Positions 1-64,000 of a stretch of DNA of 64,000 nt are shown piece after piece. The notes under the pieces are model-generated. The model did not search any database, had not been told where the DNA came from, and saw nothing but the letters and a program-made list of their open reading frames with translations. The translations under genes were made by a program, and so were the position numbers. This stretch comes from Alphaproteobacteria bacterium (GTDB taxonomy: Bacteria > Pseudomonadota > Alphaproteobacteria > SHVV01), in assembly GCA_965261735.1 (NCBI GenBank), contig OZ253470.1:2144001-2208000 (forward strand), in the 5' to 3' direction. Every line of letters starts with the position of its first letter. The first letter of the stretch is position 1.

Positions 1-192
1 ATGGTTCTTGGGCTGTCCACCGATCCTGTCTTGGTTGGGCCGCACCATGCCCGAGCGGAGCTTGTGGAGAATTTGAAAGGCCGTCTCGCCAGGGCGGTTT
101 TCAAAGTGGAACGGCTCTCCCGCCGTGCCGCAGTGCGGGCAGGCAAAGCCGTCTCCCCAGCGGGCTTTCTCCAGGTAGGCGGCGCAGGCCGC
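1..192 (-). mobile_element. Fragment of the ISSod11-type IS1595 element, internally deleted and truncated (runs off window start)
   Basis: Matches the intact copy at 59070-60174. About 170 bp are missing at ~88 (ccgtctcg|ccagggcgg), and the match stops at 192 where it joins an SBP gene. Confidence 0.9.
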
Positions 193-577
193 CGGCGGGA
201 TAGCTCTTGGCAACCGGCGAGTTGGTGTCCAGCAGCAGCCCGTCCCTGGTCATGTTTTCGCTGTCGGTGGCCGTGAGCATGAGCACGTCCGACAGGTGCC
301 GACCCGCCGCCGCCTCGGCTTCGAAGCGCTGGGCGATCTGCGTACTGTCGCCGCGGAAGAAGTCGAAATCGATTCCCGGGAAGCGGGCCTTGAAGGCATC
401 GGCGAGCTCTTGGATGAGCTCGATCGATTCGACGCTGTACATGACGACCTTGCCTTCGGCCTTGGCTGCCTCGTAGCGCTGCTTCAGCTCCGCATCGTAC
501 GGGGCCGCGGCAACGCTGGATGCCGCCACAATGGCGGCAGCAACGACCGATAGTGCGGTCGAGGAGTGGGTACGCAT
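193..577 (-). pseudogene. ABC transporter substrate-binding protein (Fe3+/thiamine-type), 3'-truncated
   Basis: GGAGGA RBS, signal peptide, AKAEGKVVMYS...FKARFPGI motif; the frame runs into IS sequence after ~128 codons. Confidence 0.75.
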
Positions 578-680
578 GGTTATCCTCCGACTGGTTGCTT
601 GTCGGCTTGGCGGCGGAGATCGAGCGTCTACCGCATGGAGCGATGCTCGCACAGCTAAGTCGCGCGATCGGTCCGGCCGA

Positions 681-2360
681 TCAGCCCGCGCGTAGTACGC
701 GGCCCGGGTAGCGGCCGCCGGTCACCGGCATGTCCTCGCCGTCCCGCCGGATCACGGTGCCGTCCACGATCACGGCGTCGATTCCGACCGCCTCGCAAAC
801 GATGCGATCGCCCCCCGCGGGTAAGTCGAACACGCGCTTGAGCGGCCCCGCGCCCACGGTCTCCGGATCGAACACGACCACGTCGGCCTGCAGGTCAGGC
901 GCCAGGCGACCGCGGTCGGCGAAGCCCGCGACCTCGGCCGGGCGGCCAGTCAGCATCTGGACCGCGCGCTCGAGCGACAGCGTACCGGTCTCGCGGACCC
1001 AGTGCTGCAGGATGTGGGTCGTGTAGTGAACGTTGCAGAGCTGGCTCGCATGGGCGCCGGCGTCGGAGAAGGCGACGACGCCCACGGGGTCCTGCAGGAT
1101 CTCGCCGACCTCGTCCTCTTCGTAGTTGAGGACGGGGAGGCGGAACTTGGCCTTGAGATCGCTGTCGGCGGAGAGATCGAGCGCCAGGTCTATGGGATGG
1201 ACGCCGCGCTCGCGCGCGACCTCGGCCAGTGGACGCTCGGCGAGGTCGGGCTCGTCGGGCACGTCGACGATAACCGTGCGCTCGGTCCATCCCTGCAGCG
1301 ATGCATCCATGCGATCGGGCTTGTCTTCCCGGAATGCGCGGCGGAACTCGGGGTCGCGATAAATCCGGCACTTGCCGGCACGGTCGGCCTTCATGCTCGC
1401 GGCCAGGAACTCGCGGCGCTCGAATGGCACCGGCACCTCGAAGTCGAACTCGAACTCGACCGGGAGCGGTGAAAACTGCGGGAATACCTTCAAGCCGCTG
1501 GCCTGGACCTCGTGCGCGTCGGCCAGGTACTGCCGGTGGGAGCCGGGTCCGGTGAGCCCCGAGAGGATCCCGGTCCAGCTGAATGTAAGGTCGTGCCGGC
1601 CGACGATCTCGTTGAACTTCTCCAGCCATTCGAGCTTCCCGATCGACGCCTGCATCATGCCGCCGCCGGCCTCGGCGAAGGCCCCGGCGAGCTGGTCGAT
1701 TTCGTCGAAGTCGGCCAGCCGGCTCGGGATCGGATGTCCGTCGTAGGCGAACTGGCCGAGCGAAAGCGAGGTCGTGAAACTCATGGCACCGGACTTGCGG
1801 GCAGCGCGAACCAGATCGCGCATGGCCTCGATCTCCTCGGCGTTGGCGGCGCGCTCGACCGCGTCCTCACCCATGACGTTGAGCCGCACCGCGGTGTGGC
1901 CGACCGAGAAGGCGACGTTGACGAGAACCCCGCGGCGCTCGATGGCATCGAGGTAGGCGGCGAAGTCGTGGAGCGGAAAGTCGGCGTCGATACCGGTCCG
2001 TAGCACGGCCAGGTTCATGCCCTCGACGCGCTCGAGGGTGCGCAGGATCAAGTCGCGGTGCTCGGGCCGGGTGGGCACGACCGAGAAGCCGCAATTGCCC
2101 ATCAGCGCCGTGGTGACGCCGTGCCAGGGCGAGATCGAGATGGTCGGGTCCCAGGTGATTTGCGCATCGTAGTGGGTGTGCAAATCGATGAAGCCGGGGC
2201 ACACGACACGGCCGGCGGCATCGATGGTCGCGTCCGCGACGCCGTCGACTTCACCGAGGGCGGCGATGCGACCGTCCTCGATCGCCACATCGCCGCGGTA
2301 GCCGGGTGCGCCCGTCCCATCGAGGATGGTGCCGCCGATGATCTTGAGGTCATAGGCCAT
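681..2360 (-). CDS. N-acyl-D-amino-acid deacylase family amidohydrolase
   Basis: PGFIDLHTHYDAQ, GNCGFS, SDAGAH, RGRLAPDLQADVVVFDP motifs. Confidence 0.9.
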   Translation of the reverse strand: MAYDLKIIGGTILDGTGAPGYRGDVAIEDGRIAALGEVDGVADATIDAAGRVVCPGFIDLHTHYDAQITWDPTISISPWHGVTTALMGNCGFSVVPTRPEHRDLILRTLERVEGMNLAVLRTGIDADFPLHDFAAYLDAIERRGVLVNVAFSVGHTAVRLNVMGEDAVERAANAEEIEAMRDLVRAARKSGAMSFTTSLSLGQFAYDGHPIPSRLADFDEIDQLAGAFAEAGGGMMQASIGKLEWLEKFNEIVGRHDLTFSWTGILSGLTGPGSHRQYLADAHEVQASGLKVFPQFSPLPVEFEFDFEVPVPFERREFLAASMKADRAGKCRIYRDPEFRRAFREDKPDRMDASLQGWTERTVIVDVPDEPDLAERPLAEVARERGVHPIDLALDLSADSDLKAKFRLPVLNYEEDEVGEILQDPVGVVAFSDAGAHASQLCNVHYTTHILQHWVRETGTLSLERAVQMLTGRPAEVAGFADRGRLAPDLQADVVVFDPETVGAGPLKRVFDLPAGGDRIVCEAVGIDAVIVDGTVIRRDGEDMPVTGGRYPGRVLRAG

Positions 2361-2492
2361 GTCGGTCACCGTCGCTGGTTGATCTTTCGCATTGTACGCC
2401 CGGCAGCCGCGCGGTCTACACGGCAGTGGCCCCCGTGGTCGGCACGGTGCTATGCTTTTTGTCTCCCTTCATCCATAGGGGCGGGGGCTCTC

Positions 2493-3854
2493 ATGGCCGC
2501 GTTCTTCCGCTGCGGCAAGCTCTTTACGGGGCGCGACGAGCAGGCGCTCGCCGACCACACCGTCGTGGCCGAGGACGGCCGCGTCACCCATGTCGGCCCG
2601 ACCGCCTCGGCGCCCGAGCCGGGTCCCGGCGACTCCCTGATCGACCACAGCGCGCACTTCGTCATGCCTGGACTGATCGACGGGCACGTCCATGTCCACG
2701 CCGGCAACGCCCAGGCCGAGGAGAACATGGACATTTATGCGCCGCTCGAGTTTCGCGCGCTGCGCGGCCTGGTCAATGCCCAGCGCATGTTTTCGGCCGG
2801 CTATACCGGCATGATCGACGGCGGCACCACCGGCCGCGTTTCGTTGGCGGTACGCGATGCGATCAATGCCGGGCTGTTTCCGGGGCCACGCATGATGTGC
2901 TCCGGCGGCTTCCTGACGACGCGCCAAGGCGCACCCGATATGTACCCGAGCTGGTTCAACAACCCCTACTCGCTGCGGCTGCTGGCGACCTCGATCGACG
3001 GCGCGCTCGAGTCCATCCGCACCATGGTCAAGGACGGGGTCGACTGCGTCAAACTCGGCCTCGACGGCCGTCAGCTCAACTTCGAGGGCGGGCTCGCCGC
3101 CGCCTTCAGCGAGGGCGAGACGCTGCGGCTGGCGCGAGAAGCCCAACGGCTGGGCAAGTGGGTGAAGGTGCATGCCAAGGGTACCCAGGGCTTGCTCTAC
3201 GGTGCGCGCGCCGGTGCCCGCGTGATCAACCACGCCGCCGACGTCACCGACGAGGTGGTCGATGCGCTGCTCGAGAGCGGCACCGCCCTGTGTCCACAGC
3301 TCGCGCTCATTTACAGCTTCACCTGCTTTACCCAGCCGACCGACAACTATTACCAATTCACCGCGCGCGGCCTGGACGAGTGGGCCCGTACCGTCGCCTC
3401 GATGCGCAAGGCATACGAGGCCGGCGTGCCGATCATCGCCGGCAGCGACGCCGGGTTCGCCTGCGTTCCCTTCGGCGAGTGGCACGCGCTCGAGATGAAG
3501 CTCCTGGTCGACTACTGCGGGCTGACCCCAGCCGAGAGCCTGCGCGCCGGGACCTCGCTACCCGGCGATTTATTCCCGGCGGACGCTCGGCCCGGCACGC
3601 TGGCACCCGGCTACTTCGCCGATATCGTGGCCTTCGAGGGCGACCCGCTCGCCGACATCGGCGTCATCGTCGACAAGCGCAACGTGCGCGGCCTCTATCG
3701 TGGCGGCGAGGCGGTGACATGCGTCGCGCCCGAGATCAACGCGGATACCGAGACCAACTTCTCCTACCGCATGTGGCAGCAGATTTACGATCAGAAGACC
3801 GTCGCCGGGCTGGAGAAGAAGCCGCCGCTTCACGCCCCGGCCGGGCTCGCGTAG
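2493..3854 (+). CDS. Metal-dependent amidohydrolase (amidohydro_1, prolidase-like)
   Basis: MPGLIDGHVH, KVHA, INHA, AGSDAG, GTLAPGYFADIV motifs; ATG at 2493. Confidence 0.85.
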   Translation: MAAFFRCGKLFTGRDEQALADHTVVAEDGRVTHVGPTASAPEPGPGDSLIDHSAHFVMPGLIDGHVHVHAGNAQAEENMDIYAPLEFRALRGLVNAQRMFSAGYTGMIDGGTTGRVSLAVRDAINAGLFPGPRMMCSGGFLTTRQGAPDMYPSWFNNPYSLRLLATSIDGALESIRTMVKDGVDCVKLGLDGRQLNFEGGLAAAFSEGETLRLAREAQRLGKWVKVHAKGTQGLLYGARAGARVINHAADVTDEVVDALLESGTALCPQLALIYSFTCFTQPTDNYYQFTARGLDEWARTVASMRKAYEAGVPIIAGSDAGFACVPFGEWHALEMKLLVDYCGLTPAESLRAGTSLPGDLFPADARPGTLAPGYFADIVAFEGDPLADIGVIVDKRNVRGLYRGGEAVTCVAPEINADTETNFSYRMWQQIYDQKTVAGLEKKPPLHAPAGLA

Positions 3855-3879
3855 GCGGCCCGGCGCGGCCGCGCTGGCG

Positions 3880-4590
3880 TCACGCGCCCAGTCCGGCCTT
3901 GCGAAGGCCGTCGAGCACGTGATCGAGCTCATCGGGAGCCAAGTAAAACCAGCCGCCGTGCCAGTTCGTCGCGAGTTCCGGTTGAATGCGACGGCACCCG
4001 CCGAGAGCCTCCTCAGCCTCCGATTCCTGACCCAGATGGCCGAAGCTCGCGGCTAGAACGACATGAGCATCGAGGTGGTCCGCCCGTCGGCCGATCGCCT
4101 TCTGCGCCCATTCGACTGCCTTTTCGTAGTCTCGGCATTGCATGTGCGCGCCGGCCAGCCGCGTCATGAAGAAGTGATTGTAGGGGTCCTTTGGACTGAT
4201 TTCGAGCCCCTGCTCGATGTAGGGAATGCCTTCGCCCGGCCGGCCTAGATAGATGAGTTGGACGCCATAGGCGATCCGACCGGCGCCGGTCGGATCGAGT
4301 TCCATGGCGCGCATGGATTGCGCAGCGGCGAGTTCGAACCGACCAGCCCGGGCGAGCGCCAAGCCGAGGATGACGTGGGCCCAAGCGTCATCGTCGTCGA
4401 GCGCCACGGCCCGTTGCGCGGCCGCGATGCAGAGGCGCGAAGATTCGGCCCGATCTTCGCCATAACCGAAGACGACATCGCGGTGATGGGAATGGGCTAA
4501 ACCGGCATAGGCCTGACTGTAGCCGGGGTCGAGCGCTAGCGCCCGTTCGAACATGGTACGCGCCTCGATCGTTCCCCGTTTGGTTTGTTC
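3880..4590 (-). pseudogene. TPR-repeat C-terminal part of an adenylate cyclase/TolB-like/TPR-type protein, 5'-truncated by IS
   Basis: FERALALDPGYSQAYAGLA and further TPRs, ending LDGLRKAGL. The upstream sequence is the IS terminus at 4591. Confidence 0.75.
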
Positions 4591-5633
4591 CTTTCCTATC
4601 CGGTTTACACCCACACCCACTAGGGCTAGAATGGGCGCAAACCGGATATAGGGGAGCGCGCCATGGATGTTCTCGACCGCGCCGATCTCCCATTCCCGCA
4701 TTCGCTACCCGAGTTCCAGCGACTTTTCCCCGATGATGCGGCCTGCGCCGCCTACCTGGAGAAAGCCCGCTGGGGAGACGGCTTTGCGCTGCCGCAAGTG
4801 CCGCCAGAACACCGGGCTGACGGTGGGAACAGTGATGGAGCGTAGCCACACTCCGCTGAACGTCTGGTTCTGGGCCGCTTATCTGGTCGCCAGTCAGACG
4901 CCCGGCATGTCCGCCGTGCAGTTTCAGCGGCAACTTGGTCTTTCGCGCTACGAGACGGCCTTTCAAATTCTCCACAAGCTCCGCTCGGGCATGGTGCGGC
5001 CCAACCAAGACAGGATCGGTGGACAGCCCAAGAACCATGTTGAGGTGGACGAAACCTGGGTTGGCGGGCGAACGCGTGGGGAAGGCCGTGGTGTTCACCA
5101 CAAGGTTCCCGTCTCCTGTGCCATCGAGGTGCGTCATCGAAAGCCGGGCACCAAGCTCGACAACCGGAAAGACGGACGCTATGCCGGACGCGTTCGGCTC
5201 GCCGTCGTGCTCGACCGTAGCGCCGAGTCGCTCTGTGGGTTCGTCGAGAGCACCGTCGCGCCGCGATCGCTGATCGTTACTGACGATTGGAGCGGCTATG
5301 CTGGCCTCGGTAAGCGCGGCTATGAGCACTTCGCTGTTGCCGAGTGTGGTGATCCAGAGGTTGCCGAGCAATACCTGCCGATCATCCATCTGATTTTCGC
5401 CAACCTGAAGACGTGGCTGATCGGTATCCACCACGGCGTTAGCCACCAGCACCTACAAGCCTACCTCAACGAGTTCACCTTCCGCTTCAACAGGCGGTTC
5501 TACCCGTTCAACGCCTTCCGCTCATTGCTCGGCATCGCGGGCGACACCTCTGCTCCAACCTATGCCGAGCTTTACTCGGGAGAGTGGCGGCACCCTACAT
5601 GTAGCGGTCATGGGCGTTAACCGGATAGCCAAG
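4591..5633 (+). mobile_element. IS1595 family, ISSod11 subgroup, copy A (transposase frameshifted by a 62-bp deletion; no TSD)
   Basis: Termini CTTTCCTATCCGGTTTACAC / GTTAACCGGATAGCCAAG; VEVDETW, VTDDW, LPIIHL..NLK motifs. Length is 1043 bp vs 1105 bp for the intact copy; the deletion at ~4787 has TGC microhomology. The flanks do not match. Confidence 0.92.
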
Positions 5634-5866
5634 AAGAACTCAGAGCAGCCATCCCCCATTACGTCGACTTGACGGATGGCGACATGGAAGACTCCCCTAG
5701 CCGACCCGGCGAGCAACGCTGGGAACAGATTATGCGGAACATCCAGTCACACCACTTAAGCCCGAATAACTTCATCAACCTCGGGTACTTGGAGCACGTA
5801 CCGGGCGGTGGCCTCAGGATAACCCCTGATGGATACGATCTCATATCAAATCTCGACGCTTCGTAG
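5634..5866 (+). pseudogene. Small winged-helix-like protein fragment (possible IS passenger), 5'-truncated
   Basis: SRPGEQRWEQIMRNIQSHH...GGLRITPDG; lower GC; begins at the IS end. Confidence 0.4.
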
Positions 5867-5869
5867 GCG

Positions 5870-6058
5870 TTATTGCTGTGTGGGGGGATGCAATTCGGTT
5901 CCGTCGAACTCGCCCCCCCATCCGATGACGGGAATCTTTCCAGCGTCCCAAAGCGGCTGGCATATGGCCAGCGTTGCTTGCTCTGTCTTTTCAAGGGACA
6001 GTCCGGGCGGACAGGGCGGGATGGGAATGCGAACTCGCGGCCAGTCGGGTTTTTCCAT
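5870..6058 (-). CDS. Small hypothetical protein
   Basis: GGAGGA RBS before the ATG; 62 aa; downstream of and co-oriented with the IS1595 transposase. Confidence 0.35.
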   Translation of the reverse strand: MEKPDWPRVRIPIPPCPPGLSLEKTEQATLAICQPLWDAGKIPVIGWGGEFDGTELHPPTQQ

Positions 6059-6142
6059 CGGTTCCTCCTTGATGAAGGAACCGTCGCAGAATCTACAAGA
6101 ATGCCAAGGACTTAGTGGAATCTAGGAGAGAAAAATGGTGTC

Positions 6143-7078
6143 TTAGTCGGCTACGAGATCCCGGTACATCAACCGTTTGCCGACCATTCCGGCAACGATG
6201 TTCTGCATCTGCGTGATTGTGTCTTGCTCGCGGACACCGTGGCGACCGGAAAACTCGTCAACATAGCGTTGCAGGTGTTTCGGGCTGATCTTGTGGTAGA
6301 CGCCCTTGTGGGCTCGCTTCAGCATCGACCAGAAGCTCTCGATGCCGTTGGTATGGGCCATGTCCCGGACGTACTCGCCAACGCTGTGGCGGACGCTCTC
6401 ATGGTCGAAGGGCATGCCCTTGTAGGCCTTCGCGTCGTCGGTATAGACGGTTGCGCCATCGGCGGCGCTGTCTGCGACGAACTTCTGTAGGGTCTTGGCG
6501 TCGGTATTCTCAACGACCTTTGCCTTGACCTTGTTGGTCTTCCGATCCTTCGCGCCCACGACAGCAGCTTTGCCGACGCCGCCCCTGCCAGCCCGGAGTT
6601 TCTTTCTGGAGTGCTTGTTGCTTTCCTTGCCGCCGAAATAGGTTTCGTCGATCTCGACCGGCCCGGCGAATAGCTTGTCGTCTCCTTCCCACGCCTTGCG
6701 GATGCGTTGCAGCATGAACCACGCGGCGGGCTGGGAAACCCCGATATCCCGGTGTAGCTTCATGCTCGACACGCCCTTGAGGCTGGTTAGGTGCAAGTAG
6801 ATAGCAAAGACCCACTTGCGGAGAGGGATATGCGACTTGTGCATCACTGTCCCGGTCTTGACCGAGAAGTAGCCGCGACAGTCCGAGCACCGATAGGGCA
6901 TGTTGTTATGGCCGGCCTCGTGGGTGTGTGTGCTCCCACAGTGGGGGCAATGCCTACCGCTTGGCCAGACACGGGCCTCAAACCACTCGCGCGCGCTTCC
7001 CTCGGTGGGAAACATGTCGCAAAGCTGCACTAGAGTGATGCCTTCACGGTCTGATTTTCCTGGGGATTGATGGGCCAT
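6143..7078 (-). CDS. IS1595 family (ISXO2-like) transposase, second type
   Basis: Zn ribbon CPHC..YRCSDC, GPVEIDETYFGG, VYTDD, HTNGIESFWSMLKR. Confidence 0.93.
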   Translation of the reverse strand: MAHQSPGKSDREGITLVQLCDMFPTEGSAREWFEARVWPSGRHCPHCGSTHTHEAGHNNMPYRCSDCRGYFSVKTGTVMHKSHIPLRKWVFAIYLHLTSLKGVSSMKLHRDIGVSQPAAWFMLQRIRKAWEGDDKLFAGPVEIDETYFGGKESNKHSRKKLRAGRGGVGKAAVVGAKDRKTNKVKAKVVENTDAKTLQKFVADSAADGATVYTDDAKAYKGMPFDHESVRHSVGEYVRDMAHTNGIESFWSMLKRAHKGVYHKISPKHLQRYVDEFSGRHGVREQDTITQMQNIVAGMVGKRLMYRDLVAD

Positions 7079-7101
7079 TGATCTCGTCTCCCTATGCTCT
7101 G

Positions 7102-7147
7102 AATATAGGGATTCATGGGCCCATGTCAATACAAGCTTATAAGCCCC
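7102..7147 (-). promoter_or_regulatory. Probable IS left end with a sigma70-like promoter for the transposase
   Basis: Minus strand GGGGCTTATAAGCTTGTA-TTGACA-16 nt-TATATT upstream of the ATG at 7078. The VapE ORF is interrupted here. Confidence 0.6.
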
Positions 7148-8970
7148 TTTTTTAGGGCGGCCGCGAGTCTCATCTGGAGCGCCCGATCCAGCCGCAAGTC
7201 CCACTCGGGGTCCCCTCGGCGTAGCTCGTTGCGCAGCTCCTCCAGCGAGAAACCCTCCGGGTTGTCAACGAGGCACATCGTGGCAGCCGCGCGAACATCG
7301 TCCTCTCCGGCGTCGCGGTCCCGGTGATCCTCGGCGCGCTCCGCCGCCAGTGTGTGAAGGTCGCGCGGCAGATTGGCGCGCTCGCCTTTTTTGTAGCGCG
7401 CCAGCGCCTCGCTCCACCACTGATTGCGGTCAACGGACGCGGCCGAAACATCGCAACCACGCGCTAGCTCCACCACAACGAACCGGCGATTTCCGGACGG
7501 GTCGTTGGGCAGGCACTCGGAATCGTTCGTTGTGCCGATGAACACGCAACCGCGCGGGCTGGGTACGGCCGCCCGCGCGTAGGCGTGGCGGAATTGTCCA
7601 TCATCTTGCCGCGATAAGAAACTTTTGAGCCGCTCAAGTTCGGCCTTGCGAATGCCGGTCATTTCCGACAACTCGACAACGACCTTGCCGGCAAGCTGCT
7701 CCGCTTGCTCCTTCGGCCTCGCGCCCAGGTCTACGGCGTCGCCGTGCCACTCGTGCTGCCACTCAGTGAACCAGTTCCTCGGAAACGCGGATTTGCCGAC
7801 GCCTTGCTCGCCGAGGAGGACGGGCACTTCGTCGAGTTTGCACCCAGGCTCGTGCGCCCGCTGGACCGCGCCGATGCCGATGTACGAAGATGCCCAGCGG
7901 GTCAGCGGGTCGTCCTCGGCCCCGAACAGATTCGTACGCAGCCCGTCAATCCGCTGAACGCCATCCCACGGGGGAAGCGTCTCCAGCCAATCGCGGAAGG
8001 GGTCGCGCCGCAGGCCGTTGCCGAGGGCGCGGCGGAGGTCGAGGAACACGTCGGGCGAAAACTTAAGCGGCATCACCGCGTTCGACCCGCCCTTTGTTAA
8101 AAATTTCCCCGCAATCTCATGGCGCAACCAAGCATCGCGCTCGTCGTCGGCGACCTCCCACTTGCCGCCGAGGAGATATTCGTAGCGTTTTGCACGGGTG
8201 TTTAGTTGCAGTTCGATGCCCAGGCTCGCCAGGCAGAACGCCAGGCCGGCCGGCGTGCGGGCGTTGTCAACGGGTGTCCGCGCGCCCTGCCGCTTGCCGG
8301 CCGCTACGGCGCTTTTGACCGTTTCCGCAATCTCGCGCTCCGGCAACCCCGCTTGGCGCGCGGTTTCAACATGCCCCTCGATGGGCGCACCGTTGATGGT
8401 CGCCAGGAAGACCTTCCGATTGAGCGTGTTGTTGCGATTGCCGACCTCGGGCACGCCGGACTGCTCCTTGGGTTTGGGGGGCAGCTGGGCGAGGTCGGCC
8501 AAATTAAGGTTGCGCAGCGAGTGCGACGGCTCGGCCAGGGCCGCCGCGACTGCGCCAGCGTCCCACAAAATCGCATGCCCAAAGCCGCCGCGAATGTCGC
8601 CGTCTCGCCACTGCTTATTGTGAACGTCGGCGGCGTCACGGCATCGGTACCAAAGGTGCCAGCGACCCGCTTGCCTCGACGGCAGCTTGGCCAGTGGGAG
8701 GCCAAACCGCTCGACAACTTCGTCGGCCGCCTCGTCGCCGCCGTAGTCCACGTCGATCACGACGCAGCCGAGAGAAGCGGGCATTACTCCGACCAGTTTG
8801 GTGTGCCTTAAAACCCTGTCGAGGGGCGCCGCGTTTTGCGGCTTTTGCCATTTCTTCCACATGGCCTTCTTGTTCAGCCAGCACAGAACAAAATGTGCGC
8901 CGGCGTCTGCCAGGGCCGTCAGGGCCGCCCGCGCGTCGCCTTGAATTTCGGTCGCCCGGGCGCTAGCCAT
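7148..8970 (-). pseudogene. Primase-polymerase/PriCT/VapE-like helicase fusion (phage/satellite-type replication protein), C-terminus cut by IS
   Basis: VVIDVD and WHLWY (Prim-Pol), GNRNNTL (PriCT), GCKLD..VLLGEQGVGKS, VVELSEM, FIGTTND..GNRRF (VapE). Confidence 0.8.
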
Positions 8971-9276
8971 CGTCCGCCTCCAACTCCGCCTCCGCGCGCG
9001 CTTCTAGCTGCGAAAGCGTTGTGCCGGCTTCGCGCGCTTCGATCTCCCCAAGCGCCTGAATCCAGGCGGTTGGGTCGTTGGTTGATAGCCACGCATCCAA
9101 TAAGGGATTGCTGGACTCGGGGGGATACTCGGGCAAAAACCGCCACCACAGGCCGGGTGGGTTGCTGGCCTCGGGCCGGTTGGGCAGGTTGGGACACGCG
9201 CGAAATTCGTCTTTATAATAAATGCCCCTGTTTGGGGCGGCTGGGACACCTAACTTGTTGATTTCATTAGTGATCC

Positions 9277-9297
9277 CGAGTCCTGCCCGGCCCACCA
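9277..9297 (+). other. tRNA 3'-end fragment (att-like site)
   Basis: CGAGTCCTGCCCGGCCCACCA = partial T-arm + acceptor strand + CCA, with no tRNA 5' half upstream. Confidence 0.65.
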
Positions 9298-9548
9298 ACC
9301 CTCGACGGAAGAGGGCACCGGATCCCGGCCTGCCGCCAGAGCGGCTGCCAGGGCTGCGGGGCCGAAGCTGATCAGGTCGCGGAAGAAGCGCGACAGGCTG
9401 TGGACGATGATGAGGTCGACCGGGCGGTCGGAGCGATGCGCATCTTCGATCATGCGCTGGAACACCGGGCGCCGATCATCTGTGGCGCTCGCGCCTGGTT
9501 CGATGTAGGTCGCGGCGACCTGCCAGCCCTTGGTGGCGCAGAGGGCTC
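9298..9548 (-). pseudogene. Large serine recombinase relic
   Basis: KGWQVAATYIEPGASATDDRRPVFQRMI...IIVHSLSRFFRD (resolvase domain) fused directly to a C-terminal-like VPSSVEGW that reads into the att. Confidence 0.75.
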
Positions 9549-9839
9549 GTGTTGGCGACGCCGGACGTTCGTGTATTTGGGACGGGCCAGATTGACCTTA
9601 AGGAGGAACAGATCCGACTTGAGTTTCGACCCGAAACGAAGAACCGTCAGCTCATAAAACTCGCGACACCGTTTGCAATGAGCAGGCCTCTGGTCTCGCC
9701 GAAGATCGAAATAAACCCCGTGGGTGCGGCCGCGACGAGCGTCGGTGTCGTGGCGGCCTCGCCTCTCAACGCCTTGGGCGCATTGGTTTCCAGGGTTATC
9801 GACGGTGGGGCCGATGCCGCGAACCCTTGCGCTCAGTAG
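9549..9839 (+). pseudogene. AsmA-family C-terminal fragment
   Basis: TPDVRVFGTGQIDLKEEQIRLEFRP...ANPC; no N-terminal part. Confidence 0.55.
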
Positions 9840-9922
9840 TAGCGAGCGTTCGAGGCGCATTGAGGTGGCCTCGGTTTGTCGGACAGCTTGGCGGCTTGAT
9901 TAAGGTGTATTCCAGTTGTCGT

Positions 9923-10858
9923 TCATGCCGCCAGAATCCCTTTGCATCGATCTCCTTGCCGTTGTTGTTGCGCCTGTGGGGATGTGGGCAAGGCGCGTAG
10001 CGGCTTGTCCATCATATCCACAGGCGGGGCGCCGCGGTAGGCCTCGGCCGGCGTTTCCCCCCCGAGCGCCGAGTGCGGCCTCTCGGTGTTGTAGAAGTCG
10101 ATCCACTCGCCGATGACGCGCCGGGCCTCGAAGCCGTCGGCGAGCTCGCGCAGATAGACGGCCTCGTATTTGAGCGAGCGCCACAGCCGCTCAATGAAGA
10201 TGTTGTCCAGGCACCGGCCCCTGCCGTCCATCGAGATCCGGATGCCGGTCTCCCGCAAGCGCCCGGTGAAGGCGAAGCCGGTGAACTGGCTGCCCTGGTC
10301 GGTATTGAAGATCTCCGGCGTGCCATGGCGGGCCAGCGCCTCGTCGAGCGCGTCTGTGCAGAAGCCCGCATCCAGGGTGTTCGACAGACGCCAAGCCAGC
10401 ACATGCCGGTTGGCCCAGTCCATGATCGCCACCAGGTAAAGAAAGCCGCGCCGCACCGGGATGTAGGTGATGTCGGCGCACCAGACATGGTTCGCCCGCT
10501 CGATCGTCAAGCCTCTGAGCAGATAGGGGTAGACCCGGTGCTCGGGATGCGGATCGCTGGTGCGCGGCGCCCGATAGATCGCCTGAAGCCCCATCAGGCG
10601 CATCAGACGACCGGCCCGGCGACGACCGACGCGCACGCCCTCGCGGCGTAGATGACGGACCATCTGACGGGCGCCGTAGAACGGATACTTCAGGAACAAC
10701 TCATCAATGCGCCGCATCAGCGCCAGGGTCTCCGGGCTCTCGCCCTTGGGCGTGTAATAGAGCGAGGAGCGTCCGATCGACAGCAAACGGCATTGACGGC
10801 TCAAGCTCAGCGCCGGGTGAGCGCGTATCACCATCGTTCGCCTCTCGGCCCGGCTCAT
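9923..10858 (-). CDS. IS3 transposase OrfB (DDE integrase core)
   Basis: WCADITYI, FNTDQGSQF, DNIFIERLWRSLKYE. Confidence 0.93.
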   Translation of the reverse strand: MSRAERRTMVIRAHPALSLSRQCRLLSIGRSSLYYTPKGESPETLALMRRIDELFLKYPFYGARQMVRHLRREGVRVGRRRAGRLMRLMGLQAIYRAPRTSDPHPEHRVYPYLLRGLTIERANHVWCADITYIPVRRGFLYLVAIMDWANRHVLAWRLSNTLDAGFCTDALDEALARHGTPEIFNTDQGSQFTGFAFTGRLRETGIRISMDGRGRCLDNIFIERLWRSLKYEAVYLRELADGFEARRVIGEWIDFYNTERPHSALGGETPAEAYRGAPPVDMMDKPLRALPTSPQAQQQRQGDRCKGILAA

Positions 10859-11136
10859 CGACCGGACCCTCGAGACAAAAAATCCCGCTCCACCGTCAAC
10901 TCGCCGATCTTCGCGTGAAGATCACGGATCTCGCTCTCATGGTCCCGACGGCGGCGCTCGCCCCCGTTCGAAAACACTTCGCCAAGACCATCGATCGCCT
11001 GCCGCTTCCATGTGCTCACTTGGTTCGGATGAACCTGGTGCTGCGAGGCGATCTCCTGAAGCGTCCGGTCGCCACGAAGCGCCTCAAGCGCGATCTTCGC
11101 CTTCAGCTCCCCGGAAAACCTGCGTCTCTTACTCAT
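10855..11136 (-). CDS. IS3 transposase OrfA (HTH)
   Basis: KAKIALEALRG..VHPNQVSTWK; ATGA overlap with OrfB; T6 run near the end. Confidence 0.92.
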   Translation of the reverse strand: MSKRRRFSGELKAKIALEALRGDRTLQEIASQHQVHPNQVSTWKRQAIDGLGEVFSNGGERRRRDHESEIRDLHAKIGELTVERDFLSRGSGR

Positions 11137-11227
11137 CGCGTATCCCTCCTCAGTCGGCGGAATACACCTTAAAAACCTGTCCGATTTTCCGGGGCCACCT
11201 CACATCCCGCGTAGGACCGGGAACGCG

Positions 11228-12677
11228 GGTCGTGTCCCAGGACGTGGTGTAGGAGTTGTTGGAGCCTCTGTTAGCTGTGGGTAGGCGGCTTGCCGTAGCG
11301 ACCGCCGAGAGTCTGGCGTAGGCAAGCCGGCTATCCACAGCGGAGGCCATCGCGGTTCCGGTTTAGGGTTGGGCTAGTGCAAACCAACCTGACCCGAAGG
11401 AGAACCACGATGACCCAGGACATGATGACCCTGCGCGCGCTTTTGGAGAAGAACTCCGATGCCGATCTGCTTTGCGAGATGATCGGCTTCACGGCCGAGC
11501 GGCTGATGGCACTGGAGGTTGAGGGCCTGACCGGCCGCCGGGCACGGCGAGCGCTCGGCGGATCGTATCACCCATCGCAACGGCTACCGCGACCGGTCCT
11601 GGGAGACGCGGGCCGGCACGGTCGAGCTGAAGATCCCGAAGCTGAGGAAGGGAAGCTACTTCCCGGGCTTCCTGGAGCCGCGGCGGATGGCCGAGAAGGC
11701 GCTGGCTGCGGTGATCCAGGAGGCCTACATCCAGGGGGTGTCGACCCGCTCGGTCGACGATCTGGTTCAGGCGATGGGGATGTCGGGCGCCTCCAAGAGC
11801 CAGGTCTCCAGGCTGTGCGGCGAGATCGACGATAAGGTCAACGGCTTCCTCGATCGACCGCTGGAGGGCGACTGGCCCTATCTGTGGCTCGACGCCACCT
11901 ACGTGAAGGTGCGCCAGACCGGACGCATCGTCTCGGTCGCGGTGACCGTGGCTGTGGCCGTCAACGACCAAGGCCGCCGCGAGGTCCTGGGCGTGGCGAT
12001 CGGCGCGTCAGAGGCCGAGACCTTCTGGACCGAGTTCCTGCGCTCGCTGGCCCGGCGCGGGCTGCGCGGCGTGAAGCTCGTGATCTCCGACGACCACAAG
12101 GGCCTGAAGGCCGCCGCGACCCGGATCCTCGGCGCCACATGGCAGCGCTGCCGCGTGCACTTCGCCCGCAACCTGCTGGCCCATGCCGGCCGCCAGGGCC
12201 GGCGCGTCGTCTCCGCCTTCGTCGCCACCGCCTTCGCCCAGGAGGACGCCGACAGCGCGAAGGTCCAGTGGCGCCAGGTCGCCGACCAGCTCAGGCCCAA
12301 GGTGCCCAAGCTGGCAGTTCTCATGGACGAAGCCGAGCACGACGTCCTCGCCTACATGAGCTTCCCCAGGGAGCACCGCCAGAAATTGCACTCCACAAAC
12401 CCGATCGAACGGCTCCATGCCGAGGTCAAGCGTCGCACCAACGTCGTCGGTATCTTTCCCAACGAAGCCGCCATCACACGGCTCGTCGGCGCCATCCTTC
12501 TCGAGCAGAACGACGAGTGGGCCGTCTCAAGGAGATACATGACGCTGGAATCCATCGCTCCGCTGAGCGATGGTGTCCCCATCACGCTGCCCACCGTGGC
12601 AGCCTGAACGTCCCGGCCCTACCCGCCGGGAGCCGCGTAGAGCGCAACGCTCTTACACCACTCCGCGGGACACGATC
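11228..12677 (+). mobile_element. IS256 family element (transposase 11410-12607 with a +1 frameshift near 11536; no TSD)
   Basis: IRs GGTCGTGTCCC..GTGGTGTA / TACACCAC..GGGACACGATC; [26 protein letters not shown] motifs. Confidence 0.9.
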
Positions 12678-12839
12678 GCGCCAGACAGCTGTCGATCGGC
12701 TGGGGATCTTCGGGTTGGTACCAGCTTTCCGTTGCTGTCCTCGTCCAGACGTACTTGTAGAGCCGGTGGCGGTATTCCTCTGGAAACGGCTTGGCGAGCA
12801 GCGCGTCGATCTCGTCGAGGCTTTCGATCCCGATCTCCG

Positions 12840-13829
12840 GCGCCCTCGTCGAGCCTCACCTTGAGCGCCTCGACGATCTCGCGCGTGACCTCGTCCTGGA
12901 CCGCGAAGATGTCCTCGAGGTCGCGGTCGTAGCGGTCGGCCCAGAGGTGACCGCCGGTCGAGGCGTCGATAAGCTGCGCGGTGATGCGCACCCGGTTGGC
13001 GGCCTTGCGCACGCTGCCCTCGAGCACGTAGCGCACGCCGAGCTCGCGCCCCGCGTCGTGGACGTTGACGGACTTGCCCTTGTAGGCGAACGCGGAGTTG
13101 CGGGCGATGACGAACAGGGCCGAGAGCTTCGACAGGGCCGTGATGATGTCCTCGGTGATGCCGTCGCTGAAGTACTCCTGCTCGGGATCGGTGCTCATGT
13201 TGTCGAACGGCAGCACCGCGATCGAGGGCTTGTCGGGGAGCGCCGGCTCCGCCGCGGCCGCGCTCTCGCTGGCGCCCGCGACGGGCGCCGCCGCCGCAGC
13301 ACCCGCAACGCCCGCTCCGCGCAGACGCAGGCGGAAGGTGTGCACCGGCTTGGCGATGTTCTTGAGCTCCTTGCGGCCGAGATCGTCGCCGGCCGCGAAT
13401 CTGGTCGCGCACGGGGCGCGAGACGTAGATGCCGCCGGGCTCGGCCAGCCCCTGCAGGCGCGCCGCCACGTTGACCCCATCGCCGAAGATGTCGTCGCCG
13501 CCGACCATGACGTCGCCGAGGTTGATGCCGATGCGGAACTCCATGCGGCGGCCCTCGGGCAGCGGGGCGTTGCGCGCGCCAAGTTCCTGCTGCACCTCGA
13601 TCGCGCAGCGCACCGATTCGATGGCGCTCGTGAACTCGGCGAGGACGCTGTCGCCGGCCGAGCTGACGACGCGCCCGTGGTGCGAGGCGACGAGGCCATC
13701 GAGGACCTCGCGATAGGCGTTGAGCGTTCTTAGGCTCGCCTCCTCGTCGGCGCCCATAAGGCGGCTGTAGCCGACCACGTCGGCGGAGAAGACCGTCGTG
13801 AGTCGGCGCTCGACCTCGTCCTGTGTCAC
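12840..13829 (-). pseudogene. Class III adenylate/guanylate cyclase + TolB-like domain protein, frameshifted (~13390) and 3'-truncated
   Basis: SADVVGYSRLM, FRIGINLGDV, GDGVNVAARLQ in one frame; PDKPSIAVLPFDNMS...WADRYDR in another. The TPR tail is replaced by an unrelated fragment (12678-12840). Confidence 0.85.
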
Positions 13830-13921
13830 CTTTCAAAGCTCCGCGGGCATGCCCGCCGCGAGTCAAGGTCACGCCCCTGCGCGAGTCCAACGGCGTGCCG
13901 GCCGCGAGAGCGGGGCGCCCG

Positions 13922-13988
13922 AAAAAGAAGGGAGCCCGCGCGGCGGGCTCCAAGTCATGGAGGAGGATATACCGAGAGAGGGTATGGG
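13922..13988 (-). ncRNA. suhB/MmgR-like small RNA candidate
   Basis: Minus strand: ATACC-CTCTCTC-GGTAT hairpin, TCCTCCTCCATGACTT core, GGAGCCCGC..GCGGGCTCC terminator stem + T tract, TAGGAT -10-like box upstream. Confidence 0.6.
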
Positions 13989-14105
13989 CGCCATCCTAGC
14001 ACCAGTGCCGGGGCCCACCTATGACTGCCGTCACACCCGTGCGCATTTTCGCAGGCCCGTGATAGCATCCGGCCCGGCACGAAGCGGGGGCAAAGGGCGA
14101 GCGAG

Positions 14106-14789
14106 ATGATCGATCACTACACGGCGTCGACGCCGAACGGGCAGAAGGTCCAGATCATGCTCGATGAGGCCGGGCTCGAGCATGAGCTGCGCTGGGTCCG
14201 CATCGGCAAGGGCGAGCAGTTCGAGCCCGCGTTCCTCAAGATCAGCCCCAACAACAAGATCCCGGCCATCGTCGACCGCGACGCGCCCGGCGGGCCGCTA
14301 TCGGTGTTCGAATCGGGGGCGATTCTGATCTACCTCGCCGAGAAGACCGGCCGCTTCCTGCCGACCGAGCCGCGCGCACGCACCGAGGTCCTGCAGTGGC
14401 TGATGTTCCAGATGGGCAGTGTCGGCCCGATGCTCGGCCAGGCGCACCACTTCCGCGCCTATGCGCGCGAGAAGATTCCCTACGCCATCGAGCGCTACAC
14501 CAACGAGGCGGCGCGCATCTACGGCGTGCTCGACAAGCGCTTTGGGGAGAGCGAGTTCCTCGCCGCCGAGTACTCGATCGCCGACATGGCGGTGTTTCCC
14601 TGGATCCGGCTGCACGGGCGCCAGGGCCAGAAGCTCGAGGACTTTCCCAACCTCGTACGCTGGTTCGAGAGAATCGGCGCGCGCCCGGCCGTTACCAGCG
14701 GCATGGACGTGTTCGAGGACAAGATGCCTCCGCTCGACGACAAGACCTGGAGCATCCTGTGGGGCACCGAGCAGTTCCGCAAGCGCTGA
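14106..14789 (+). CDS. Glutathione S-transferase family, YfcG-like disulfide oxidoreductase
   Basis: TPNGQK, ISPNNKIPAIVD, FESGAIL, QMGSVGPMLGQAHHF. Confidence 0.9.
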   Translation: MIDHYTASTPNGQKVQIMLDEAGLEHELRWVRIGKGEQFEPAFLKISPNNKIPAIVDRDAPGGPLSVFESGAILIYLAEKTGRFLPTEPRARTEVLQWLMFQMGSVGPMLGQAHHFRAYAREKIPYAIERYTNEAARIYGVLDKRFGESEFLAAEYSIADMAVFPWIRLHGRQGQKLEDFPNLVRWFERIGARPAVTSGMDVFEDKMPPLDDKTWSILWGTEQFRKR

Positions 14790-14800
14790 CGGACCGTTTC

Positions 14801-15796
14801 TTGGCTCACGCTCAACCCGATAGCGCCGGCGCACCCGGCGCACCCGGCGCCTCGCCATCGATCGTCATCGAGGCCGAGGCGGTCTCCAAGCGCTTCGGTG
14901 AGCGCGTCGCCGTCGATGAGCTCGACCTCGCCGTGCCGCACGGCGGCTGCTTTGGCCTGCTCGGTCCCAATGGCGCCGGCAAGACGACGACGCTGCGCAT
15001 GATCTACGGCGTCACCAGACCGACGGCCGGGGCGGTGCGCGTTTTCGGGATCGACGTGGCAAAAGATCCGCGCGCGGTGCGCCGCCGCCTCGGCGTGACC
15101 CTGCAGGAGAACGTCCTGATCGATAGCCTATCGACGCGCGACAATTTGCGGATCTTCGGGCGCTACTACCTGCTCGGCGAGGCTCAGCTGACGCGGTGCA
15201 TCAAGGAGCTGCTCGATTTTCTCGAGCTTCGCTCGCATGCCGACGCACTGGCCCGAACCCTGTCCGGCGGCTTCAAGCGCCGCCTTTCGGTCGCCATGTC
15301 GCTGATCAACGAGCCCGAGGTTCTGGTCCTCGACGAGCCGACCACGGGCCTCGACCCGGCCGTACGCCACGTCTTGTGGTCGCGGATCCGCGACCTGCGC
15401 GCGCGCGGCACAACGGTGTTGCTCACCACCCATTACATGGATGAGGCCGAGCGGCTGTGCGACCGGGTGCTCATCATCGATCACGGCAAGGCGGTAAGCG
15501 CGGGCGCGCCACACCAGCTTATCCAACAGCATCTCGCGCGCGAGGCGGTGGAAGTCGACTGCACCGAGGGTGAGGAAGAGGCCCTGTTCGACGGCGCCGT
15601 CGACGGTGGCGGCACCCGGCTCAAACGACTGCGCGCCGGCAATCGGCTGATGCTGTTCACCGACGATTCGACGGCGCTCGTGGAGCGCATCCACCACACC
15701 GACGGCGGCGCCCGGCGCCCGTTCGTCGTTCGCCCGGCCAATCTCGAGGACGTTTTCCTGTCGATCACCGGCACGGCGTTGCGCGAGGGCGCGTGA
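14801..15796 (+). CDS. ABC-2 exporter ATP-binding protein (NodI-like); start uncertain
   Basis: GPNGAGKT, LSGG, VLDEPTTGLDP, TTHYMDEAE. Confidence 0.85.
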   Translation: MAHAQPDSAGAPGAPGASPSIVIEAEAVSKRFGERVAVDELDLAVPHGGCFGLLGPNGAGKTTTLRMIYGVTRPTAGAVRVFGIDVAKDPRAVRRRLGVTLQENVLIDSLSTRDNLRIFGRYYLLGEAQLTRCIKELLDFLELRSHADALARTLSGGFKRRLSVAMSLINEPEVLVLDEPTTGLDPAVRHVLWSRIRDLRARGTTVLLTTHYMDEAERLCDRVLIIDHGKAVSAGAPHQLIQQHLAREAVEVDCTEGEEEALFDGAVDGGGTRLKRLRAGNRLMLFTDDSTALVERIHHTDGGARRPFVVRPANLEDVFLSITGTALREGA

Positions 15797-16563
15797 TGGT
15801 TCCATCGGTCGCATACGCGCTTTCGGTGTGGCGCCGCAATGCAGCGCTCTATCAGCGCAGCTGGAAAACGACGCTGCTGCCCAACTTTTTCGAGCCCGTG
15901 TTCTTCCTCACGGCGATCGGCATTGGCGTCGGCGCCTACATTCGCGAGATGGCAGGCGTTCCCTACATCGAGTTCCTGGCGCCCGGCCTGATGTGCGTCT
16001 CGGCCATGAACGGCGCGAGCTTCGAGGTCACGTTCAACGTCTTCATCCGCATGGTGTACGAGAAGACCTACGACGGGGTTCTGACGACCCCGGTCAACAC
16101 CGACGACATCCTGATCGGCGAGGTGCTGTGGGCGCTGACGCGCTCGGGCCTGTACGGCGGTGGCTTCTTTGTCGTCGCCACGCTGTTTGGCCTCGTCACC
16201 CTTCCGCAGGGGCTGCTGGCGGTTCTCGTGATCCCCCTGGCCGGCCTGTTGTTTTCCGCGATCGGCATCGTCTTTACGCTGAAGATGAAGACGGTCGATC
16301 TGTTCAGCTTCTACTTCACGCTGTTCCTGACGCCGATGTTCCTGTTCTCGGGCGTGTTCTTTCCGCTCGCGGAGCGCTTCCCCGGCTGGCTCCTGCCCGT
16401 CGCCGAGGCGCTACCGCTGCTCCACCCGGTGCGCCTGTCGCACATGGCCTTCAGCGGCCAGTGGTCGTGGATCGCGCTGTGGGACGTGGGCTACGTCGTG
16501 GTGATTTCGGGCGCGCTGTTGATGTGGGCCAAGCAGAGCATCCGCAAGCGGTTGATGAGCTAG
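15793..16563 (+). CDS. ABC-2 exporter permease (NodJ-like)
   Basis: Multiple TM helices, FLAPGL, PMFLFSGVFFP; overlaps the ATPase stop. Confidence 0.88.
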   Translation: MMVPSVAYALSVWRRNAALYQRSWKTTLLPNFFEPVFFLTAIGIGVGAYIREMAGVPYIEFLAPGLMCVSAMNGASFEVTFNVFIRMVYEKTYDGVLTTPVNTDDILIGEVLWALTRSGLYGGGFFVVATLFGLVTLPQGLLAVLVIPLAGLLFSAIGIVFTLKMKTVDLFSFYFTLFLTPMFLFSGVFFPLAERFPGWLLPVAEALPLLHPVRLSHMAFSGQWSWIALWDVGYVVVISGALLMWAKQSIRKRLMS

Positions 16564-16639
16564 CCCGCATCGACAGGCCGGCGCCTTTACGGCACACTGA
16601 GCGCTTGGTGTGTCCATCGCCAGAGCTACGGAGGGTTCC

Positions 16640-17023
16640 ATGGCAGCAGCGAAAGATGAGCGGCCGGCGCTCGCCATCGGCCATGTGAGTTTGCCGGTGA
16701 GCGACGTGCCTGCCGCCACCGATTTCTTCGTCAAACAGGGCATGCGCTCGATCCACCCGGACGAGCATTTCGCCGTCCTCGAGCTCCGGGGCGGCACCCA
16801 TCTCGTACTGCGCGAAACCGCGGAGCCGGCGGCGGCCGGCACCAAGGCGCCGTTCGACCTGATGGTGGACGACGTGAAAGCGGCCCGCGCCACCTGTGTG
16901 ACGCATGGTATGAGCGTGTCCGAGATCGAGACCGGGCGCATCCATTCCTGGTTCACGCTGGGCGGGCCCGACGGCTACGAGATCACCGTCACCTCGTCGC
17001 ACGTCTCCAACCAACCGGTGTAG
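16640..17023 (+). CDS. VOC/glyoxalase family protein
   Basis: IGHVSLPVSDV, DLMVDDV, GPDGYEI. Confidence 0.8.
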   Translation: MAAAKDERPALAIGHVSLPVSDVPAATDFFVKQGMRSIHPDEHFAVLELRGGTHLVLRETAEPAAAGTKAPFDLMVDDVKAARATCVTHGMSVSEIETGRIHSWFTLGGPDGYEITVTSSHVSNQPV

Positions 17024-17040
17024 CGCGAGCCGATAACCTC

Positions 17041-18549
17041 ATGGTCGACGCCCGCCAGGTCCTTGCGGCCGTCGGGCTCGACGCGGCGGCGCTCGATGCG
17101 GGCGCGCTTGTCGTTCGCTCACCCATCGACGGTTCTTTGATCGCGAGGCTCGCGCCCGATGCGCCGGAGCAGGTCGGCGCAAAGATCGTGCGCGCGCAAG
17201 AGGCCTTTCTCGCCTGGCGCGGGGTGCCCGCACCGAGGCGCGGCGAGCTCATCCGCCTGTTCGCCGAGGAGCTGCGCGCGGCCAAGGACGATCTCGGTGC
17301 GCTGGTCACCCTCGAGGGTGGCAAGATCGGCGAGGAGGGCCGCGGCGAAGTTCAGGAGATGATCGACATCTGCGACTTCGCCGTCGGCCTGTCGCGCCAG
17401 CTCTACGGCCTGACCATCGCGTCCGAGCGCCCGCATCACCGCATGATGGAGACCTGGCATCCGCTCGGCGTGGTCGGCGTCATATCGGCGTTCAACTTCC
17501 CCGTCGCGGTATGGTCGTGGAACTTCGCGCTCGCCATCGTGTGCGGCGATTCGGTGGTGTGGAAGCCCTCGGAGAAGATCCCGCTGACCGCGCTCGCGTG
17601 CCGCGAGATCTTCGCGCGCGCGTTGACTCGTTTCGGTGATGCGCGGAATGGGCTGCTCGAAATCGCGATCGGCGATGCGGGCGTCGGCGAGGGCCTCGTC
17701 GACGATGCGCGCGTCGCCCTCGTCAGCGCCACGGGGAGCACGCGCATGGGCCGGGCCGTCGGGGCGCGGGTGGCGGCGCGCCTGGGGCGCTCGCTGCTCG
17801 AGCTCGGCGGCAACAACGCCATGATCGTCGCCCCCTCGGCCGACCTCGACCTCGCGGTCCGCGCCATCCTGTTCAGCGCCGTCGGCACCGCCGGCCAGCG
17901 CTGCACGACGCTGCGGCGCCTCATCGTCCACAACAGCATCGCCGATGCCCTGCTCGCCCGCCTCAAGCGCGCCTACGCCGGCATCGCTATCGGCGATCCG
18001 CGCGCGCCGGCGACGCTCGTCGGCCCCCTGATCGATGGGCTGGCGTTCGAGGCCATGGAGGAGGCGCTAGCGCGCGTTACGGACGAGGGCGGCGCGGTGT
18101 TCGGCGGCGGGCGCGTTCTCGCCAACGAGTTCCCCGACGCCTGGTACGCCGCGCCCGCGATCGTCGAGATGCCGGCACAGACGGACACGGTACGCGCCGA
18201 GACCTTCGCGCCCATTCTCTACGCGATGAGGTATGGCTCGCTCGATGATGCGATCGCGATGCACAACGACGTCCCCCAAGGGCTCGCCTCGTGCATCTTC
18301 ACCACCGACGTGCGCGAGGCCGAGACGTTCCTCTCGGCCGCGGGCAGCGACTGCGGCATCGCCAACGTCAATATCGGCCCTTCCGGCGCCGAGATCGGCG
18401 GCGCCTTCGGCGGCGAGAAAGAAACCGGCGGCGGCCGCGAATCAGGCTCGGACGCCTGGAAGGCCTACATGCGCCGCGCCACCAACACCATCAACTACGG
18501 CCACGACCTCCCGCTCGCCCAAGGCATCACGTTCGGGGCGGAGGAGTAG
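17041..18549 (+). CDS. Aldehyde dehydrogenase family 7 (piperideine-6-carboxylate dehydrogenase-like)
   Basis: GEVQEMIDICDFAVGLSRQLYG, LELGGNN, GTAGQRCTT, GGRESGSDAWKAY. Confidence 0.92.
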   Translation: MVDARQVLAAVGLDAAALDAGALVVRSPIDGSLIARLAPDAPEQVGAKIVRAQEAFLAWRGVPAPRRGELIRLFAEELRAAKDDLGALVTLEGGKIGEEGRGEVQEMIDICDFAVGLSRQLYGLTIASERPHHRMMETWHPLGVVGVISAFNFPVAVWSWNFALAIVCGDSVVWKPSEKIPLTALACREIFARALTRFGDARNGLLEIAIGDAGVGEGLVDDARVALVSATGSTRMGRAVGARVAARLGRSLLELGGNNAMIVAPSADLDLAVRAILFSAVGTAGQRCTTLRRLIVHNSIADALLARLKRAYAGIAIGDPRAPATLVGPLIDGLAFEAMEEALARVTDEGGAVFGGGRVLANEFPDAWYAAPAIVEMPAQTDTVRAETFAPILYAMRYGSLDDAIAMHNDVPQGLASCIFTTDVREAETFLSAAGSDCGIANVNIGPSGAEIGGAFGGEKETGGGRESGSDAWKAYMRRATNTINYGHDLPLAQGITFGAEE

Positions 18550-18608
18550 TGGCCCGGTCGAACCCTCTGAGATGTGCTTGGCTTCGAAGGGATACTCGGG
18601 CCGCCAGA

Positions 18609-18631
18609 GTCTCCTTTGACCGCAAACGGAC
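18609..18631. repeat. 23-bp imperfect palindromic motif, copy 1 of 4
   Basis: GTCTCCTTTGACCGCAAACGGAC; relatives at 20005, 20884 and 23626. Confidence 0.55.
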
Positions 18632-18737
18632 GTTGGCGGGCCAGCGAAAAGGCAGGCTGTTTCCGCGCCCTCGCCCTGGATGTTTTGCGACCGAAGTTGC
18701 GGTGTCCTTGATTTGGCCAAGAGTGGGATGGGATCGC

Positions 18738-19820
18738 ATGTGGCCCAATCGTGAATTGCTCGACCTCATCGGCATCGACTTGCCGATCATCCAGGCGCCC
18801 TTGGCGGGGGCAAACGGCCCGGCTATGGCGATTGCGGTGAGCGAGGCCGGCGGGCTGGGCTCGCTCCCTTGCGCCATGCTCGACGCAGCTAAGGCGCGCG
18901 CCGAAATGGGCGTCATCCGCGAGCAAACGACGAAACCCCTGAACGTCAACTTCTTCTGTCACAAGCCGCCGGCGCCCGACCCGGACCGCGACGCTGCATG
19001 GAAGCGGCATCTGGCCGCCTACTACGTGGAACTCGGACTGGATGCGTCCGCTTCGGCACCAGCCGTCAATCGGGCCCCGTTCGACGAGGCTATGTGTGAG
19101 GTCGTTGAGGACCTCAAACCTGAGGTCGTGAGCTTTCAGTTCGGGTTGCCGGCAAAACCGTTGCTTGGCCGCGTCAAGGCAGCGGGCTGCCGCGTGCTCG
19201 GCTGCGCCACCACGGTCGAGGAAGCCCGCTGGCTTGAGGACAATGGTTGCGGCGCCGTCATCGCGCAGGGCTTTGAGGCGGGCGGGCATCGTGGCATGTT
19301 CCTGACCGACGATATCGCGACTCAAGCGGGGACCTTCGCCCTGGTGCCGCAGGTCGTCGATGCCGTGAAGGTACCGGTAATCGCCGCCGGAGGCATTGCC
19401 GACGGGCGTGGCGTCGCGGCGGTCTTCGCGCTCGGCGCGGCAGGTGCCCAGATTGGCACGGCCTACCTTTTCACCCCGGAATCCCTGATCTCCGACCTTC
19501 ACCGGACGGCTCTCGGGGCGGCCCGCGACGATGGCACCGCCGTAACCAATCTGTTCTCCGGTGGACCGGCGCGCGGCGTGATGAACAGGATCATGCGCGA
19601 GATCGGGCCCATGTCCGACCTGGCGCCGGCGTTCCCGACGGCCGGCAGCGCGTTGGCGCCGTTGAAGGCGGCTGCCCAGGCCCGAGGGGCGAGCGACTTC
19701 ACCAACCTATGGTCGGGGCAGGCCGCCGGCCTCTGCTACGAAACCAATTCCGGCGATCTCACCCGCCGGCTGGCCGAGGACGCGGCCCGGCGGCTCCAGG
19801 AGCTAGCCCTACCCGGTTGA
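18738..19820 (+). CDS. Nitronate monooxygenase family flavoprotein
   Basis: PIIQAPLAG, AQGFEAGGHRG, IAAGGIADG, LWSGQ. Confidence 0.9.
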   Translation: MWPNRELLDLIGIDLPIIQAPLAGANGPAMAIAVSEAGGLGSLPCAMLDAAKARAEMGVIREQTTKPLNVNFFCHKPPAPDPDRDAAWKRHLAAYYVELGLDASASAPAVNRAPFDEAMCEVVEDLKPEVVSFQFGLPAKPLLGRVKAAGCRVLGCATTVEEARWLEDNGCGAVIAQGFEAGGHRGMFLTDDIATQAGTFALVPQVVDAVKVPVIAAGGIADGRGVAAVFALGAAGAQIGTAYLFTPESLISDLHRTALGAARDDGTAVTNLFSGGPARGVMNRIMREIGPMSDLAPAFPTAGSALAPLKAAAQARGASDFTNLWSGQAAGLCYETNSGDLTRRLAEDAARRLQELALPG

Positions 19821-20004
19821 CCGGGGGCCTGACGTTCCGCGCCGTGATGCTTTCATGCTTGGATTGGCAATTCCCAGGGGCGCCCACCCGCGACGGCGGA
19901 AAGCGAGGCCGATAAGCCCTACCAATAGGGACGGATCGAGGCCGATGCCGGCGATACATTCGGACAACAGTCGCGCATATTGACGGGTCGTGAGGCAGCG
20001 CTGG

Positions 20005-20027
20005 TTTCCCTTTGACCCGAAACGGAC
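20005..20027. repeat. 23-bp motif, copy 2
   Basis: TTTCCCTTTGACCCGAAACGGAC. Confidence 0.55.
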
Positions 20028-20048
20028 CAGCCCGATGGCGATATCAAC

Positions 20049-20777
20049 TTAAGACCCGGTCGCTATTTGCAGTTTGCCTTTGACGCCATGCTTTTTGATC
20101 AGCTCGGCTACCAATCCACTCTCTTTGGCTTCCTGGATAAACTGTTCGACGAAGGTTTTGAGGCCGGTGTTCTCCGGTTTTGTACCAACGGCCTGGAACA
20201 CCGATGTAAAGCGCCCGTCCAAAACGCGCGAACCGGGCAGGGTTTCGGCATTTTCCTTCAATGCCGGAACCAGGCCCGCCAGCGCATCCAACTTCTCCGT
20301 CACGAACAAGTCGATTGAACCAGCAAGACCCTTCGCGCGGTGCAGTTCCGCATTCTTCAACGTGCGCGACAGGTATAGGTCGTAAGCGGCGCGGTCCGAT
20401 ACTGCGATCCGCACACCCGGCTGGTCCACCTCCTCGATGGATTGAAAAGGCGAGTTTGCGGGAACAAGATACGTGGCCTCGATCTCAACATAGGCGTCAC
20501 AGAAGGCAATCGACTCGGCGCGCTTCGGCTCCACCGCGATCAACCCGATATCCCATTCGTCCCGTTCCACCGCATCAGCAACTTCGCCCGGTGTGGCGAA
20601 GGTAACGTATGTCACAGCGACGCCAAGGCGCTCAGCGATCGCCGCCGCCAGATCCGGTGCGACCCCTTCCGGATCGCCCGTGGGACTGGTGCCCGTCACC
20701 AGTAGGATGTTGCCGAGATTGATGCCGACGCGCAGCGTACTGGGATCGGTGAGTTCGGATAGGGCGTCTTGGATCAT
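20049..20777 (-). CDS. Amino-acid ABC-type substrate-binding domain protein (family 3), orphan
   Basis: LRVGINLGN, PEGVAPDL, YVEIEATYLV; no signal peptide and no partner genes. Confidence 0.8.
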   Translation of the reverse strand: MIQDALSELTDPSTLRVGINLGNILLVTGTSPTGDPEGVAPDLAAAIAERLGVAVTYVTFATPGEVADAVERDEWDIGLIAVEPKRAESIAFCDAYVEIEATYLVPANSPFQSIEEVDQPGVRIAVSDRAAYDLYLSRTLKNAELHRAKGLAGSIDLFVTEKLDALAGLVPALKENAETLPGSRVLDGRFTSVFQAVGTKPENTGLKTFVEQFIQEAKESGLVAELIKKHGVKGKLQIATGS

Positions 20778-20883
20778 GGTCGGCCTCTTGCTCAAACTTA
20801 AAGGGACAATCGGTTGAGAACGCGCGCGATCCGTCAACGGAAATCGACGCCCCCCGGGCGGGTTGTCCCAAGGCAGCGGCGAT

Positions 20884-20906
20884 GTCCGCTCGTGCCAGAA
20901 ACGGAA
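20884..20906. repeat. 23-bp motif, copy 3
   Basis: GTCCGCTCGTGCCAGAAACGGAA. Confidence 0.45.
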
Positions 20907-21027
20907 ATCAACAGCGGCCGGAGCAAACGGACGTTTGGGGGAATTACTTCGAGAACAAGGGCTTACGGATCACCTAACCCCCTCGCGCGATCGCGAGTAA
21001 TCTAGACTTTGGGAACCGGAGCAAGAA

Positions 21028-22011
21028 ATGTTGTTCGGCATCAACTTGGGCGGCGGCAACCTTTCCCATGAATCCCGTGTGGAGGCTCTGGAAGGCCGTT
21101 TGGAAAAATCGCGCCTGGCCAAGCGGTACGGATTCCACTCCCTGTGGAGCGGGGCCGGCTACCTGAACAACGACTTCCATCCCATGCTCTTGCTGTCCAG
21201 GGCGGCGGCGGAGGCTCCCGGCCTGGAGTTGGGAATGGTCGCACTGCTACCTTTGTACCATCCGGTGGAGGCCGCCGAGCAAATTGCCACGCTGGACGTT
21301 ATCAGCGGCGGCAAGTTCGTGCTGGCGCCGGCCTTGGGCTGGCGAGACTTCCAGTTCAACGCCTTCGGAATCCCCAAGGGCGAGCGCCTCTCTCGGTTCC
21401 GGGAGGTAAGGGAGGTCATGAAGCAGCTCTGGACCGAGAGCCGGGTTACCCACCACGGTCAGCATTTCCAAATGGAAGACGTGCCCGGCGGCGGAACCCC
21501 GTTGCAGAAGCCCTACCCAAGGATGTACCTGGCGGCCAACCAGGACCGGGGCGTGGTTCGGGCGGCCCGGCAGGCCGATGGCTGGCTGATCAGCTCCCGG
21601 GCGACTTTGACCACCCTTCGCCAGCAGGTGCCAGTTTACCAGGAAGCCGCGAGGGCGACGGGCAGGGAAGGCTACATGTCCGCCTGGCGGGAGATGTTCA
21701 TCGCGGAAACTCGGGAAAAGGCCATAGAGATAGTCCGACCCCATGTGGAGCGGTTATACCAGGACCGGGCCGCCTCGGGCCACAGCCAGGAACTGCCCGC
21801 CGCCGACCGCATCGACGTTCCCTTCGAGCAGGTGTTGGACGGAAGGTTCATCATTGGCAGCCCTAGCGAGTGCGCCAACGAAATCAAAAAATACCAGGAG
21901 TTGGGCGTCCAGGAGCTGATATTACGCTGCCAGTGGCCCGGCATGCCCAACCAGGACTCCAACAGGGCGGTGGAAATGTTCGGCCGCGAAGTGCTCCCCC
22001 GGTTCGCGTGA
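21028..22011 (+). CDS. LLM-class flavin-dependent oxidoreductase
   Basis: LPLYHPVEAAEQIATLDVISGG, FIIGSP. Confidence 0.88.
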   Translation: MLFGINLGGGNLSHESRVEALEGRLEKSRLAKRYGFHSLWSGAGYLNNDFHPMLLLSRAAAEAPGLELGMVALLPLYHPVEAAEQIATLDVISGGKFVLAPALGWRDFQFNAFGIPKGERLSRFREVREVMKQLWTESRVTHHGQHFQMEDVPGGGTPLQKPYPRMYLAANQDRGVVRAARQADGWLISSRATLTTLRQQVPVYQEAARATGREGYMSAWREMFIAETREKAIEIVRPHVERLYQDRAASGHSQELPAADRIDVPFEQVLDGRFIIGSPSECANEIKKYQELGVQELILRCQWPGMPNQDSNRAVEMFGREVLPRFA

Positions 22012-22092
22012 GGTCCGCAACTCTCCCTCCTACCCGGCTGTATCGATCTCTACGATTGGGCGTGAACGTCCTAGCCCCTGGACGCAGTTTGG

Positions 22093-22896
22093 CTAGAAGC
22101 TTTTCAAGAAGTTTGTCATAAGCCGGCAGGTCTCGTCGGGCTGCTCAAACCCGTAAAAGTGACCGCAGTTCTTGATTATCTTCATGTAGGAGTTGGGTAT
22201 GGCTTTGTTCAGGCCCTCCGACATCTCCACAGGGGTGCGGGCGTCGTCTTCGCCAACGATTATCAGTGTGGGATGCCCGATTTCGCCCAGCTCCGGACCG
22301 AAATCGGATCGCGTGGCCTTGATCACGTCGGCGTAAGACTTGGGGTCGTTTCGGAGGAGGGTTTGCCGTAGCTTCTCCACCGCCTCGGGTTTGTTCTGAA
22401 CACTATGCGGGCTGTAAGCGCCCTTGCTGAACTCGAAGGTCTTTTCTACGATCTCCTCGATACTGGCGCCCTCTTCGGCAAGCCTTCGCCGTGTCTCGAA
22501 CCCCGAGCGGTCCATGGGGGTGGAGGTGGGAAGCGGGCTTCCCGAGCCGAGCAACATGAGATGGCTGACCATCTCGGAATAGCGCAGGGCAAACTTCATT
22601 ACCACCATGCCTCCCAATGACCATCCAGCCAGAGCAGCCTGCTCGAGGCCCAGTTTCCCCATCAACCCAGCCAGGTCGTCGGCCCATAGGTCGTCGGACA
22701 AGGGAACCTGGGTCGGCCTGACCGTCTCGCCAAAGCCCCGCATGTCGTAGGCGTATACCCTGAAGTCCTTGCTCAGTAACGGAATCATATCCTCGAAGCT
22801 CTGGGCGTCGGCTCCGGTGCCATGCACCAAAATCAACGGTTTGCCCTCTCCGCTCACCTCGTAATGTACGTTGCAGTCATTGACCTGTGTGAACAT
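22093..22896 (-). CDS. Alpha/beta hydrolase
   Basis: LVHG, DMRGFG, GWSLGG nucleophile elbow, GEDD, CGH. Confidence 0.9.
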   Translation of the reverse strand: MFTQVNDCNVHYEVSGEGKPLILVHGTGADAQSFEDMIPLLSKDFRVYAYDMRGFGETVRPTQVPLSDDLWADDLAGLMGKLGLEQAALAGWSLGGMVVMKFALRYSEMVSHLMLLGSGSPLPTSTPMDRSGFETRRRLAEEGASIEEIVEKTFEFSKGAYSPHSVQNKPEAVEKLRQTLLRNDPKSYADVIKATRSDFGPELGEIGHPTLIIVGEDDARTPVEMSEGLNKAIPNSYMKIIKNCGHFYGFEQPDETCRLMTNFLKSF

Positions 22897-23086
22897 GGTG
22901 CAGCCCTCCTTATGGTGTGGCCCATGGCCGCTCCAAAGATAAAGCGGTTCGGGCAGACGAGTCCTGGTTGGTCACCTCGTTCGTAGCGAGAGACCCGCGA
23001 CGCTGAAGCGCTGGCGCACTATCGGGCTTGTCACCATCTAGCTTGTGGTACCTCACGACCGCCCGGACGAATAAAGCGGGGCCAAG

Positions 23087-23563
23087 ATGTATGGCTTTGT
23101 CGCCCTTTGGAAGATCGATGATCCGGAACCTGCGCACCGGATGATCGCTAGGATTGCCCATCGCGGACCCGACGATGTGCGTGTGAGCCAAGCGCCGAAC
23201 GTCCCCGCCGCAATGGCCCACTGCCGACTGTCGATCATTGGCCTCGAGGACGGAACCCAGTCAATTTACAGCGCTGAGAACGTCCTGGTCGCCAATGGCG
23301 AGATATACAATTATGCCGACCTGCGGGCAATCCTTGGCGAAAGTGCCTTCGAGACCCAGAGCGATAGCGAGACCATTTCTGCACCTGTTCCGCAAGGACC
23401 AATTGCGGTGGGTCGCCAAAGTCGACGAGTCGGCGTGACGCAGCCCGTCGATCGCGGGAGCGAAGGCCGACTTTACGAGCGTCTCCTTCGCGAACAATAC
23501 CAGGATCCCGACCTCATCCTCGACAACGCTGGCACGTGGACGGCCGGGCGCGTTGCGGTTTGA
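23087..23563 (+). pseudogene. Asparagine synthase (glutamine-hydrolysing) remnant
   Basis: HRGPD, HCRLSII, ANGEIYN, SDSE. Catalytic Cys2 reads Tyr; frameshift at ~23377; most of the gene is deleted at ~23426. Confidence 0.85.
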
Positions 23564-23625
23564 TGGCCGTTATTGCAGCCAACTATCGCGCTGTCCTGGT
23601 GTCGGCGTAGAGCAATCGCCGCAAT

Positions 23626-23648
23626 GTCGCCTTTGGCTAGAACCGGAC
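23626..23648. repeat. 23-bp motif, copy 4
   Basis: GTCGCCTTTGGCTAGAACCGGAC. Confidence 0.5.
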
Positions 23649-23700
23649 ATCACCGGGCCACGCTCCGGCGCTAGATCAGTACGCCTCCAAGTCCGCGCCG

Positions 23701-24849
23701 CTACGCCTCGCCAAACACGCGGTCGAGGATGCCGTTGATGACGTGATGGATGGGCTTTTCCATTTCGGACATCGGGCCGGGGCGGTAGTTGGCCGACATC
23801 ATGCCATTCTGCAGCGAGGCCACCATGGTGCGGTCCTCCTCCAGAATGAACGCGATATTGTCGTGGTAGACCTTGATGCGCTCGGCCGCGTCCTCGCGCT
23901 CCAGGTGTACCTTCGGGAACAGGCTGTACATCAGGAGCTGGCACTTGTCGGGGCCGAGCGGCCATACCGTGAGCGGGCGGATCTGGTCGCTCCGCGCGAC
24001 GAGCTGCGTGTTGGGCTGCATATAGCCCATGGTGGCGAAGGTATCGGCCCTGTCCTCGAACCACGGCATCTTGCCGAAGCGCGTCTTGCCGTCGGGCGTC
24101 GCCGGGGCCGAGAGGTACTCGAAATTGATCATGCCGCGGGGCTTGAGCTTCACGTGGTCGGGGTCGGTGAAGGTGTGGGCGCCGAAGGTGCCGGCGTGGA
24201 GCACGCCGACGTGGTACATGTCCATCGCGTTCTCGACGAACAGCTTCCAGTTGCATGGCATTTCGAGCACCAGGCGGCCGGCGAGACCGCATTCCTCCAT
24301 ATGCAGGAAGGAGAACGCGTCGGCGAACGGGGCGATGAACTCCTCGAGGGACGGGGCCTCGTCGTCGAAGGTGACGAACACGTTGCCGGCCCAGGTGCCG
24401 AGCCGCAACGGCGCGAGGCGGCAGGTCTCGGGATTGAAGTCCTCGGCCTCGTCCATGTACGCGGCGCCGATGAGCTTGCCTTTGAGGTCGTAGTTCCAGC
24501 CGTGGTAGGGGCAGCTGAAGCTCTTGGCGTTGCCCGAGCCGGATGCGACCTCGACACCGCGGTGTGCGCACACGTTGGAATAGGCGTTGAGGCTGCCGTC
24601 GTGGTCGCGGGCGATGACGAGCGGCTCGTCGAGGATGCGGAAGGTCATGTAGTCGCCGGGGTTGGCGAATTCCTCCTCGCGCCCCATCAGGAGCCAGTCC
24701 TTCATGAAAAGCTTTTCCTTCTCGAGCTGCAACATCTCGTCCGAGGCGTACACGTAGCCCGGGGCGTGGCGCGCGGTGGCGAGCGGCGCCCTGATCTCGT
24801 GCAGGCCCTGGCCCGGTGCCTGGCCTGAGATTTCGTCGGTGAGTGCCAT
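23701..24849 (-). CDS. Rieske non-heme iron oxygenase alpha subunit (choline monooxygenase/CntA-like)
   Basis: CAH..CPYH Rieske motif; NWKLFVENAMDMYHVGVLH; EED. Confidence 0.88.
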   Translation of the reverse strand: MALTDEISGQAPGQGLHEIRAPLATARHAPGYVYASDEMLQLEKEKLFMKDWLLMGREEEFANPGDYMTFRILDEPLVIARDHDGSLNAYSNVCAHRGVEVASGSGNAKSFSCPYHGWNYDLKGKLIGAAYMDEAEDFNPETCRLAPLRLGTWAGNVFVTFDDEAPSLEEFIAPFADAFSFLHMEECGLAGRLVLEMPCNWKLFVENAMDMYHVGVLHAGTFGAHTFTDPDHVKLKPRGMINFEYLSAPATPDGKTRFGKMPWFEDRADTFATMGYMQPNTQLVARSDQIRPLTVWPLGPDKCQLLMYSLFPKVHLEREDAAERIKVYHDNIAFILEEDRTMVASLQNGMMSANYRPGPMSEMEKPIHHVINGILDRVFGEA

Positions 24850-24985
24850 GTGATCCTCTCGTAACCGGCCGCCCGCGAAGGCCAACCCCGTCGACCCCTT
24901 CGGCTCAGCTCATAGTATAACCCACTCGGCGGCGCATCGGGCGAGCCGTAAGCGTCGCACTGGCGAGCAATGGGGAGAAGAGCCG

Positions 24986-25378
24986 ATGAAGAAAGAAATC
25001 GTTCACGTGCCGACGATCAGCGACACCGAGGCCGAGGCCAACGTGCCGCTCTCGGCCGCGGTGAAGGCCGGTGGCTTCGTGTTCGTCTCCGGCCTCCCGC
25101 CCATCAACCCCGAGACCGGCGTGATCGAGCGGGCCGACATCAAGCGCCAGACCGAACTCTCGCTCGACAACCTCAAGGCCACGCTCGAAGCCGCCGGCTC
25201 GTCGCTCGATAAGGTCGTCAAGGCGACAGTCTATATCTCGAATGCCGCCTACTTCGACACCGTCAACGACATCTACCGCCGCTACTTCCCGCACGATCCG
25301 CCGGCGCGCACCTTCGTGACCGTGGGCTCGTGGCCGTGGCCCTTCGACATCGAGGTCGACTGCATCGCCATCGCCTGA
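24986..25378 (+). CDS. RidA/YjgF family protein
   Basis: FVFVSG, PPART, IEVDCIA. Confidence 0.88.
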   Translation: MKKEIVHVPTISDTEAEANVPLSAAVKAGGFVFVSGLPPINPETGVIERADIKRQTELSLDNLKATLEAAGSSLDKVVKATVYISNAAYFDTVNDIYRRYFPHDPPARTFVTVGSWPWPFDIEVDCIAIA

Positions 25379-25406
25379 GGCGCAGCCCTCGCCTGAGGCG
25401 CGGCCC

Positions 25407-26441
25407 TCAGAGGTAGAGCGGCTGGAGCTCGTCGCTGAGCTTGGCGAGATCGGGCGGGCTGACGATGGTGCCGTCGGCGACGACCTGCTCGCCGTCGACC
25501 CACAGCGACTGCATCTTGATGACGCCGTCGGGGTGGTTCTCGCCGCCGCCGGGCAGCCAGAAGGGCACGCCGAAGCCGCAGGCGTTGTTGCCCGTGGCGC
25601 GCATGTCCTCGACGAAGCAGGTGCCGGTCCAGCGCGCCACCGGATGGATGCCGTTCGTGAAGTGGATGATGTGGCCGTACTCGCCACCGCCGGCGCGCTT
25701 GAGCGCCCGGTCCATGAACCGGCGCTCGTTGCCGCCGCCGCTGATCGCTTTGATGCGGCCGTCGACCTCGACGGTGATCGGCTCGGGGAGCAGCGTGTAG
25801 TACTCGTGGAAGGCGGCCTCGATGACGACTTGGCCGCGCACCGACTCCGGGTCGGGCCAAAGCGCGACGACGCCGGGAATGGTGTAGTTGCCCGGGCTGT
25901 TGGCCTGGCGGCGCTTGGCGAACGGCGGCTCGGCGAGGCTGAAGGTCACGTCGGTACCGGCTTCATTGGTGATGTGGCACGGCGTACCCGGTGCGAGCAG
26001 CGCGGTGAAGCGCTCGAACACGGCGAAGAACTTGTCGAGGTCGGCCCTCCCGAACAGGCGGATCATCGATCCGGTCGGCACCTCGCCGCCCAGGAAATAG
26101 CGCACGCGCTGGGTCTTCATCGCCTCGTCGTGGGCGTGTGAACCCGCCACATACGGGTAGGCGAGGTCGATCCACACGTCGCAGGCGGAGACCACCGCGA
26201 CCAGCGAATCGGAGATATAAGGATCGGCGAGCCCGCCTTGGAAGGGGAGCTGTGGGATGACGAAGATGCCGGGCTTGGCGCCCGCGAGCACCGCGGCGTT
26301 GAGCACCGCGTCCGCGACCATTCGGTCGCCGGCGGTGTCGGTCGTGATGACGACGCTCTCGCCCTCCTCGACCGCCAGGAAATCCTTGACCAGCACGTTC
26401 GCGGCCCGCGCCAGTTCGGGGCCGATGGCAGATGCGTTCAT
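25407..26441 (-). CDS. M29 aminopeptidase/NicX-like metalloprotein
   Basis: GESVVITTDT, HITNEAGTDVTF, HPDG C-terminal pattern; weak family-level recognition. Confidence 0.55.
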   Translation of the reverse strand: MNASAIGPELARAANVLVKDFLAVEEGESVVITTDTAGDRMVADAVLNAAVLAGAKPGIFVIPQLPFQGGLADPYISDSLVAVVSACDVWIDLAYPYVAGSHAHDEAMKTQRVRYFLGGEVPTGSMIRLFGRADLDKFFAVFERFTALLAPGTPCHITNEAGTDVTFSLAEPPFAKRRQANSPGNYTIPGVVALWPDPESVRGQVVIEAAFHEYYTLLPEPITVEVDGRIKAISGGGNERRFMDRALKRAGGGEYGHIIHFTNGIHPVARWTGTCFVEDMRATGNNACGFGVPFWLPGGGENHPDGVIKMQSLWVDGEQVVADGTIVSPPDLAKLSDELQPLYL

Positions 26442-26544
26442 GTGCGGAGCCTCCCTCGCCACGACGTCCGTGGAGCTATGTCCCGTTGCACCGAAGTGTG
26501 TGGGACACGCCGTGTACTGTCAATCGGTGGGCGCGCTAGTGAAC

Positions 26545-26910
26545 CTAAGCCGACGCGGCGCGCCCCGCGTGCTCGGAGGAGACCTCCTCGACGTCGATGT
26601 CCGGGTGATCGCGGGCCACGGCGACGCGGAACCAGATGAACGGCAGCAAGGGGTTGGGCAACCAGTACAACCAGGCGAGGCCGCCCGTCCGGCTTCCGTC
26701 GCCGGTAGCGAGCGACAGCCATTGGTAGAGCCCCTTGTAGGGGCATAGGCCGGGCGCGTAGCTCGGCTTGAACCGCGCCGCGAGGTAGCGCCTCCGAACG
26801 TAGTATCCCTGTTCGAACGGCGTGATGCCCCATCCCACCGGGCCCTCGGCGATCACGGTCCCGGTCGGCCGGTGCGTGAGGCGCACGCTACGTCGTGCCC
26901 GCGAAAACAT
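26545..26910 (-). CDS. Hypothetical protein, DUF427-like
   Basis: CPYKG and AWLY..PNP motifs. Confidence 0.55.
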   Translation of the reverse strand: MFSRARRSVRLTHRPTGTVIAEGPVGWGITPFEQGYYVRRRYLAARFKPSYAPGLCPYKGLYQWLSLATGDGSRTGGLAWLYWLPNPLLPFIWFRVAVARDHPDIDVEEVSSEHAGRAASA

Positions 26911-27076
26911 GAACCTCTCGAATCTTGCTGGCCCAGGGCGCCTAGCATAGCGTAACGCGCGAGTGGTGCGGCCCCTCCATTTTCCGCATATCGTCGGCCC
27001 CGCCGCCGCCCTAGGATGAGGCGGAACACTCGTGAGCACAGGCCGGTCAAGGCCGCCAACCCGAGGAGAAGGATAC

Positions 27077-27472
27077 ATGCCCAGGCAGGTCTACAACCCG
27101 ACGACGCTCGGCGAGCCCGTGGGGCCGTTCTCGCGCGCCGTGCGCATCGGCAACGTTCTCTACATCGCCGGCACCTCGGCCATCACCCATCAGACCGGGC
27201 CCATCTGGGACCGGCCGCTATCGCCCGACTTCGACGTGCAGGCACGCGAGACCTTCGAGAACATCAAGAAGGTGCTGGAGGATGCCGGCGGCAAGATGTC
27301 GGACATCTACAAGATTACGGTGCTGCTCAAGGACCGTAAGTACTTCGACCAGATCAGCAAGATCCGCGGCGAGTACTTCCCCGAGAAGGCCTACGTCAGC
27401 ACGGGCTTCATCACCGAGCTCATGCGCGAGGACATGCTGGTCGAGGTCGACGCCGAGGCGCTGCTCGAGTAG
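27077..27472 (+). CDS. RidA/YjgF family protein
   Basis: PVGPFSRAVRIGNVLYIAG, LVEVDAEA; strong RBS. Confidence 0.85.
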   Translation: MPRQVYNPTTLGEPVGPFSRAVRIGNVLYIAGTSAITHQTGPIWDRPLSPDFDVQARETFENIKKVLEDAGGKMSDIYKITVLLKDRKYFDQISKIRGEYFPEKAYVSTGFITELMREDMLVEVDAEALLE

Positions 27473-27500
27473 CGCGCGGCGTGCGGCCCGGCCGCCAGCC

Positions 27501-28625
27501 TCAGCCCTGGGCGGCCAGGCTCGCGGCCTCCGGCACCTCGATGCCGTAGAGGCGGGCGGCGTTGCCGCAGGTGAGGTCTTCTTGCACGTCCGCGGGCAGG
27601 GTGGCGAAGGTCTCGGTCACGATCTTCAGGCTGTTGGGAAACGTGCACCGGGGATGCGGGAAGTCCGAGCCCCAGAGCAGCGTCTTGGGATCGACGATGT
27701 CGAGGGTGCGGTCGATGTAGGGGTCGTCGACGGTGCCGTGATAGACGTTGCGCATGAACTCGGCGACCGGCTTGTCGGGCATCTTCATGCCGAGCGCCGG
27801 GCCGAGCGAGAGGCGCCGCTGCTCGGCCCGGAACATCCAATAGGGCAGCCACGAGACCTCGAACTCCGAGAGCACCACCTTGAGGTCGGGGAAGCGCTCG
27901 AGGATGCCGCCGAAGATGAACTCGTTCGACAGTACCGGCGCCGCCTCGCTGAGCACGTGCCAGCTATAGCGCGGCGCGTCGTTGCGCTCCTCGCCGTGTA
28001 GCGTGAACGGATCGCGCGCATTGCCGGTGATGATGTGCAACACCACCGGCATGCCGATGGCTTGCGCACGCGCCCAGAAGCGATCGTAGCGCGGCGATCG
28101 GTAGGGCTCCCAATCGGGCCGCGTATCACAGTTGATCATGGCCGCGACCAGCCCCTTCTTGGCCACCCGCTCGAGCTCCGCGATCGCCCAGTCGACGTCC
28201 TCCATGTAGACCATGGCGGTGCCGAGGAGGCGTTTGGGGTTCTCGCTGCAATGCTCGGCCAGCCAGTCGTTGAAGACGCGGCAGCAGTCGCGCGCGAGAT
28301 CGTGGTTGCGCGCCCGCATGGTGTAGAGCATCGAGGTCGCGTTGAGGACCTCGGCCCAAATACCGTCCTCGTCGTCGCAGGCAAGGCGCACCGCCGGATC
28401 CTCGGTGGCGGCCACCATCTTGTCTTTCAACGCGCCCTCGCCGTCGACGAGCTCGCCGACCTTGAAGCATTCGTATCCGGTGAAATAGAACTTGCCGGCC
28501 TCGCCGCGGAACTCGCCGACCTCGCCCGGCGTTTCGTCGCCGTACTTTTCGCGCAGCGGGCGCGAGAACAGATCGACCGGTTCGATGACGTGGGAGTCGG
28601 CGGAGATCAGCAGTCGGCCCGGCAT
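27501..28625 (-). CDS. Amidohydrolase_2 family protein
   Basis: ISADSHVIEP, PVVLHI, LWGSDFPH. Confidence 0.88.
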   Translation of the reverse strand: MPGRLLISADSHVIEPVDLFSRPLREKYGDETPGEVGEFRGEAGKFYFTGYECFKVGELVDGEGALKDKMVAATEDPAVRLACDDEDGIWAEVLNATSMLYTMRARNHDLARDCCRVFNDWLAEHCSENPKRLLGTAMVYMEDVDWAIAELERVAKKGLVAAMINCDTRPDWEPYRSPRYDRFWARAQAIGMPVVLHIITGNARDPFTLHGEERNDAPRYSWHVLSEAAPVLSNEFIFGGILERFPDLKVVLSEFEVSWLPYWMFRAEQRRLSLGPALGMKMPDKPVAEFMRNVYHGTVDDPYIDRTLDIVDPKTLLWGSDFPHPRCTFPNSLKIVTETFATLPADVQEDLTCGNAARLYGIEVPEAASLAAQG

Positions 28626-28752
28626 GTCGTCCTCCCCTTTGTCGCGGCGGCCCGGCAGGCGGCGGCGCGAGCTTTGCCCGCATGTTGACCCTGGCGCCGG
28701 CCGCGGTCAACGCGCGAAAGTGCGTGGCCCGAGTGCTAGAATGCTTGAAGCC

Positions 28753-30453
28753 ATGACCTATGACCTCAAGATTCGCGACGCCACTATCGTCGATGGCACC
28801 GGCGCGCCTGCCTACCGCGGCGACATCGGCATCGCGGGCGGGCGCATCGTCGCGCTCGGTGGCGCACCGGGCGCGGCGCGCGAGAGCATCGACGCCGGCG
28901 GCCTCGTCGCCGCCCCCGGCTTTATCGACATCCACACCCACTACGATGCACAGGTCATATGGGACTCGACGCTGGCGATCTCGCCGTGGCACCGCGTGAC
29001 GACGGCGGTGATGGGCAATTGCGGTTTCGGTATCGCGCCGACGCGGGCCGCGCACCGCGACATGATCCTGCGCACGCTGGAGCGGGTCGAGGCGATGAGC
29101 CTGGCGTCGCTGCGCGCGGGTCTCGGCGAGGACTGGGGCTTCGAGACGTTCCCAGAATATCTCGACGCGGTGGAGGCGCGCGGCACCCAGATCAACATCG
29201 GCTGCTACCTCGGCCACACACCGCTGCGCCTCTACGTCATGGGCGCCGATGCGGTGCGCCGCGAGGCGACCGAGGCCGAGCTCGCGGCCATGTGCCGCCT
29301 CGTTCGCGAGGGTATGGAAGCGGGCGCCCTCGGCTTCTCGACGACGCGCTTTACCGGCCACAACGGCTTCGACGGCGAGCCCGTGCCGAGCCGGCTCGCG
29401 AGCCTCGCCGAGCTCGACGCTCTCGTTGGCACCATGGCGGAGGCGGGGCACGGCATCATGCAAACCACGGCCGGGGATCTGCTCCTGGACGGACTGGAGG
29501 ACCTGGCGCGCGCGCACGGCGTTACCATTGCCTGGTCGGCGCTCCTCAGCGGCATGCGCGGGCCCGGCTCGCACCGCGATTATCTCGAGCATACCCGCCG
29601 CCTGATCGAGGACGAGGGCCTGAACATCGTCCCGCAGACGTCGCCGCGGCCCCTGTGCATCGACTTCACCTTCGACGAGCCGTTCCCGTTCGAGCGTCAG
29701 GCCCTGTTCGTGCCGACGATGAAGACCGACCGCGAGGGCCGCAAGGCGATCTATCGCGACCCCGCCTTCCGGGCCGCCTTCAAGGAGGACGAGCGCGGTG
29801 CCGCGGCGGCCGTGGTCGGCTGGGCCGGGCGCACGGTGATTTCGCACTCGCCGTCGCAACCGGAGATCACCGAGCGGCTCGTCGCTGACGTGGCACGCGA
29901 GCGCGGCGTCCACCCGGTCGATCTCGTGCTCGACCTCAGCCTTGATTCCGACTTCGGCGCGCGCTTTCGCTTCGCCACCCTCAACGACGACGAGACCGCG
30001 GTCGGCGAGATCCTGCGCGACCGCCACGCGGTGATCGCGCTGTCCGACGCCGGCGCCCACAACAGCCAGCTCTGCGATGCCTGCTACACCACCGACCTGC
30101 TCGGCCGCTGGGTGCGCGAGAAGGGGGTGCTGAGCCTCGAGGAGGGTGTGCGCAGCCTGACGGAGCGCCCGGCCGAGGTCCTCGGGCTCGACGACCGTGG
30201 TCGCCTCAAAGAGGGGCTGGCCGCCGACATCGTCCTGTTCGATCCGGAAACGGTGGGCGCCAGCGAGCTGCGCCGCGTCCACGACCTGCCCGCCGGCGCC
30301 GACCGCCTGATCTCCGATGCCAGCGGCATCGCCGCCGTCTTCGTCAACGGAACGCTCATCCGCCGCGACGGCGCCGACGCCCTGCCCGCGGGCGCGCCCC
30401 TACCCGGCCGACTGCTACGCGGGCACGCGACCCGAGCAGGCCCCGGGGCATAA
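28753..30453 (+). CDS. N-acyl-D-amino-acid deacylase family amidohydrolase (paralog of 681-2360)
   Basis: PGFIDIHTHYDAQ, GNCGFG, SDAGAH. Confidence 0.9.
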   Translation: MTYDLKIRDATIVDGTGAPAYRGDIGIAGGRIVALGGAPGAARESIDAGGLVAAPGFIDIHTHYDAQVIWDSTLAISPWHRVTTAVMGNCGFGIAPTRAAHRDMILRTLERVEAMSLASLRAGLGEDWGFETFPEYLDAVEARGTQINIGCYLGHTPLRLYVMGADAVRREATEAELAAMCRLVREGMEAGALGFSTTRFTGHNGFDGEPVPSRLASLAELDALVGTMAEAGHGIMQTTAGDLLLDGLEDLARAHGVTIAWSALLSGMRGPGSHRDYLEHTRRLIEDEGLNIVPQTSPRPLCIDFTFDEPFPFERQALFVPTMKTDREGRKAIYRDPAFRAAFKEDERGAAAAVVGWAGRTVISHSPSQPEITERLVADVARERGVHPVDLVLDLSLDSDFGARFRFATLNDDETAVGEILRDRHAVIALSDAGAHNSQLCDACYTTDLLGRWVREKGVLSLEEGVRSLTERPAEVLGLDDRGRLKEGLAADIVLFDPETVGASELRRVHDLPAGADRLISDASGIAAVFVNGTLIRRDGADALPAGAPLPGRLLRGHATRAGPGA

Positions 30454-31548
30454 ATGACCGAGGTCACGGCCGCGGTTCTCGAGGAGACCGAGGGTGCCTT
30501 TCGGCTCCAGTCTCTCGACCTCGACGAGCCGCGCGAGGACGAGGTCCTGGTGCGTATCGTGGCGGCCGGCATCTGCCACACCGATTCCGGCGTCCAGGCG
30601 TTGGTGCCCAAGCCGGCGGTGCTCGGCCATGAGGGCGCGGGTGTGGTCGAGCGGGTCGGCTTGCGGGTGACCCGAGTGAGGCCCGGCGATCACGTCGTGC
30701 TGACCTTCGGCAGCTGCGGCGCCTGTCCGGGCTGCGCGGGCGGCACGCCGCACCTGTGCGAGAATGGGCATGCGTTGCAATTCGCCTGCCGGCGCGGCGA
30801 CGGCAGCACCACCCTGTCGACACCGCAGCACCCGGTCTTTGGTGCGTTCTTCCAGCAATCCTCGTTCGCCACGCACGCGCTGGCGACCGAGCGCAACGCG
30901 GTCGTCGTGGCGCGCGACGTCCCGCTCGAATTGCTCGGCCCGCTGGGTTGCGGTTTTCAGACCGGCGCCGGCGCGGTCATGAACTCGCTCGATGTGCGTG
31001 CCGGTCAGAGCCTCGCGGTGTTCGGCGTCGGCGCCGTCGGCCTGAGCGCGGTGATGGCGGGCGCGGTCGTCGGTGCGGCGCCGATCGTAGCCATCGACGT
31101 CAACGCGGCACGGCTCGATCTCGCGCGCGCGCTCGGCGCGACGCACGCCCTCAACGCCGATGTGGGCGACGTGGCCGACGAGATAGGGGCCATCACCGGC
31201 CGCGGCGTCGATGCCGCGCTCGAAACCTCGGGCGTCGAGCAGTCGTTCAACGACGCCATCGCGTGCCTCGCCATGGGCGGCGCCTGCGGCTTGGTCACCA
31301 TCCCCCATATCGGCACCACCTTTCCCTTCACCCCGCGCGGGCTATTGGGCAAGGCGGCGAGCTTGCGCGGCGTTATCGAGGGCTCGAGCGTGCCCGAGAC
31401 CTTCATACCGCAGCTGATCGAGCTCTACCGCGAGGGCCGCTTTCCCATGGATCGCCTCGTCACGTACTACCCGTTCGCCGAGATCAACTCCGCGTTCCGG
31501 GATGCCGCCGCCGGCACCGCGATTAAGCCGATCCTGCGTATGGCGTAA
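30454..31548 (+). CDS. Zn-dependent aryl-alcohol dehydrogenase-like
   Basis: GICHTD, GHEGAG, four-Cys Zn site, GPLGCGFQTGAG. Confidence 0.9.
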   Translation: MTEVTAAVLEETEGAFRLQSLDLDEPREDEVLVRIVAAGICHTDSGVQALVPKPAVLGHEGAGVVERVGLRVTRVRPGDHVVLTFGSCGACPGCAGGTPHLCENGHALQFACRRGDGSTTLSTPQHPVFGAFFQQSSFATHALATERNAVVVARDVPLELLGPLGCGFQTGAGAVMNSLDVRAGQSLAVFGVGAVGLSAVMAGAVVGAAPIVAIDVNAARLDLARALGATHALNADVGDVADEIGAITGRGVDAALETSGVEQSFNDAIACLAMGGACGLVTIPHIGTTFPFTPRGLLGKAASLRGVIEGSSVPETFIPQLIELYREGRFPMDRLVTYYPFAEINSAFRDAAAGTAIKPILRMA

Positions 31549-31568
31549 GCGCGTGGAGCCAGGCGGCT

Positions 31569-32339
31569 TCAGCCCACCACGCCGAAGCCCTTGGCCGCGT
31601 TCCACAGGAAGAGCAGGCCGCCGAGGGTGACCACGACCTCGACGACGAGCGTGTGAATCCGGATCGAGGTGCGCTCGAGGATCCAGCGGCCGACGAAAGT
31701 GCCGGGCAGGGCGCACAGGCCGACGAGCACGCCGGCCAGTGCCATGCCGCCATCGAGCGTCGCCAAGCTCCCGAACACGACCGTCTTGGTGAAATTGAGC
31801 GTGACGGCGATGGCCGCCAGCGTGGCGACCAGCTGCCCGCCAACGACACCGGTGCCGAGCAGGAAGGGGACCAGCATCATACCGGCGCCGATGGTGCCGC
31901 CGGCGAGCACGCCCCAGCTGCCGCCGAGCACCGCGAGGGTGGCGCGGCCGGCGCGAAACCTGCGCCGTTCGAGATAGCGCCGGAGCGGTGCCGTGCCGAT
32001 CAGCAACAGCCCGAGCACGAGCGCGATCGCGTGTGCCGGCAGGTAGTTGTAGATCGCGGCGCCGATGATGATGGCCGGCAGGCCGCTGATCATGATGGCG
32101 CGATAGGTGGGCCAATCGATGGCGTGGCGAAAAACCCAGGCGCGGCTCGTATGATTGATGAGCAGCACCACCGACATGACCGGCACCAAGGCCTTGACGC
32201 CGATGACGGGCGCGAGCACCAGGGCCAGGAGAATGCCGCCGGCGAACCCGCTGACGCTCTGGAAGATTGACGCCGCGAAGGCCGCCAGCGCGACGATCAG
32301 CAACGCCAGCGGCGCGATATCGGCCAGGAATGCGGGCAT
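31569..32339 (-). CDS. TauE/SafE (TSUP) family membrane protein
   Basis: SVSGFAGG repeat pattern, ~8 TM helices. Confidence 0.8.
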   Translation of the reverse strand: MPAFLADIAPLALLIVALAAFAASIFQSVSGFAGGILLALVLAPVIGVKALVPVMSVVLLINHTSRAWVFRHAIDWPTYRAIMISGLPAIIIGAAIYNYLPAHAIALVLGLLLIGTAPLRRYLERRRFRAGRATLAVLGGSWGVLAGGTIGAGMMLVPFLLGTGVVGGQLVATLAAIAVTLNFTKTVVFGSLATLDGGMALAGVLVGLCALPGTFVGRWILERTSIRIHTLVVEVVVTLGGLLFLWNAAKGFGVVG

Positions 32340-32399
32340 CGTGAATCTAGCCGTCAGTAGCCCGTGCCCGTTGGGGCCCGGCGTGCGCGCCGGCGCTGG

Positions 32400-33254
32400 C
32401 TAGAAATTCCCGGATTGGTAATCGCGGATGGCCTGCTCGATCTCGGCGCGGGTGTTCATGACGAATGGGCCATACTGCACGATCGCTTCGTCGAGCGGGC
32501 GCCCGGCGACGACGAGGAGGCGCGCGCCGTTCGCACCGGCGGCGAGCGCGACGCCGTCGCCCGCGCCCAGTACCGCCAAGGTGCCCGCGCCCACGGTTTG
32601 ACCCGCGCCCCCGCCGCCGCCGCCGATGTTGGCCTCGCCCTCGAAGACGTAAGCGAACGCCGTGTGCGCCTCCGGGAGGGGGACCACGTAGGCGGTGCCC
32701 GCCGGCATCGCCAGGTCGAGATAGAGGGGGGCGGCCGCGATGCCGCGCACCGCGCCCTCGATACCCTCGGCCTCGCCCGCGATTACGCGGACGCGAATGC
32801 CGTCCTCGCGGGCGACCTCCGGGATCTCGTGGGCCTCCAGGTTCTGGTAGCGCGGCGCGCACATCTTGTCGGCCGCGGGCAGGTTGACCCAGAGCTGGAA
32901 GCCGCGCATCAAACCGTCGCGCTGCTCCGGCATCTCCGAGTGGACGATGCCGCGCCCGGCGGTCATCCATTGCACCCCGCCGGGCCCGAGCAGGCCGTTC
33001 TCGCCGGCGTTGTCCTCGTGGCGCATGAGGCCGGCCAACATGTAGGTCACGGTCTCGAAGCCGCGATGCGGATGGGTCGGGAAGCCGGCGATGTAGTCGG
33101 CGCCTTCCTCGGAGCCGAACTCGTCGAGCAGCAGGAACGGGTCGAGATGGCGCTGGTCGTGGCCGCCGATGCTGCGCCGCAGCTTGACGCCGGCGCCATC
33201 GCTGGTGGCGCGCGAGGGCACCAGCTTGAGGACGTCGCGAAGCGCTTGGGTCAT
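32400..33254 (-). CDS. Pirin family protein
   Basis: DPFLLLD, HPHRGFETVTY, GIVHSE, GPFVMN. Confidence 0.92.
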   Translation of the reverse strand: MTQALRDVLKLVPSRATSDGAGVKLRRSIGGHDQRHLDPFLLLDEFGSEEGADYIAGFPTHPHRGFETVTYMLAGLMRHEDNAGENGLLGPGGVQWMTAGRGIVHSEMPEQRDGLMRGFQLWVNLPAADKMCAPRYQNLEAHEIPEVAREDGIRVRVIAGEAEGIEGAVRGIAAAPLYLDLAMPAGTAYVVPLPEAHTAFAYVFEGEANIGGGGGGAGQTVGAGTLAVLGAGDGVALAAGANGARLLVVAGRPLDEAIVQYGPFVMNTRAEIEQAIRDYQSGNF

Positions 33255-33282
33255 GTCGTGCGAGCGAGCGCGCCGCGCGCGG

Positions 33283-34230
33283 CTAGCGCCAGCCGGCCAC
33301 GGCGGAGGGGCAGCCGTTGGCCGTGGCCGCGTTGATCGCCGCCGGAACCTCGCCGGCGAGCGACCACGAGTCCGAATCCTCCGGCGCCCTGAAGACCTGG
33401 CCGCGCTCGGTGGCGATCCAGGCCGCGCCGTTGGCGAAAAGGACGACCGGCACCCGGTCGTGCTCCGTCGGCAGGGGCGCGCCCTCGACCTCGCGCCACC
33501 GCTTGCCGGCGTCGCGCGAGAGGTAGACGCGGCCCGCGCGGCCCGGCGGACCCGTGCCGGCGGCGACCAGCACCTCGCCCGCCCGCTGTGGATTGACGTG
33601 CAGGCCGACGGTATAGCGCAGCGCCATTCCTTCCATCCGCGCCTCCCACGAGGCGCCGCCGTCCTCGCTCGCATAGAAGCCGCCGCCGGTGACGGCGAGC
33701 AGCCGGCCGGGGTGCGAAGGGTCGGGCCGCACCGCATGGACGTCGGTGTGCACGCCTGTACTGAGCTCGCGCCAGGTCTCGCCGCGATCGTCGGACAGGA
33801 GGACGCCGCCAACCTCGACGCCGGCGAGGACGCTGTCGGGCGCCTCGGGCAGGCTATCGATCGAGCGCACGTGGGGCGCGCCCGGCGGCGCCGGGAAGTA
33901 CCAGCTCGCGCGGCTCGGCAGTTCGTCGATGTGACCCAGGCGCTGCCACGTGCGCCCGGCATTGGTGCTGCGATGGATCATCGCCGGCTCGGTCCCGACA
34001 TAGAGGTGGCCGGCTGGCGAGACGGCGCAGGCGCGCGCATCCCCCTGCCACAGGCAGCGCTCGCCCTCGGTCCCGAGCTCGTACAGCCCGTCCTGTGGCG
34101 CCGCCGCGACGACGGCGCTGTTTCGCCTCGCCACATGGCTGATCCGCTTGCCGGCGCAACCGAGCCGGCTCGCCGCGCCGCCGTCGTCGAGCTGCCAGAC
34201 GCCGTCGCTGGTGCCGAAAACGACTGTCAT
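33283..34230 (-). CDS. BNR/Asp-box beta-propeller protein
   Basis: Repeated S.D.G.TW boxes (STNAGRTW, SDDRGETW, SEDGGASW, SRDAGKRW). Confidence 0.8.
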   Translation of the reverse strand: MTVVFGTSDGVWQLDDGGAASRLGCAGKRISHVARRNSAVVAAAPQDGLYELGTEGERCLWQGDARACAVSPAGHLYVGTEPAMIHRSTNAGRTWQRLGHIDELPSRASWYFPAPPGAPHVRSIDSLPEAPDSVLAGVEVGGVLLSDDRGETWRELSTGVHTDVHAVRPDPSHPGRLLAVTGGGFYASEDGGASWEARMEGMALRYTVGLHVNPQRAGEVLVAAGTGPPGRAGRVYLSRDAGKRWREVEGAPLPTEHDRVPVVLFANGAAWIATERGQVFRAPEDSDSWSLAGEVPAAINAATANGCPSAVAGWR

Positions 34231-34307
34231 CAAAGGCGCTCCCCTCGTGGGCTCTGTTCCCCCTTACCCACCATAACAAAGTCGATATCGCATGCGAACG
34301 CGGGTGC

Positions 34308-35006
34308 TCAACGCGCGGGCGGTGGCGCGAGTCGGCTCGGCTCGCGGCCGCCGAGCCGCCTGCGCTCGGCCTCAGGCAGAACGTGCACCGAGACCGTGGC
34401 GTAGAGGCCGAGGTCCATGCCGCGCATCATGAGGCGGATGAAGTCGCCCAGAGCCTCGAGCAGGCGCGCGTTGCGCGTGCCGCCGCAATCGACCGGGGTG
34501 AAGCCGATCTCGCGCGCGAGCTCCATCGCGGTGCTTCGCGCGTCGGCGTCCTCGCCGCACACGAAGCACGAGACGTCGTGCTCCTTGAGCGGGCTCGGCG
34601 ACAGCTCGAAGACTTCCTGGGCCATGGTGTTGAAGGCCTTGACCACGTTCGCGCCCGGTACGTCGGCGGCGATGCGCTCGGTTAGCGATTCGCCGGCGAT
34701 GGTCTCGAACGCGAAGCCCGGCGGGATCACGCCGTTGTTGCAGTCGATGAGGGTCTTGCCCTCGAGCGCCGCGGTCGAGGACAGCATGGCCGACGGTAGG
34801 ACGTCGCGCGCCGTATGCAGCACCACCGCACCGAATGCGGCGGCCTCATCGAGCGTCCCACCCTGGCAGCCGTGGCCGGCGGCCTGCGCGACGCCCCGCG
34901 CCCGGCTCGCCTCGCGCGAGCCGAAAAAGACTTCGTGACCCAATTCGGCCCACAGCGTACCCAACGAGCGGCCCATGTTGCCGCTCCCCAAAATGCCGAT
35001 TTTCAT
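34308..35006 (-). CDS. NADPH-dependent F420 reductase-like dinucleotide-binding protein
   Basis: MKIGILGSGNMG, VVKAFNT. Confidence 0.85.
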   Translation of the reverse strand: MKIGILGSGNMGRSLGTLWAELGHEVFFGSREASRARGVAQAAGHGCQGGTLDEAAAFGAVVLHTARDVLPSAMLSSTAALEGKTLIDCNNGVIPPGFAFETIAGESLTERIAADVPGANVVKAFNTMAQEVFELSPSPLKEHDVSCFVCGEDADARSTAMELAREIGFTPVDCGGTRNARLLEALGDFIRLMMRGMDLGLYATVSVHVLPEAERRRLGGREPSRLAPPPAR

Positions 35007-35116
35007 TGTTCGTCCTCCCGACGCATGTCCGGATCGTAACCCGAGACAGCCGGCGGAGTCCGGGTGCGGCCTCGCGGCGGGCCTCGCCTTATTGATTGCG
35101 CGCGTAGGTTGGGATG

Positions 35117-35216
35117 TCACCCCCACCCAACCCTCCCCCATCAAGGGGGAGGGCGGAAACTGGACATGGCGCGATGAATCCCCCTCCCCTGGTGGGAGGG
35201 GGTAGGGGGAGGGGGA
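35117..35216. repeat. Composite palindromic intergenic repeat (REP/MITE-like)
   Basis: CCCTCCCCCATCAAGGGGGAGGG and CCCCTCCCCTGGTGGGAGGGGG hairpins with complementary C-rich/G-rich outer arms. Confidence 0.7.
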
Positions 35217-35570
35217 GCGATAATGAAGCCCTCACCCTGGCAACCGAATGCTGGGGGTCTCGGGGTGGGTGGACGCAGCTCGGCCCGGTCTTGGCCTAGC
35301 TATCGAGCCAGTGTGAGAAGGTCGGGCGCAGCTCCCGCCTTTTGAGCAGGTCTCCGAGCCAGCTCACGACGTGGGTAGCGAGGGTCTTGGCCCCGGCCGA
35401 GGCGCCGCAGCGGCCGTCCGCCGCGCGGGGGTCGCGCCGCGTACCGTAATCTCTCGTTTCCACCATCGGATACTCCTCTTCTCGGCTTACCAAACTATTT
35501 GGTGACCCTAAAAGGGGACCGCAAGTGACAACCGTCACATGGGCGTCAAATAATGGCGGGCGCCAAGGCC

Positions 35571-36761
35571 TTAGGCCCGTCTCACCAGGCCCTCCATCGC
35601 GCGCGCGCCGCGGCTGTTGGGAAAGATCCGGTCCTCGAGCGCGGCTTCGCTCACGCCCAAATGGTCATGCAGCAGGCCCTTGAAGATGCCGCGGTAGTCG
35701 TTTGCGGGCATGACGTCTCGCCCGTCCAGTAGTGCGCGCCGGGTGAGGCCCGGCCAGGTGCCGGCAATGCGCCCGCCATCGACGGCGCCGCCTAAAACCA
35801 GGGCGAGGCCGCCGACCCCATGATCGGTGCCGCGGCTGCCGTTCTCGGCGACGGTGCGACCGAACTCGGAGACGACCGCGATCACGGTTTCGTCCCAGGC
35901 GCCGCCGAGGGTCTCCGCCAGCGCGGCGATTCCCGAGGCGAGGTTGGTCAGCAGGTTGTTGAGCCGATTGACCTGGCCGGCATGGGTGTCCCACCCGCCG
36001 ACCTCGAGGACCGCGACGCGCGGCCCGTCGCGCGATGCGAGCAGCTGTCCCGCCGCCTTGCCGGAGGTGGCGAAGTACTGTCTTGGCCCGCCCCGCCGGC
36101 GATCCATCGCCATACTCGGCGCGGAGGAGGCGCGCGCCTGCGCGAACGCGGCCTTGAAGAGCGGATCGCCTTCGTACACGAAACTGAGCCATTCGAGCGT
36201 CTGGTCGCCCGCTTTGGGGAGGCGCGAGGGGGCCCAGGTCTGGACCTCCGTAGCGCCGCGCAAGACGAGCGGAATCGTATGGCCGACGGCGAGGCCCAGG
36301 CGCGCGCCCGTGGGCGCGGCCATCTCGGCCAGAGCCCGGTTGAGCCAGCCGTCCCTGGCGCCGAAGGGCGTGTCAGAGCCGTTCTCGAGGACGTCCTGGC
36401 CGTCGAAGTGGGAGCGCTCGCGATAGCCGGTGGTCGCCGCCCGGATGATGGCGAGCCGCCGGTCGCGATACATCGCGTACAACGGCTCGAGCGCCGGGTG
36501 GAGGCCGAAATAGCCGTCGAGGTCGATGGCGCCCTCGGCGCCCGGTGGCGGCACCGCGAGATGGGGCCGAGCCTTGCGGTAGTCCCTGTCGGCATAGGGC
36601 GGTACCGCGTGCAGCGCGTCCAGGCCGCCGCGCAGGATGACGACCACGAGCCGCTTGTCGGTGGGCGCGCGGGCGAAGGCGGCGCCCATCGGCAGCAACG
36701 AGCCGTAGAGCGCCGCGCCGCCCACACCGCCAAGCATCCCGCGCCGCGAAATCATCGTCAT
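35571..36761 (-). CDS. DUF1501 family protein (Tat-like signal)
   Basis: SRRGML, ILRGGLD, RSHFDGQ, GGWDTH, SEFGRT, GTDHG. Confidence 0.9.
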   Translation of the reverse strand: MTMISRRGMLGGVGGAALYGSLLPMGAAFARAPTDKRLVVVILRGGLDALHAVPPYADRDYRKARPHLAVPPPGAEGAIDLDGYFGLHPALEPLYAMYRDRRLAIIRAATTGYRERSHFDGQDVLENGSDTPFGARDGWLNRALAEMAAPTGARLGLAVGHTIPLVLRGATEVQTWAPSRLPKAGDQTLEWLSFVYEGDPLFKAAFAQARASSAPSMAMDRRRGGPRQYFATSGKAAGQLLASRDGPRVAVLEVGGWDTHAGQVNRLNNLLTNLASGIAALAETLGGAWDETVIAVVSEFGRTVAENGSRGTDHGVGGLALVLGGAVDGGRIAGTWPGLTRRALLDGRDVMPANDYRGIFKGLLHDHLGVSEAALEDRIFPNSRGARAMEGLVRRA

Positions 36762-38117
36762 CTCCTCTGAAACTCCGGACTCGCGAGAACGAGGGTGAGG
36801 GCCTCCTCGCCCGAGGGCGCCGCGTCGATCGCCTCCTGCGTGGCAGGCGAGATCACCGGGCCGATCGTTTCACCCACGAACGTCGCCACCGATCGCGATC
36901 GGGGCACGCGCGCGGCCATCGCCCGCACCCACTCGATGCGCCGCATCAGCGCCTCGGGCGAGATCCAGTCGCTCGCCGTGTCGGGCCACCCCTGCGGCGA
37001 GGGCGCGTGCCAGGGCACCTGCCCGAGCTCGTGGAAGGTCCCGATGAAGGCGCGCGCGGGTAGCGAGTCGATGGCGGTCGCGCGCAGGGCCGAGATCACG
37101 AGCTCGTGGGGGCGCTTCACTTTGGGCAGCGGCGTGGCCCAGACCGCGTCGATCGTGATCAGCGCGCGGCTCACGGCGGCCAAATCGCCGTCGGTTTCAA
37201 GGAAGGTCGTCGCCAGTCGGGAGATCGCCTCGGCGGGTGGATCGTCGGCGATGAAGTGGCGCGCGAGCTTGGTGGCGATAAACCGGGCGGTCGAGGGATG
37301 GCGCGCGAGATCGCTCAGGGCGTCGGCCGCCTCGCGCTCGCCGTTTTCGCGGTAGCTCCTGCCGAGGAGTCGCTTGCGGCCGGGCTCGTGGGCGGCCTCG
37401 CGAAACTCGAACCCGCCATGGACCGCGCCAAGGCGCCGCACGGACCGCTTGTCGCGAATGCCGCCGTGCGACCAGCCGGTGAGGATCTTGGCGAGCGCGA
37501 TCACGTCGTCCTGCGTGTAGCCGCCGCCCACGCCGAGCGTATGGAGCTCGAGGATTTCGCGCGCCAGGTTCTCGTTGAGGCCGCGCCCCGAGCGTCGGCC
37601 GATGAGCGAGCCGGGGCCGATGGACAGCGCATTGTCGAGGTAGGACAACATGACCGGGTGACGGGCGACGGCGAGCAGCATGTCGTGAAAACGGCCGAAG
37701 ACGTGCGGTCGGATCGCTTCGCGCTCGTAGGCGGCGGCCGTCGGCCCGATGGGAAACCTGGCTCCCGAGACCGTGAAGTGGTTGCTCCAGAACGCGACCA
37801 TGCGCTCGGCGAAGGGCGCGCGCGTGCGCAGCTGGGCCTGCGCGTGGGCCGCCACTTCGCGGACGAGGAGGTCGCGCAGCACTTCGTCGGTGAGCCGCTT
37901 GAGGGTTTGCGGGCCCTCGATGCGCGCCTCGTGGATGCGCTTGATCGTATCGGCCGACAGGCGGTAGGCCTAGGAGCTCCGCAGGCATTTGCGGGCGCGG
38001 CGCGATCTGTCGCTTGAGCCACGCATGGGGATCGCGGTCGACGGAGGTGAGCTCGCCCGGCCGCGGGCCGAGGCCAAATCGATTGGTGGCGATGAACGCC
38101 TGAACCGATTGCATCAT
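36758..38117 (-). pseudogene. DUF1800 family protein with one frameshift near 37955 (pseudogene or assembly indel)
   Basis: NRFGLGPRPGE in one frame; FWSNHFTVS, YLDN, NENLAREILELHTLG in the other. Confidence 0.85.
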
Positions 38118-38180
38118 CGATGTTAACACGGGCCCGACCCGCCTTTTCCGTCGCGGCCCGCGCTGTTTCCGGTCGACACG

Positions 38181-40019
38181 CTATGACGCGCGATCGTACC
38201 TGAAGCCAGCAATCGCTTCCAGGAAGGGCGCGGCCAAGTCCTCGAGCTTGGCCGCGCCGACCCCATGGATGGCGGCGAATTCGCTGCGGTCGCGCGGGCG
38301 CGAGAGCGCCATGTCGGCGAGCGATCTGTCGGCGAAGATGACGTAGGCGGGCACGCCGCGCTCTTGCGCGAGGGCGAGGCGCAGCTCCTTGAGGGCCCCG
38401 AGCAGCGCGGCTTGCTCGTCCGAGAGCTCCGGCGCCGGTCGCTCGGGCCGGCCCTTGTCGCGCGCTTTTGCCACGCCCTCTATCGTATCGTGGCGATAGC
38501 GGAAGCTCTCCTCGCCCCTCGCCAGCGCCTGGCCTTTGTCGGTGATCGCGAGCCCGCCATAGCCCTTGACATCGACCTGAAGGAATCCAGCCGCCACGAG
38601 TTGGCGGATCAACGACCGCCATTCCTCCTTCCTGCGCTCGCCGCCGGCGCCGAAGACGGGCAGCCGGTCATGGCCCGCGGCGACGGCCTTGTCGGTCGCC
38701 GTTCCGCGTAGCACGTCGACGATGTGCGCGGCGCCAAAGCGCTGCCCGGTGCCGTGCACGGTCGAGAGGATCTTCTGGGCCTCCGTCGTGCCCTCGATCA
38801 TCTCGATCGGGTCGAGGCAGACGTCACAGTTGCCGCACGGCTCGATCGCCTCGCCGAAATAGGCGAGCAGCGCGCGACGGCGGCAGCTCGGCGCTTCGCA
38901 ATAGCCGATCAGCGCGTCGAGGCGCCGGTGCTCGCGCCGCTTGCGGTCTTCGCCGGCGTCCTCCTCCTCGATGAAGACCCGCCGCATGCGGATGTCGCCG
39001 AGGCCGTACAGCATGTGCGCCTCGGCGGCCGTGCCGTCGCGCCCGGCACGGCCGATCTCCTGATAGTACGCCTCGACGCTGCCCGGCAGGTCGGCGTGGA
39101 AGACGAAGCGCACGTCCGACTTGTCGATCCCCATGCCGAAGGCGATGGTCGCCACCATGACGACGCCCGGCGCGGTCATGAAGCGGTCCTGGTTGCTATC
39201 GCGCGCCCCCTTGTCCATGCCCGCGTGGTAGGGCAGGGCGGCGACCCCATTGGCGGCGAGGAAGGCGGCCGCTGCTTCCGTTTTCTTCCGCGACAGGCAG
39301 TAGACGATGCCGCTCTCGCCGGGGTGGCCCTTGAGGAAGGTGAGGAGCTGCCGCTTCCACTCGCGCTTGATCTCGACCGAGAGCTTGATGTTCGGGCGGT
39401 CAAACCCGAGGACGACCGCCTCGGCGCGACCAGCGAACAGCCGGTCGGCGATGTCCTCGCGGGTGAGTGCGTCAGCCGTCGCCGTGAGGGCCGCTATGGG
39501 GACGCCGGGAAAAAGCCCCGGCAGCCGCGAGAGGTCCTCATATTCGGGCCGGAAAGCGGGCCCCCATTGCGAGATGCAGTGGGCCTCGTCGATGGCGAAG
39601 AGCCCGACGCCGACCCGCCCCAGGGCCGCCAACATGCGCTCCGTCATCAAGCGCTCGGGCGCCATGTAGAGGAGCCGCGTCTCTCCGGCGGCGACGCGGC
39701 GCCATGCGGCGACGTTATCGGCGCGATCGCGCGAGGAGTTGATGGTATCGCAGGCGACGCCGGCGAGCCGTAGCGCGGCGACCTGATCGTGCATCAGGGC
39801 GACGAGCGGCGAGACGACCACCGTGAGCCCGCCGAGAATGAGCGCCGGCACCTGGAAACACAGCGACTTGCCCGAGCCCGTCGGCATGACGGTGAGCACG
39901 CTGCGGCCGGCGAGCAACGCATCCACGACTCGTTCCTGCCCAGGACGGAAGTCCGCGAAACCGAAGACCTCGCTCAGGACTTGGCGCTTGGTGTCGCGAT
40001 GGTTGGGGTTGGGCTGCAT
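38181..40019 (-). CDS. recQ: DNA helicase RecQ
   Basis: MPTGSGKS, DEAHCISQWG, YYQEIGRAGRDG, Zn-binding CGNCDVC, RQC and HRDC domains. Confidence 0.95.
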   Translation of the reverse strand: MQPNPNHRDTKRQVLSEVFGFADFRPGQERVVDALLAGRSVLTVMPTGSGKSLCFQVPALILGGLTVVVSPLVALMHDQVAALRLAGVACDTINSSRDRADNVAAWRRVAAGETRLLYMAPERLMTERMLAALGRVGVGLFAIDEAHCISQWGPAFRPEYEDLSRLPGLFPGVPIAALTATADALTREDIADRLFAGRAEAVVLGFDRPNIKLSVEIKREWKRQLLTFLKGHPGESGIVYCLSRKKTEAAAAFLAANGVAALPYHAGMDKGARDSNQDRFMTAPGVVMVATIAFGMGIDKSDVRFVFHADLPGSVEAYYQEIGRAGRDGTAAEAHMLYGLGDIRMRRVFIEEEDAGEDRKRREHRRLDALIGYCEAPSCRRRALLAYFGEAIEPCGNCDVCLDPIEMIEGTTEAQKILSTVHGTGQRFGAAHIVDVLRGTATDKAVAAGHDRLPVFGAGGERRKEEWRSLIRQLVAAGFLQVDVKGYGGLAITDKGQALARGEESFRYRHDTIEGVAKARDKGRPERPAPELSDEQAALLGALKELRLALAQERGVPAYVIFADRSLADMALSRPRDRSEFAAIHGVGAAKLEDLAAPFLEAIAGFRYDRAS

Positions 40020-40082
40020 ATGGACACTATAGCGGCGTGCACGAGCCGTCCGGCGTCCGGCTCTTGCGACTGCCGGGCGTGC

Positions 40083-42225
40083 TCATGAGCCCGGCTCGGG
40101 CAGGCTCGGATAGGGCTTCAATCCAGCGGCCTCGCGATCCCTGAAGGCCACGTTGCCGCTCGCCTGCACCAAGCCGCCCACGCTCGGACTGCCGATGATC
40201 CGGTTGTTGCGGTAGACGATGGTGCCGAGGGCCTGCTCCTGGAAGATTTGGCCCGTCTTATCCAGCGGCCCGTCGAAGATGATTGTGTTGCCCTCGACGA
40301 TTGCGCCGTTGATCTCATGCAAACCCTTTTCGCGTTCCATCGACAGACCGATCAACCCCGCGTTGCCGCTGAACGGGCCCTTTTCGAGGACGTTGTTGCG
40401 GATCAGGACTTCGCCGCCAACCGGAATGTCGATCGCTCGGCTGTCGCGCCCGCCCAGTCCCGCGATGACGTTGTTTTCTATGACCGTGCGCCGGGCTCGG
40501 CTCTTGATGCCGTGCCCCTCGCCCTTCGTTCGCAGCACCGTGTTGTTGCGAAAGATCAACGTGTCCAAGCGGCTGCCGGCGTAGATGCTGCCGTGCGCGA
40601 AGCCGTCTTTGCCGTTGCGCTCGAATCTCGAGTTCTCGACGATCACCGTACCGCCGAAGCCGCCGAGGATGCCCTGTTCGCTATCGTGGAAGTAGACGTT
40701 GCGGACCACGAGCCCCTCCGCCTCGAGCTTGATACAGGAGCCGTTTCTATCTTTTACGGCGATACCCGAGCACTCGATCCCCTCGACGACGGTATCGTTG
40801 CCCTTGAGCACCAGCGCGCCCTTGCCCTGTGCGGCTGTGCCCATCAAGTGGGCGCCCGCCTCGCCTCTAATGGTGAGCCGATCCCGTCGCACGACGGCGG
40901 CCTGGCGGTAAACGCCCGGCGCGAGCACGATGACGCTTCCAGGTTCGGCGTCGTCGACGGCGCGCTGTAGAGATGTGTATCCACAGCCGGCCCCCGGCTC
41001 ATCCGGCGGGCATACGCGCAGCACGGCACCCTCGCCGCTCTTGCCCATGATCGCCCCCACCGAGGGTGGGGCGGTGGCGATGCGATTCGAACCGGCAGCC
41101 AAGGGCTCGTCGGGCATGCGGTACACCCAGACCCCCGAATCGACGCTGTTGACGCCAACGAAGACGTCGTGCGCAACCAGGTACACCCATTTGCTGTAGA
41201 CGGCGGCGTCGCGCCGCGGCGGCTTGGGACCCGAGGCGGCGCGGTCAAACAACGCGAGCTCCCAGGTCTCGGGATCGAGCGTGTAGACCTCCGGCGAGCC
41301 CGTCCACAGGACGAACTGCTTGCGGCCGCCATGATAGACGAGCGCCCAGCGGTACATGTCCTCGTGCGGTAATTCGTCGAGCACCGACTCGAAGGATTCC
41401 TAGGTTTTCACCATCGAGCTTGACGGTTCGCACACCGGAGGCGTCGTCGATCGCGACCAGCAGCCGGCGGCCCGCATCGATGGCGGCAACCCCGTTGGTG
41501 ACGAGTCGGGTCCGTGGCGAGCGCCGCGTGTACTGCTTCGCCGTGACATCGAACTCCCAGGCGTGGTTCTTCGTCGCGACGATGACGGCGCCGGTCGCGG
41601 GGTCGACCGAGGTTACGGCGCCCCACCGGCCCGGGTGCGCCGCCGCGTAGGTCCACGTGCGCTCTTGCGGCTCGAACTCCCAGACGCCGGCGCGCCCGCC
41701 GCCCCAGCCGTCGTGGCAATAGACGGGCGAGTGCCACACGAACAGGCTTTGCGTGAGCCGAGACCACACGACACCGTCGTTCGTCGCGCTTGCCGGGGGG
41801 CGATCCTCGTCCACCAGCCCGGCGCAGGATTTGCCCGCCGCCGGATCGCGAAGCCCTGTCGGCTCGGTGAGGCGCTCCCACGTCAGGCTTGCTAGATCGA
41901 AGGCGTAGACTTCATTGCCGCCATAGATTTTGGTGCCGCCGCCGTGAACGTACAAGCGACGGTCGTCGAATGCCGCACCGCTGTCGTCGAGAACGGCCGC
42001 CGGCCCCCGCGTACCGTGCGCGCCCTCCGGGACGGCGTCCGGCTTAACCAGCACTTGACGCATCTGCGTGTCGGGTATCTCGAACCACTCGCCCGGCGAC
42101 ACCCGAGCCGCAATCTCGGCGAGCCCCGCGAGCTCATCCGCGCTCGCGTCGGCGCCCGGCCGGACGGCCGACGATAGCCCGAGCGCGAGCGCCACGGCGA
42201 CGGTACAGATGGACCGCTTGTTCAT
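40083..42225 (-). pseudogene. Secreted Kelch-like beta-propeller + right-handed beta-helix protein, split by a 1-bp insertion near 41398
   Basis: Signal peptide, HGGG..YGGNEVYAFDL, then GKGALV..IEGIECSG-like/GHGIKSRA beta-helix repeats. Removing one base joins ORFs 41245-42255 and 40083-41384. Confidence 0.65.
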
Positions 42226-42325
42226 GATCGAACTGGGATCAGTTTCGCGCGGCATTGAGGGCCATCAGCGGGGAGCGGACATGGAGCCAGCCTTGCCCGG
42301 TCCGCGCGCCTTCCAGGAACCGGCC

Positions 42326-43411
42326 CTAGATCGACGGGCCCTTGTCGCGCACCAGCGGGAGGGTCGAGCAGATCGGGCCGCGGCCGGCGATGCGGCCGCC
42401 CTCGAAGCCCATCTCGAAAACCTCGATGCCGCGCTTCTCGATCTGCTCGCGCGTCTTCGGGTTGCCTGCGGTCACGATCACCTTGCCGGGTTCGGTCGCG
42501 AGCAGGTTGCAGGCATAGTTCTGGCACTCGTCGAGCGGGACCTCGATCAAGTCGAGGTCCTTCTTCTTGAGGTAGCGCAACGTGTCGTAGCCGAGCCCGG
42601 CCGGGTAGACCACACCGAGCCCCTCGGCGACCATGCTGAAGACCATGTCGAGGTGGTAGAAGCCGCCGGCGCCCCCCGCGCGCTGGCTCCAGTTGTTCAA
42701 ATAGCCGGGCAGGTGGGCGACGTGGATTTCCTCGACCCCAGCCATGCGCAGGATCGGCTCGACCTCCGCGATCCCCTCCATGCTGGTGCGCAGCCCGCAG
42801 CCGATCATGACGTGCGTCTCGTCGAGCCAGACGACGTTGCCGGCCTCGAAGACCGAGCCCGGGCCATGGACCATGTAGAGAATCGGGCAGCCGATCTCCA
42901 TCAGCCGCTGCGCGTGCACCTTCTCGAGCCCACGCTTGGACGCTATGCCGGGGCGGCCGACGAGCGCGCCGCCGTTGAGGATGACGGGCTCGCGTGGGCC
43001 ATCAAGCGCGATCAGCTCGGTGTAAGTGCCGCGCACCGATTCGGGCGCGTTGAGCGAGACGACCTCGATCCCCTCGCGCTCCAGGATCGCCACAAGCGAC
43101 TCGTAGTTGCGGATCATCGCGCCGAGGTCGGGCAGCCCCGCCGGCCAGCCGAAGAAGGCGGGGTCCTCCGCGACGACGGGTGCCTGAATGGCACCCGAGG
43201 TGGGCTTTTGGACCATGACGGCGCGCAGGCGCCCGAGCTCGCTTTGCGCACCCCAGCGCCGCCCCCAGGTCGCCTCGAGCTCGTCCATGTAGTCGATGTC
43301 GAACAGGGGCTGCGGCGGCTTGCCCTTCTCGTAGAGCGGAATGCGGGCGAGCTCGTCCGCGGGCGAGAGGCGCGCTTCCCGGGCGACGGGCTCGATGGCT
43401 TCAACACTCAT
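42326..43411 (-). CDS. Amidinotransferase/DDAH/ADI-superfamily (pentein) protein, paralog P1
   Basis: SELGRLRAVMV, FYHLDM, GRGPICSTLPLVRD. Confidence 0.88.
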   Translation of the reverse strand: MSVEAIEPVAREARLSPADELARIPLYEKGKPPQPLFDIDYMDELEATWGRRWGAQSELGRLRAVMVQKPTSGAIQAPVVAEDPAFFGWPAGLPDLGAMIRNYESLVAILEREGIEVVSLNAPESVRGTYTELIALDGPREPVILNGGALVGRPGIASKRGLEKVHAQRLMEIGCPILYMVHGPGSVFEAGNVVWLDETHVMIGCGLRTSMEGIAEVEPILRMAGVEEIHVAHLPGYLNNWSQRAGGAGGFYHLDMVFSMVAEGLGVVYPAGLGYDTLRYLKKKDLDLIEVPLDECQNYACNLLATEPGKVIVTAGNPKTREQIEKRGIEVFEMGFEGGRIAGRGPICSTLPLVRDKGPSI

Positions 43412-43437
43412 GGTCGTACTCCTTCGACTCGCGGCGC

Positions 43438-44535
43438 TCAGAGGGTCGGTCCGCTGTCGCGGATCAGCGGCAGGATCGAGCAATCCGGCCCGCGGCCGCT
43501 CACCTCGCCGCCCTCGAAGCTCATCTCGATCACCTCGATGCCGCGCTTCTCCAGCTGCTCGCGGGTGCGGTGGTTGCCGGGCGTCGCGATGATGCGGCCG
43601 GGGCGAATCGGGGTGACGTTGCAGGCGTAGTTCTGCGCCTCCTCGATCGGCACCTCGATGAGGTCGACGTTCATCTTCTTGAGGTAACGGATGGTGTCGT
43701 AGCCCACGCCCGCCGGGTAGATGACCGCGACTCCCTCATCGACCATGTTGAACACCATGTCGAGGTGGTAGAAGCCGCCCGGGCCGCCGGCGCGCTCGGT
43801 CTGGAAGTTGAGGTAGCCCGGCAGATGCGCGACGTGGAACTCCTCGATGCCGACCGAGCGCAGGACGGGGATGACCTCCTCGATGCCTTCCAAGCTGGTG
43901 CGCACGCTGCAGCCCAGGATGACGTGCGTCTCGTCGAGGAAGATCAGGTTGCCGCCGCCCTCGAAGGCCGAACCCTTGCCGTGCACCGTGTAGAGGATGG
44001 GGCAGCCGATCTCCATCAGGCGCTGCGCGATAATCTTGTTGATGTCGCGCTTGGACGCGATGGCGGTGCGGCCGATGAGCGCGCCGCCATTGAGGATGAT
44101 CGCCTCGTGCGGCGCATCGTGGCCGATGAGCTCGCTCGTATAGACGCCGGGGAGCGATTCGGGCGCGTTGAGGTAGAAGACCTCGACCCCTTCGTCGGCG
44201 AAGATCTTGACCAGCGACTCGTGGTTCTTGCGCATCGAGTCGATGTTGGGCAGGCCCTTGGGCCAGCCGAAATAGATCGGGTCCTCCCTGACGATCGGCG
44301 AGTCGACCTGGCCCCACGTCGGCGGCTGCAGCATAACAGCGCGGAGCTGGCCGATCTGGGTCTGGGCGCCCCACTTGCGGCCCCACGTCGCCTCGAGCTC
44401 GTCGAGGTAGTCGATGTCGAACAGCGGCTGCGGCGGTTTACCCTTCTCATAGTGCGGAATGCGGGCGAGCTCGTCCGCGGGCGACAGCCGGGCGGTGCCC
44501 GACGCCTTGGTTCTCGGCTTCTCGTCGATCGTCAT
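43438..44535 (-). CDS. Pentein-superfamily protein, paralog P2
   Basis: FEGGGN, FYHLDM, GRGPDCSILPLIRD. Confidence 0.88.
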   Translation of the reverse strand: MTIDEKPRTKASGTARLSPADELARIPHYEKGKPPQPLFDIDYLDELEATWGRKWGAQTQIGQLRAVMLQPPTWGQVDSPIVREDPIYFGWPKGLPNIDSMRKNHESLVKIFADEGVEVFYLNAPESLPGVYTSELIGHDAPHEAIILNGGALIGRTAIASKRDINKIIAQRLMEIGCPILYTVHGKGSAFEGGGNLIFLDETHVILGCSVRTSLEGIEEVIPVLRSVGIEEFHVAHLPGYLNFQTERAGGPGGFYHLDMVFNMVDEGVAVIYPAGVGYDTIRYLKKMNVDLIEVPIEEAQNYACNVTPIRPGRIIATPGNHRTREQLEKRGIEVIEMSFEGGEVSGRGPDCSILPLIRDSGPTL

Positions 44536-44571
44536 GGGGTTCTCCGCCGTGATGGGGTGGGACGCGAGCGA

Positions 44572-44598
44572 TTAGATAGAAGGTCCGCGGTCGCGCAC
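44572..44598 (-). pseudogene. Orphan 3' end (VRDRGPSI*) of a probable seventh pentein paralog
   Basis: GTG CGC GAC CGC GGA CCT TCT ATC TAA, 2 bp after the stop of P3; three synonymous differences from P3's own end. Confidence 0.7.
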
Positions 44599-44600
44599 GC

Positions 44601-45689
44601 TTAAATCGAAGGTCCGCGGTCGCGGACCAGGGGTAGCGTCTTGCACACGGGCCCGCGGCCGCTCACGCGCCCGCCCTCGAACGCGACCTCGTGGACGTTA
44701 AGGCCGCGCTTCTCCAGTGCCGCGCGCGTGAGCGGATTGCCCTCGGTGAGGACGACCTCGCCGGGCTCGATCACCAAGAGATTGCAGGCGTAGTTCTGCA
44801 CCTCCTCGAGCGGCACCTCGATGAGGTCGAGGTCCTTCTTCTTGAGGTAACGGATGGTGTCGTAGCCGACTCCGGCGGGGTAGATGACGGCTAGTCCCTC
44901 GCCCGCCATGCCGAACACCATGTCGAGGTGGTAGAAGCCGCCGGGCCCGCCGGCACGCTCGGACTGCACATTGAGGTAGCCCGGCATGTGGGCGATGTGG
45001 ATCTCCTCGACGCCCGCCATGCGCAGCACGGGCTCGACCTCGCGGATGCCCTCCATGCCGGTGCGCACGCCGCAGCCGATCATGGCGTGGCGCTCGTCGA
45101 GCCACACGAGGTTGCCGGGTTCGAACAGCGAGCCCCTCACCATGTGGAGGATGGGGCAGCCGATCTCCATCAGGCGCTGGGCGATAAGCCTCTCGAGCCC
45201 GCGCTTGGACGCCGTCGCCGGCCGGCCGACGAGGGCGCCGCCGTTCAGCACCGTCGCCTCGCGGGTGCCGTCGATGCCGGTGAGCTCGGTATAGGCGCCC
45301 TTGATCGTCTCCGGCGAGTTCAGGTAGACGAGCTCGACGCCCGCGCCCTCGAGAATCGCCATCAGCGACTCGTGGTTGCGCATCATCGCGTCGAGATTGG
45401 CGAGCCCCTTGGGGAAGATGAAGAAGCCGGGGTCTTCCTTGATCACCGGCGAGGCGACCTGGCCCCAGGTCGGCGGCTGGACGAGAACGCTGCGCAGCTT
45501 GCCAAGCTCGGTCTGGGCGCCCCAGCGACGGCCCCATGTCGCCTCGAGCTCATCCATATAGTCGATGTCGAAGAGCGGCTGCGGCGGTTTGCCCTTTTCA
45601 TAAAGCGGGATGCGGGCGAGCTCGTCGGCGGGCGACAGCCGGGCTTTACCCGATTGCTTCGCCTTGGGCTCCTTCTCGTCGATGGTCAT
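44601..45689 (-). CDS. Pentein-superfamily protein, paralog P3
   Basis: FEPGN, FYHLDM, GRGPVCKTLPLVRD. Confidence 0.88.
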   Translation of the reverse strand: MTIDEKEPKAKQSGKARLSPADELARIPLYEKGKPPQPLFDIDYMDELEATWGRRWGAQTELGKLRSVLVQPPTWGQVASPVIKEDPGFFIFPKGLANLDAMMRNHESLMAILEGAGVELVYLNSPETIKGAYTELTGIDGTREATVLNGGALVGRPATASKRGLERLIAQRLMEIGCPILHMVRGSLFEPGNLVWLDERHAMIGCGVRTGMEGIREVEPVLRMAGVEEIHIAHMPGYLNVQSERAGGPGGFYHLDMVFGMAGEGLAVIYPAGVGYDTIRYLKKKDLDLIEVPLEEVQNYACNLLVIEPGEVVLTEGNPLTRAALEKRGLNVHEVAFEGGRVSGRGPVCKTLPLVRDRGPSI

Positions 45690-45702
45690 GGTGCCCTCCG
45701 GT

Positions 45703-46791
45703 TCAGATCGACGGCCCCCTGTCGCGGACCAAGGGGAGCGTCGAGCAGGCGGGCCCGCGGCCGCTCACGTTGCCGCCCTCGAAGGCCATCTCCAGCACCT
45801 CGATGCCGCGCTTCTCGAGCCTCTCCCGGGTGCGCGGGCAACCCGCCGTCATGATGATGCGCCCGGGCCGAATGGCGCACACGTTGCACGCATAATTCTG
45901 CACCTCCTCGAGCGGCACCTCGATGAGCTCGATGTTCTTCTTCTGCAGGTAGCGGATCGTCTCGTAGCCGACGCCGGCCGGGTAGATCAGCGCCAGGCCC
46001 TCGGCCACCATGTTGAACACCATGTCGAGGTGATAGAAGCCGCCGGGACCGCCGGCGCGCTCGGTCTGGAAGTTCAAATAGCCGGGTAGCTGGGCGACGT
46101 GGAACTCCTCGACGCCGACCGAGCGGTAAATCGGAATGACCTCGTCGATGCCCTCCTGGCTCACGCGCACGCTGGTCGCCAGCATGACGTGCGTCTCGTC
46201 GAGCCACACCAGGTTGCCGCCGCTCTCGATGCCGGAGCCCTTGCCGTGCACGGTGTAGAGAATGGGGCAGCCGATTTCCATCAGCCGTTGGGCGAACAGC
46301 TTGTTGATGTCGCGCTTCGACGCAATGGCGGTGCGGCCGATAAGGGCGCCGCCGTCGAGGATGATGACCTCGCGCGGGGCGTCGTAGCCGATCAGCTCGG
46401 TATAGACGCCGCGCATCGAGTCGGGGGCGTTGGCGTCCACCACCTCGACACCCTCGTCCTCGAGGATCTTGACCAGCGACGCGTGATTGCGGTGCATGGC
46501 GTCGAGGTCGGGCAGGCCCTTGGGCAGGCTGAAGAAGACCGGGTCCTCCTTGACCACCGGCGAGGCCACCTGGCCCCAGGTGGTGCGCTGCACCATGACG
46601 CTACGCAATTGCCCGAGCTCGGTCTGCGCCCCCCAGCGCCGCCCCCAGGTCGCCTCGAGCTCGTCCATGTAGTCGATGTCGAACAGCGGCTGCGGCGGCT
46701 TGCCCTTCTCGTAGAGTGGGATGCGCGCGAGCTCTTCCGCGGGCGAGGGGCGCGCGCCCTCCTTCTCCCGCTTCTCACCCTTGGCCGTCAT
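45703..46791 (-). CDS. Pentein-superfamily protein, paralog P4
   Basis: IESGGN, FYHLDM, GRGPACSTLPLVRD. Confidence 0.88.
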   Translation of the reverse strand: MTAKGEKREKEGARPSPAEELARIPLYEKGKPPQPLFDIDYMDELEATWGRRWGAQTELGQLRSVMVQRTTWGQVASPVVKEDPVFFSLPKGLPDLDAMHRNHASLVKILEDEGVEVVDANAPDSMRGVYTELIGYDAPREVIILDGGALIGRTAIASKRDINKLFAQRLMEIGCPILYTVHGKGSGIESGGNLVWLDETHVMLATSVRVSQEGIDEVIPIYRSVGVEEFHVAQLPGYLNFQTERAGGPGGFYHLDMVFNMVAEGLALIYPAGVGYETIRYLQKKNIELIEVPLEEVQNYACNVCAIRPGRIIMTAGCPRTRERLEKRGIEVLEMAFEGGNVSGRGPACSTLPLVRDRGPSI

Positions 46792-46822
46792 AATCGGCCT
46801 CCCTTCGATGGCCCCGCATCCG

Positions 46823-47953
46823 TCAGATGGAGGGCCCCTTGTCGCGTATCAGGGGGAGCGTGGAGCAGGCCGGCCCGCGGCCACTCACCTTACCGCCCTC
46901 GAAGCTCATCTCCACCGTCTCGATGCCGCGCTTCTCCAACTGCTCGCGCGTGCGAGGATTGCCCGCCGTCACGATCAAGCGGCCCGGCCGCAGGGCGAGC
47001 ACGTTGCAGGCGTAGTTCTGCATCTCCTCGTAGGGCACCTCGATGAGGTCGAGGCCCTTCTTCTTGAGGTAGCGGACGGTGTCGTAGCCGACGCCCGCGG
47101 GATAGATCAGCGCCACCCCCTCGGCCGCCATGTTGAACACCATGTCGAGGTGGTAGAACCCACCAGGCCCGCCGGCGCGCTCGGTCCAATGGTTGAGGTA
47201 GCCCGGCAGGTGGGCGACGTGAATCTCCTCGACCCCGACCGAGTTCAGGATCGGGCTGATCTCCTCGATTCCTTCCATGCTGGTGCGAATGCTGGCGCCC
47301 AGCATGACGTGGGTTTCGTCGAGCCAGATCAGGTTGCCGCCGCCCTCGAAGGCGGAGCCCTTGCCGTGCATCGTGTACAGGATGGGGCAGCCGATCTCCA
47401 TCAGGCGCTGGGCCAGGATGCGCTCGATGCCACGCTTGGCGGCGACGGCGGGCCGGCCGATGAGCGCCCCACCGTTGGCGACCACGACTTCGCGCGGTCC
47501 GTCGTAGCCGTAAAGCACGGTGTAGGCGCCGCGCGCGAATTCCGGCGCGTTGAGGTAGATGACCTCGACCCCCTCCGCCTTCATCAGGTTGACGAGCGAT
47601 TCGTGGTTGCGCAGCATCGCGGCCATGTCGGGCAGGCCCTTGGGCCAGCCGAAGTAGATCGGGTCTTCAAGCACCACCGGGGACTCGACCGGGCCGCGCG
47701 TGATGGGCTGAACCATGACGCTGCGCAGGCGCCCGAGCTCGGTCTGGGCGCCCCACTTGCGCCCCCAGGTCGCCTCGAGCTCGTCCATATAGTCGATGTC
47801 GAACAGGGGCTGCGGCGGCTTGCCCTTCTCGTAGAGCGGGATGCGCGCGAGCTCCTCGGCCGGCGAGAGGCGTTTGGCCGTGGACTTGGATTTGGGTTCG
47901 GATTTGGGCTTGGACTTCGACCTGGCGGCTTGGCTTACGTCTTCGATAGCCAT
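46823..47953 (-). CDS. Pentein-superfamily protein, paralog P5
   Basis: FEGGGN, FYHLDM, GRGPACSTLPLIRD; KS-rich N-terminal extension. Confidence 0.88.
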   Translation of the reverse strand: MAIEDVSQAARSKSKPKSEPKSKSTAKRLSPAEELARIPLYEKGKPPQPLFDIDYMDELEATWGRKWGAQTELGRLRSVMVQPITRGPVESPVVLEDPIYFGWPKGLPDMAAMLRNHESLVNLMKAEGVEVIYLNAPEFARGAYTVLYGYDGPREVVVANGGALIGRPAVAAKRGIERILAQRLMEIGCPILYTMHGKGSAFEGGGNLIWLDETHVMLGASIRTSMEGIEEISPILNSVGVEEIHVAHLPGYLNHWTERAGGPGGFYHLDMVFNMAAEGVALIYPAGVGYDTVRYLKKKGLDLIEVPYEEMQNYACNVLALRPGRLIVTAGNPRTREQLEKRGIETVEMSFEGGKVSGRGPACSTLPLIRDKGPSI

Positions 47954-48083
47954 CGCACTTCTCCCTCACTGCGGCCGGCGCGGTGCCACGGGGGCCCGTC
48001 GCCGATCCCGCGCATCGTCTTGGTCTACAGCGTCGGGGGTGAGGCCCGCGCCTCCTTCGGCGCCACCTCACCCCCCAGGACAG

Positions 48084-49097
48084 CTACATCATACCGAGGT
48101 CTTTGATGACTTCGTCGACGAGCGAGCGATCGACGATCTCCTCATACGTGATCGGCCGCGAGATCGCGCCGAGGCTGTGGTAGGTCTTGGACGAGAACTC
48201 CGTCACCTCGCGCCCGAGCCCACCATTGGTGCCCCAGACCCCCTGATCGTTGAGGGAGGGGATGATCTGTTTGATCAGAGCCATGTCGACGGTGGGTGTC
48301 CGATTCTTCATGATTTCCGCGGCTTTGTCGGGGTCCTTCTGGATCAGCCGCACGCCCTCGATTCCGCCTCTGACGAAGATCTTGAGAGACTTGCGAAGGG
48401 CGGGATCGGCGACACTCTTCTTGGTCGCGACCGAGTAGAGGTACCCGAGGCCGGGGAACTCCTTGGCGATCGAGGCGACCTCGATCAAACCCTGCTGCAT
48501 GCCGATGGCCGTGAAGAAGGTGTCGACCATCGTCACCTCGACCTTCTTCGCCACCACCGCCTGCATGCGCGAGCTCATGCCACCGACGGACAGGAACGTG
48601 GCGTCCCTCGGATCGAGCCCGTACTTACGCATGACCATCTTGGGGATTTCGGCCGACATGCCGCCGGTGCTGAACGAGGCCCATTTCTTGTCGCCCAGGT
48701 CCTTGATCGAGCTGCCGACCTCGGGCCGGGTGATGACGTGGTAATCGGTGACCGGCTGCCATGACGAGATAACCGTGACCGGCGCGCCCTTGATAATTCC
48801 GTTCATCACTGTGTTGGGGCCGAGGACCGTGACATCGGCGTCGCCCGCAATCAGGACGCGCAGGGAGTTGGCGTCACCGGTGACGACCTTCTCCTCGACC
48901 TCCAAACCCCACTCCTTGTACCAGCCGAGGTCCTGGGCAACGAAGAACGGAAGCAGGTACGTCGCCGGGCCCGTCGGCATGACAAAGCGGAGCTTGTCGG
49001 CGGCGGCCGCTGGTCCGGCGCCGGCCACCACCATCATCACGGCGGCGAGGGCGAGGCCCGCCACGAGTCGAGTCGCAAAGCTTCTCAGACGTGTCAT
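48084..49097 (-). CDS. NitT/TauT (SsuA/THI5-like) ABC substrate-binding protein
   Basis: Signal peptide; LPFFVAQDLGWYKEWGLEVE; SIKDL..KK; DPDKAAEI. Confidence 0.85.
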   Translation of the reverse strand: MTRLRSFATRLVAGLALAAVMMVVAGAGPAAAADKLRFVMPTGPATYLLPFFVAQDLGWYKEWGLEVEEKVVTGDANSLRVLIAGDADVTVLGPNTVMNGIIKGAPVTVISSWQPVTDYHVITRPEVGSSIKDLGDKKWASFSTGGMSAEIPKMVMRKYGLDPRDATFLSVGGMSSRMQAVVAKKVEVTMVDTFFTAIGMQQGLIEVASIAKEFPGLGYLYSVATKKSVADPALRKSLKIFVRGGIEGVRLIQKDPDKAAEIMKNRTPTVDMALIKQIIPSLNDQGVWGTNGGLGREVTEFSSKTYHSLGAISRPITYEEIVDRSLVDEVIKDLGMM

Positions 49098-49269
49098 TAA
49101 GAGTCCTCCCGTTAGGCTCGTTCGGCCGGCGGCCGATGCGCCATTTCTAATTGTGCGTCGCCGCGTTCTCGTGGCGGCGCCAAAACCGTCATCTCGGACA
49201 CAGTGAGCGGATGATCAGTTGGTCAACCTTACCCGCATTGCAACCCGGCGTCACCCCGCCGCGCTGGCC

Positions 49270-50517
49270 TCAGGAGAGAAACGCCTCCTCGAAGGGAAAC
49301 TTGGTCAGGATCTCGACGCCCCCCTCGGTGACCAGGACCTGTTCCTCGAGCTTGACGCCCTCGCGCCCGCCCTCGGCGCCGATATAGCTCTCGATGCACA
49401 GGACCATGTTCTCCTCGATAAGCCCGTCGTACCCGGACGCGTCCCAGTCCTGCAGGTGATAGATCGCGGGATACTCGTCGCACATGCCGACCCCGTGGGC
49501 GACGACCGAATAGCGGTTGGCCTCATATCCCTTCGGGTAGGTCCACGCCTTGTCCGCGACCTCGCGAAAGCTCGTGCCGGGCTTGATCAGCGCCAGGTTG
49601 TGGGCGAGCTCGTCCAAAGCCAGCTTGTAGAGGTCGCGCTGTGCCGTGCTCGGCTTGCCGGGGCCGCAGTAGAAGGTGCGCGAGACGTCGGCGCAGTAGC
49701 CGAACGGCCCGATCATGTCGGTATCGAACGCGACGAGCTCACCGGCGCGTATGACCCGGTCGCTGCATTCCTGCTGCCACGGGTTGGTGCGGTCGCCGGA
49801 CGCGAACAGGCGGCCGTCGATCCAGTCGCCGCCCATGGCGATGTTGGTCTGATGCAGGAGCGCCCATAGCTCGTTCTCGGTCACGCCCGGCCTCAGGGCC
49901 TCGCGCATGCGGGCGATGCCCACTTCGGCGGCTGCGATGGAGAAGTTCATGCACAGGATTTCCTCCGCCGACTTGATGGCGCGCGCATGCTCGAGCGGCT
50001 CCTGGGCGTCGACCATCTCGAGGCCGCGCTCGGCGAGCAGGGCTGGCGTCCTGAGGTCGTGGCGGTCGACGGCGAGGCGCCGGTTGCCGCCGCAGTGGCT
50101 CGCCACCAGCTCGGCGACCGTATCGGCCCAACGGCCGAGCAGCTCTTCGACCCGTGGTCCGGCGAAAAAGAAGTTGAGCGGCAGCGAGGGGCGGAACTCG
50201 GCGATGGTTTCGTTCTGCTTGGACGCCTGCCGCTCGGGATGCGAATCGAAGACGAAGACCGGTCCCTCGGCCGGAACGAACGCGTAGCGGCCGAGCATGT
50301 GGAGCTGGAACACGGGGTGATTGCGGGCGCCCGTCGCATAGCGGACGTTGACCGGATCGAACAGGACACAGGCGCCGTAGTCGCGCGCTATAAGCTGCTC
50401 GCGCACGCGCGCCAGCCGGTGGGCGCGCAGCGCCACCATGTCGATCCCGGCCTCGATATCGGATGCGCGATTGATCGGAGTCGTCGCCGCGGCGCGGAGG
50501 ATGTCGGCTTCGGGCAT
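49270..50517 (-). CDS. M24 family metallopeptidase-fold enzyme, DddP-like subfamily
   Basis: LFDPVNVRYATG, RLFASGDRTNPWQQEC, FDTDMIG..ADVSR, HGVGMCDEYP, CIESYIG, GVKLEEQV. Confidence 0.8.
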   Translation of the reverse strand: MPEADILRAAATTPINRASDIEAGIDMVALRAHRLARVREQLIARDYGACVLFDPVNVRYATGARNHPVFQLHMLGRYAFVPAEGPVFVFDSHPERQASKQNETIAEFRPSLPLNFFFAGPRVEELLGRWADTVAELVASHCGGNRRLAVDRHDLRTPALLAERGLEMVDAQEPLEHARAIKSAEEILCMNFSIAAAEVGIARMREALRPGVTENELWALLHQTNIAMGGDWIDGRLFASGDRTNPWQQECSDRVIRAGELVAFDTDMIGPFGYCADVSRTFYCGPGKPSTAQRDLYKLALDELAHNLALIKPGTSFREVADKAWTYPKGYEANRYSVVAHGVGMCDEYPAIYHLQDWDASGYDGLIEENMVLCIESYIGAEGGREGVKLEEQVLVTEGGVEILTKFPFEEAFLS

Positions 50518-50698
50518 GGCGTGCCTCCCTGGCGTGCGTTGCCGTTGTCGGATGCGGGGGTCGCTTCCGAGGTGTCTCGCCTTATCGCACATTTCCCGGC
50601 GCGCGGCGTGCACCGGAGCGCGGACCGCAGGAATCGCCTTTTTCGCGGCCCCGTACCGACATAGGATGAGGAAAAGGTAGTGGAGGAAGGACAAACCC

Positions 50699-51784
50699 AT
50701 GACGACGACAGAGGTCAGGCTGGCGCGGCGCGAGGACGAGCTGTCCCCCGCGCAGGAACTCGAGCGCATTCCGCTCTACGAGAAGGGCAAGCCGCCGCAA
50801 CCGCTCTTCGATATCGACTATATGGACGAGCTCGAGGCGACGTGGGGCCGCAAGTGGGGCGCCCAGACGGAGCTCGGACAGCTTCGCGCGGTCATGATGC
50901 AGCCGCCGACGATGGGGCAGACCGACACGCCCCTGTACCGCGAGGATCCGGTCTACTTCATGTGGCCCAAGGGCGTGCCCGACTTCGAGGCGATGAAGCG
51001 CAACCACCAGTCGCTGGCCGATCTCCTCAAGGGCGAGGGTGTCGAAATCGTCTACCTCAACGCGCCCGATGCCGTGCGCGGTACCTACACCTTCATCAAG
51101 GGCTACGATGCACCGCGCGAGCCGGTGATCCTGAACGGCGGCGCGCTCGTCTGCCGCAACGCCATCGGGCCGCAGCGCGGCATCAACAAGCTCATCGCGA
51201 CCCGCCTGATGGAGATCGGCTGCCCCATCCTGTACATGGCCCACGGCAAGGGTTCGTCGATCACCGGCGGCAATTTCGTCTGGCTCGACGAGCGTCACGT
51301 GATGATCGGGTGCAGCGTGCACACGAGCATGGAAGGCATCGAGGAGGTCACGCCAATCCTGCACAGGGCGGGCGTCGAGGAGATTCACGTGGCGCACATG
51401 CCGGGTTATCTCAACCAGATGACCGAGCGCGCCGGGGGTGCCGGGGGCTTCTACCACCTCGACATGATCTTCCAGATGGTCGACCAGGGCGTGGCCGTGA
51501 TCTACCCGGCGGGCGTCGGCTACGACACCATCCGCTACCTCAAGAAGCGGAACATCGATCTCATCGAGATTCCGCTCGAGGAGGTGCAGAACTATGCCTG
51601 CAACCTGCTGCCGATCCGGCCCGGGCGCGTGGTGCTGACCGCCGGCAACCCGCGCACCCGCGAGGCGCTGGAGAAGCGCGGAGTCGAGGTTCTCGAGATG
51701 ACGTTCGACGGCGGCCGCCTGAGCGGCCGTGGACCCGTGTGCTCGACCTTACCGCTGGTGCGTGACGTGGGTCCGTCGATCTGA
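50699..51784 (+). CDS. Pentein-superfamily protein, paralog P6 (divergently transcribed)
   Basis: Same N-terminal arm as P1-P5, ITGGN, FYHLDM, GRGPVCSTLPLVRD. Confidence 0.88.
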   Translation: MTTTEVRLARREDELSPAQELERIPLYEKGKPPQPLFDIDYMDELEATWGRKWGAQTELGQLRAVMMQPPTMGQTDTPLYREDPVYFMWPKGVPDFEAMKRNHQSLADLLKGEGVEIVYLNAPDAVRGTYTFIKGYDAPREPVILNGGALVCRNAIGPQRGINKLIATRLMEIGCPILYMAHGKGSSITGGNFVWLDERHVMIGCSVHTSMEGIEEVTPILHRAGVEEIHVAHMPGYLNQMTERAGGAGGFYHLDMIFQMVDQGVAVIYPAGVGYDTIRYLKKRNIDLIEIPLEEVQNYACNLLPIRPGRVVLTAGNPRTREALEKRGVEVLEMTFDGGRLSGRGPVCSTLPLVRDVGPSI

Positions 51785-51862
51785 AGCTCTCGCAAGGTGA
51801 GGGCGACCAAGACCGGCGCGGCCCGTTCGCTGGGCCGCGCCCCACGGGGGAGCGCTACGGCC

Positions 51863-52648
51863 ATGAAGGGTGTCATCAACTACGTCTTCGAGCGACCCAC
51901 GGCCCACCGCACGATCGTCGTCATCATCTTTTTCATCTTCTGGGAGTGGGCCGCGCGCAACGCCAATCCGCTCTTCATCTCCTATCCGACGGCGATCTTT
52001 GTCGCGTTCTGGGAGCTGCTGCTCAACGGCGAGCTCATCCGGGCGTTCCTCGCCAGCATGGTGCCGTTCGCGATCGGCATGGCGATCTCCATCGCCGGCG
52101 GCATCGCCCTCGGTGTCGTCATCGGGCAGTGGTGGTTCTTCGAGCGCACGCTCGATCCCTTCGTCAACGCGCTCTACGCGATCCCTCGGGTCGCGCTGGT
52201 ACCGCTCATCATGCTGTGGGCCGGCCTGGAAACCACGGGCAAGGTCACGATTCTGGTGTCCATCGCCATCTTTCCGGTCCTCATCAACACCTACTCCGGC
52301 ATCAAGGACGTGCGCGGCTCCTTCCTCGAGATCGGCAAGGCCTTCGGCGCCACGGAACGCGAGATCTTCGTCAAGATCACGATGCCGGCGGCGGTTCCCT
52401 TCGTCATGGCCGGCATCCGCATGTCGGTCGGGCTCGCCATCATCGGCATGGTCGTCGCCGAGTTCTTCACCGCCATCACCGGGCTCGGCGGTATGATCGT
52501 CGAATACGCTAACGTCTTTGCCACCGACAGGCTGTTCGTGCCGATCATCCTCATCGGCCTCATGGGCGTCGGCCTGACCGAGCTGGTGATGTACATCGAG
52601 CGCCGGCTCTCGAAGTGGCGCACCCTCGAGCGCGACCGCATCGGGTAG
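51863..52648 (+). CDS. NitT/TauT family ABC permease
   Basis: IPRVALVPLIMLWAG, EAA-like loop, VVAEF..GLG. Confidence 0.88.
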   Translation: MKGVINYVFERPTAHRTIVVIIFFIFWEWAARNANPLFISYPTAIFVAFWELLLNGELIRAFLASMVPFAIGMAISIAGGIALGVVIGQWWFFERTLDPFVNALYAIPRVALVPLIMLWAGLETTGKVTILVSIAIFPVLINTYSGIKDVRGSFLEIGKAFGATEREIFVKITMPAAVPFVMAGIRMSVGLAIIGMVVAEFFTAITGLGGMIVEYANVFATDRLFVPIILIGLMGVGLTELVMYIERRLSKWRTLERDRIG

Positions 52649-52666
52649 CAAGGCGACGCGCCGGAC

Positions 52667-53125
52667 CTACAGGATCGTCGAGGGCGAGAACTCGAGGCGC
52701 CGCGTGTCCATGCGCACCGTGCGCTCGGCGAGCCGCGGCGCCGCGCCATCCAGCGCTATGTCATCGTGGTAGGTGACCACGGCAAAGAGGCGGCTCGTCC
52801 CTTGCGGATCGGTGTGATAGACGATCACCGAGCTCTCCATCCTCACCCGCGCCTCTGAGCGCTCGATCTCCCGGCAGCGGCCGGCGTGGCGGCGGTAAGT
52901 ACCGGGCACGACGAGGTGGCGCGGCAGGTCCTCGAAGCGGACGCGAAGCTGCTCCAGGCTCTGGTCGAGCCACACCATCTCCTTGCCGATCTCGTCGCTG
53001 TAGGCGGTGATGCGGTAGCGGAAGTCGGGCGCGCACAGGCCGAGCCAGGACTCGTAGGCCTCGGCGTCGAGGAGGGCGCAGGAGGCGTAGACGAGGTCGA
53101 CCAGCGCGGCCCGATCGGTGCTCAC
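52667..53125 (-). CDS. Ring-hydroxylating oxygenase beta subunit, MsmB-like
   Basis: GTG start overlapping the alpha stop; LCAPDFRYRITAYSDEIGKEMVWLD, VRMDTRRL. Confidence 0.75.
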   Translation of the reverse strand: MSTDRAALVDLVYASCALLDAEAYESWLGLCAPDFRYRITAYSDEIGKEMVWLDQSLEQLRVRFEDLPRHLVVPGTYRRHAGRCREIERSEARVRMESSVIVYHTDPQGTSRLFAVVTYHDDIALDGAAPRLAERTVRMDTRRLEFSPSTIL

Positions 53126-54330
53126 GCCGCCCCCGCGGCCCCCGCGGCGGCGAGCGGATCGCGCGCCGAGCGTCCCATGCGGCGCTCCCACTCGGCGTAG
53201 TACTGGCGCAGGTTGGCCTCGTCGTGGGCCATCAGGTTTTCCTCGCGCGCGATCACGCTGTAGCTCGCGCTGCCGTAGGTCGCCTCCTGCTGGATAATGG
53301 CGGCGGCGTTGTCCTCGGGCACGTTCCAGCCGAAGGGCCCCCACAGCGTGTTGTGGTCGTTGTAGCGGGCGAGGCGCGCCGCCTCGGGCTCGCCCTTGAC
53401 GCCGATGCCGCGAAACTGCACCAGTGTCCGATCGACGCCGTGCGGCGTCATGGTGTCGATGCGCATGGCCGAATCGCGCATGATCATCGCCGTGTCGGGC
53501 CACACGTCGACGACTCGGAACTCGCGCGGCCCGAGCCCCGGCAGCGGCACTCCTTCGCGCTCCTTCTTCCAGCCCGGCTGGGCGTCGTACTGAACGATCA
53601 GGGGCCCGAGCAGCGTCGCGTGCCCGCGCCGGTAGAACTTCCAGGTGCGCTCGTGGTAGCCGGCCGCGCGGATGGTCTGGCGGCGATTAATGCTGTGCAT
53701 GAACGCGTGGTAGGACTCGCAGTTCACCTCCTGCAGGTGCTTCCAGTTCGCGTCCACGATCTGCTCGTGATAGTGGTAGACCTCGAGCGGCTCGGTGCCG
53801 AGAACAGCGGCCGCGTTCTCCAGCCCATCGCCCAGGAAATCATCGATGGGTTCGGCGTCATCGTCGAAATTGATGAACACCAGGCCCAGGCGTACCGCCG
53901 TCCGGATCTCGCGCAGGCCCATGTCCTCGGCGCGGCAGCCGGCGCTCTCGTAGGCTTCGTTGCGCGTCATCGAGACGCAGTTCCCTTGCGCATCGTACAC
54001 CCATAGGTGGAACACGCAGGTGAAGCGCGTGGCGTTCCCGTGCAGGCCCTGGACGACCTTGGCGCCGCGGTGCGAGCAGGTGTTCTGGAAGGTGCGCACC
54101 GCGCCGTCCTCGCCGCGCACGACCAGGATGGGAATGCGCGCTACCTCCATCGTGCGGTAGTCGCCGGGCTCGGCGACCTCGCTCTCGTGACAGACGAACT
54201 TCCACACCTTGTGCCAGATGTTCTCGATTTCCGCCTCGAAGATCGACTCGTCGGTGTAGATGCGATTGTCGAGGAAGTGGGTGGGGGGAAGCTGCGGGGC
54301 GCGCTCCCACTCCCGGGCCGTGCGCGACAT
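53122..54330 (-). CDS. Rieske oxygenase alpha subunit, MsmA (methanesulfonate monooxygenase)-like
   Basis: CSH-x17-CVFH; ESYHAFMH; DHNTLWGPFG; REENLMAHDE..RQYYAEWERRMGR resemble MsmA-type sequences. Confidence 0.75.
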   Translation of the reverse strand: MSRTAREWERAPQLPPTHFLDNRIYTDESIFEAEIENIWHKVWKFVCHESEVAEPGDYRTMEVARIPILVVRGEDGAVRTFQNTCSHRGAKVVQGLHGNATRFTCVFHLWVYDAQGNCVSMTRNEAYESAGCRAEDMGLREIRTAVRLGLVFINFDDDAEPIDDFLGDGLENAAAVLGTEPLEVYHYHEQIVDANWKHLQEVNCESYHAFMHSINRRQTIRAAGYHERTWKFYRRGHATLLGPLIVQYDAQPGWKKEREGVPLPGLGPREFRVVDVWPDTAMIMRDSAMRIDTMTPHGVDRTLVQFRGIGVKGEPEAARLARYNDHNTLWGPFGWNVPEDNAAAIIQQEATYGSASYSVIAREENLMAHDEANLRQYYAEWERRMGRSARDPLAAAGAAGAA

Positions 54331-54502
54331 GCCTGGTCCCTCCCTGAAGGCGCGGCATCGAGCCGCCGGCAGATGGAGAAATCCTAGCCCTTAAGGCGGC
54401 CCGCCTCAAACGCCAAGGTGACACTGTACGATCGCGTTAGGCCGAAGACGCGACGATGACATGGTATTGTGCGCTGACACCCGTCCAAACCGGGAGAGAA
54501 AC

Positions 54503-55036
54503 ATGAAGGGCGCGGAGTTCATCCTCGATACCTTCGAGCGCAACAAGGCGGCGCTGCACCGGGAGTTCGAGGACATTACGCCCGGCGAACTTGCGTCCGA
54601 GCCCCATCCCTCGATCACCTGGCTCGCGTGGCATCTGGTGCGGGTACAGGACGTCGAGATGGCGAAGCTCGCGGGGCGCTGCCAGACGTGGATCGTCGAT
54701 GGCTGGCACGACAGGTTCGGTATGCCGTCCGACCCGCAGGACTACGGGCCGGCGCACACTCAGACGCGCGCACAGGTAAGTGCGCTCCAGGCGGAAGCGT
54801 CATTACTACTCGCCTACCACGATACGGTACACGGGCGTAGCGCCGAGTTCCTTGCCGGGCTCAGCGACGACGATCTCGACCGCGTGCTCGACGAGCCGCG
54901 CTTCCAGCCGCTGCCCACGGTGGGCGTCCGCCTCGTGAGCGTGATCAACGACAACATCCAGCACGTCGGCCAGATCATGTACCAGAAGGCGTGCCTCCGG
55001 GCCGGCGGCTGGTTCCCCAACCCGCGGCCGGCCTGA
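54503..55036 (+). CDS. DinB/YfiT family protein
   Basis: SITWLAWHL, QHVGQI. Confidence 0.8.
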   Translation: MKGAEFILDTFERNKAALHREFEDITPGELASEPHPSITWLAWHLVRVQDVEMAKLAGRCQTWIVDGWHDRFGMPSDPQDYGPAHTQTRAQVSALQAEASLLLAYHDTVHGRSAEFLAGLSDDDLDRVLDEPRFQPLPTVGVRLVSVINDNIQHVGQIMYQKACLRAGGWFPNPRPA

Positions 55037-55066
55037 AACGATCAAGAACCCGCCGGGAGGTCGCCG

Positions 55067-55333
55067 ATGCCCTTGCTCCGTAGCCTGCTGATGCGCGCCG
55101 CCCTGCGGATCGCCTCCGATCCGCGCGTTCAGGCCAAGGCGGCAGAGGTCTACGACGGCGAGGTCAAGCCGCGCGCCGAGGCCGCCTGGTCGCGCGCCAA
55201 GCCCAAGCTTGCAGCTGCCAAGGCGGAGCTGCGCGAGGTGGCCCGCGAAGCCGACCCGCGAGGACGAGCCCGCGAGCTCGCCCGGAAGCTAAAGCGGCGC
55301 CTCGACGAGGGAACGGGCCCCAAGGATCGCTGA
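55067..55333 (+). CDS. Small hypothetical protein
   Basis: GGGAGG RBS, helical 88-aa ORF with high GC3. Confidence 0.6.
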   Translation: MPLLRSLLMRAALRIASDPRVQAKAAEVYDGEVKPRAEAAWSRAKPKLAAAKAELREVAREADPRGRARELARKLKRRLDEGTGPKDR

Positions 55334-55543
55334 TCTCGTGGGCGAGGAACGGCGCCGCCGCGACGCCCCGCCAGTGATTGCGGTCGCGCATTCCGACCGA
55401 TGAGACGCATGTGGCCCGTTCAGGGCTTGAGGTGGCGCCGCAAACCGCACGCCGTCCCCGTGCGGACACCGATGAAGACGCGTAGTAAGGTGATCCCCCA
55501 AATGCTGTCGGTGCAGGCGGTATTGACGAGAGCGGGGCACACG

Positions 55544-55926
55544 ATGAAACGGTACATATTGATGGCGGCAATAGCGTCCGCGGTAGGCTTGTTGGCGCCT
55601 CAAACCACTGCGGCGGACGAATTCGCATTTGATTTCGAATGGGGGGACATCTCCCTATGTACCACCGGGTATCCGAATCGAGTAACGAACCCGATCTTTT
55701 CAATGTTGGCTGTGCCCGCCGGCACACCGACCTCGATGCACCCAATTACAACCACGGTGGCGGGCGCGTAGCGTACTCGGGTCAACAAACCATTCAGCCG
55801 GGTGCGTTTAAGTACGACAGCCCATGCCCGCCCAACGGCCAACATAGGTATCGCTGGACCGCGCGTGCGAGAGACAAGGACGGCAAGACGCTCGCCAGAA
55901 CCAACGCAATGAAGAAATACCCGTGA
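55544..55926 (+). pseudogene. Secreted YbhB/YbcL (PEBP)-like protein with a small deletion/frameshift at ~55727
   Basis: Signal peptide..VPAGT in one frame; DLDAPNYNHGGG..SPCPPNGQHRY in the other. Confidence 0.7.
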
Positions 55927-55969
55927 TCGGCGAGGCTGGGCGCGTCGCTCCCAATCCCGATGTTTGTTT

Positions 55970-58418
55970 CTTGCCTATCCGGTTAACGCCCATGACCGCT
56001 ACATGTAGGGTGCCACCACTCTCCCGAGTAAAGCTCGGCATAGGTTGGAGCAGAGGTGTCGCCCGCGATGCCGAGCAATGAGCGGAAGGCGTTGAACGGG
56101 TAGAACCGCCTGTTGAAGCGGAAGGTGAACTCGTTGAGGTAGGCTTGTAGGTGCTGGTGGCTAACGCCGTGGTGGATACCGATCAGCCACGTCTTCAGGT
56201 TGGCGAAAACCAGATGGATGATCGGCAGGTATTGCTCGGCAACCTCTGGATCACCACACTCGGCAACAGCGAAGTGCTCATAGCCGCGCTTACCGAGGCC
56301 AGCATAGCCGCTCCAATCGTCAGTAACGATCAGCGATCGCGGCGCGACGGTGCTCTCGACGAACCCACAGAGCGACTCGGCGCTACGGTCGAGCACGACG
56401 GCGAGCCGAACGCGTCCGGCATAGCGTCCGTCTTTCCGGTTGTCGAGCTTGGTGCCCGGCTTTCGATGACGCACCTCGATGGCACAGGTGAGGTGGCCTC
56501 GGTTTGTCGGACAGCTTGGCGGCTTGATTAAGGTGTATTCCAGTTGTCGTTCATGCCGCCAGAATCCCTTTGCATCGATCTCCTTGCCGTTGTTGTTGCG
56601 CCTGTGGGGATGTGGGCAAGGCGCGTAGCGGCTTGTCCATCATATCCACAGGCGGGGCGCCGCGGTAGGCCTCGGCCGGCGTTTCCCCCCCGAGCGCCGA
56701 GTGCGGCCTCTCGGTGTTGTAGAAGTCGATCCACTCGCCGATGACGCGCCGGGCCTCGAAGCCGTCGGCGAGCTCGCGCAGATAGACGGCCTCGTATTTG
56801 AGCGAGCGCCACAGCCGCTCAATGAAGATGTTGTCCAGGCACCGGCCCCTGCCGTCCATCGAGATCCGGATGCCGGTCTCCCGCAAGCGCCCGGTGAAGG
56901 CGAAGCCGGTGAACTGGCTGCCCTGGTCGGTATTGAAGATCTCCGGCGTGCCATGGCGGGCCAGCGCCTCGTCGAGCGCGTCTGTGCAGAAGCCCGCATC
57001 CAGGGTGTTCGACAGACGCCAAGCCAGCACATGCCGGTTGGCCCAGTCCATGATCGCCACCAGGTAAAGAAAGCCGCGCCGCACCGGGATGTAGGTGATG
57101 TCGGCGCACCAGACATGGTTCGCCCGCTCGATCGTCAAGCCTCTGAGCAGATAGGGGTAGACCCGGTGCTCGGGATGCGGATCGCTGGTGCGCGGCGCCC
57201 GATAGATCGCCTGAAGCCCCATCAGGCGCATCAGACGACCGGCCCGGCGACGACCGACGCGCACGCCCTCGCGGCGTAGATGACGGACCATCTGACGGGC
57301 GCCGTAGAACGGATACTTCAGGAACAACTCATCAATGCGCCGCATCAGCGCCAGGGTCTCCGGGCTCTCGCCCTTGGGCGTGTAATAGAGCGAGGAGCGT
57401 CCGATCGACAGCAAACGGCATTGACGGCTCAAGCTCAGCGCCGGGTGAGCGCGTATCACCATCGTTCGCCTCTCGGCCCGGCTCATCGACCGGACCCTCG
57501 AGACAAAAAATCCCGCTCCACCGTCAACTCGCCGATCTTCGCGTGAAGATCACGGATCTCGCTCTCATGGTCCCGACGGCGGCGCTCGCCCCCGTTCGAA
57601 AACACTTCGCCAAGACCATCGATCGCCTGCCGCTTCCATGTGCTCACTTGGTTCGGATGAACCTGGTGCTGCGAGGCGATCTCCTGAAGCGTCCGGTCGC
57701 CACGAAGCGCCTCAAGCGCGATCTTCGCCTTCAGCTCCCCGGAAAACCTGCGTCTCTTACTCATCGCGTATCCCTCCTCAGTCGGCGGAATACACCTTAA
57801 AAACCTGTCCGATTTTCCGGGGCCACCTCAAGGAGACGGGAACCTTGTGGTGAACACCACGGCCTTCCCCACGCGTTCGCCCGCCAACCCAGGTTTCGTC
57901 CACCTCAACATGGTTCTTGGGCTGTCCACCGATCCTGTCTTGGTTGGGCCGCACCATGCCCGAGCGGAGCTTGTGGAGAATTTGAAAGGCCGTCTCGTAG
58001 CGCGAAAGACCAAGTTGCCGCTGAAACTGCACGGCGGACATGCCGGGCGTCTGACTGGCGACCAGATAAGCGGCCCAGAACCAGACGTTCAGCGGAGTGT
58101 GGCTACGCTCCATCACTGTTCCCACCGTCAGCCCGGTGTTCTGGCGGCACTTGCGGCAGCGCAGGACGCCAGGGCGGTTTTCAAAGTGGAACGGCTCTCC
58201 CGCCGTGCCGCAGTGCGGGCAGGCAAAGCCGTCTCCCCAGCGGGCTTTCTCCAGGTAGGCGGCGCAGGCCGCATCATCGGGGAAAAGTCGCTGGAACTCG
58301 GGTAGCGAATGCGGGAATGGGAGATCGGCGCGGTCGAGAACATCCATGGCGCGCTCCCCTATATCCGGTTTGCACCCATTCTAGCCCTAGTGGGTGTGGG
58401 TGTAAACCGGATAGGAAG
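55970..58418 (-). mobile_element. IS1595 (ISSod11-type) copy B, interrupted by IS3
   Basis: Termini CTTGCCTATCCGG / CCGGATAGGAAG; 8-bp TSD GTTTGTTT (55962-55969, 58419-58426); transposase split at 56488/57831. Confidence 0.93.
56489..57830 (-). mobile_element. IS3 family element, copy 2 (OrfA 57483-57764, OrfB 56551-57486)
   Basis: Same 1342-bp length and identical ORF translations as copy 1; 3-bp TSD AGG. Confidence 0.95.
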
Positions 58419-58431
58419 GTTTGTTTTTAGC

Positions 58432-58824
58432 CTATGAGCGGGCATCCGGGCCGGGGAGGCCCGACCTCCGGCCTCGGGAGCCATCGACGGACTCGGCGAA
58501 GACGAGGTAGCGCAGCGGACCCCCCGGCGTTAGGGCATCGAACGGATAGCACGTCGCAAGGACGAGCCTCCGGCGCGAGCCGATGACGTCAATGCGGACC
58601 CTTCGCGCATCCGCGACTTCGGTCGCCGTCACACGGAAACGGCGCGCGACACCGGTGTGATCCTCGACATAGAGCTCGTCGCCAGTCTGGAGACGTGCCA
58701 GGAAACGGAAATGGGGATCGCGATGCCCCGCGATGAGGCTCGTCCCGGGCTGGTCGGGCAGCGGCGAGCCGTCGACGTGTCCGGGCCCGAAGGCGAGCGT
58801 CCTGCCGCTGCCGCCGGCGAGCAT
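58432..58824 (-). pseudogene. Class GN (marine proteobacterial) sortase, N-terminally deleted
   Basis: SGRTLAFGPGH, IAGHRD, LATCYPFDA..GGPLRY. Confidence 0.85.
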
Positions 58825-59069
58825 ACAGATCGGCCAGGACGCTCATCGAAACCTCCGCCGCCGTCGCGCTCGGCCAGTCGACACGAATGTCCGTGAGCAC
58901 CGGGTGCTCGAGCTTGGCCAGCAGGCTCGCCATGCGGTCGCCGACCTCGTGGAGCTCGCCGATGTAGGTGAACGTGCCGCGGCCGGTCTCGGCCGCCTCT
59001 TGCATGAAGTAGCTGTTGGGCGCCGTGCCAATGCCGATCGTAAAGAGGCCCGCGCCGGGCCGTTCGTCG

Positions 59070-60174
59070 CTTGCCTATCCGGTTAACGCCCATGACCGCT
59101 ACATGTAGGGTGCCGCCACTCTCCCGAGTAAAGCTCGGCATAGGTTGGAGCAGAGGTGTCGCCCGCGATGCCGAGCAATGAGCGGAAGGCGTTGAACGGG
59201 TAGAACCGCCTGTTGAAGCGGAAGGTGAACTCGTTGAGGTAGGCTTGTAGGTGCTGGTGGCTAACGCCGTGGTGGATACCGATCAGCCACGTCTTCAGGT
59301 TGGCGAAAACCAGATGGATGATCGGCAGGTATTGCTCGGCAACCTCTGGATCACCACACTCGGCAACAGCGAAGTGCTCATAGCCGCGCTTACCGAGGCC
59401 AGCATAGCCGCTCCAATCGTCAGTAACGATCAGCGATCGCGGCGCGACGGTGCTCTCGACGAACCCACAGAGCGACTCGGCGCTACGGTCGAGCACGACG
59501 GCGAGCCGAACGCGTCCGGCATAGCGTCCGTCTTTCCGGTTGTCGAGCTTGGTGCCCGGCTTTCGATGACGCACCTCGATGGCACAGGAGACGGGAACCT
59601 TGTGGTGAACACCACGGCCTTCCCCACGCGTTCGCCCGCCAACCCAGGTTTCGTCCACCTCAACATGGTTCTTGGGCTGTCCACCGATCCTGTCTTGGTT
59701 GGGCCGCACCATGCCCGAGCGGAGCTTGTGGAGAATTTGAAAGGCCGTCTCGTAGCGCGAAAGACCAAGTTGCCGCTGAAACTGCACGGCGGACATGCCG
59801 GGCGTCTGACTGGCGACCAGATAAGCGGCCCAGAACCAGACGTTCAGCGGAGTGTGGCTACGCTCCATCACTGTTCCCACCGTCAGCCCGGTGTTCTGGC
59901 GGCACTTGCGGCAGCGCAGGACGCCAGGGCGGTTTTCAAAGTGGAACGGCTCTCCCGCCGTGCCGCAGTGCGGGCAGGCAAAGCCGTCTCCCCAGCGGGC
60001 TTTCTCCAGGTAGGCGGCGCAGGCCGCATCATCGGGGAAAAGTCGCTGGAACTCGGGTAGCGAATGCGGGAATGGGAGATCGGCGCGGTCGAGAACATCC
60101 ATGGCGCGCTCCCCTATATCCGGGTTGCGCCCATTCTAGCCCTAGTGGGTGTGGGTGTAAACCGGATAGCCATG
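59070..60174 (-). mobile_element. IS1595 (ISSod11-type) copy C, intact (transposase 59083-60102)
   Basis: 1105 bp; termini CTTGCCTATCCGG / CCGGATAGCCATG; 8-bp TSD GTTCGTCG; 339-aa ORF with Zn ribbon and D-D-H-K pattern. Confidence 0.95.
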
Positions 60175-60407
60175 GTTCGTCGATGAGGCGAAAGAGCGCC
60201 GCCTCGTTGCCGACGGCCCCGTCGGTCAGGAAGACCACCTGCCGGAGGTAGCCTTGCGGAGGCGCGCCCGCGAGCGCCGCCATTAGCGCCGGCGCCATCT
60301 CGGTGCCGCCCGAGGCCGACAGGGCGCGCACGTAGCGCCGTGCGCGGGCGAGTCTCTCCGCCTCGACGGCAAGGGGCTGGGCGAACAGTGCCGAGGTCTC
60401 GTCCGCG

Positions 60408-61801
60408 GGTTGTGTCTCGAAAGTGGTGGAAATTGGTTTTGGCGCCTCTCCGAGCGGGTTGAGTTTTGCGGCGGTCAGGCTGCGCGGTCAAGGGTTTCGT
60501 CGGCGATTAGCTGATCGAGGGTTTCCCATCCATCGACTTTGCGCATCTGGATTTGGCCGGAAGCGAGGAGTGCCCAGAGGAGCATCGGCACTGTTTCGGG
60601 ACACGGCAGCACGGTCTGTGTTTTGATCCGGCGCTTGAACTCCTCGTTGAGACGCTCAATGGCGTTGGTCGTTCGGGCTGATTTCCATTGGCTCTTGGAC
60701 AGGCGCGTGAAGGTAAAGAGCTTGTCGCCCGCTTCTGCGAGGCTGTCCGCGACGGCCCTGCATTTCAGCCGCCACTTGCGGACAAACGCCTTGCGGCGGG
60801 TTTCCACCTCGGAGGCAGTGTCGGCATAGATCATATCGCGGTAATCTTCGCTCAGCTCGTCATGCATGTGTTTGGGAGCATGACCCAGAAGGTTGCGGTG
60901 CTTGTGCACGGTGCAGCGTTGAACGGGAAGGTCATCGCCCCAAAGCGCCGACAGAGCCGCCTCCAGTCCCGGCGCGCCATCGACGATGACAAACCCGGGC
61001 CGTTTCAGTCCACGCGCATCAAGGTCGTCGAGGAACTGGCGCCACGCCGCCTGGCTTTCTCCGCCCATATTCCCGATCGAAAGCAAGACCTTCTGGCCAT
61101 CCCGGCGCACCCCTATAGCCGCGAGAACCGAGATGTTGGTGGCCTTGCGGTCCAGTCGGGTCTTGATCACAGTGCCGTCAAGGATCAGCCGAACGATATC
61201 CTCATCCGCGAGGCCACGGCTGCACCAGGCGTCCCAATCGACCTTCACCTTGCGCCACGCCCGGCTCACAACGTCCTTGCTCACAGCACCCCGGAAGAGC
61301 CCGAACAGCGCGCGTTTCACCCGCCGCGTGTTGGTTCCGGACAGATACACCGAAGCGATCAGCGCCTCGGCCTTTCTGGTCAGCCGCTGGTAGCGCGGCA
61401 GCGCCCGCGAACGCCATTCCGACGCCCGACCGTCTTCCTCAACGATCCGCGCACGCGGCACGCTCACCCTCTCGGTCCCGAATGTCCCCGTCAGTTGCCG
61501 CTCCCGGTGCCCGTTCCGATACCCTTGCCGAAGCGCGTCCTCTCGACCGTATCGGCAGCGCCCGAGAAACTGCGCAAGTTCCTCCTCAAAAACGGCCTCG
61601 ATCGTGGATCTGATGTTCTCCCGCAGCCGGTCCTCGAGCGGATCATAGCCGGCGTCATTGGCCAGTAGCGAAAGCGCGGAAGTCTCGGTAGTGTTCTTCA
61701 TGGCGTGATCTCCTTGGCGGTGCTAGCCGCCGATTGGGTGGTTGTCTTGTCACCCGGAGATTACGCCATCCTCAAATTTCCACCACTTTCGAGACACAGC
61801 C
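60408..61801 (-). mobile_element. IS256 family element, intact (transposase 60475-61701)
   Basis: IRs GG(T/C)TGTGTCTCGAAAGTGGTGGAAATT; 8-bp TSD CGTCCGCG; LILDG, QRCTVHK, TTNAIERLNEEFKRR. Confidence 0.95.
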
Positions 61802-62057
61802 CGTCCGCGAATCGGATGGTCGAACGGGCACGGCCTACCAGTTCCCGGGTCGAGACGGCGGGCGCATCGAAGCAGGAATTGAGCCGGCGGCCGATGGATT
61901 TTCAATAGTTGTAGTAGTAGCCGTCACAGACAGGGCGGACGGCGCCGTCCCGCGCGACGATGTGTATCCGGCGTCACAGCCATCCACGAGCAACTCGTTA
62001 TCCTCCGCTCACCGATTTCGATCATTTGTGATCGGACAAAGGAGAGGGAGCCCCACG

Positions 62058-63129
62058 ATGGCATCTCAACCCGGGCGTGGCGCCCGAACGGAGAACAAGC
62101 TTCGCAACGGTCTGTTGGCGACGGCGGGTGCAGCGGCTCTTATGCTCGGTGCCCCCCAGGCCGCCAACGCAACCTCCTACGCGCTGTCCCAGCTGGACGT
62201 GCGCAACCTCATCGTCAGCGGCATCCCGGCCTTTGGCACCTTCTTTTCTTCTCGGCCTCGGTAAGCGCCACCCTCGAGGATACCACCGGCGGCTTCTCGG
62301 CGTCGGACGGTCCCGAAGGTCCACACAGCGCCGGGCCGGTGCTGGCACCGTTCTCCTTGGACCGCGGCATCTCGCCCGGCCTCGTGATGGATCCTGCGCT
62401 CGCTTCGGTGACCCTGGGCGGCGGCGGTCCCATTCCGGCGGAGAACTCGTTCACGCCCATCGGCTACACCGGTTTCCCGGGTCTGCCTAGCTACTCCTAC
62501 GCCGATCACATCCTGACCGACACCTTGATCAACGGTCTACCAGTTGGCCTCCCGACCTTCGGCGGCGACTGGGAAGGCATCGCCGAAACGGCGGTCGTCG
62601 GCGACGTCAAGGGCGCTGGCCTCAGCGGCAACCTGCAGAGCTGGAATTCTTCCTCTCGATCGCTGCGCCCACCATCTCGGTCATCGACTTCGACATCGAT
62701 GCCACGACCATCGCCGATCCCACGAGCGAGGGGCTCCTTGGCAGGACCGCCACCGGCGACGTCTCGCTCGCGTTCGACTTCATCGGCGACCCCTCTGGTC
62801 CCAGTTTTGCGGGTCCCGATGGTCAAGGCGCCACCTACATCCTGAAGTCGACGACGGCGATCGGCGGTTCGATAGTCAGCAAGACCGACGCTGTCGGAAT
62901 CGTGGCCTCGACGGGTGTTGGCGGTGCATTCAAAAGCCCAAGTGGACTCGGCCCGGCATACACCCACGTGACGATGTTCGTCGACCTGGCTCCCGGCGAC
63001 TACACGTTCGCGGTCACCTCGACGCAGAAGTCTGAAGCCTTGGCCGTTCCCGAGGCCATGACGCTGGGGCTGTTGGGTGCGGGCCTGATCGGGCTGGGGC
63101 TGCTGTCGCGGCGCCGCCGCAAGGCCTAA
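62058..63129 (+). pseudogene. PEP-CTERM-like surface protein with two frameshifts (~62245, ~62645)
   Basis: Signal peptide (AAALMLGAPQAANA), G/S/T-rich body, C-terminal VPEAMTLGLLGAGLIGLGLLSRRRRKA. Confidence 0.8.
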
Positions 63130-63175
63130 CCGCTCCGACGGACCACCCGACACTTCACCGTTGAATCCAAGAGAC

Positions 63176-63206
63176 CACCGGGAGAAATCCCGGTGAGTTT
63201 CTTTTT
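63176..63206 (+). terminator. Rho-independent terminator
   Basis: CACCGGGA-GAAA-TCCCGGTG stem-loop followed by a T-rich tract. Confidence 0.65.
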
Positions 63207-63286
63207 GCGCTGTGCGCTGACTTCGAGGGCTGATCAGCGGGCGGTATGAGCCCACGATCCTCTCCGTCTTAAACCATTGAAAGACT

Positions 63287-63363
63287 TGGCGCGCCCGGCG
63301 GGACTCGAACCCACGACCCCCTGATTAGGAATCAGGTGCTCTATCCGGCTGAGCTACGGGCGC
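63287..63363 (-). tRNA. tRNA-Arg (CCT)
   Basis: GCGCCCG acceptor stem, anticodon arm CCTGA-TTCCTAA-TCAGG, GGTTCGAGTCC T-loop, encoded CCA. Confidence 0.96.
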
Positions 63364-63415
63364 GCGGCTTCGTTGTAGGCGCGCGCGCAGGGTCCGTCAA
63401 ACGTGGCGCCAAGGC

Positions 63416-64000
63416 CTACGCGACTTCCTGCGCCGACGGCTCCCAGTGGAACGCCGGGCCGTGCCGCATCATCTCTTCCAGGGTCAGCCTGGGGCAGAGG
63501 TGGCGTTCGATGTAGTCGATCAGGCCCGTGGCCACGCCGCGGACCATCTTCTCGACCTCCGGGTTGGCGCAGCGCCCGTCTTCGCCGAAGACGCTCCGCA
63601 CCCCGGAAACCGATACCCCGCCCGGCAGAACGATGGCGCCGACGTGGGAGAGGACACCCCTCAGGTGCTCGAGCGCCTTGATCGCGCCGATCTGGCCTGC
63701 GGCAACGCCGAGGAGCGCCACCGGCTTGGTCGCCAGCACCGAGGGGAAGCCGAGGTTCTCGATGATGAACTTGGTCACGCTGCTATAAGTGCCGTGGTAC
63801 TCGGGCGTCGCGAAAATGATTCCGGTGGCGGCGGAAACCGTTTCGCGCAGCGCCTTCATCTCCGCCGAATCCGCGTCGGTGCCGGGGAGCGGAAGGGCCA
63901 TCCCGGCCGGGTCGATCACGTGAGCGTCGAAATGGGCGTTGCGATCGATCTCGTCGATCACCAGCGCGAGCGCCTTCGAGGTGAAGTTGCCGGGACGCCC
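63416..64000 (-). CDS. NADPH-dependent FMN reductase family (5' end outside window)
   Basis: RPGNFTSK, ATPEYHGTYS, KPVALLG. Confidence 0.85.
   Translation of the reverse strand, partial: GRPGNFTSKALALVIDEIDRNAHFDAHVIDPAGMALPLPGTDADSAEMKALRETVSAATGIIFATPEYHGTYSSVTKFIIENLGFPSVLATKPVALLGVAAGQIGAIKALEHLRGVLSHVGAIVLPGGVSVSGVRSVFGEDGRCANPEVEKMVRGVATGLIDYIERHLCPRLTLEEMMRHGPAFHWEPSAQEVA

Follow-up and report, generated by a model that had tools for sequence, protein, structure and literature searches.

The pentein array and its neighbourhood

The window (the whole stretch of DNA that was analysed, 64,000 nucleotides) contains, between positions 42326 and 51784, six intact pentein open reading frames, P1 to P6, coding for proteins of 361-376 amino acids each, the first five on the minus strand and the sixth on the plus strand (Table 1). 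All six products match PF02274 (clan CL0197) with 41.4-68.8 bits, at a gathering cut-off of 22.8, and the array of six paralogues that the first-pass annotation had placed here is therefore real. Every gene has an ATG start with a GGAG-type Shine-Dalgarno site upstream of it. The start of P1 was set accordingly at the ATG at 43411; the longest frame, which begins with a TTG at 43483, would overlap P2. The minus-strand genes are separated by 31 (P5-P4), 13 (P4-P3), 65 (P3-P2), and 26 bp (P2-P1).

Table 1. Features of the pentein locus, in window coordinates
Feature	Position	Strand	Description
P1	42326-43411	-	type-A NnhA-like pentein, 361 aa; PF02274
P2	43438-44535	-	type-A pentein, 365 aa; PF02274
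P3	44601-45689	-	type-A pentein, 362 aa; PF02274
P4	45703-46791	-	type-A pentein, 362 aa; copy used for the structure model
P5	46823-47953	-	type-A pentein, 376 aa; PF02274
Binding protein	48084-49097	-	NMT1/THI5-SsuA-type periplasmic SBP; PF09084, E 2e-19; signal-peptide-like N-terminus
M24 hydrolase	49270-50517	-	DddP-like, 415 aa; NF043017; PDB 4b28/4rzy, E about 1e-83
Intergenic region	50518-50698		181 bp, divergent; between two putative operons
P6	50699-51784	+	type-B pentein, 361 aa; PF02274
ABC permease	51797-52648	+	NitT/TauT-type (SsuC/SaoP-like); PF00528, E 7e-24
Rieske oxygenase beta subunit	within ORF 52667-53503	-	PF00866; start not fixed
Rieske oxygenase alpha subunit	53122-54330	-	PF00355+PF00848

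The six proteins are 68-76% identical to each other, and their genes 70-81%, or 73-80% in the comparison that also gave the protein values. A repeat finder reported five direct copies spaced 1102-1163 nt apart (70-81% identity over the whole length) and a sixth, inverted copy (73-81% identity), and found no near-identical tracts between copies. Contigs with at least 95% likeness from two other public runs (X3 and X9, of different studies) account for all 30 bins into which window positions 40000-56000 were divided. The contigs listed span the kelch/P1, P3/P4, P4/P5, P5/SBP/M24, M24/P6, and P6/permease junctions; the P1/P2 and P2/P3 junctions are bridged by none of the longest contigs listed, beyond which there are 699 more. 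We conclude that the array is not an assembly duplication, as had been argued from the divergence of the copies. Metatranscriptome contigs of two studies match P3 (184 nt), P5 (46841-47045), P6 (50685-50893 and 51096-51598), and the SBP gene (48067-49165, the longest such contig of the stretch). Presence in RNA libraries is weak evidence, because DNA carry-over is possible. The claim that many flanking genes are decayed was partly right: it holds for mobile-element genes, which are the decayed genes seen at the flanks, such as an IS1595 transposase interrupted by an IS3 insertion (55962-58347) and a truncated Mutator transposase (11687-12607).

The gene order reads as two divergent operons, one comprising M24, SBP, and P5-P4-P3-P2-P1, the other P6 and the ABC permease, which begins 12 bp past P6. 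In the intergenic region between them, no promoter-like matches above chance and no Rfam family were found. The permease scored 129 bits against NF040733 (cut-off 295), and no ABC ATPase gene lies within the locus. The M24 product falls short of the DddP (DMSP lyase) model NF043017, with 354.6 bits at a cut-off of 600, despite a near-full-length alignment to DddP structures.

Family placement and active-site residues

The best solved relative of the array proteins is NnhA, the 2-nitroimidazole nitrohydrolase of Mycobacterium sp. JS330 (PDB 9AZG), which was retrieved with E 1.4e-21 in a single-sequence search and with E 6.3e-52 in a profile search (profile positions 11-351 aligned to chain positions 23-376). 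It is also the best fold match (E 8e-23, TMq 0.77) of an AlphaFold model of P4 (pLDDT 87.4, pTM 0.85). The fold search yielded 146 PDB matches with E<=0.001 and, among the matches listed, all are GME enzymes. The model is an alpha/beta-propeller whose nucleophile is the C-terminal Cys and whose base is His, both residues being kept in all six proteins, as originally noted. We conclude that the six are members of an uncharacterised cluster around NnhA in the GME superfamily. Thus, the closest named relative is NnhA rather than the amidinotransferases, DDAH, or ADI proposed at first, while placement in an uncharacterised family agrees with the profile search and with the NnhA paper, whose authors state that the rest of this branch is uncharacterised and confined to a few niches (PMC11659421). 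The NnhA-like family of the six is very rare: among 1.84 billion cluster representatives, P4 stands alone at 50% identity or higher.

Other families of the superfamily fit less well. With the arcA model TIGR01078, scores were 38.1-64.3 bits against a cut-off of 489.1, and ADI chains align to the profile of the six only as three separate pieces. The DDAH family (NF045658/NF045660) fits no better: scores with NF045658 were 25-38 bits (cut-off 450), and the HLD Asp stands where DDAH has Lys. Among the amidinotransferases (AGAT, StrB1, SxtG), AGAT was matched only with E 7e-6 over the C-terminal 105 profile positions, and ranked ninth in the fold search, below NnhA and ADI. CtlX, another recently recognised PF02274 catabolic hydrolase, is a putative citrullinase (Price et al. 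2022, PMC9007349) whose function was inferred from context and genetics; the passage describing it gives Asn for the two guanidinium-binding positions (FPNN, HTN), where all six array proteins have xPRE and HLD. Since they keep these acids, a charged amidino group, not a ureido group, is expected in the substrate.

Active-site residues were mapped through NnhA (section 9 of PMC11659421) and Pseudomonas aeruginosa ADI, using alignments at about 25% identity to the former and 14-17% to the latter. The FYHLD and GRGPxC motifs reported in the first-pass annotation are indeed kept in six of six, as are Cys, His, the HLD Asp, and Asn. The second guanidinium binder is Glu in all six (APRE), versus Asp in ADI and DDAH (FTRD, according to the CtlX passage of PMC9007349). 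P1-P5 carry the whole ADI-like set, with Cys, His, and Glu, both acidic residues for guanidinium binding, and Arg: they match Cys406, His278, Glu224, Asp280, and Arg243 of ArcA (2A9G), and the other Arg that binds carboxylate is represented by a Lys-Arg pair. In P6, Thr replaces the triad Glu, His the R243-equivalent Arg, and Gln the Lys; its orthologues P0002, P0014, and P0003 likewise have T/S, H, and Q. Judged by these residues, P6 is a derived subtype and the six copies are not equivalent. Because the triad Glu is lost, P6 may be no hydrolase. P2 is the most deviant type-A copy, with APHE instead of APRE and an Asp directly before the catalytic Cys. P3 has a 2-residue deletion in the conserved loop before the triad Glu, which its orthologue does not share. 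The Chloroflexi relatives P0022 and P0024 are without the HLD Asp.

NnhA and the array proteins belong to the same GME branch, have similar length (about 360-370 amino acids), a homologous N-terminal extension ahead of the propeller, and matching Cys, His, Asp, and Asn positions. They differ in context, which here is a transporter, not resistance, in copy number, and in the pocket, where NnhA G143, F146, W149, M168, S216, and F250 correspond to G/A, A/G, Glu, Lys/Gln, Arg/His, and a variable residue. With a hydrophobic pocket replaced by charged, ADI-like residues, a substrate combining a guanidinium or amidinium group with an anion is expected. Unlike ADI, the six lack the helical domain, as indicated by their length and the piecewise alignment, and have no arcB/arcC partners. 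With the DDAHs of P. aeruginosa (1H70) and human (DDAH1) they share the propeller core (TMt 0.84-0.86) and Cys-His-Glu chemistry, but have about 110 extra N-terminal and lid residues.

The segment aligned to NnhA pocket residues G143-W149 differs by paralogue and is conserved among orthologues. The P1 group has ELIALD(G/A)PRE there, the P3 group ELTGIDGTRE, the P5 group xLYGYDGPRE, and the P6 group [FY]IKGYDAPRE. Other positions with at least four states are 187 (before the triad Glu), 240 (after YLN, the NnhA F250 position), and 347 (before the Cys). Since 167 of 352 gap-free columns (47%) are invariant among the six, the few variable pocket-aligned positions are not statistically separable from background.

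Selection, orthology, and related arrays

In all 15 pairwise comparisons, dN/dS was 0.24-0.45 (dS 0.49-0.79), a value well away from 1 that indicates purifying selection; no gene-conversion tracts were found among the six copies. Phylogenetic analysis recovered the groups (P1,P0017,P0030,P0026) with support 99/99, (P3,(P0013,P0190)) with 100/100 and 81-82% identity, (P5,P0015) with 100/99 and 84.8% identity over 264 amino acids, and (P6,(P0002,P0014)) with 100/99. P6 is 85% identical to both P0002 and P0014, and 75% to P0003. Other organisms thus carry orthologues, 81-85% identical, of each of P1, P3, P5, and P6, and these four paralogue lineages are older than the split from those organisms. 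P2 groups with P4 and P5 (support 98/99); neither P2 nor P4 has an orthologue outside its own genome in the data examined. We conclude from the orthologues of P1, P3, P5, and P6 that the copies are old and separately kept, and the original proposal of an expansion maintained by selection stands.

Residues 12-60 of P6, the N-terminal segment, are the most constrained region across the six paralogues (pN of 0.05-0.08 versus 0.11-0.28 elsewhere). Because pS is unchanged there (0.44-0.46), the conservation reflects protein-level constraint, not gene conversion. Helices are predicted in this segment at positions 17-22 and 41-49 of the P4 model.

SBP and/or permease genes adjoin penteins in this genome (G000) and in L014, L013, and L016. 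In L014, a permease orthologue (72.5% identical) follows the P6 orthologue, which an SBP orthologue (67% identical) also adjoins; L016 has two SBP paralogues upstream of a type-A pentein. In the two related genomes searched, a P6-type gene beside the same transporter is the only member of the clade found. Rieske alpha genes, with 33-36% identity, flank the P6 orthologues of L013 and L014. ABC importers likewise adjoin further NnhA-like penteins within this bacterial family.

Penteins had been said to occur usually as one or a few unlinked copies; for this bacterial family that is not so, as tandem NnhA-like sets are present in six of its genomes, including this one. A second NnhA-like array lies at 4825331-4828891 of G000, with counterparts at L020-L022. 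Its order is fixed in this genome and three relatives: a degenerate paralogue, with H-G-G for H-x-D and the Asn lost, is followed by a canonical one. The degenerate and canonical groups are sister clades (support 99, 95, 100), and the pairs look like catalytic and degenerate subunits, a layout typical of a catalytic unit paired with a non-catalytic one. They resemble the present array in being tandem paralogues by an uptake system, here Liv-type ABC importers, but are about 30% identical to the six, number two to four copies, and include one partner in which Asp and Asn were lost, unlike the uniformly canonical P1-P5.

Proposed function of the locus

The six penteins probably degrade guanidino- or amidino-type nitrogen compounds that the cell imports. 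We propose an uptake-and-breakdown unit for nitrogen-rich guanidino/amidino compounds that carry an anionic group. The proposal builds on observed gene anatomy, family placement, conserved residues, selection, orthology, and neighbourhood, from which chemistry, substrate class, and division of labour are inferred. The NMT1-type binding protein and the ABC permease would import the substrate, with the ATPase encoded elsewhere, and the penteins would act as cytoplasmic cysteine hydrolases. If the chemistry is like that of ADI, DDAH, and NnhA, it would start with an attack of the C-terminal Cys on the amidino carbon and the departure of ammonia or an amine; water, activated by the His-Glu pair, would then hydrolyse the thiouronium intermediate. 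The M24 enzyme, which is DddP-like, and the Rieske oxygenase may act on the same substrates or on their products.

As to the division of labour, our leading reading, held tentatively and at slightly less than an even chance, is a panel of active hydrolases, each specialised on related imported guanidino/amidino acids. P1-P5, which have all needed residues, would be separately maintained isoenzymes, tuned to different substrates or different steps by the differences in the pocket segment, while P6, a derived subtype established earlier, would have an altered active site and would act alone beside the transporter in relatives. A single binding protein fits five or six substrates poorly, unless it is promiscuous or the substrates are successive intermediates, and the sister arrays of this genome favour a different arrangement, in which the co-transcribed paralogues form mixed NnhA-like rings as the functional unit.

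We consider such mixed rings unlikely overall, though they are the main rival. Passages of the NnhA paper describe a hexamer, a trimer of N-terminally domain-swapped dimers, with one N-terminal helix near the partner's active-site lid (PMC11659421). In the array, the segment homologous to the swap helices is the most constrained, the type-A genes are co-oriented and 13-65 bp apart, and the degenerate and canonical pairs of the second array keep a fixed order. Paralogues derived from a homomer tend to cross-assemble when the interface is kept. However, conservation of the N-terminal segment extends to more distant family members (A2 consensus), so its constraint need not reflect cross-assembly; five of five type-A copies retain every catalytic residue, so that none resembles a scaffold subunit; and G001 and G004 have P6-type proteins but no type-A copy, which argues against an obligatory A+B complex. 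The specific version in which the six form one hetero-hexameric ring of three domain-swapped dimers, five catalytic type-A protomers plus P6, whose invariant N-terminal helices close the neighbours' differing pockets, so that amidino nitrogen is stripped multi-specifically from an entire class of imported guanidino compounds, is very doubtful. If true, it would give the pentein superfamily a new quaternary logic.

It is improbable that all copies have one function and either serve to raise expression or are drifting. The common catalytic set of the type-A copies, the single transporter, and the P3 loop deletion would suit this, but the divergence of the copies in identity and dS, the age of four of their lineages, and the individual constraint on each copy indicated by dN/dS do not, nor do six intact frames in a genome ridden with insertion sequences (119 IS1595-like copies). 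Still less probable is classical arginine or methylarginine catabolism by ADI or DDAH isoenzymes. Pfam names ADI and DDAH_eukar, and P1-P5 have ADI-like guanidinium- and carboxylate-binding residues, but the arcA and DDAH scores fall far below cut-off, the alignment to ADI is broken in three, and the DDAHs carry Lys at the HLD Asp position, according to the relevant passage of PMC11659421. The genes do not belong to the ADI pathway, whose arcB and arcC the first-pass annotation had reported as absent from the window: arcC gave 0 matches in the 98%-complete genome, and OTCase matches lie far from the locus and outside the window, at 1.47 Mb and 0.50 Mb. A role in denitration of nitroimidazole (azomycin), or in resistance to it, is highly improbable, even with NnhA as the closest solved and characterised relative, given the replaced pocket residues (W149, M168, S216, F146, F250) and 24-25% identity, where the authors, in the passages concerned, found activity only in homologues above 50% and doubt it below (PMC11659421).

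The NnhA-related GME branch has one characterised member, and because the family is so rare, any function found would be new biochemistry, not re-annotation. The locus offers a tractable entry point: it places five canonical copies next to a derived one, has natural orthologues to compare, and encodes a dedicated binding protein whose ligand would name the substrate. If the penteins are specialised isoenzymes, they would map how pocket changes retune pentein specificity and would indicate that a pool of guanidino/amidino nutrients has gone unrecognised. Co-assembly would instead make them the first pentein complex built from several paralogues, and would account for the tandem sets that recur across this bacterial family.

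Anatomy and reality of the array

Each of the pentein genes P1-P6 (penteins being the superfamily of guanidino-group-modifying, or GME, proteins) has a GGAG-type Shine-Dalgarno site before its ATG. For P1, the ATG at 43411 was taken as the start instead of the TTG (43483) of the longest ORF, which would overlap P2. All six products score above the Pfam cut-off for PF02274 (41.4-68.8 bits versus 22.8) and keep the FYHLD and GRGPxC motifs. With six intact ORFs, this domain and these motifs, the six-gene pentein array reported in the first-pass annotation is confirmed.

Features of the array, its surroundings and related loci (window positions unless a contig or locus is named)
Feature	Position	Strand	Remarks
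IS expansion	4785-5633, 9861-11100, 55962-59918
Another catabolic cluster	21028-32339		luciferase-like monooxygenase, alpha/beta hydrolase, Rieske alpha, two RidA, amidohydrolase, Zn-ADH, TauE/SafE exporter
Pentein array, P1-P6	42326-51784		six intact genes, 361-376 codons each
P1-P5		minus	head to tail, gaps of 26, 65, 13 and 31 bp
P3	44601-45689	minus
NMT1/THI5-SsuA-type periplasmic binding protein	48084-49097	minus	upstream of P5
DddP-like M24 hydrolase	49270-50517	minus	354.6 bits versus DddP cut-off of 600; E ~1e-83 to 4B28/4RZY
P6		plus
NitT/TauT-type ABC permease		plus	12 bp after P6
Rieske oxygenase alpha/beta pair		minus	after the permease
18-nt insertion in one run contig	53128		Rieske alpha/beta junction
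Further M24 copy, source genome	G000:C1:928110-929351
Second pentein array, source genome	G000:C1:4825331-4828891		L017:8317-12075

The view that the copies are not an assembly artefact also stands: contigs from independent runs cover every bin, and the copies are evenly diverged. The source genome is a single contig of 5.03 Mb. The 9.46-kb array stretch was present in 20 of the 24 public runs listed (11 studies), with at least half of the sampled words found in 15, and all 30 bins of window 40000-56000 were covered by contigs of two runs from different studies. Six gene junctions were bridged among the contigs listed, P1/P2 and P2/P3 not being among those. Joints in the run contigs have sides of 20-24 letters and were read as k-mer overlaps with paralogues or other organisms, and not as deletions. 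Pairwise identity of P1-P6 is 68-76% for protein and 73-80% for nucleotide sequences; a repeat finder run over the full gene length gave an even identity of 70-81% at a spacing of 1102-1163 nt, and revealed no near-identical tracts between the copies. At the Rieske alpha/beta junction, a contig of run X9 has 18 extra nt, made up of two 9-nt units, which are absent in run X3.

Identical IS3-like copies, 46,628 nt apart, lie around the region. A composite transposon is unsupported, since such copies abound genome-wide (13 IS3-like and 119 IS1595-like, with thresholds of 800 nt and 95% identity), and the bracketing is therefore not special. The IS1595-like elements include identical inverted copies and one copy that the IS3 insertion has split.

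Family placement and active-site subtypes

The best solved relative of P1-P6 is the 2-nitroimidazole nitrohydrolase NnhA (PDB 9AZG), found with an E-value of 1.4e-21 using P6 as a single query, and of 6.3e-52 using a 31-sequence profile, positions 11-351 of which aligned to chain residues 23-376. A fold search with an AlphaFold model of P4 (pLDDT 87.4, pTM 0.85) returned 9AZG on top (E 8e-23, TMq 0.77, 24% identity) and ranked ADI, amidinotransferases and DDAH behind it; look-alikes in the ESM Atlas were named as 'ADI/DDAH family' only. P1-P6 belong to a known superfamily, in a branch with a single characterised member, and the passages of PMC11659421 on NnhA place it in a cluster of uncharacterised GME proteins from few taxa.

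The NnhA-like family of P1-P6 is rare. Among 5.8 billion proteins, a word-indexed search returned 42 matches, several of them the window's own. When 1.84 billion 50%-identity representatives were searched exhaustively, 1004 matched at E<=1e-3, of which 270 reached E<=1e-10 and 43 reached E<=1e-30; P4 itself was the only one with an identity of 50% or more. Pattern scans were made of genome contigs, with one genome for each prokaryote species, and of metagenome contigs. The former yielded two relatives among 100 matches, both of them further loci from MAGs titled Alphaproteobacteria bacterium, and the latter two among 116. With two N-terminal peptide patterns only, neither scan retrieved another array.

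The active site was mapped by alignment to NnhA (roles as in section 9 of PMC11659421) and by profile alignment to P. aeruginosa ADI. The nucleophilic Cys, the His, the Asp of HLD and a conserved Asn are kept in all six proteins. In all six, a Glu (xPRE) also takes the place of the second guanidinium-binding Asp of ADI and DDAH, and of Trp149 in NnhA; a passage on CtlX in PMC9007349 describes the FTRD/HLD pair. Two subtypes could be distinguished. At the positions of ADI Glu224, ADI Arg243 and the other carboxylate-binding Arg, type A (P1-P5) has Glu, Arg and Lys-Arg, while type B (P6) has Thr, His and Gln-Arg, and the P6 orthologues P0002, P0014 and P0003 show the same T/S, H, Q pattern. More distant relatives show the type-A state, and type B is therefore derived. 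Two related genomes with members of the P1-P6 clade, G001 (locus L014) and G004 (locus L013), have a type-B copy only. Judged by these residues, P1-P6 look built for a substrate with a cationic amidino or guanidino group and an anionic group. In P3, the VHGKGS loop that precedes the triad Glu, near-invariant elsewhere, is two residues short (His-Gly); the orthologues P0013 and P0190 keep both.

Selection, orthology and related arrays

In line with the selected expansion proposed in the first-pass annotation, pairwise dN/dS (Nei-Gojobori) among P1-P6 was 0.24-0.45 in 15 of 15 pairs, i.e., not near 1, with dS of 0.49-0.79. Orthology was determined from a careful tree of 25 rows, which included homologues from other organisms. 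P5 paired with P0015 (support 100/99, 84.8% identity), P1 grouped with P0017, P0030 and P0026 (99/99, 81-85%), P3 with the pair P0013 and P0190 (100/100, 81-82%), and P6 with the pair P0002 and P0014 (100/99, 85%). P2 and P4 grouped with P5/P0015 (98/99) and had no outside orthologue in the data seen. Since four paralogues have orthologues in other organisms, at least four of the six lineages predate the split from those organisms and have been kept separately. The orthologue pairs rule out a recent in-genome burst. Gene conversion behind the conserved N-terminus was rejected because synonymous divergence there equals that of the rest of the gene. For both P0190 and P0015, the longest contig listed in ENA measures 71,382 bp; from this equal length alone, we would guess at a second organism with P3- and P5-type genes on one contig. 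The P1 orthologue P0030, from a 259-kb ENA contig, is 84.8% identical over the first 178 residues and continues with unrelated sequence, and is either frameshifted or affected by an assembly error.

Eight of 41 sampled genomes had a match at E<=1e-20, including the source genome and five of seven other genomes of its family; those five have 3-8 NnhA-like genes each, often adjacent, and the source genome has 11. The second array of the source genome has counterparts in G001, G004 and G005 (loci L020-L022), and its order is fixed in the four genomes. It opens with a degenerate paralogue, in which H-G-G replaces H-x-D and the Asn is gone but the Cys remains, and continues with one or two canonical ones. 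In G001 and G004, genes for a Liv-type binding protein, permease and ATPases come after the penteins, and the array of G005 has a fourth copy without the Cys. A quick tree placed the degenerate and the canonical copies in two sister clades (99 and 95, joint 100), and the second array looks like a pair of catalytic and pseudo-subunits. Tandem paralogue sets beside importers are thus a habit of this lineage. In the sister clade of the P1-P6 family, a Chloroflexi MAG has three copies (P0022, P0024 and P0025; locus tags 04775, 04800 and 04860) on one 135-kb contig. The HLD Asp is missing from two of these copies (HTT and HLT), recalling the HTN motif of CtlX, a putative citrullinase, and one of the two also lacks the Glu and the Arg.

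Neighbourhood and possible function

A gap of 181 bp separates the M24 gene from the divergent P6. The core of the neighbourhood is repeated in L014, which contains a binding protein (67% identical), a type-B pentein, a permease (72.5%) and a Rieske alpha gene. L013 has an NMT1-type binding protein and Rieske alpha near its pentein and no permease, and a soil-type metagenome contig (L016) has two binding-protein genes followed by a type-A pentein. No ABC ATPase gene is present in the array locus, L014, L013 or L016. Since binding protein and permease lack an adjoining ATPase gene both here and in L014, an ATPase from another locus, or a shared one, must serve them. The bacterial family has multiple copies of DddP-like M24 hydrolases (1-4 matches per genome in five genomes searched, 44-66% identity), among them copies in G001, G004, G005 and G006; one in G001 lies ca. 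20 kb from a pentein pair.

Metatranscriptome contigs from two studies match P3, P5, P6 and the binding protein, the longest being on the latter, and are compatible with transcription of these four genes; bins without RNA-contig cover (e.g., 43204-44271 in run X16) carry no information. One RNA run was labelled sponge metagenome, with a 0.06 share of words, too little for naming the habitat. No Rfam family, including guanidine riboswitches, matched the array locus, and promoter-like (one versus 1.3 expected) and terminator-like sites (six versus 5.5) occurred at chance level in a scan of the locus.

The reading we favour, at somewhat less than an even chance, is that the paralogues form a panel of specialised isoenzymes. 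In favour of such a panel, the catalytic set is complete in each of the five type-A copies. The segment aligned to the NnhA pocket residues G143-W149 reads ELIALD.PRE, ELTGIDGTRE, xLYGYDGPRE or [FY]IKGYDAPRE, and is paralogue-specific and conserved among orthologues; other positions with at least four states immediately precede the triad Glu and the Cys, or follow YLN (where NnhA has F250). Because just 167 of 352 columns (47%) are invariant among P1-P6, concentration of the variation in the pocket is not statistically demonstrable.

Mixed NnhA-like oligomers of the paralogues are a less probable, though not mutually exclusive, arrangement. As described in the passages of PMC11659421 on its structure, NnhA is a ring of three dimers swapped via N-terminal helices, one of which reaches the lid of the partner's active site. 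The homologous segment is the most constrained part of P1-P6 (pN 0.05-0.08 versus 0.11-0.28 elsewhere, with the same pS), the genes are packed in a single operon-like row, and sister arrays look heteromeric. However, the N-terminal segment is also conserved across the wider family, and type B stands alone in relatives, which argues against an obligatory complex. Plain redundancy of the copies is improbable. A classical ADI or DDAH function appears more doubtful still; the six proteins score 38-64 bits for arcA and 25-38 bits for DDAH, versus cut-offs of 489 and 450, respectively. NnhA-type denitration is the least credible: P1-P6 have not retained the hydrophobic pocket that the NnhA authors associate with the imidazole ring, and almost certainly do not share this activity.

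We infer the following mechanism of import and breakdown. A guanidino- or amidino-acid would be taken up into the cytoplasm by the binding protein and permease. There, the pentein Cys would attack the amidino carbon, ammonia or an amine would depart, and water activated by His/Glu would then hydrolyse the thiouronium intermediate, a step that, in the mechanistic passages of PMC11659421, is described for ADI and DDAH and proposed for NnhA. The same skeletons, or else the products, may be processed by the M24 and Rieske enzymes. Nitrogen scavenging would be the likely benefit.

Our searches of open-access literature found no description of a six-paralogue array with two active-site subtypes that is retained across lineages. 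Expansion of a gene family beside a transporter is a familiar theme, and bolder readings stay conjectural; the array itself is real, rare, under selection and experimentally tractable.
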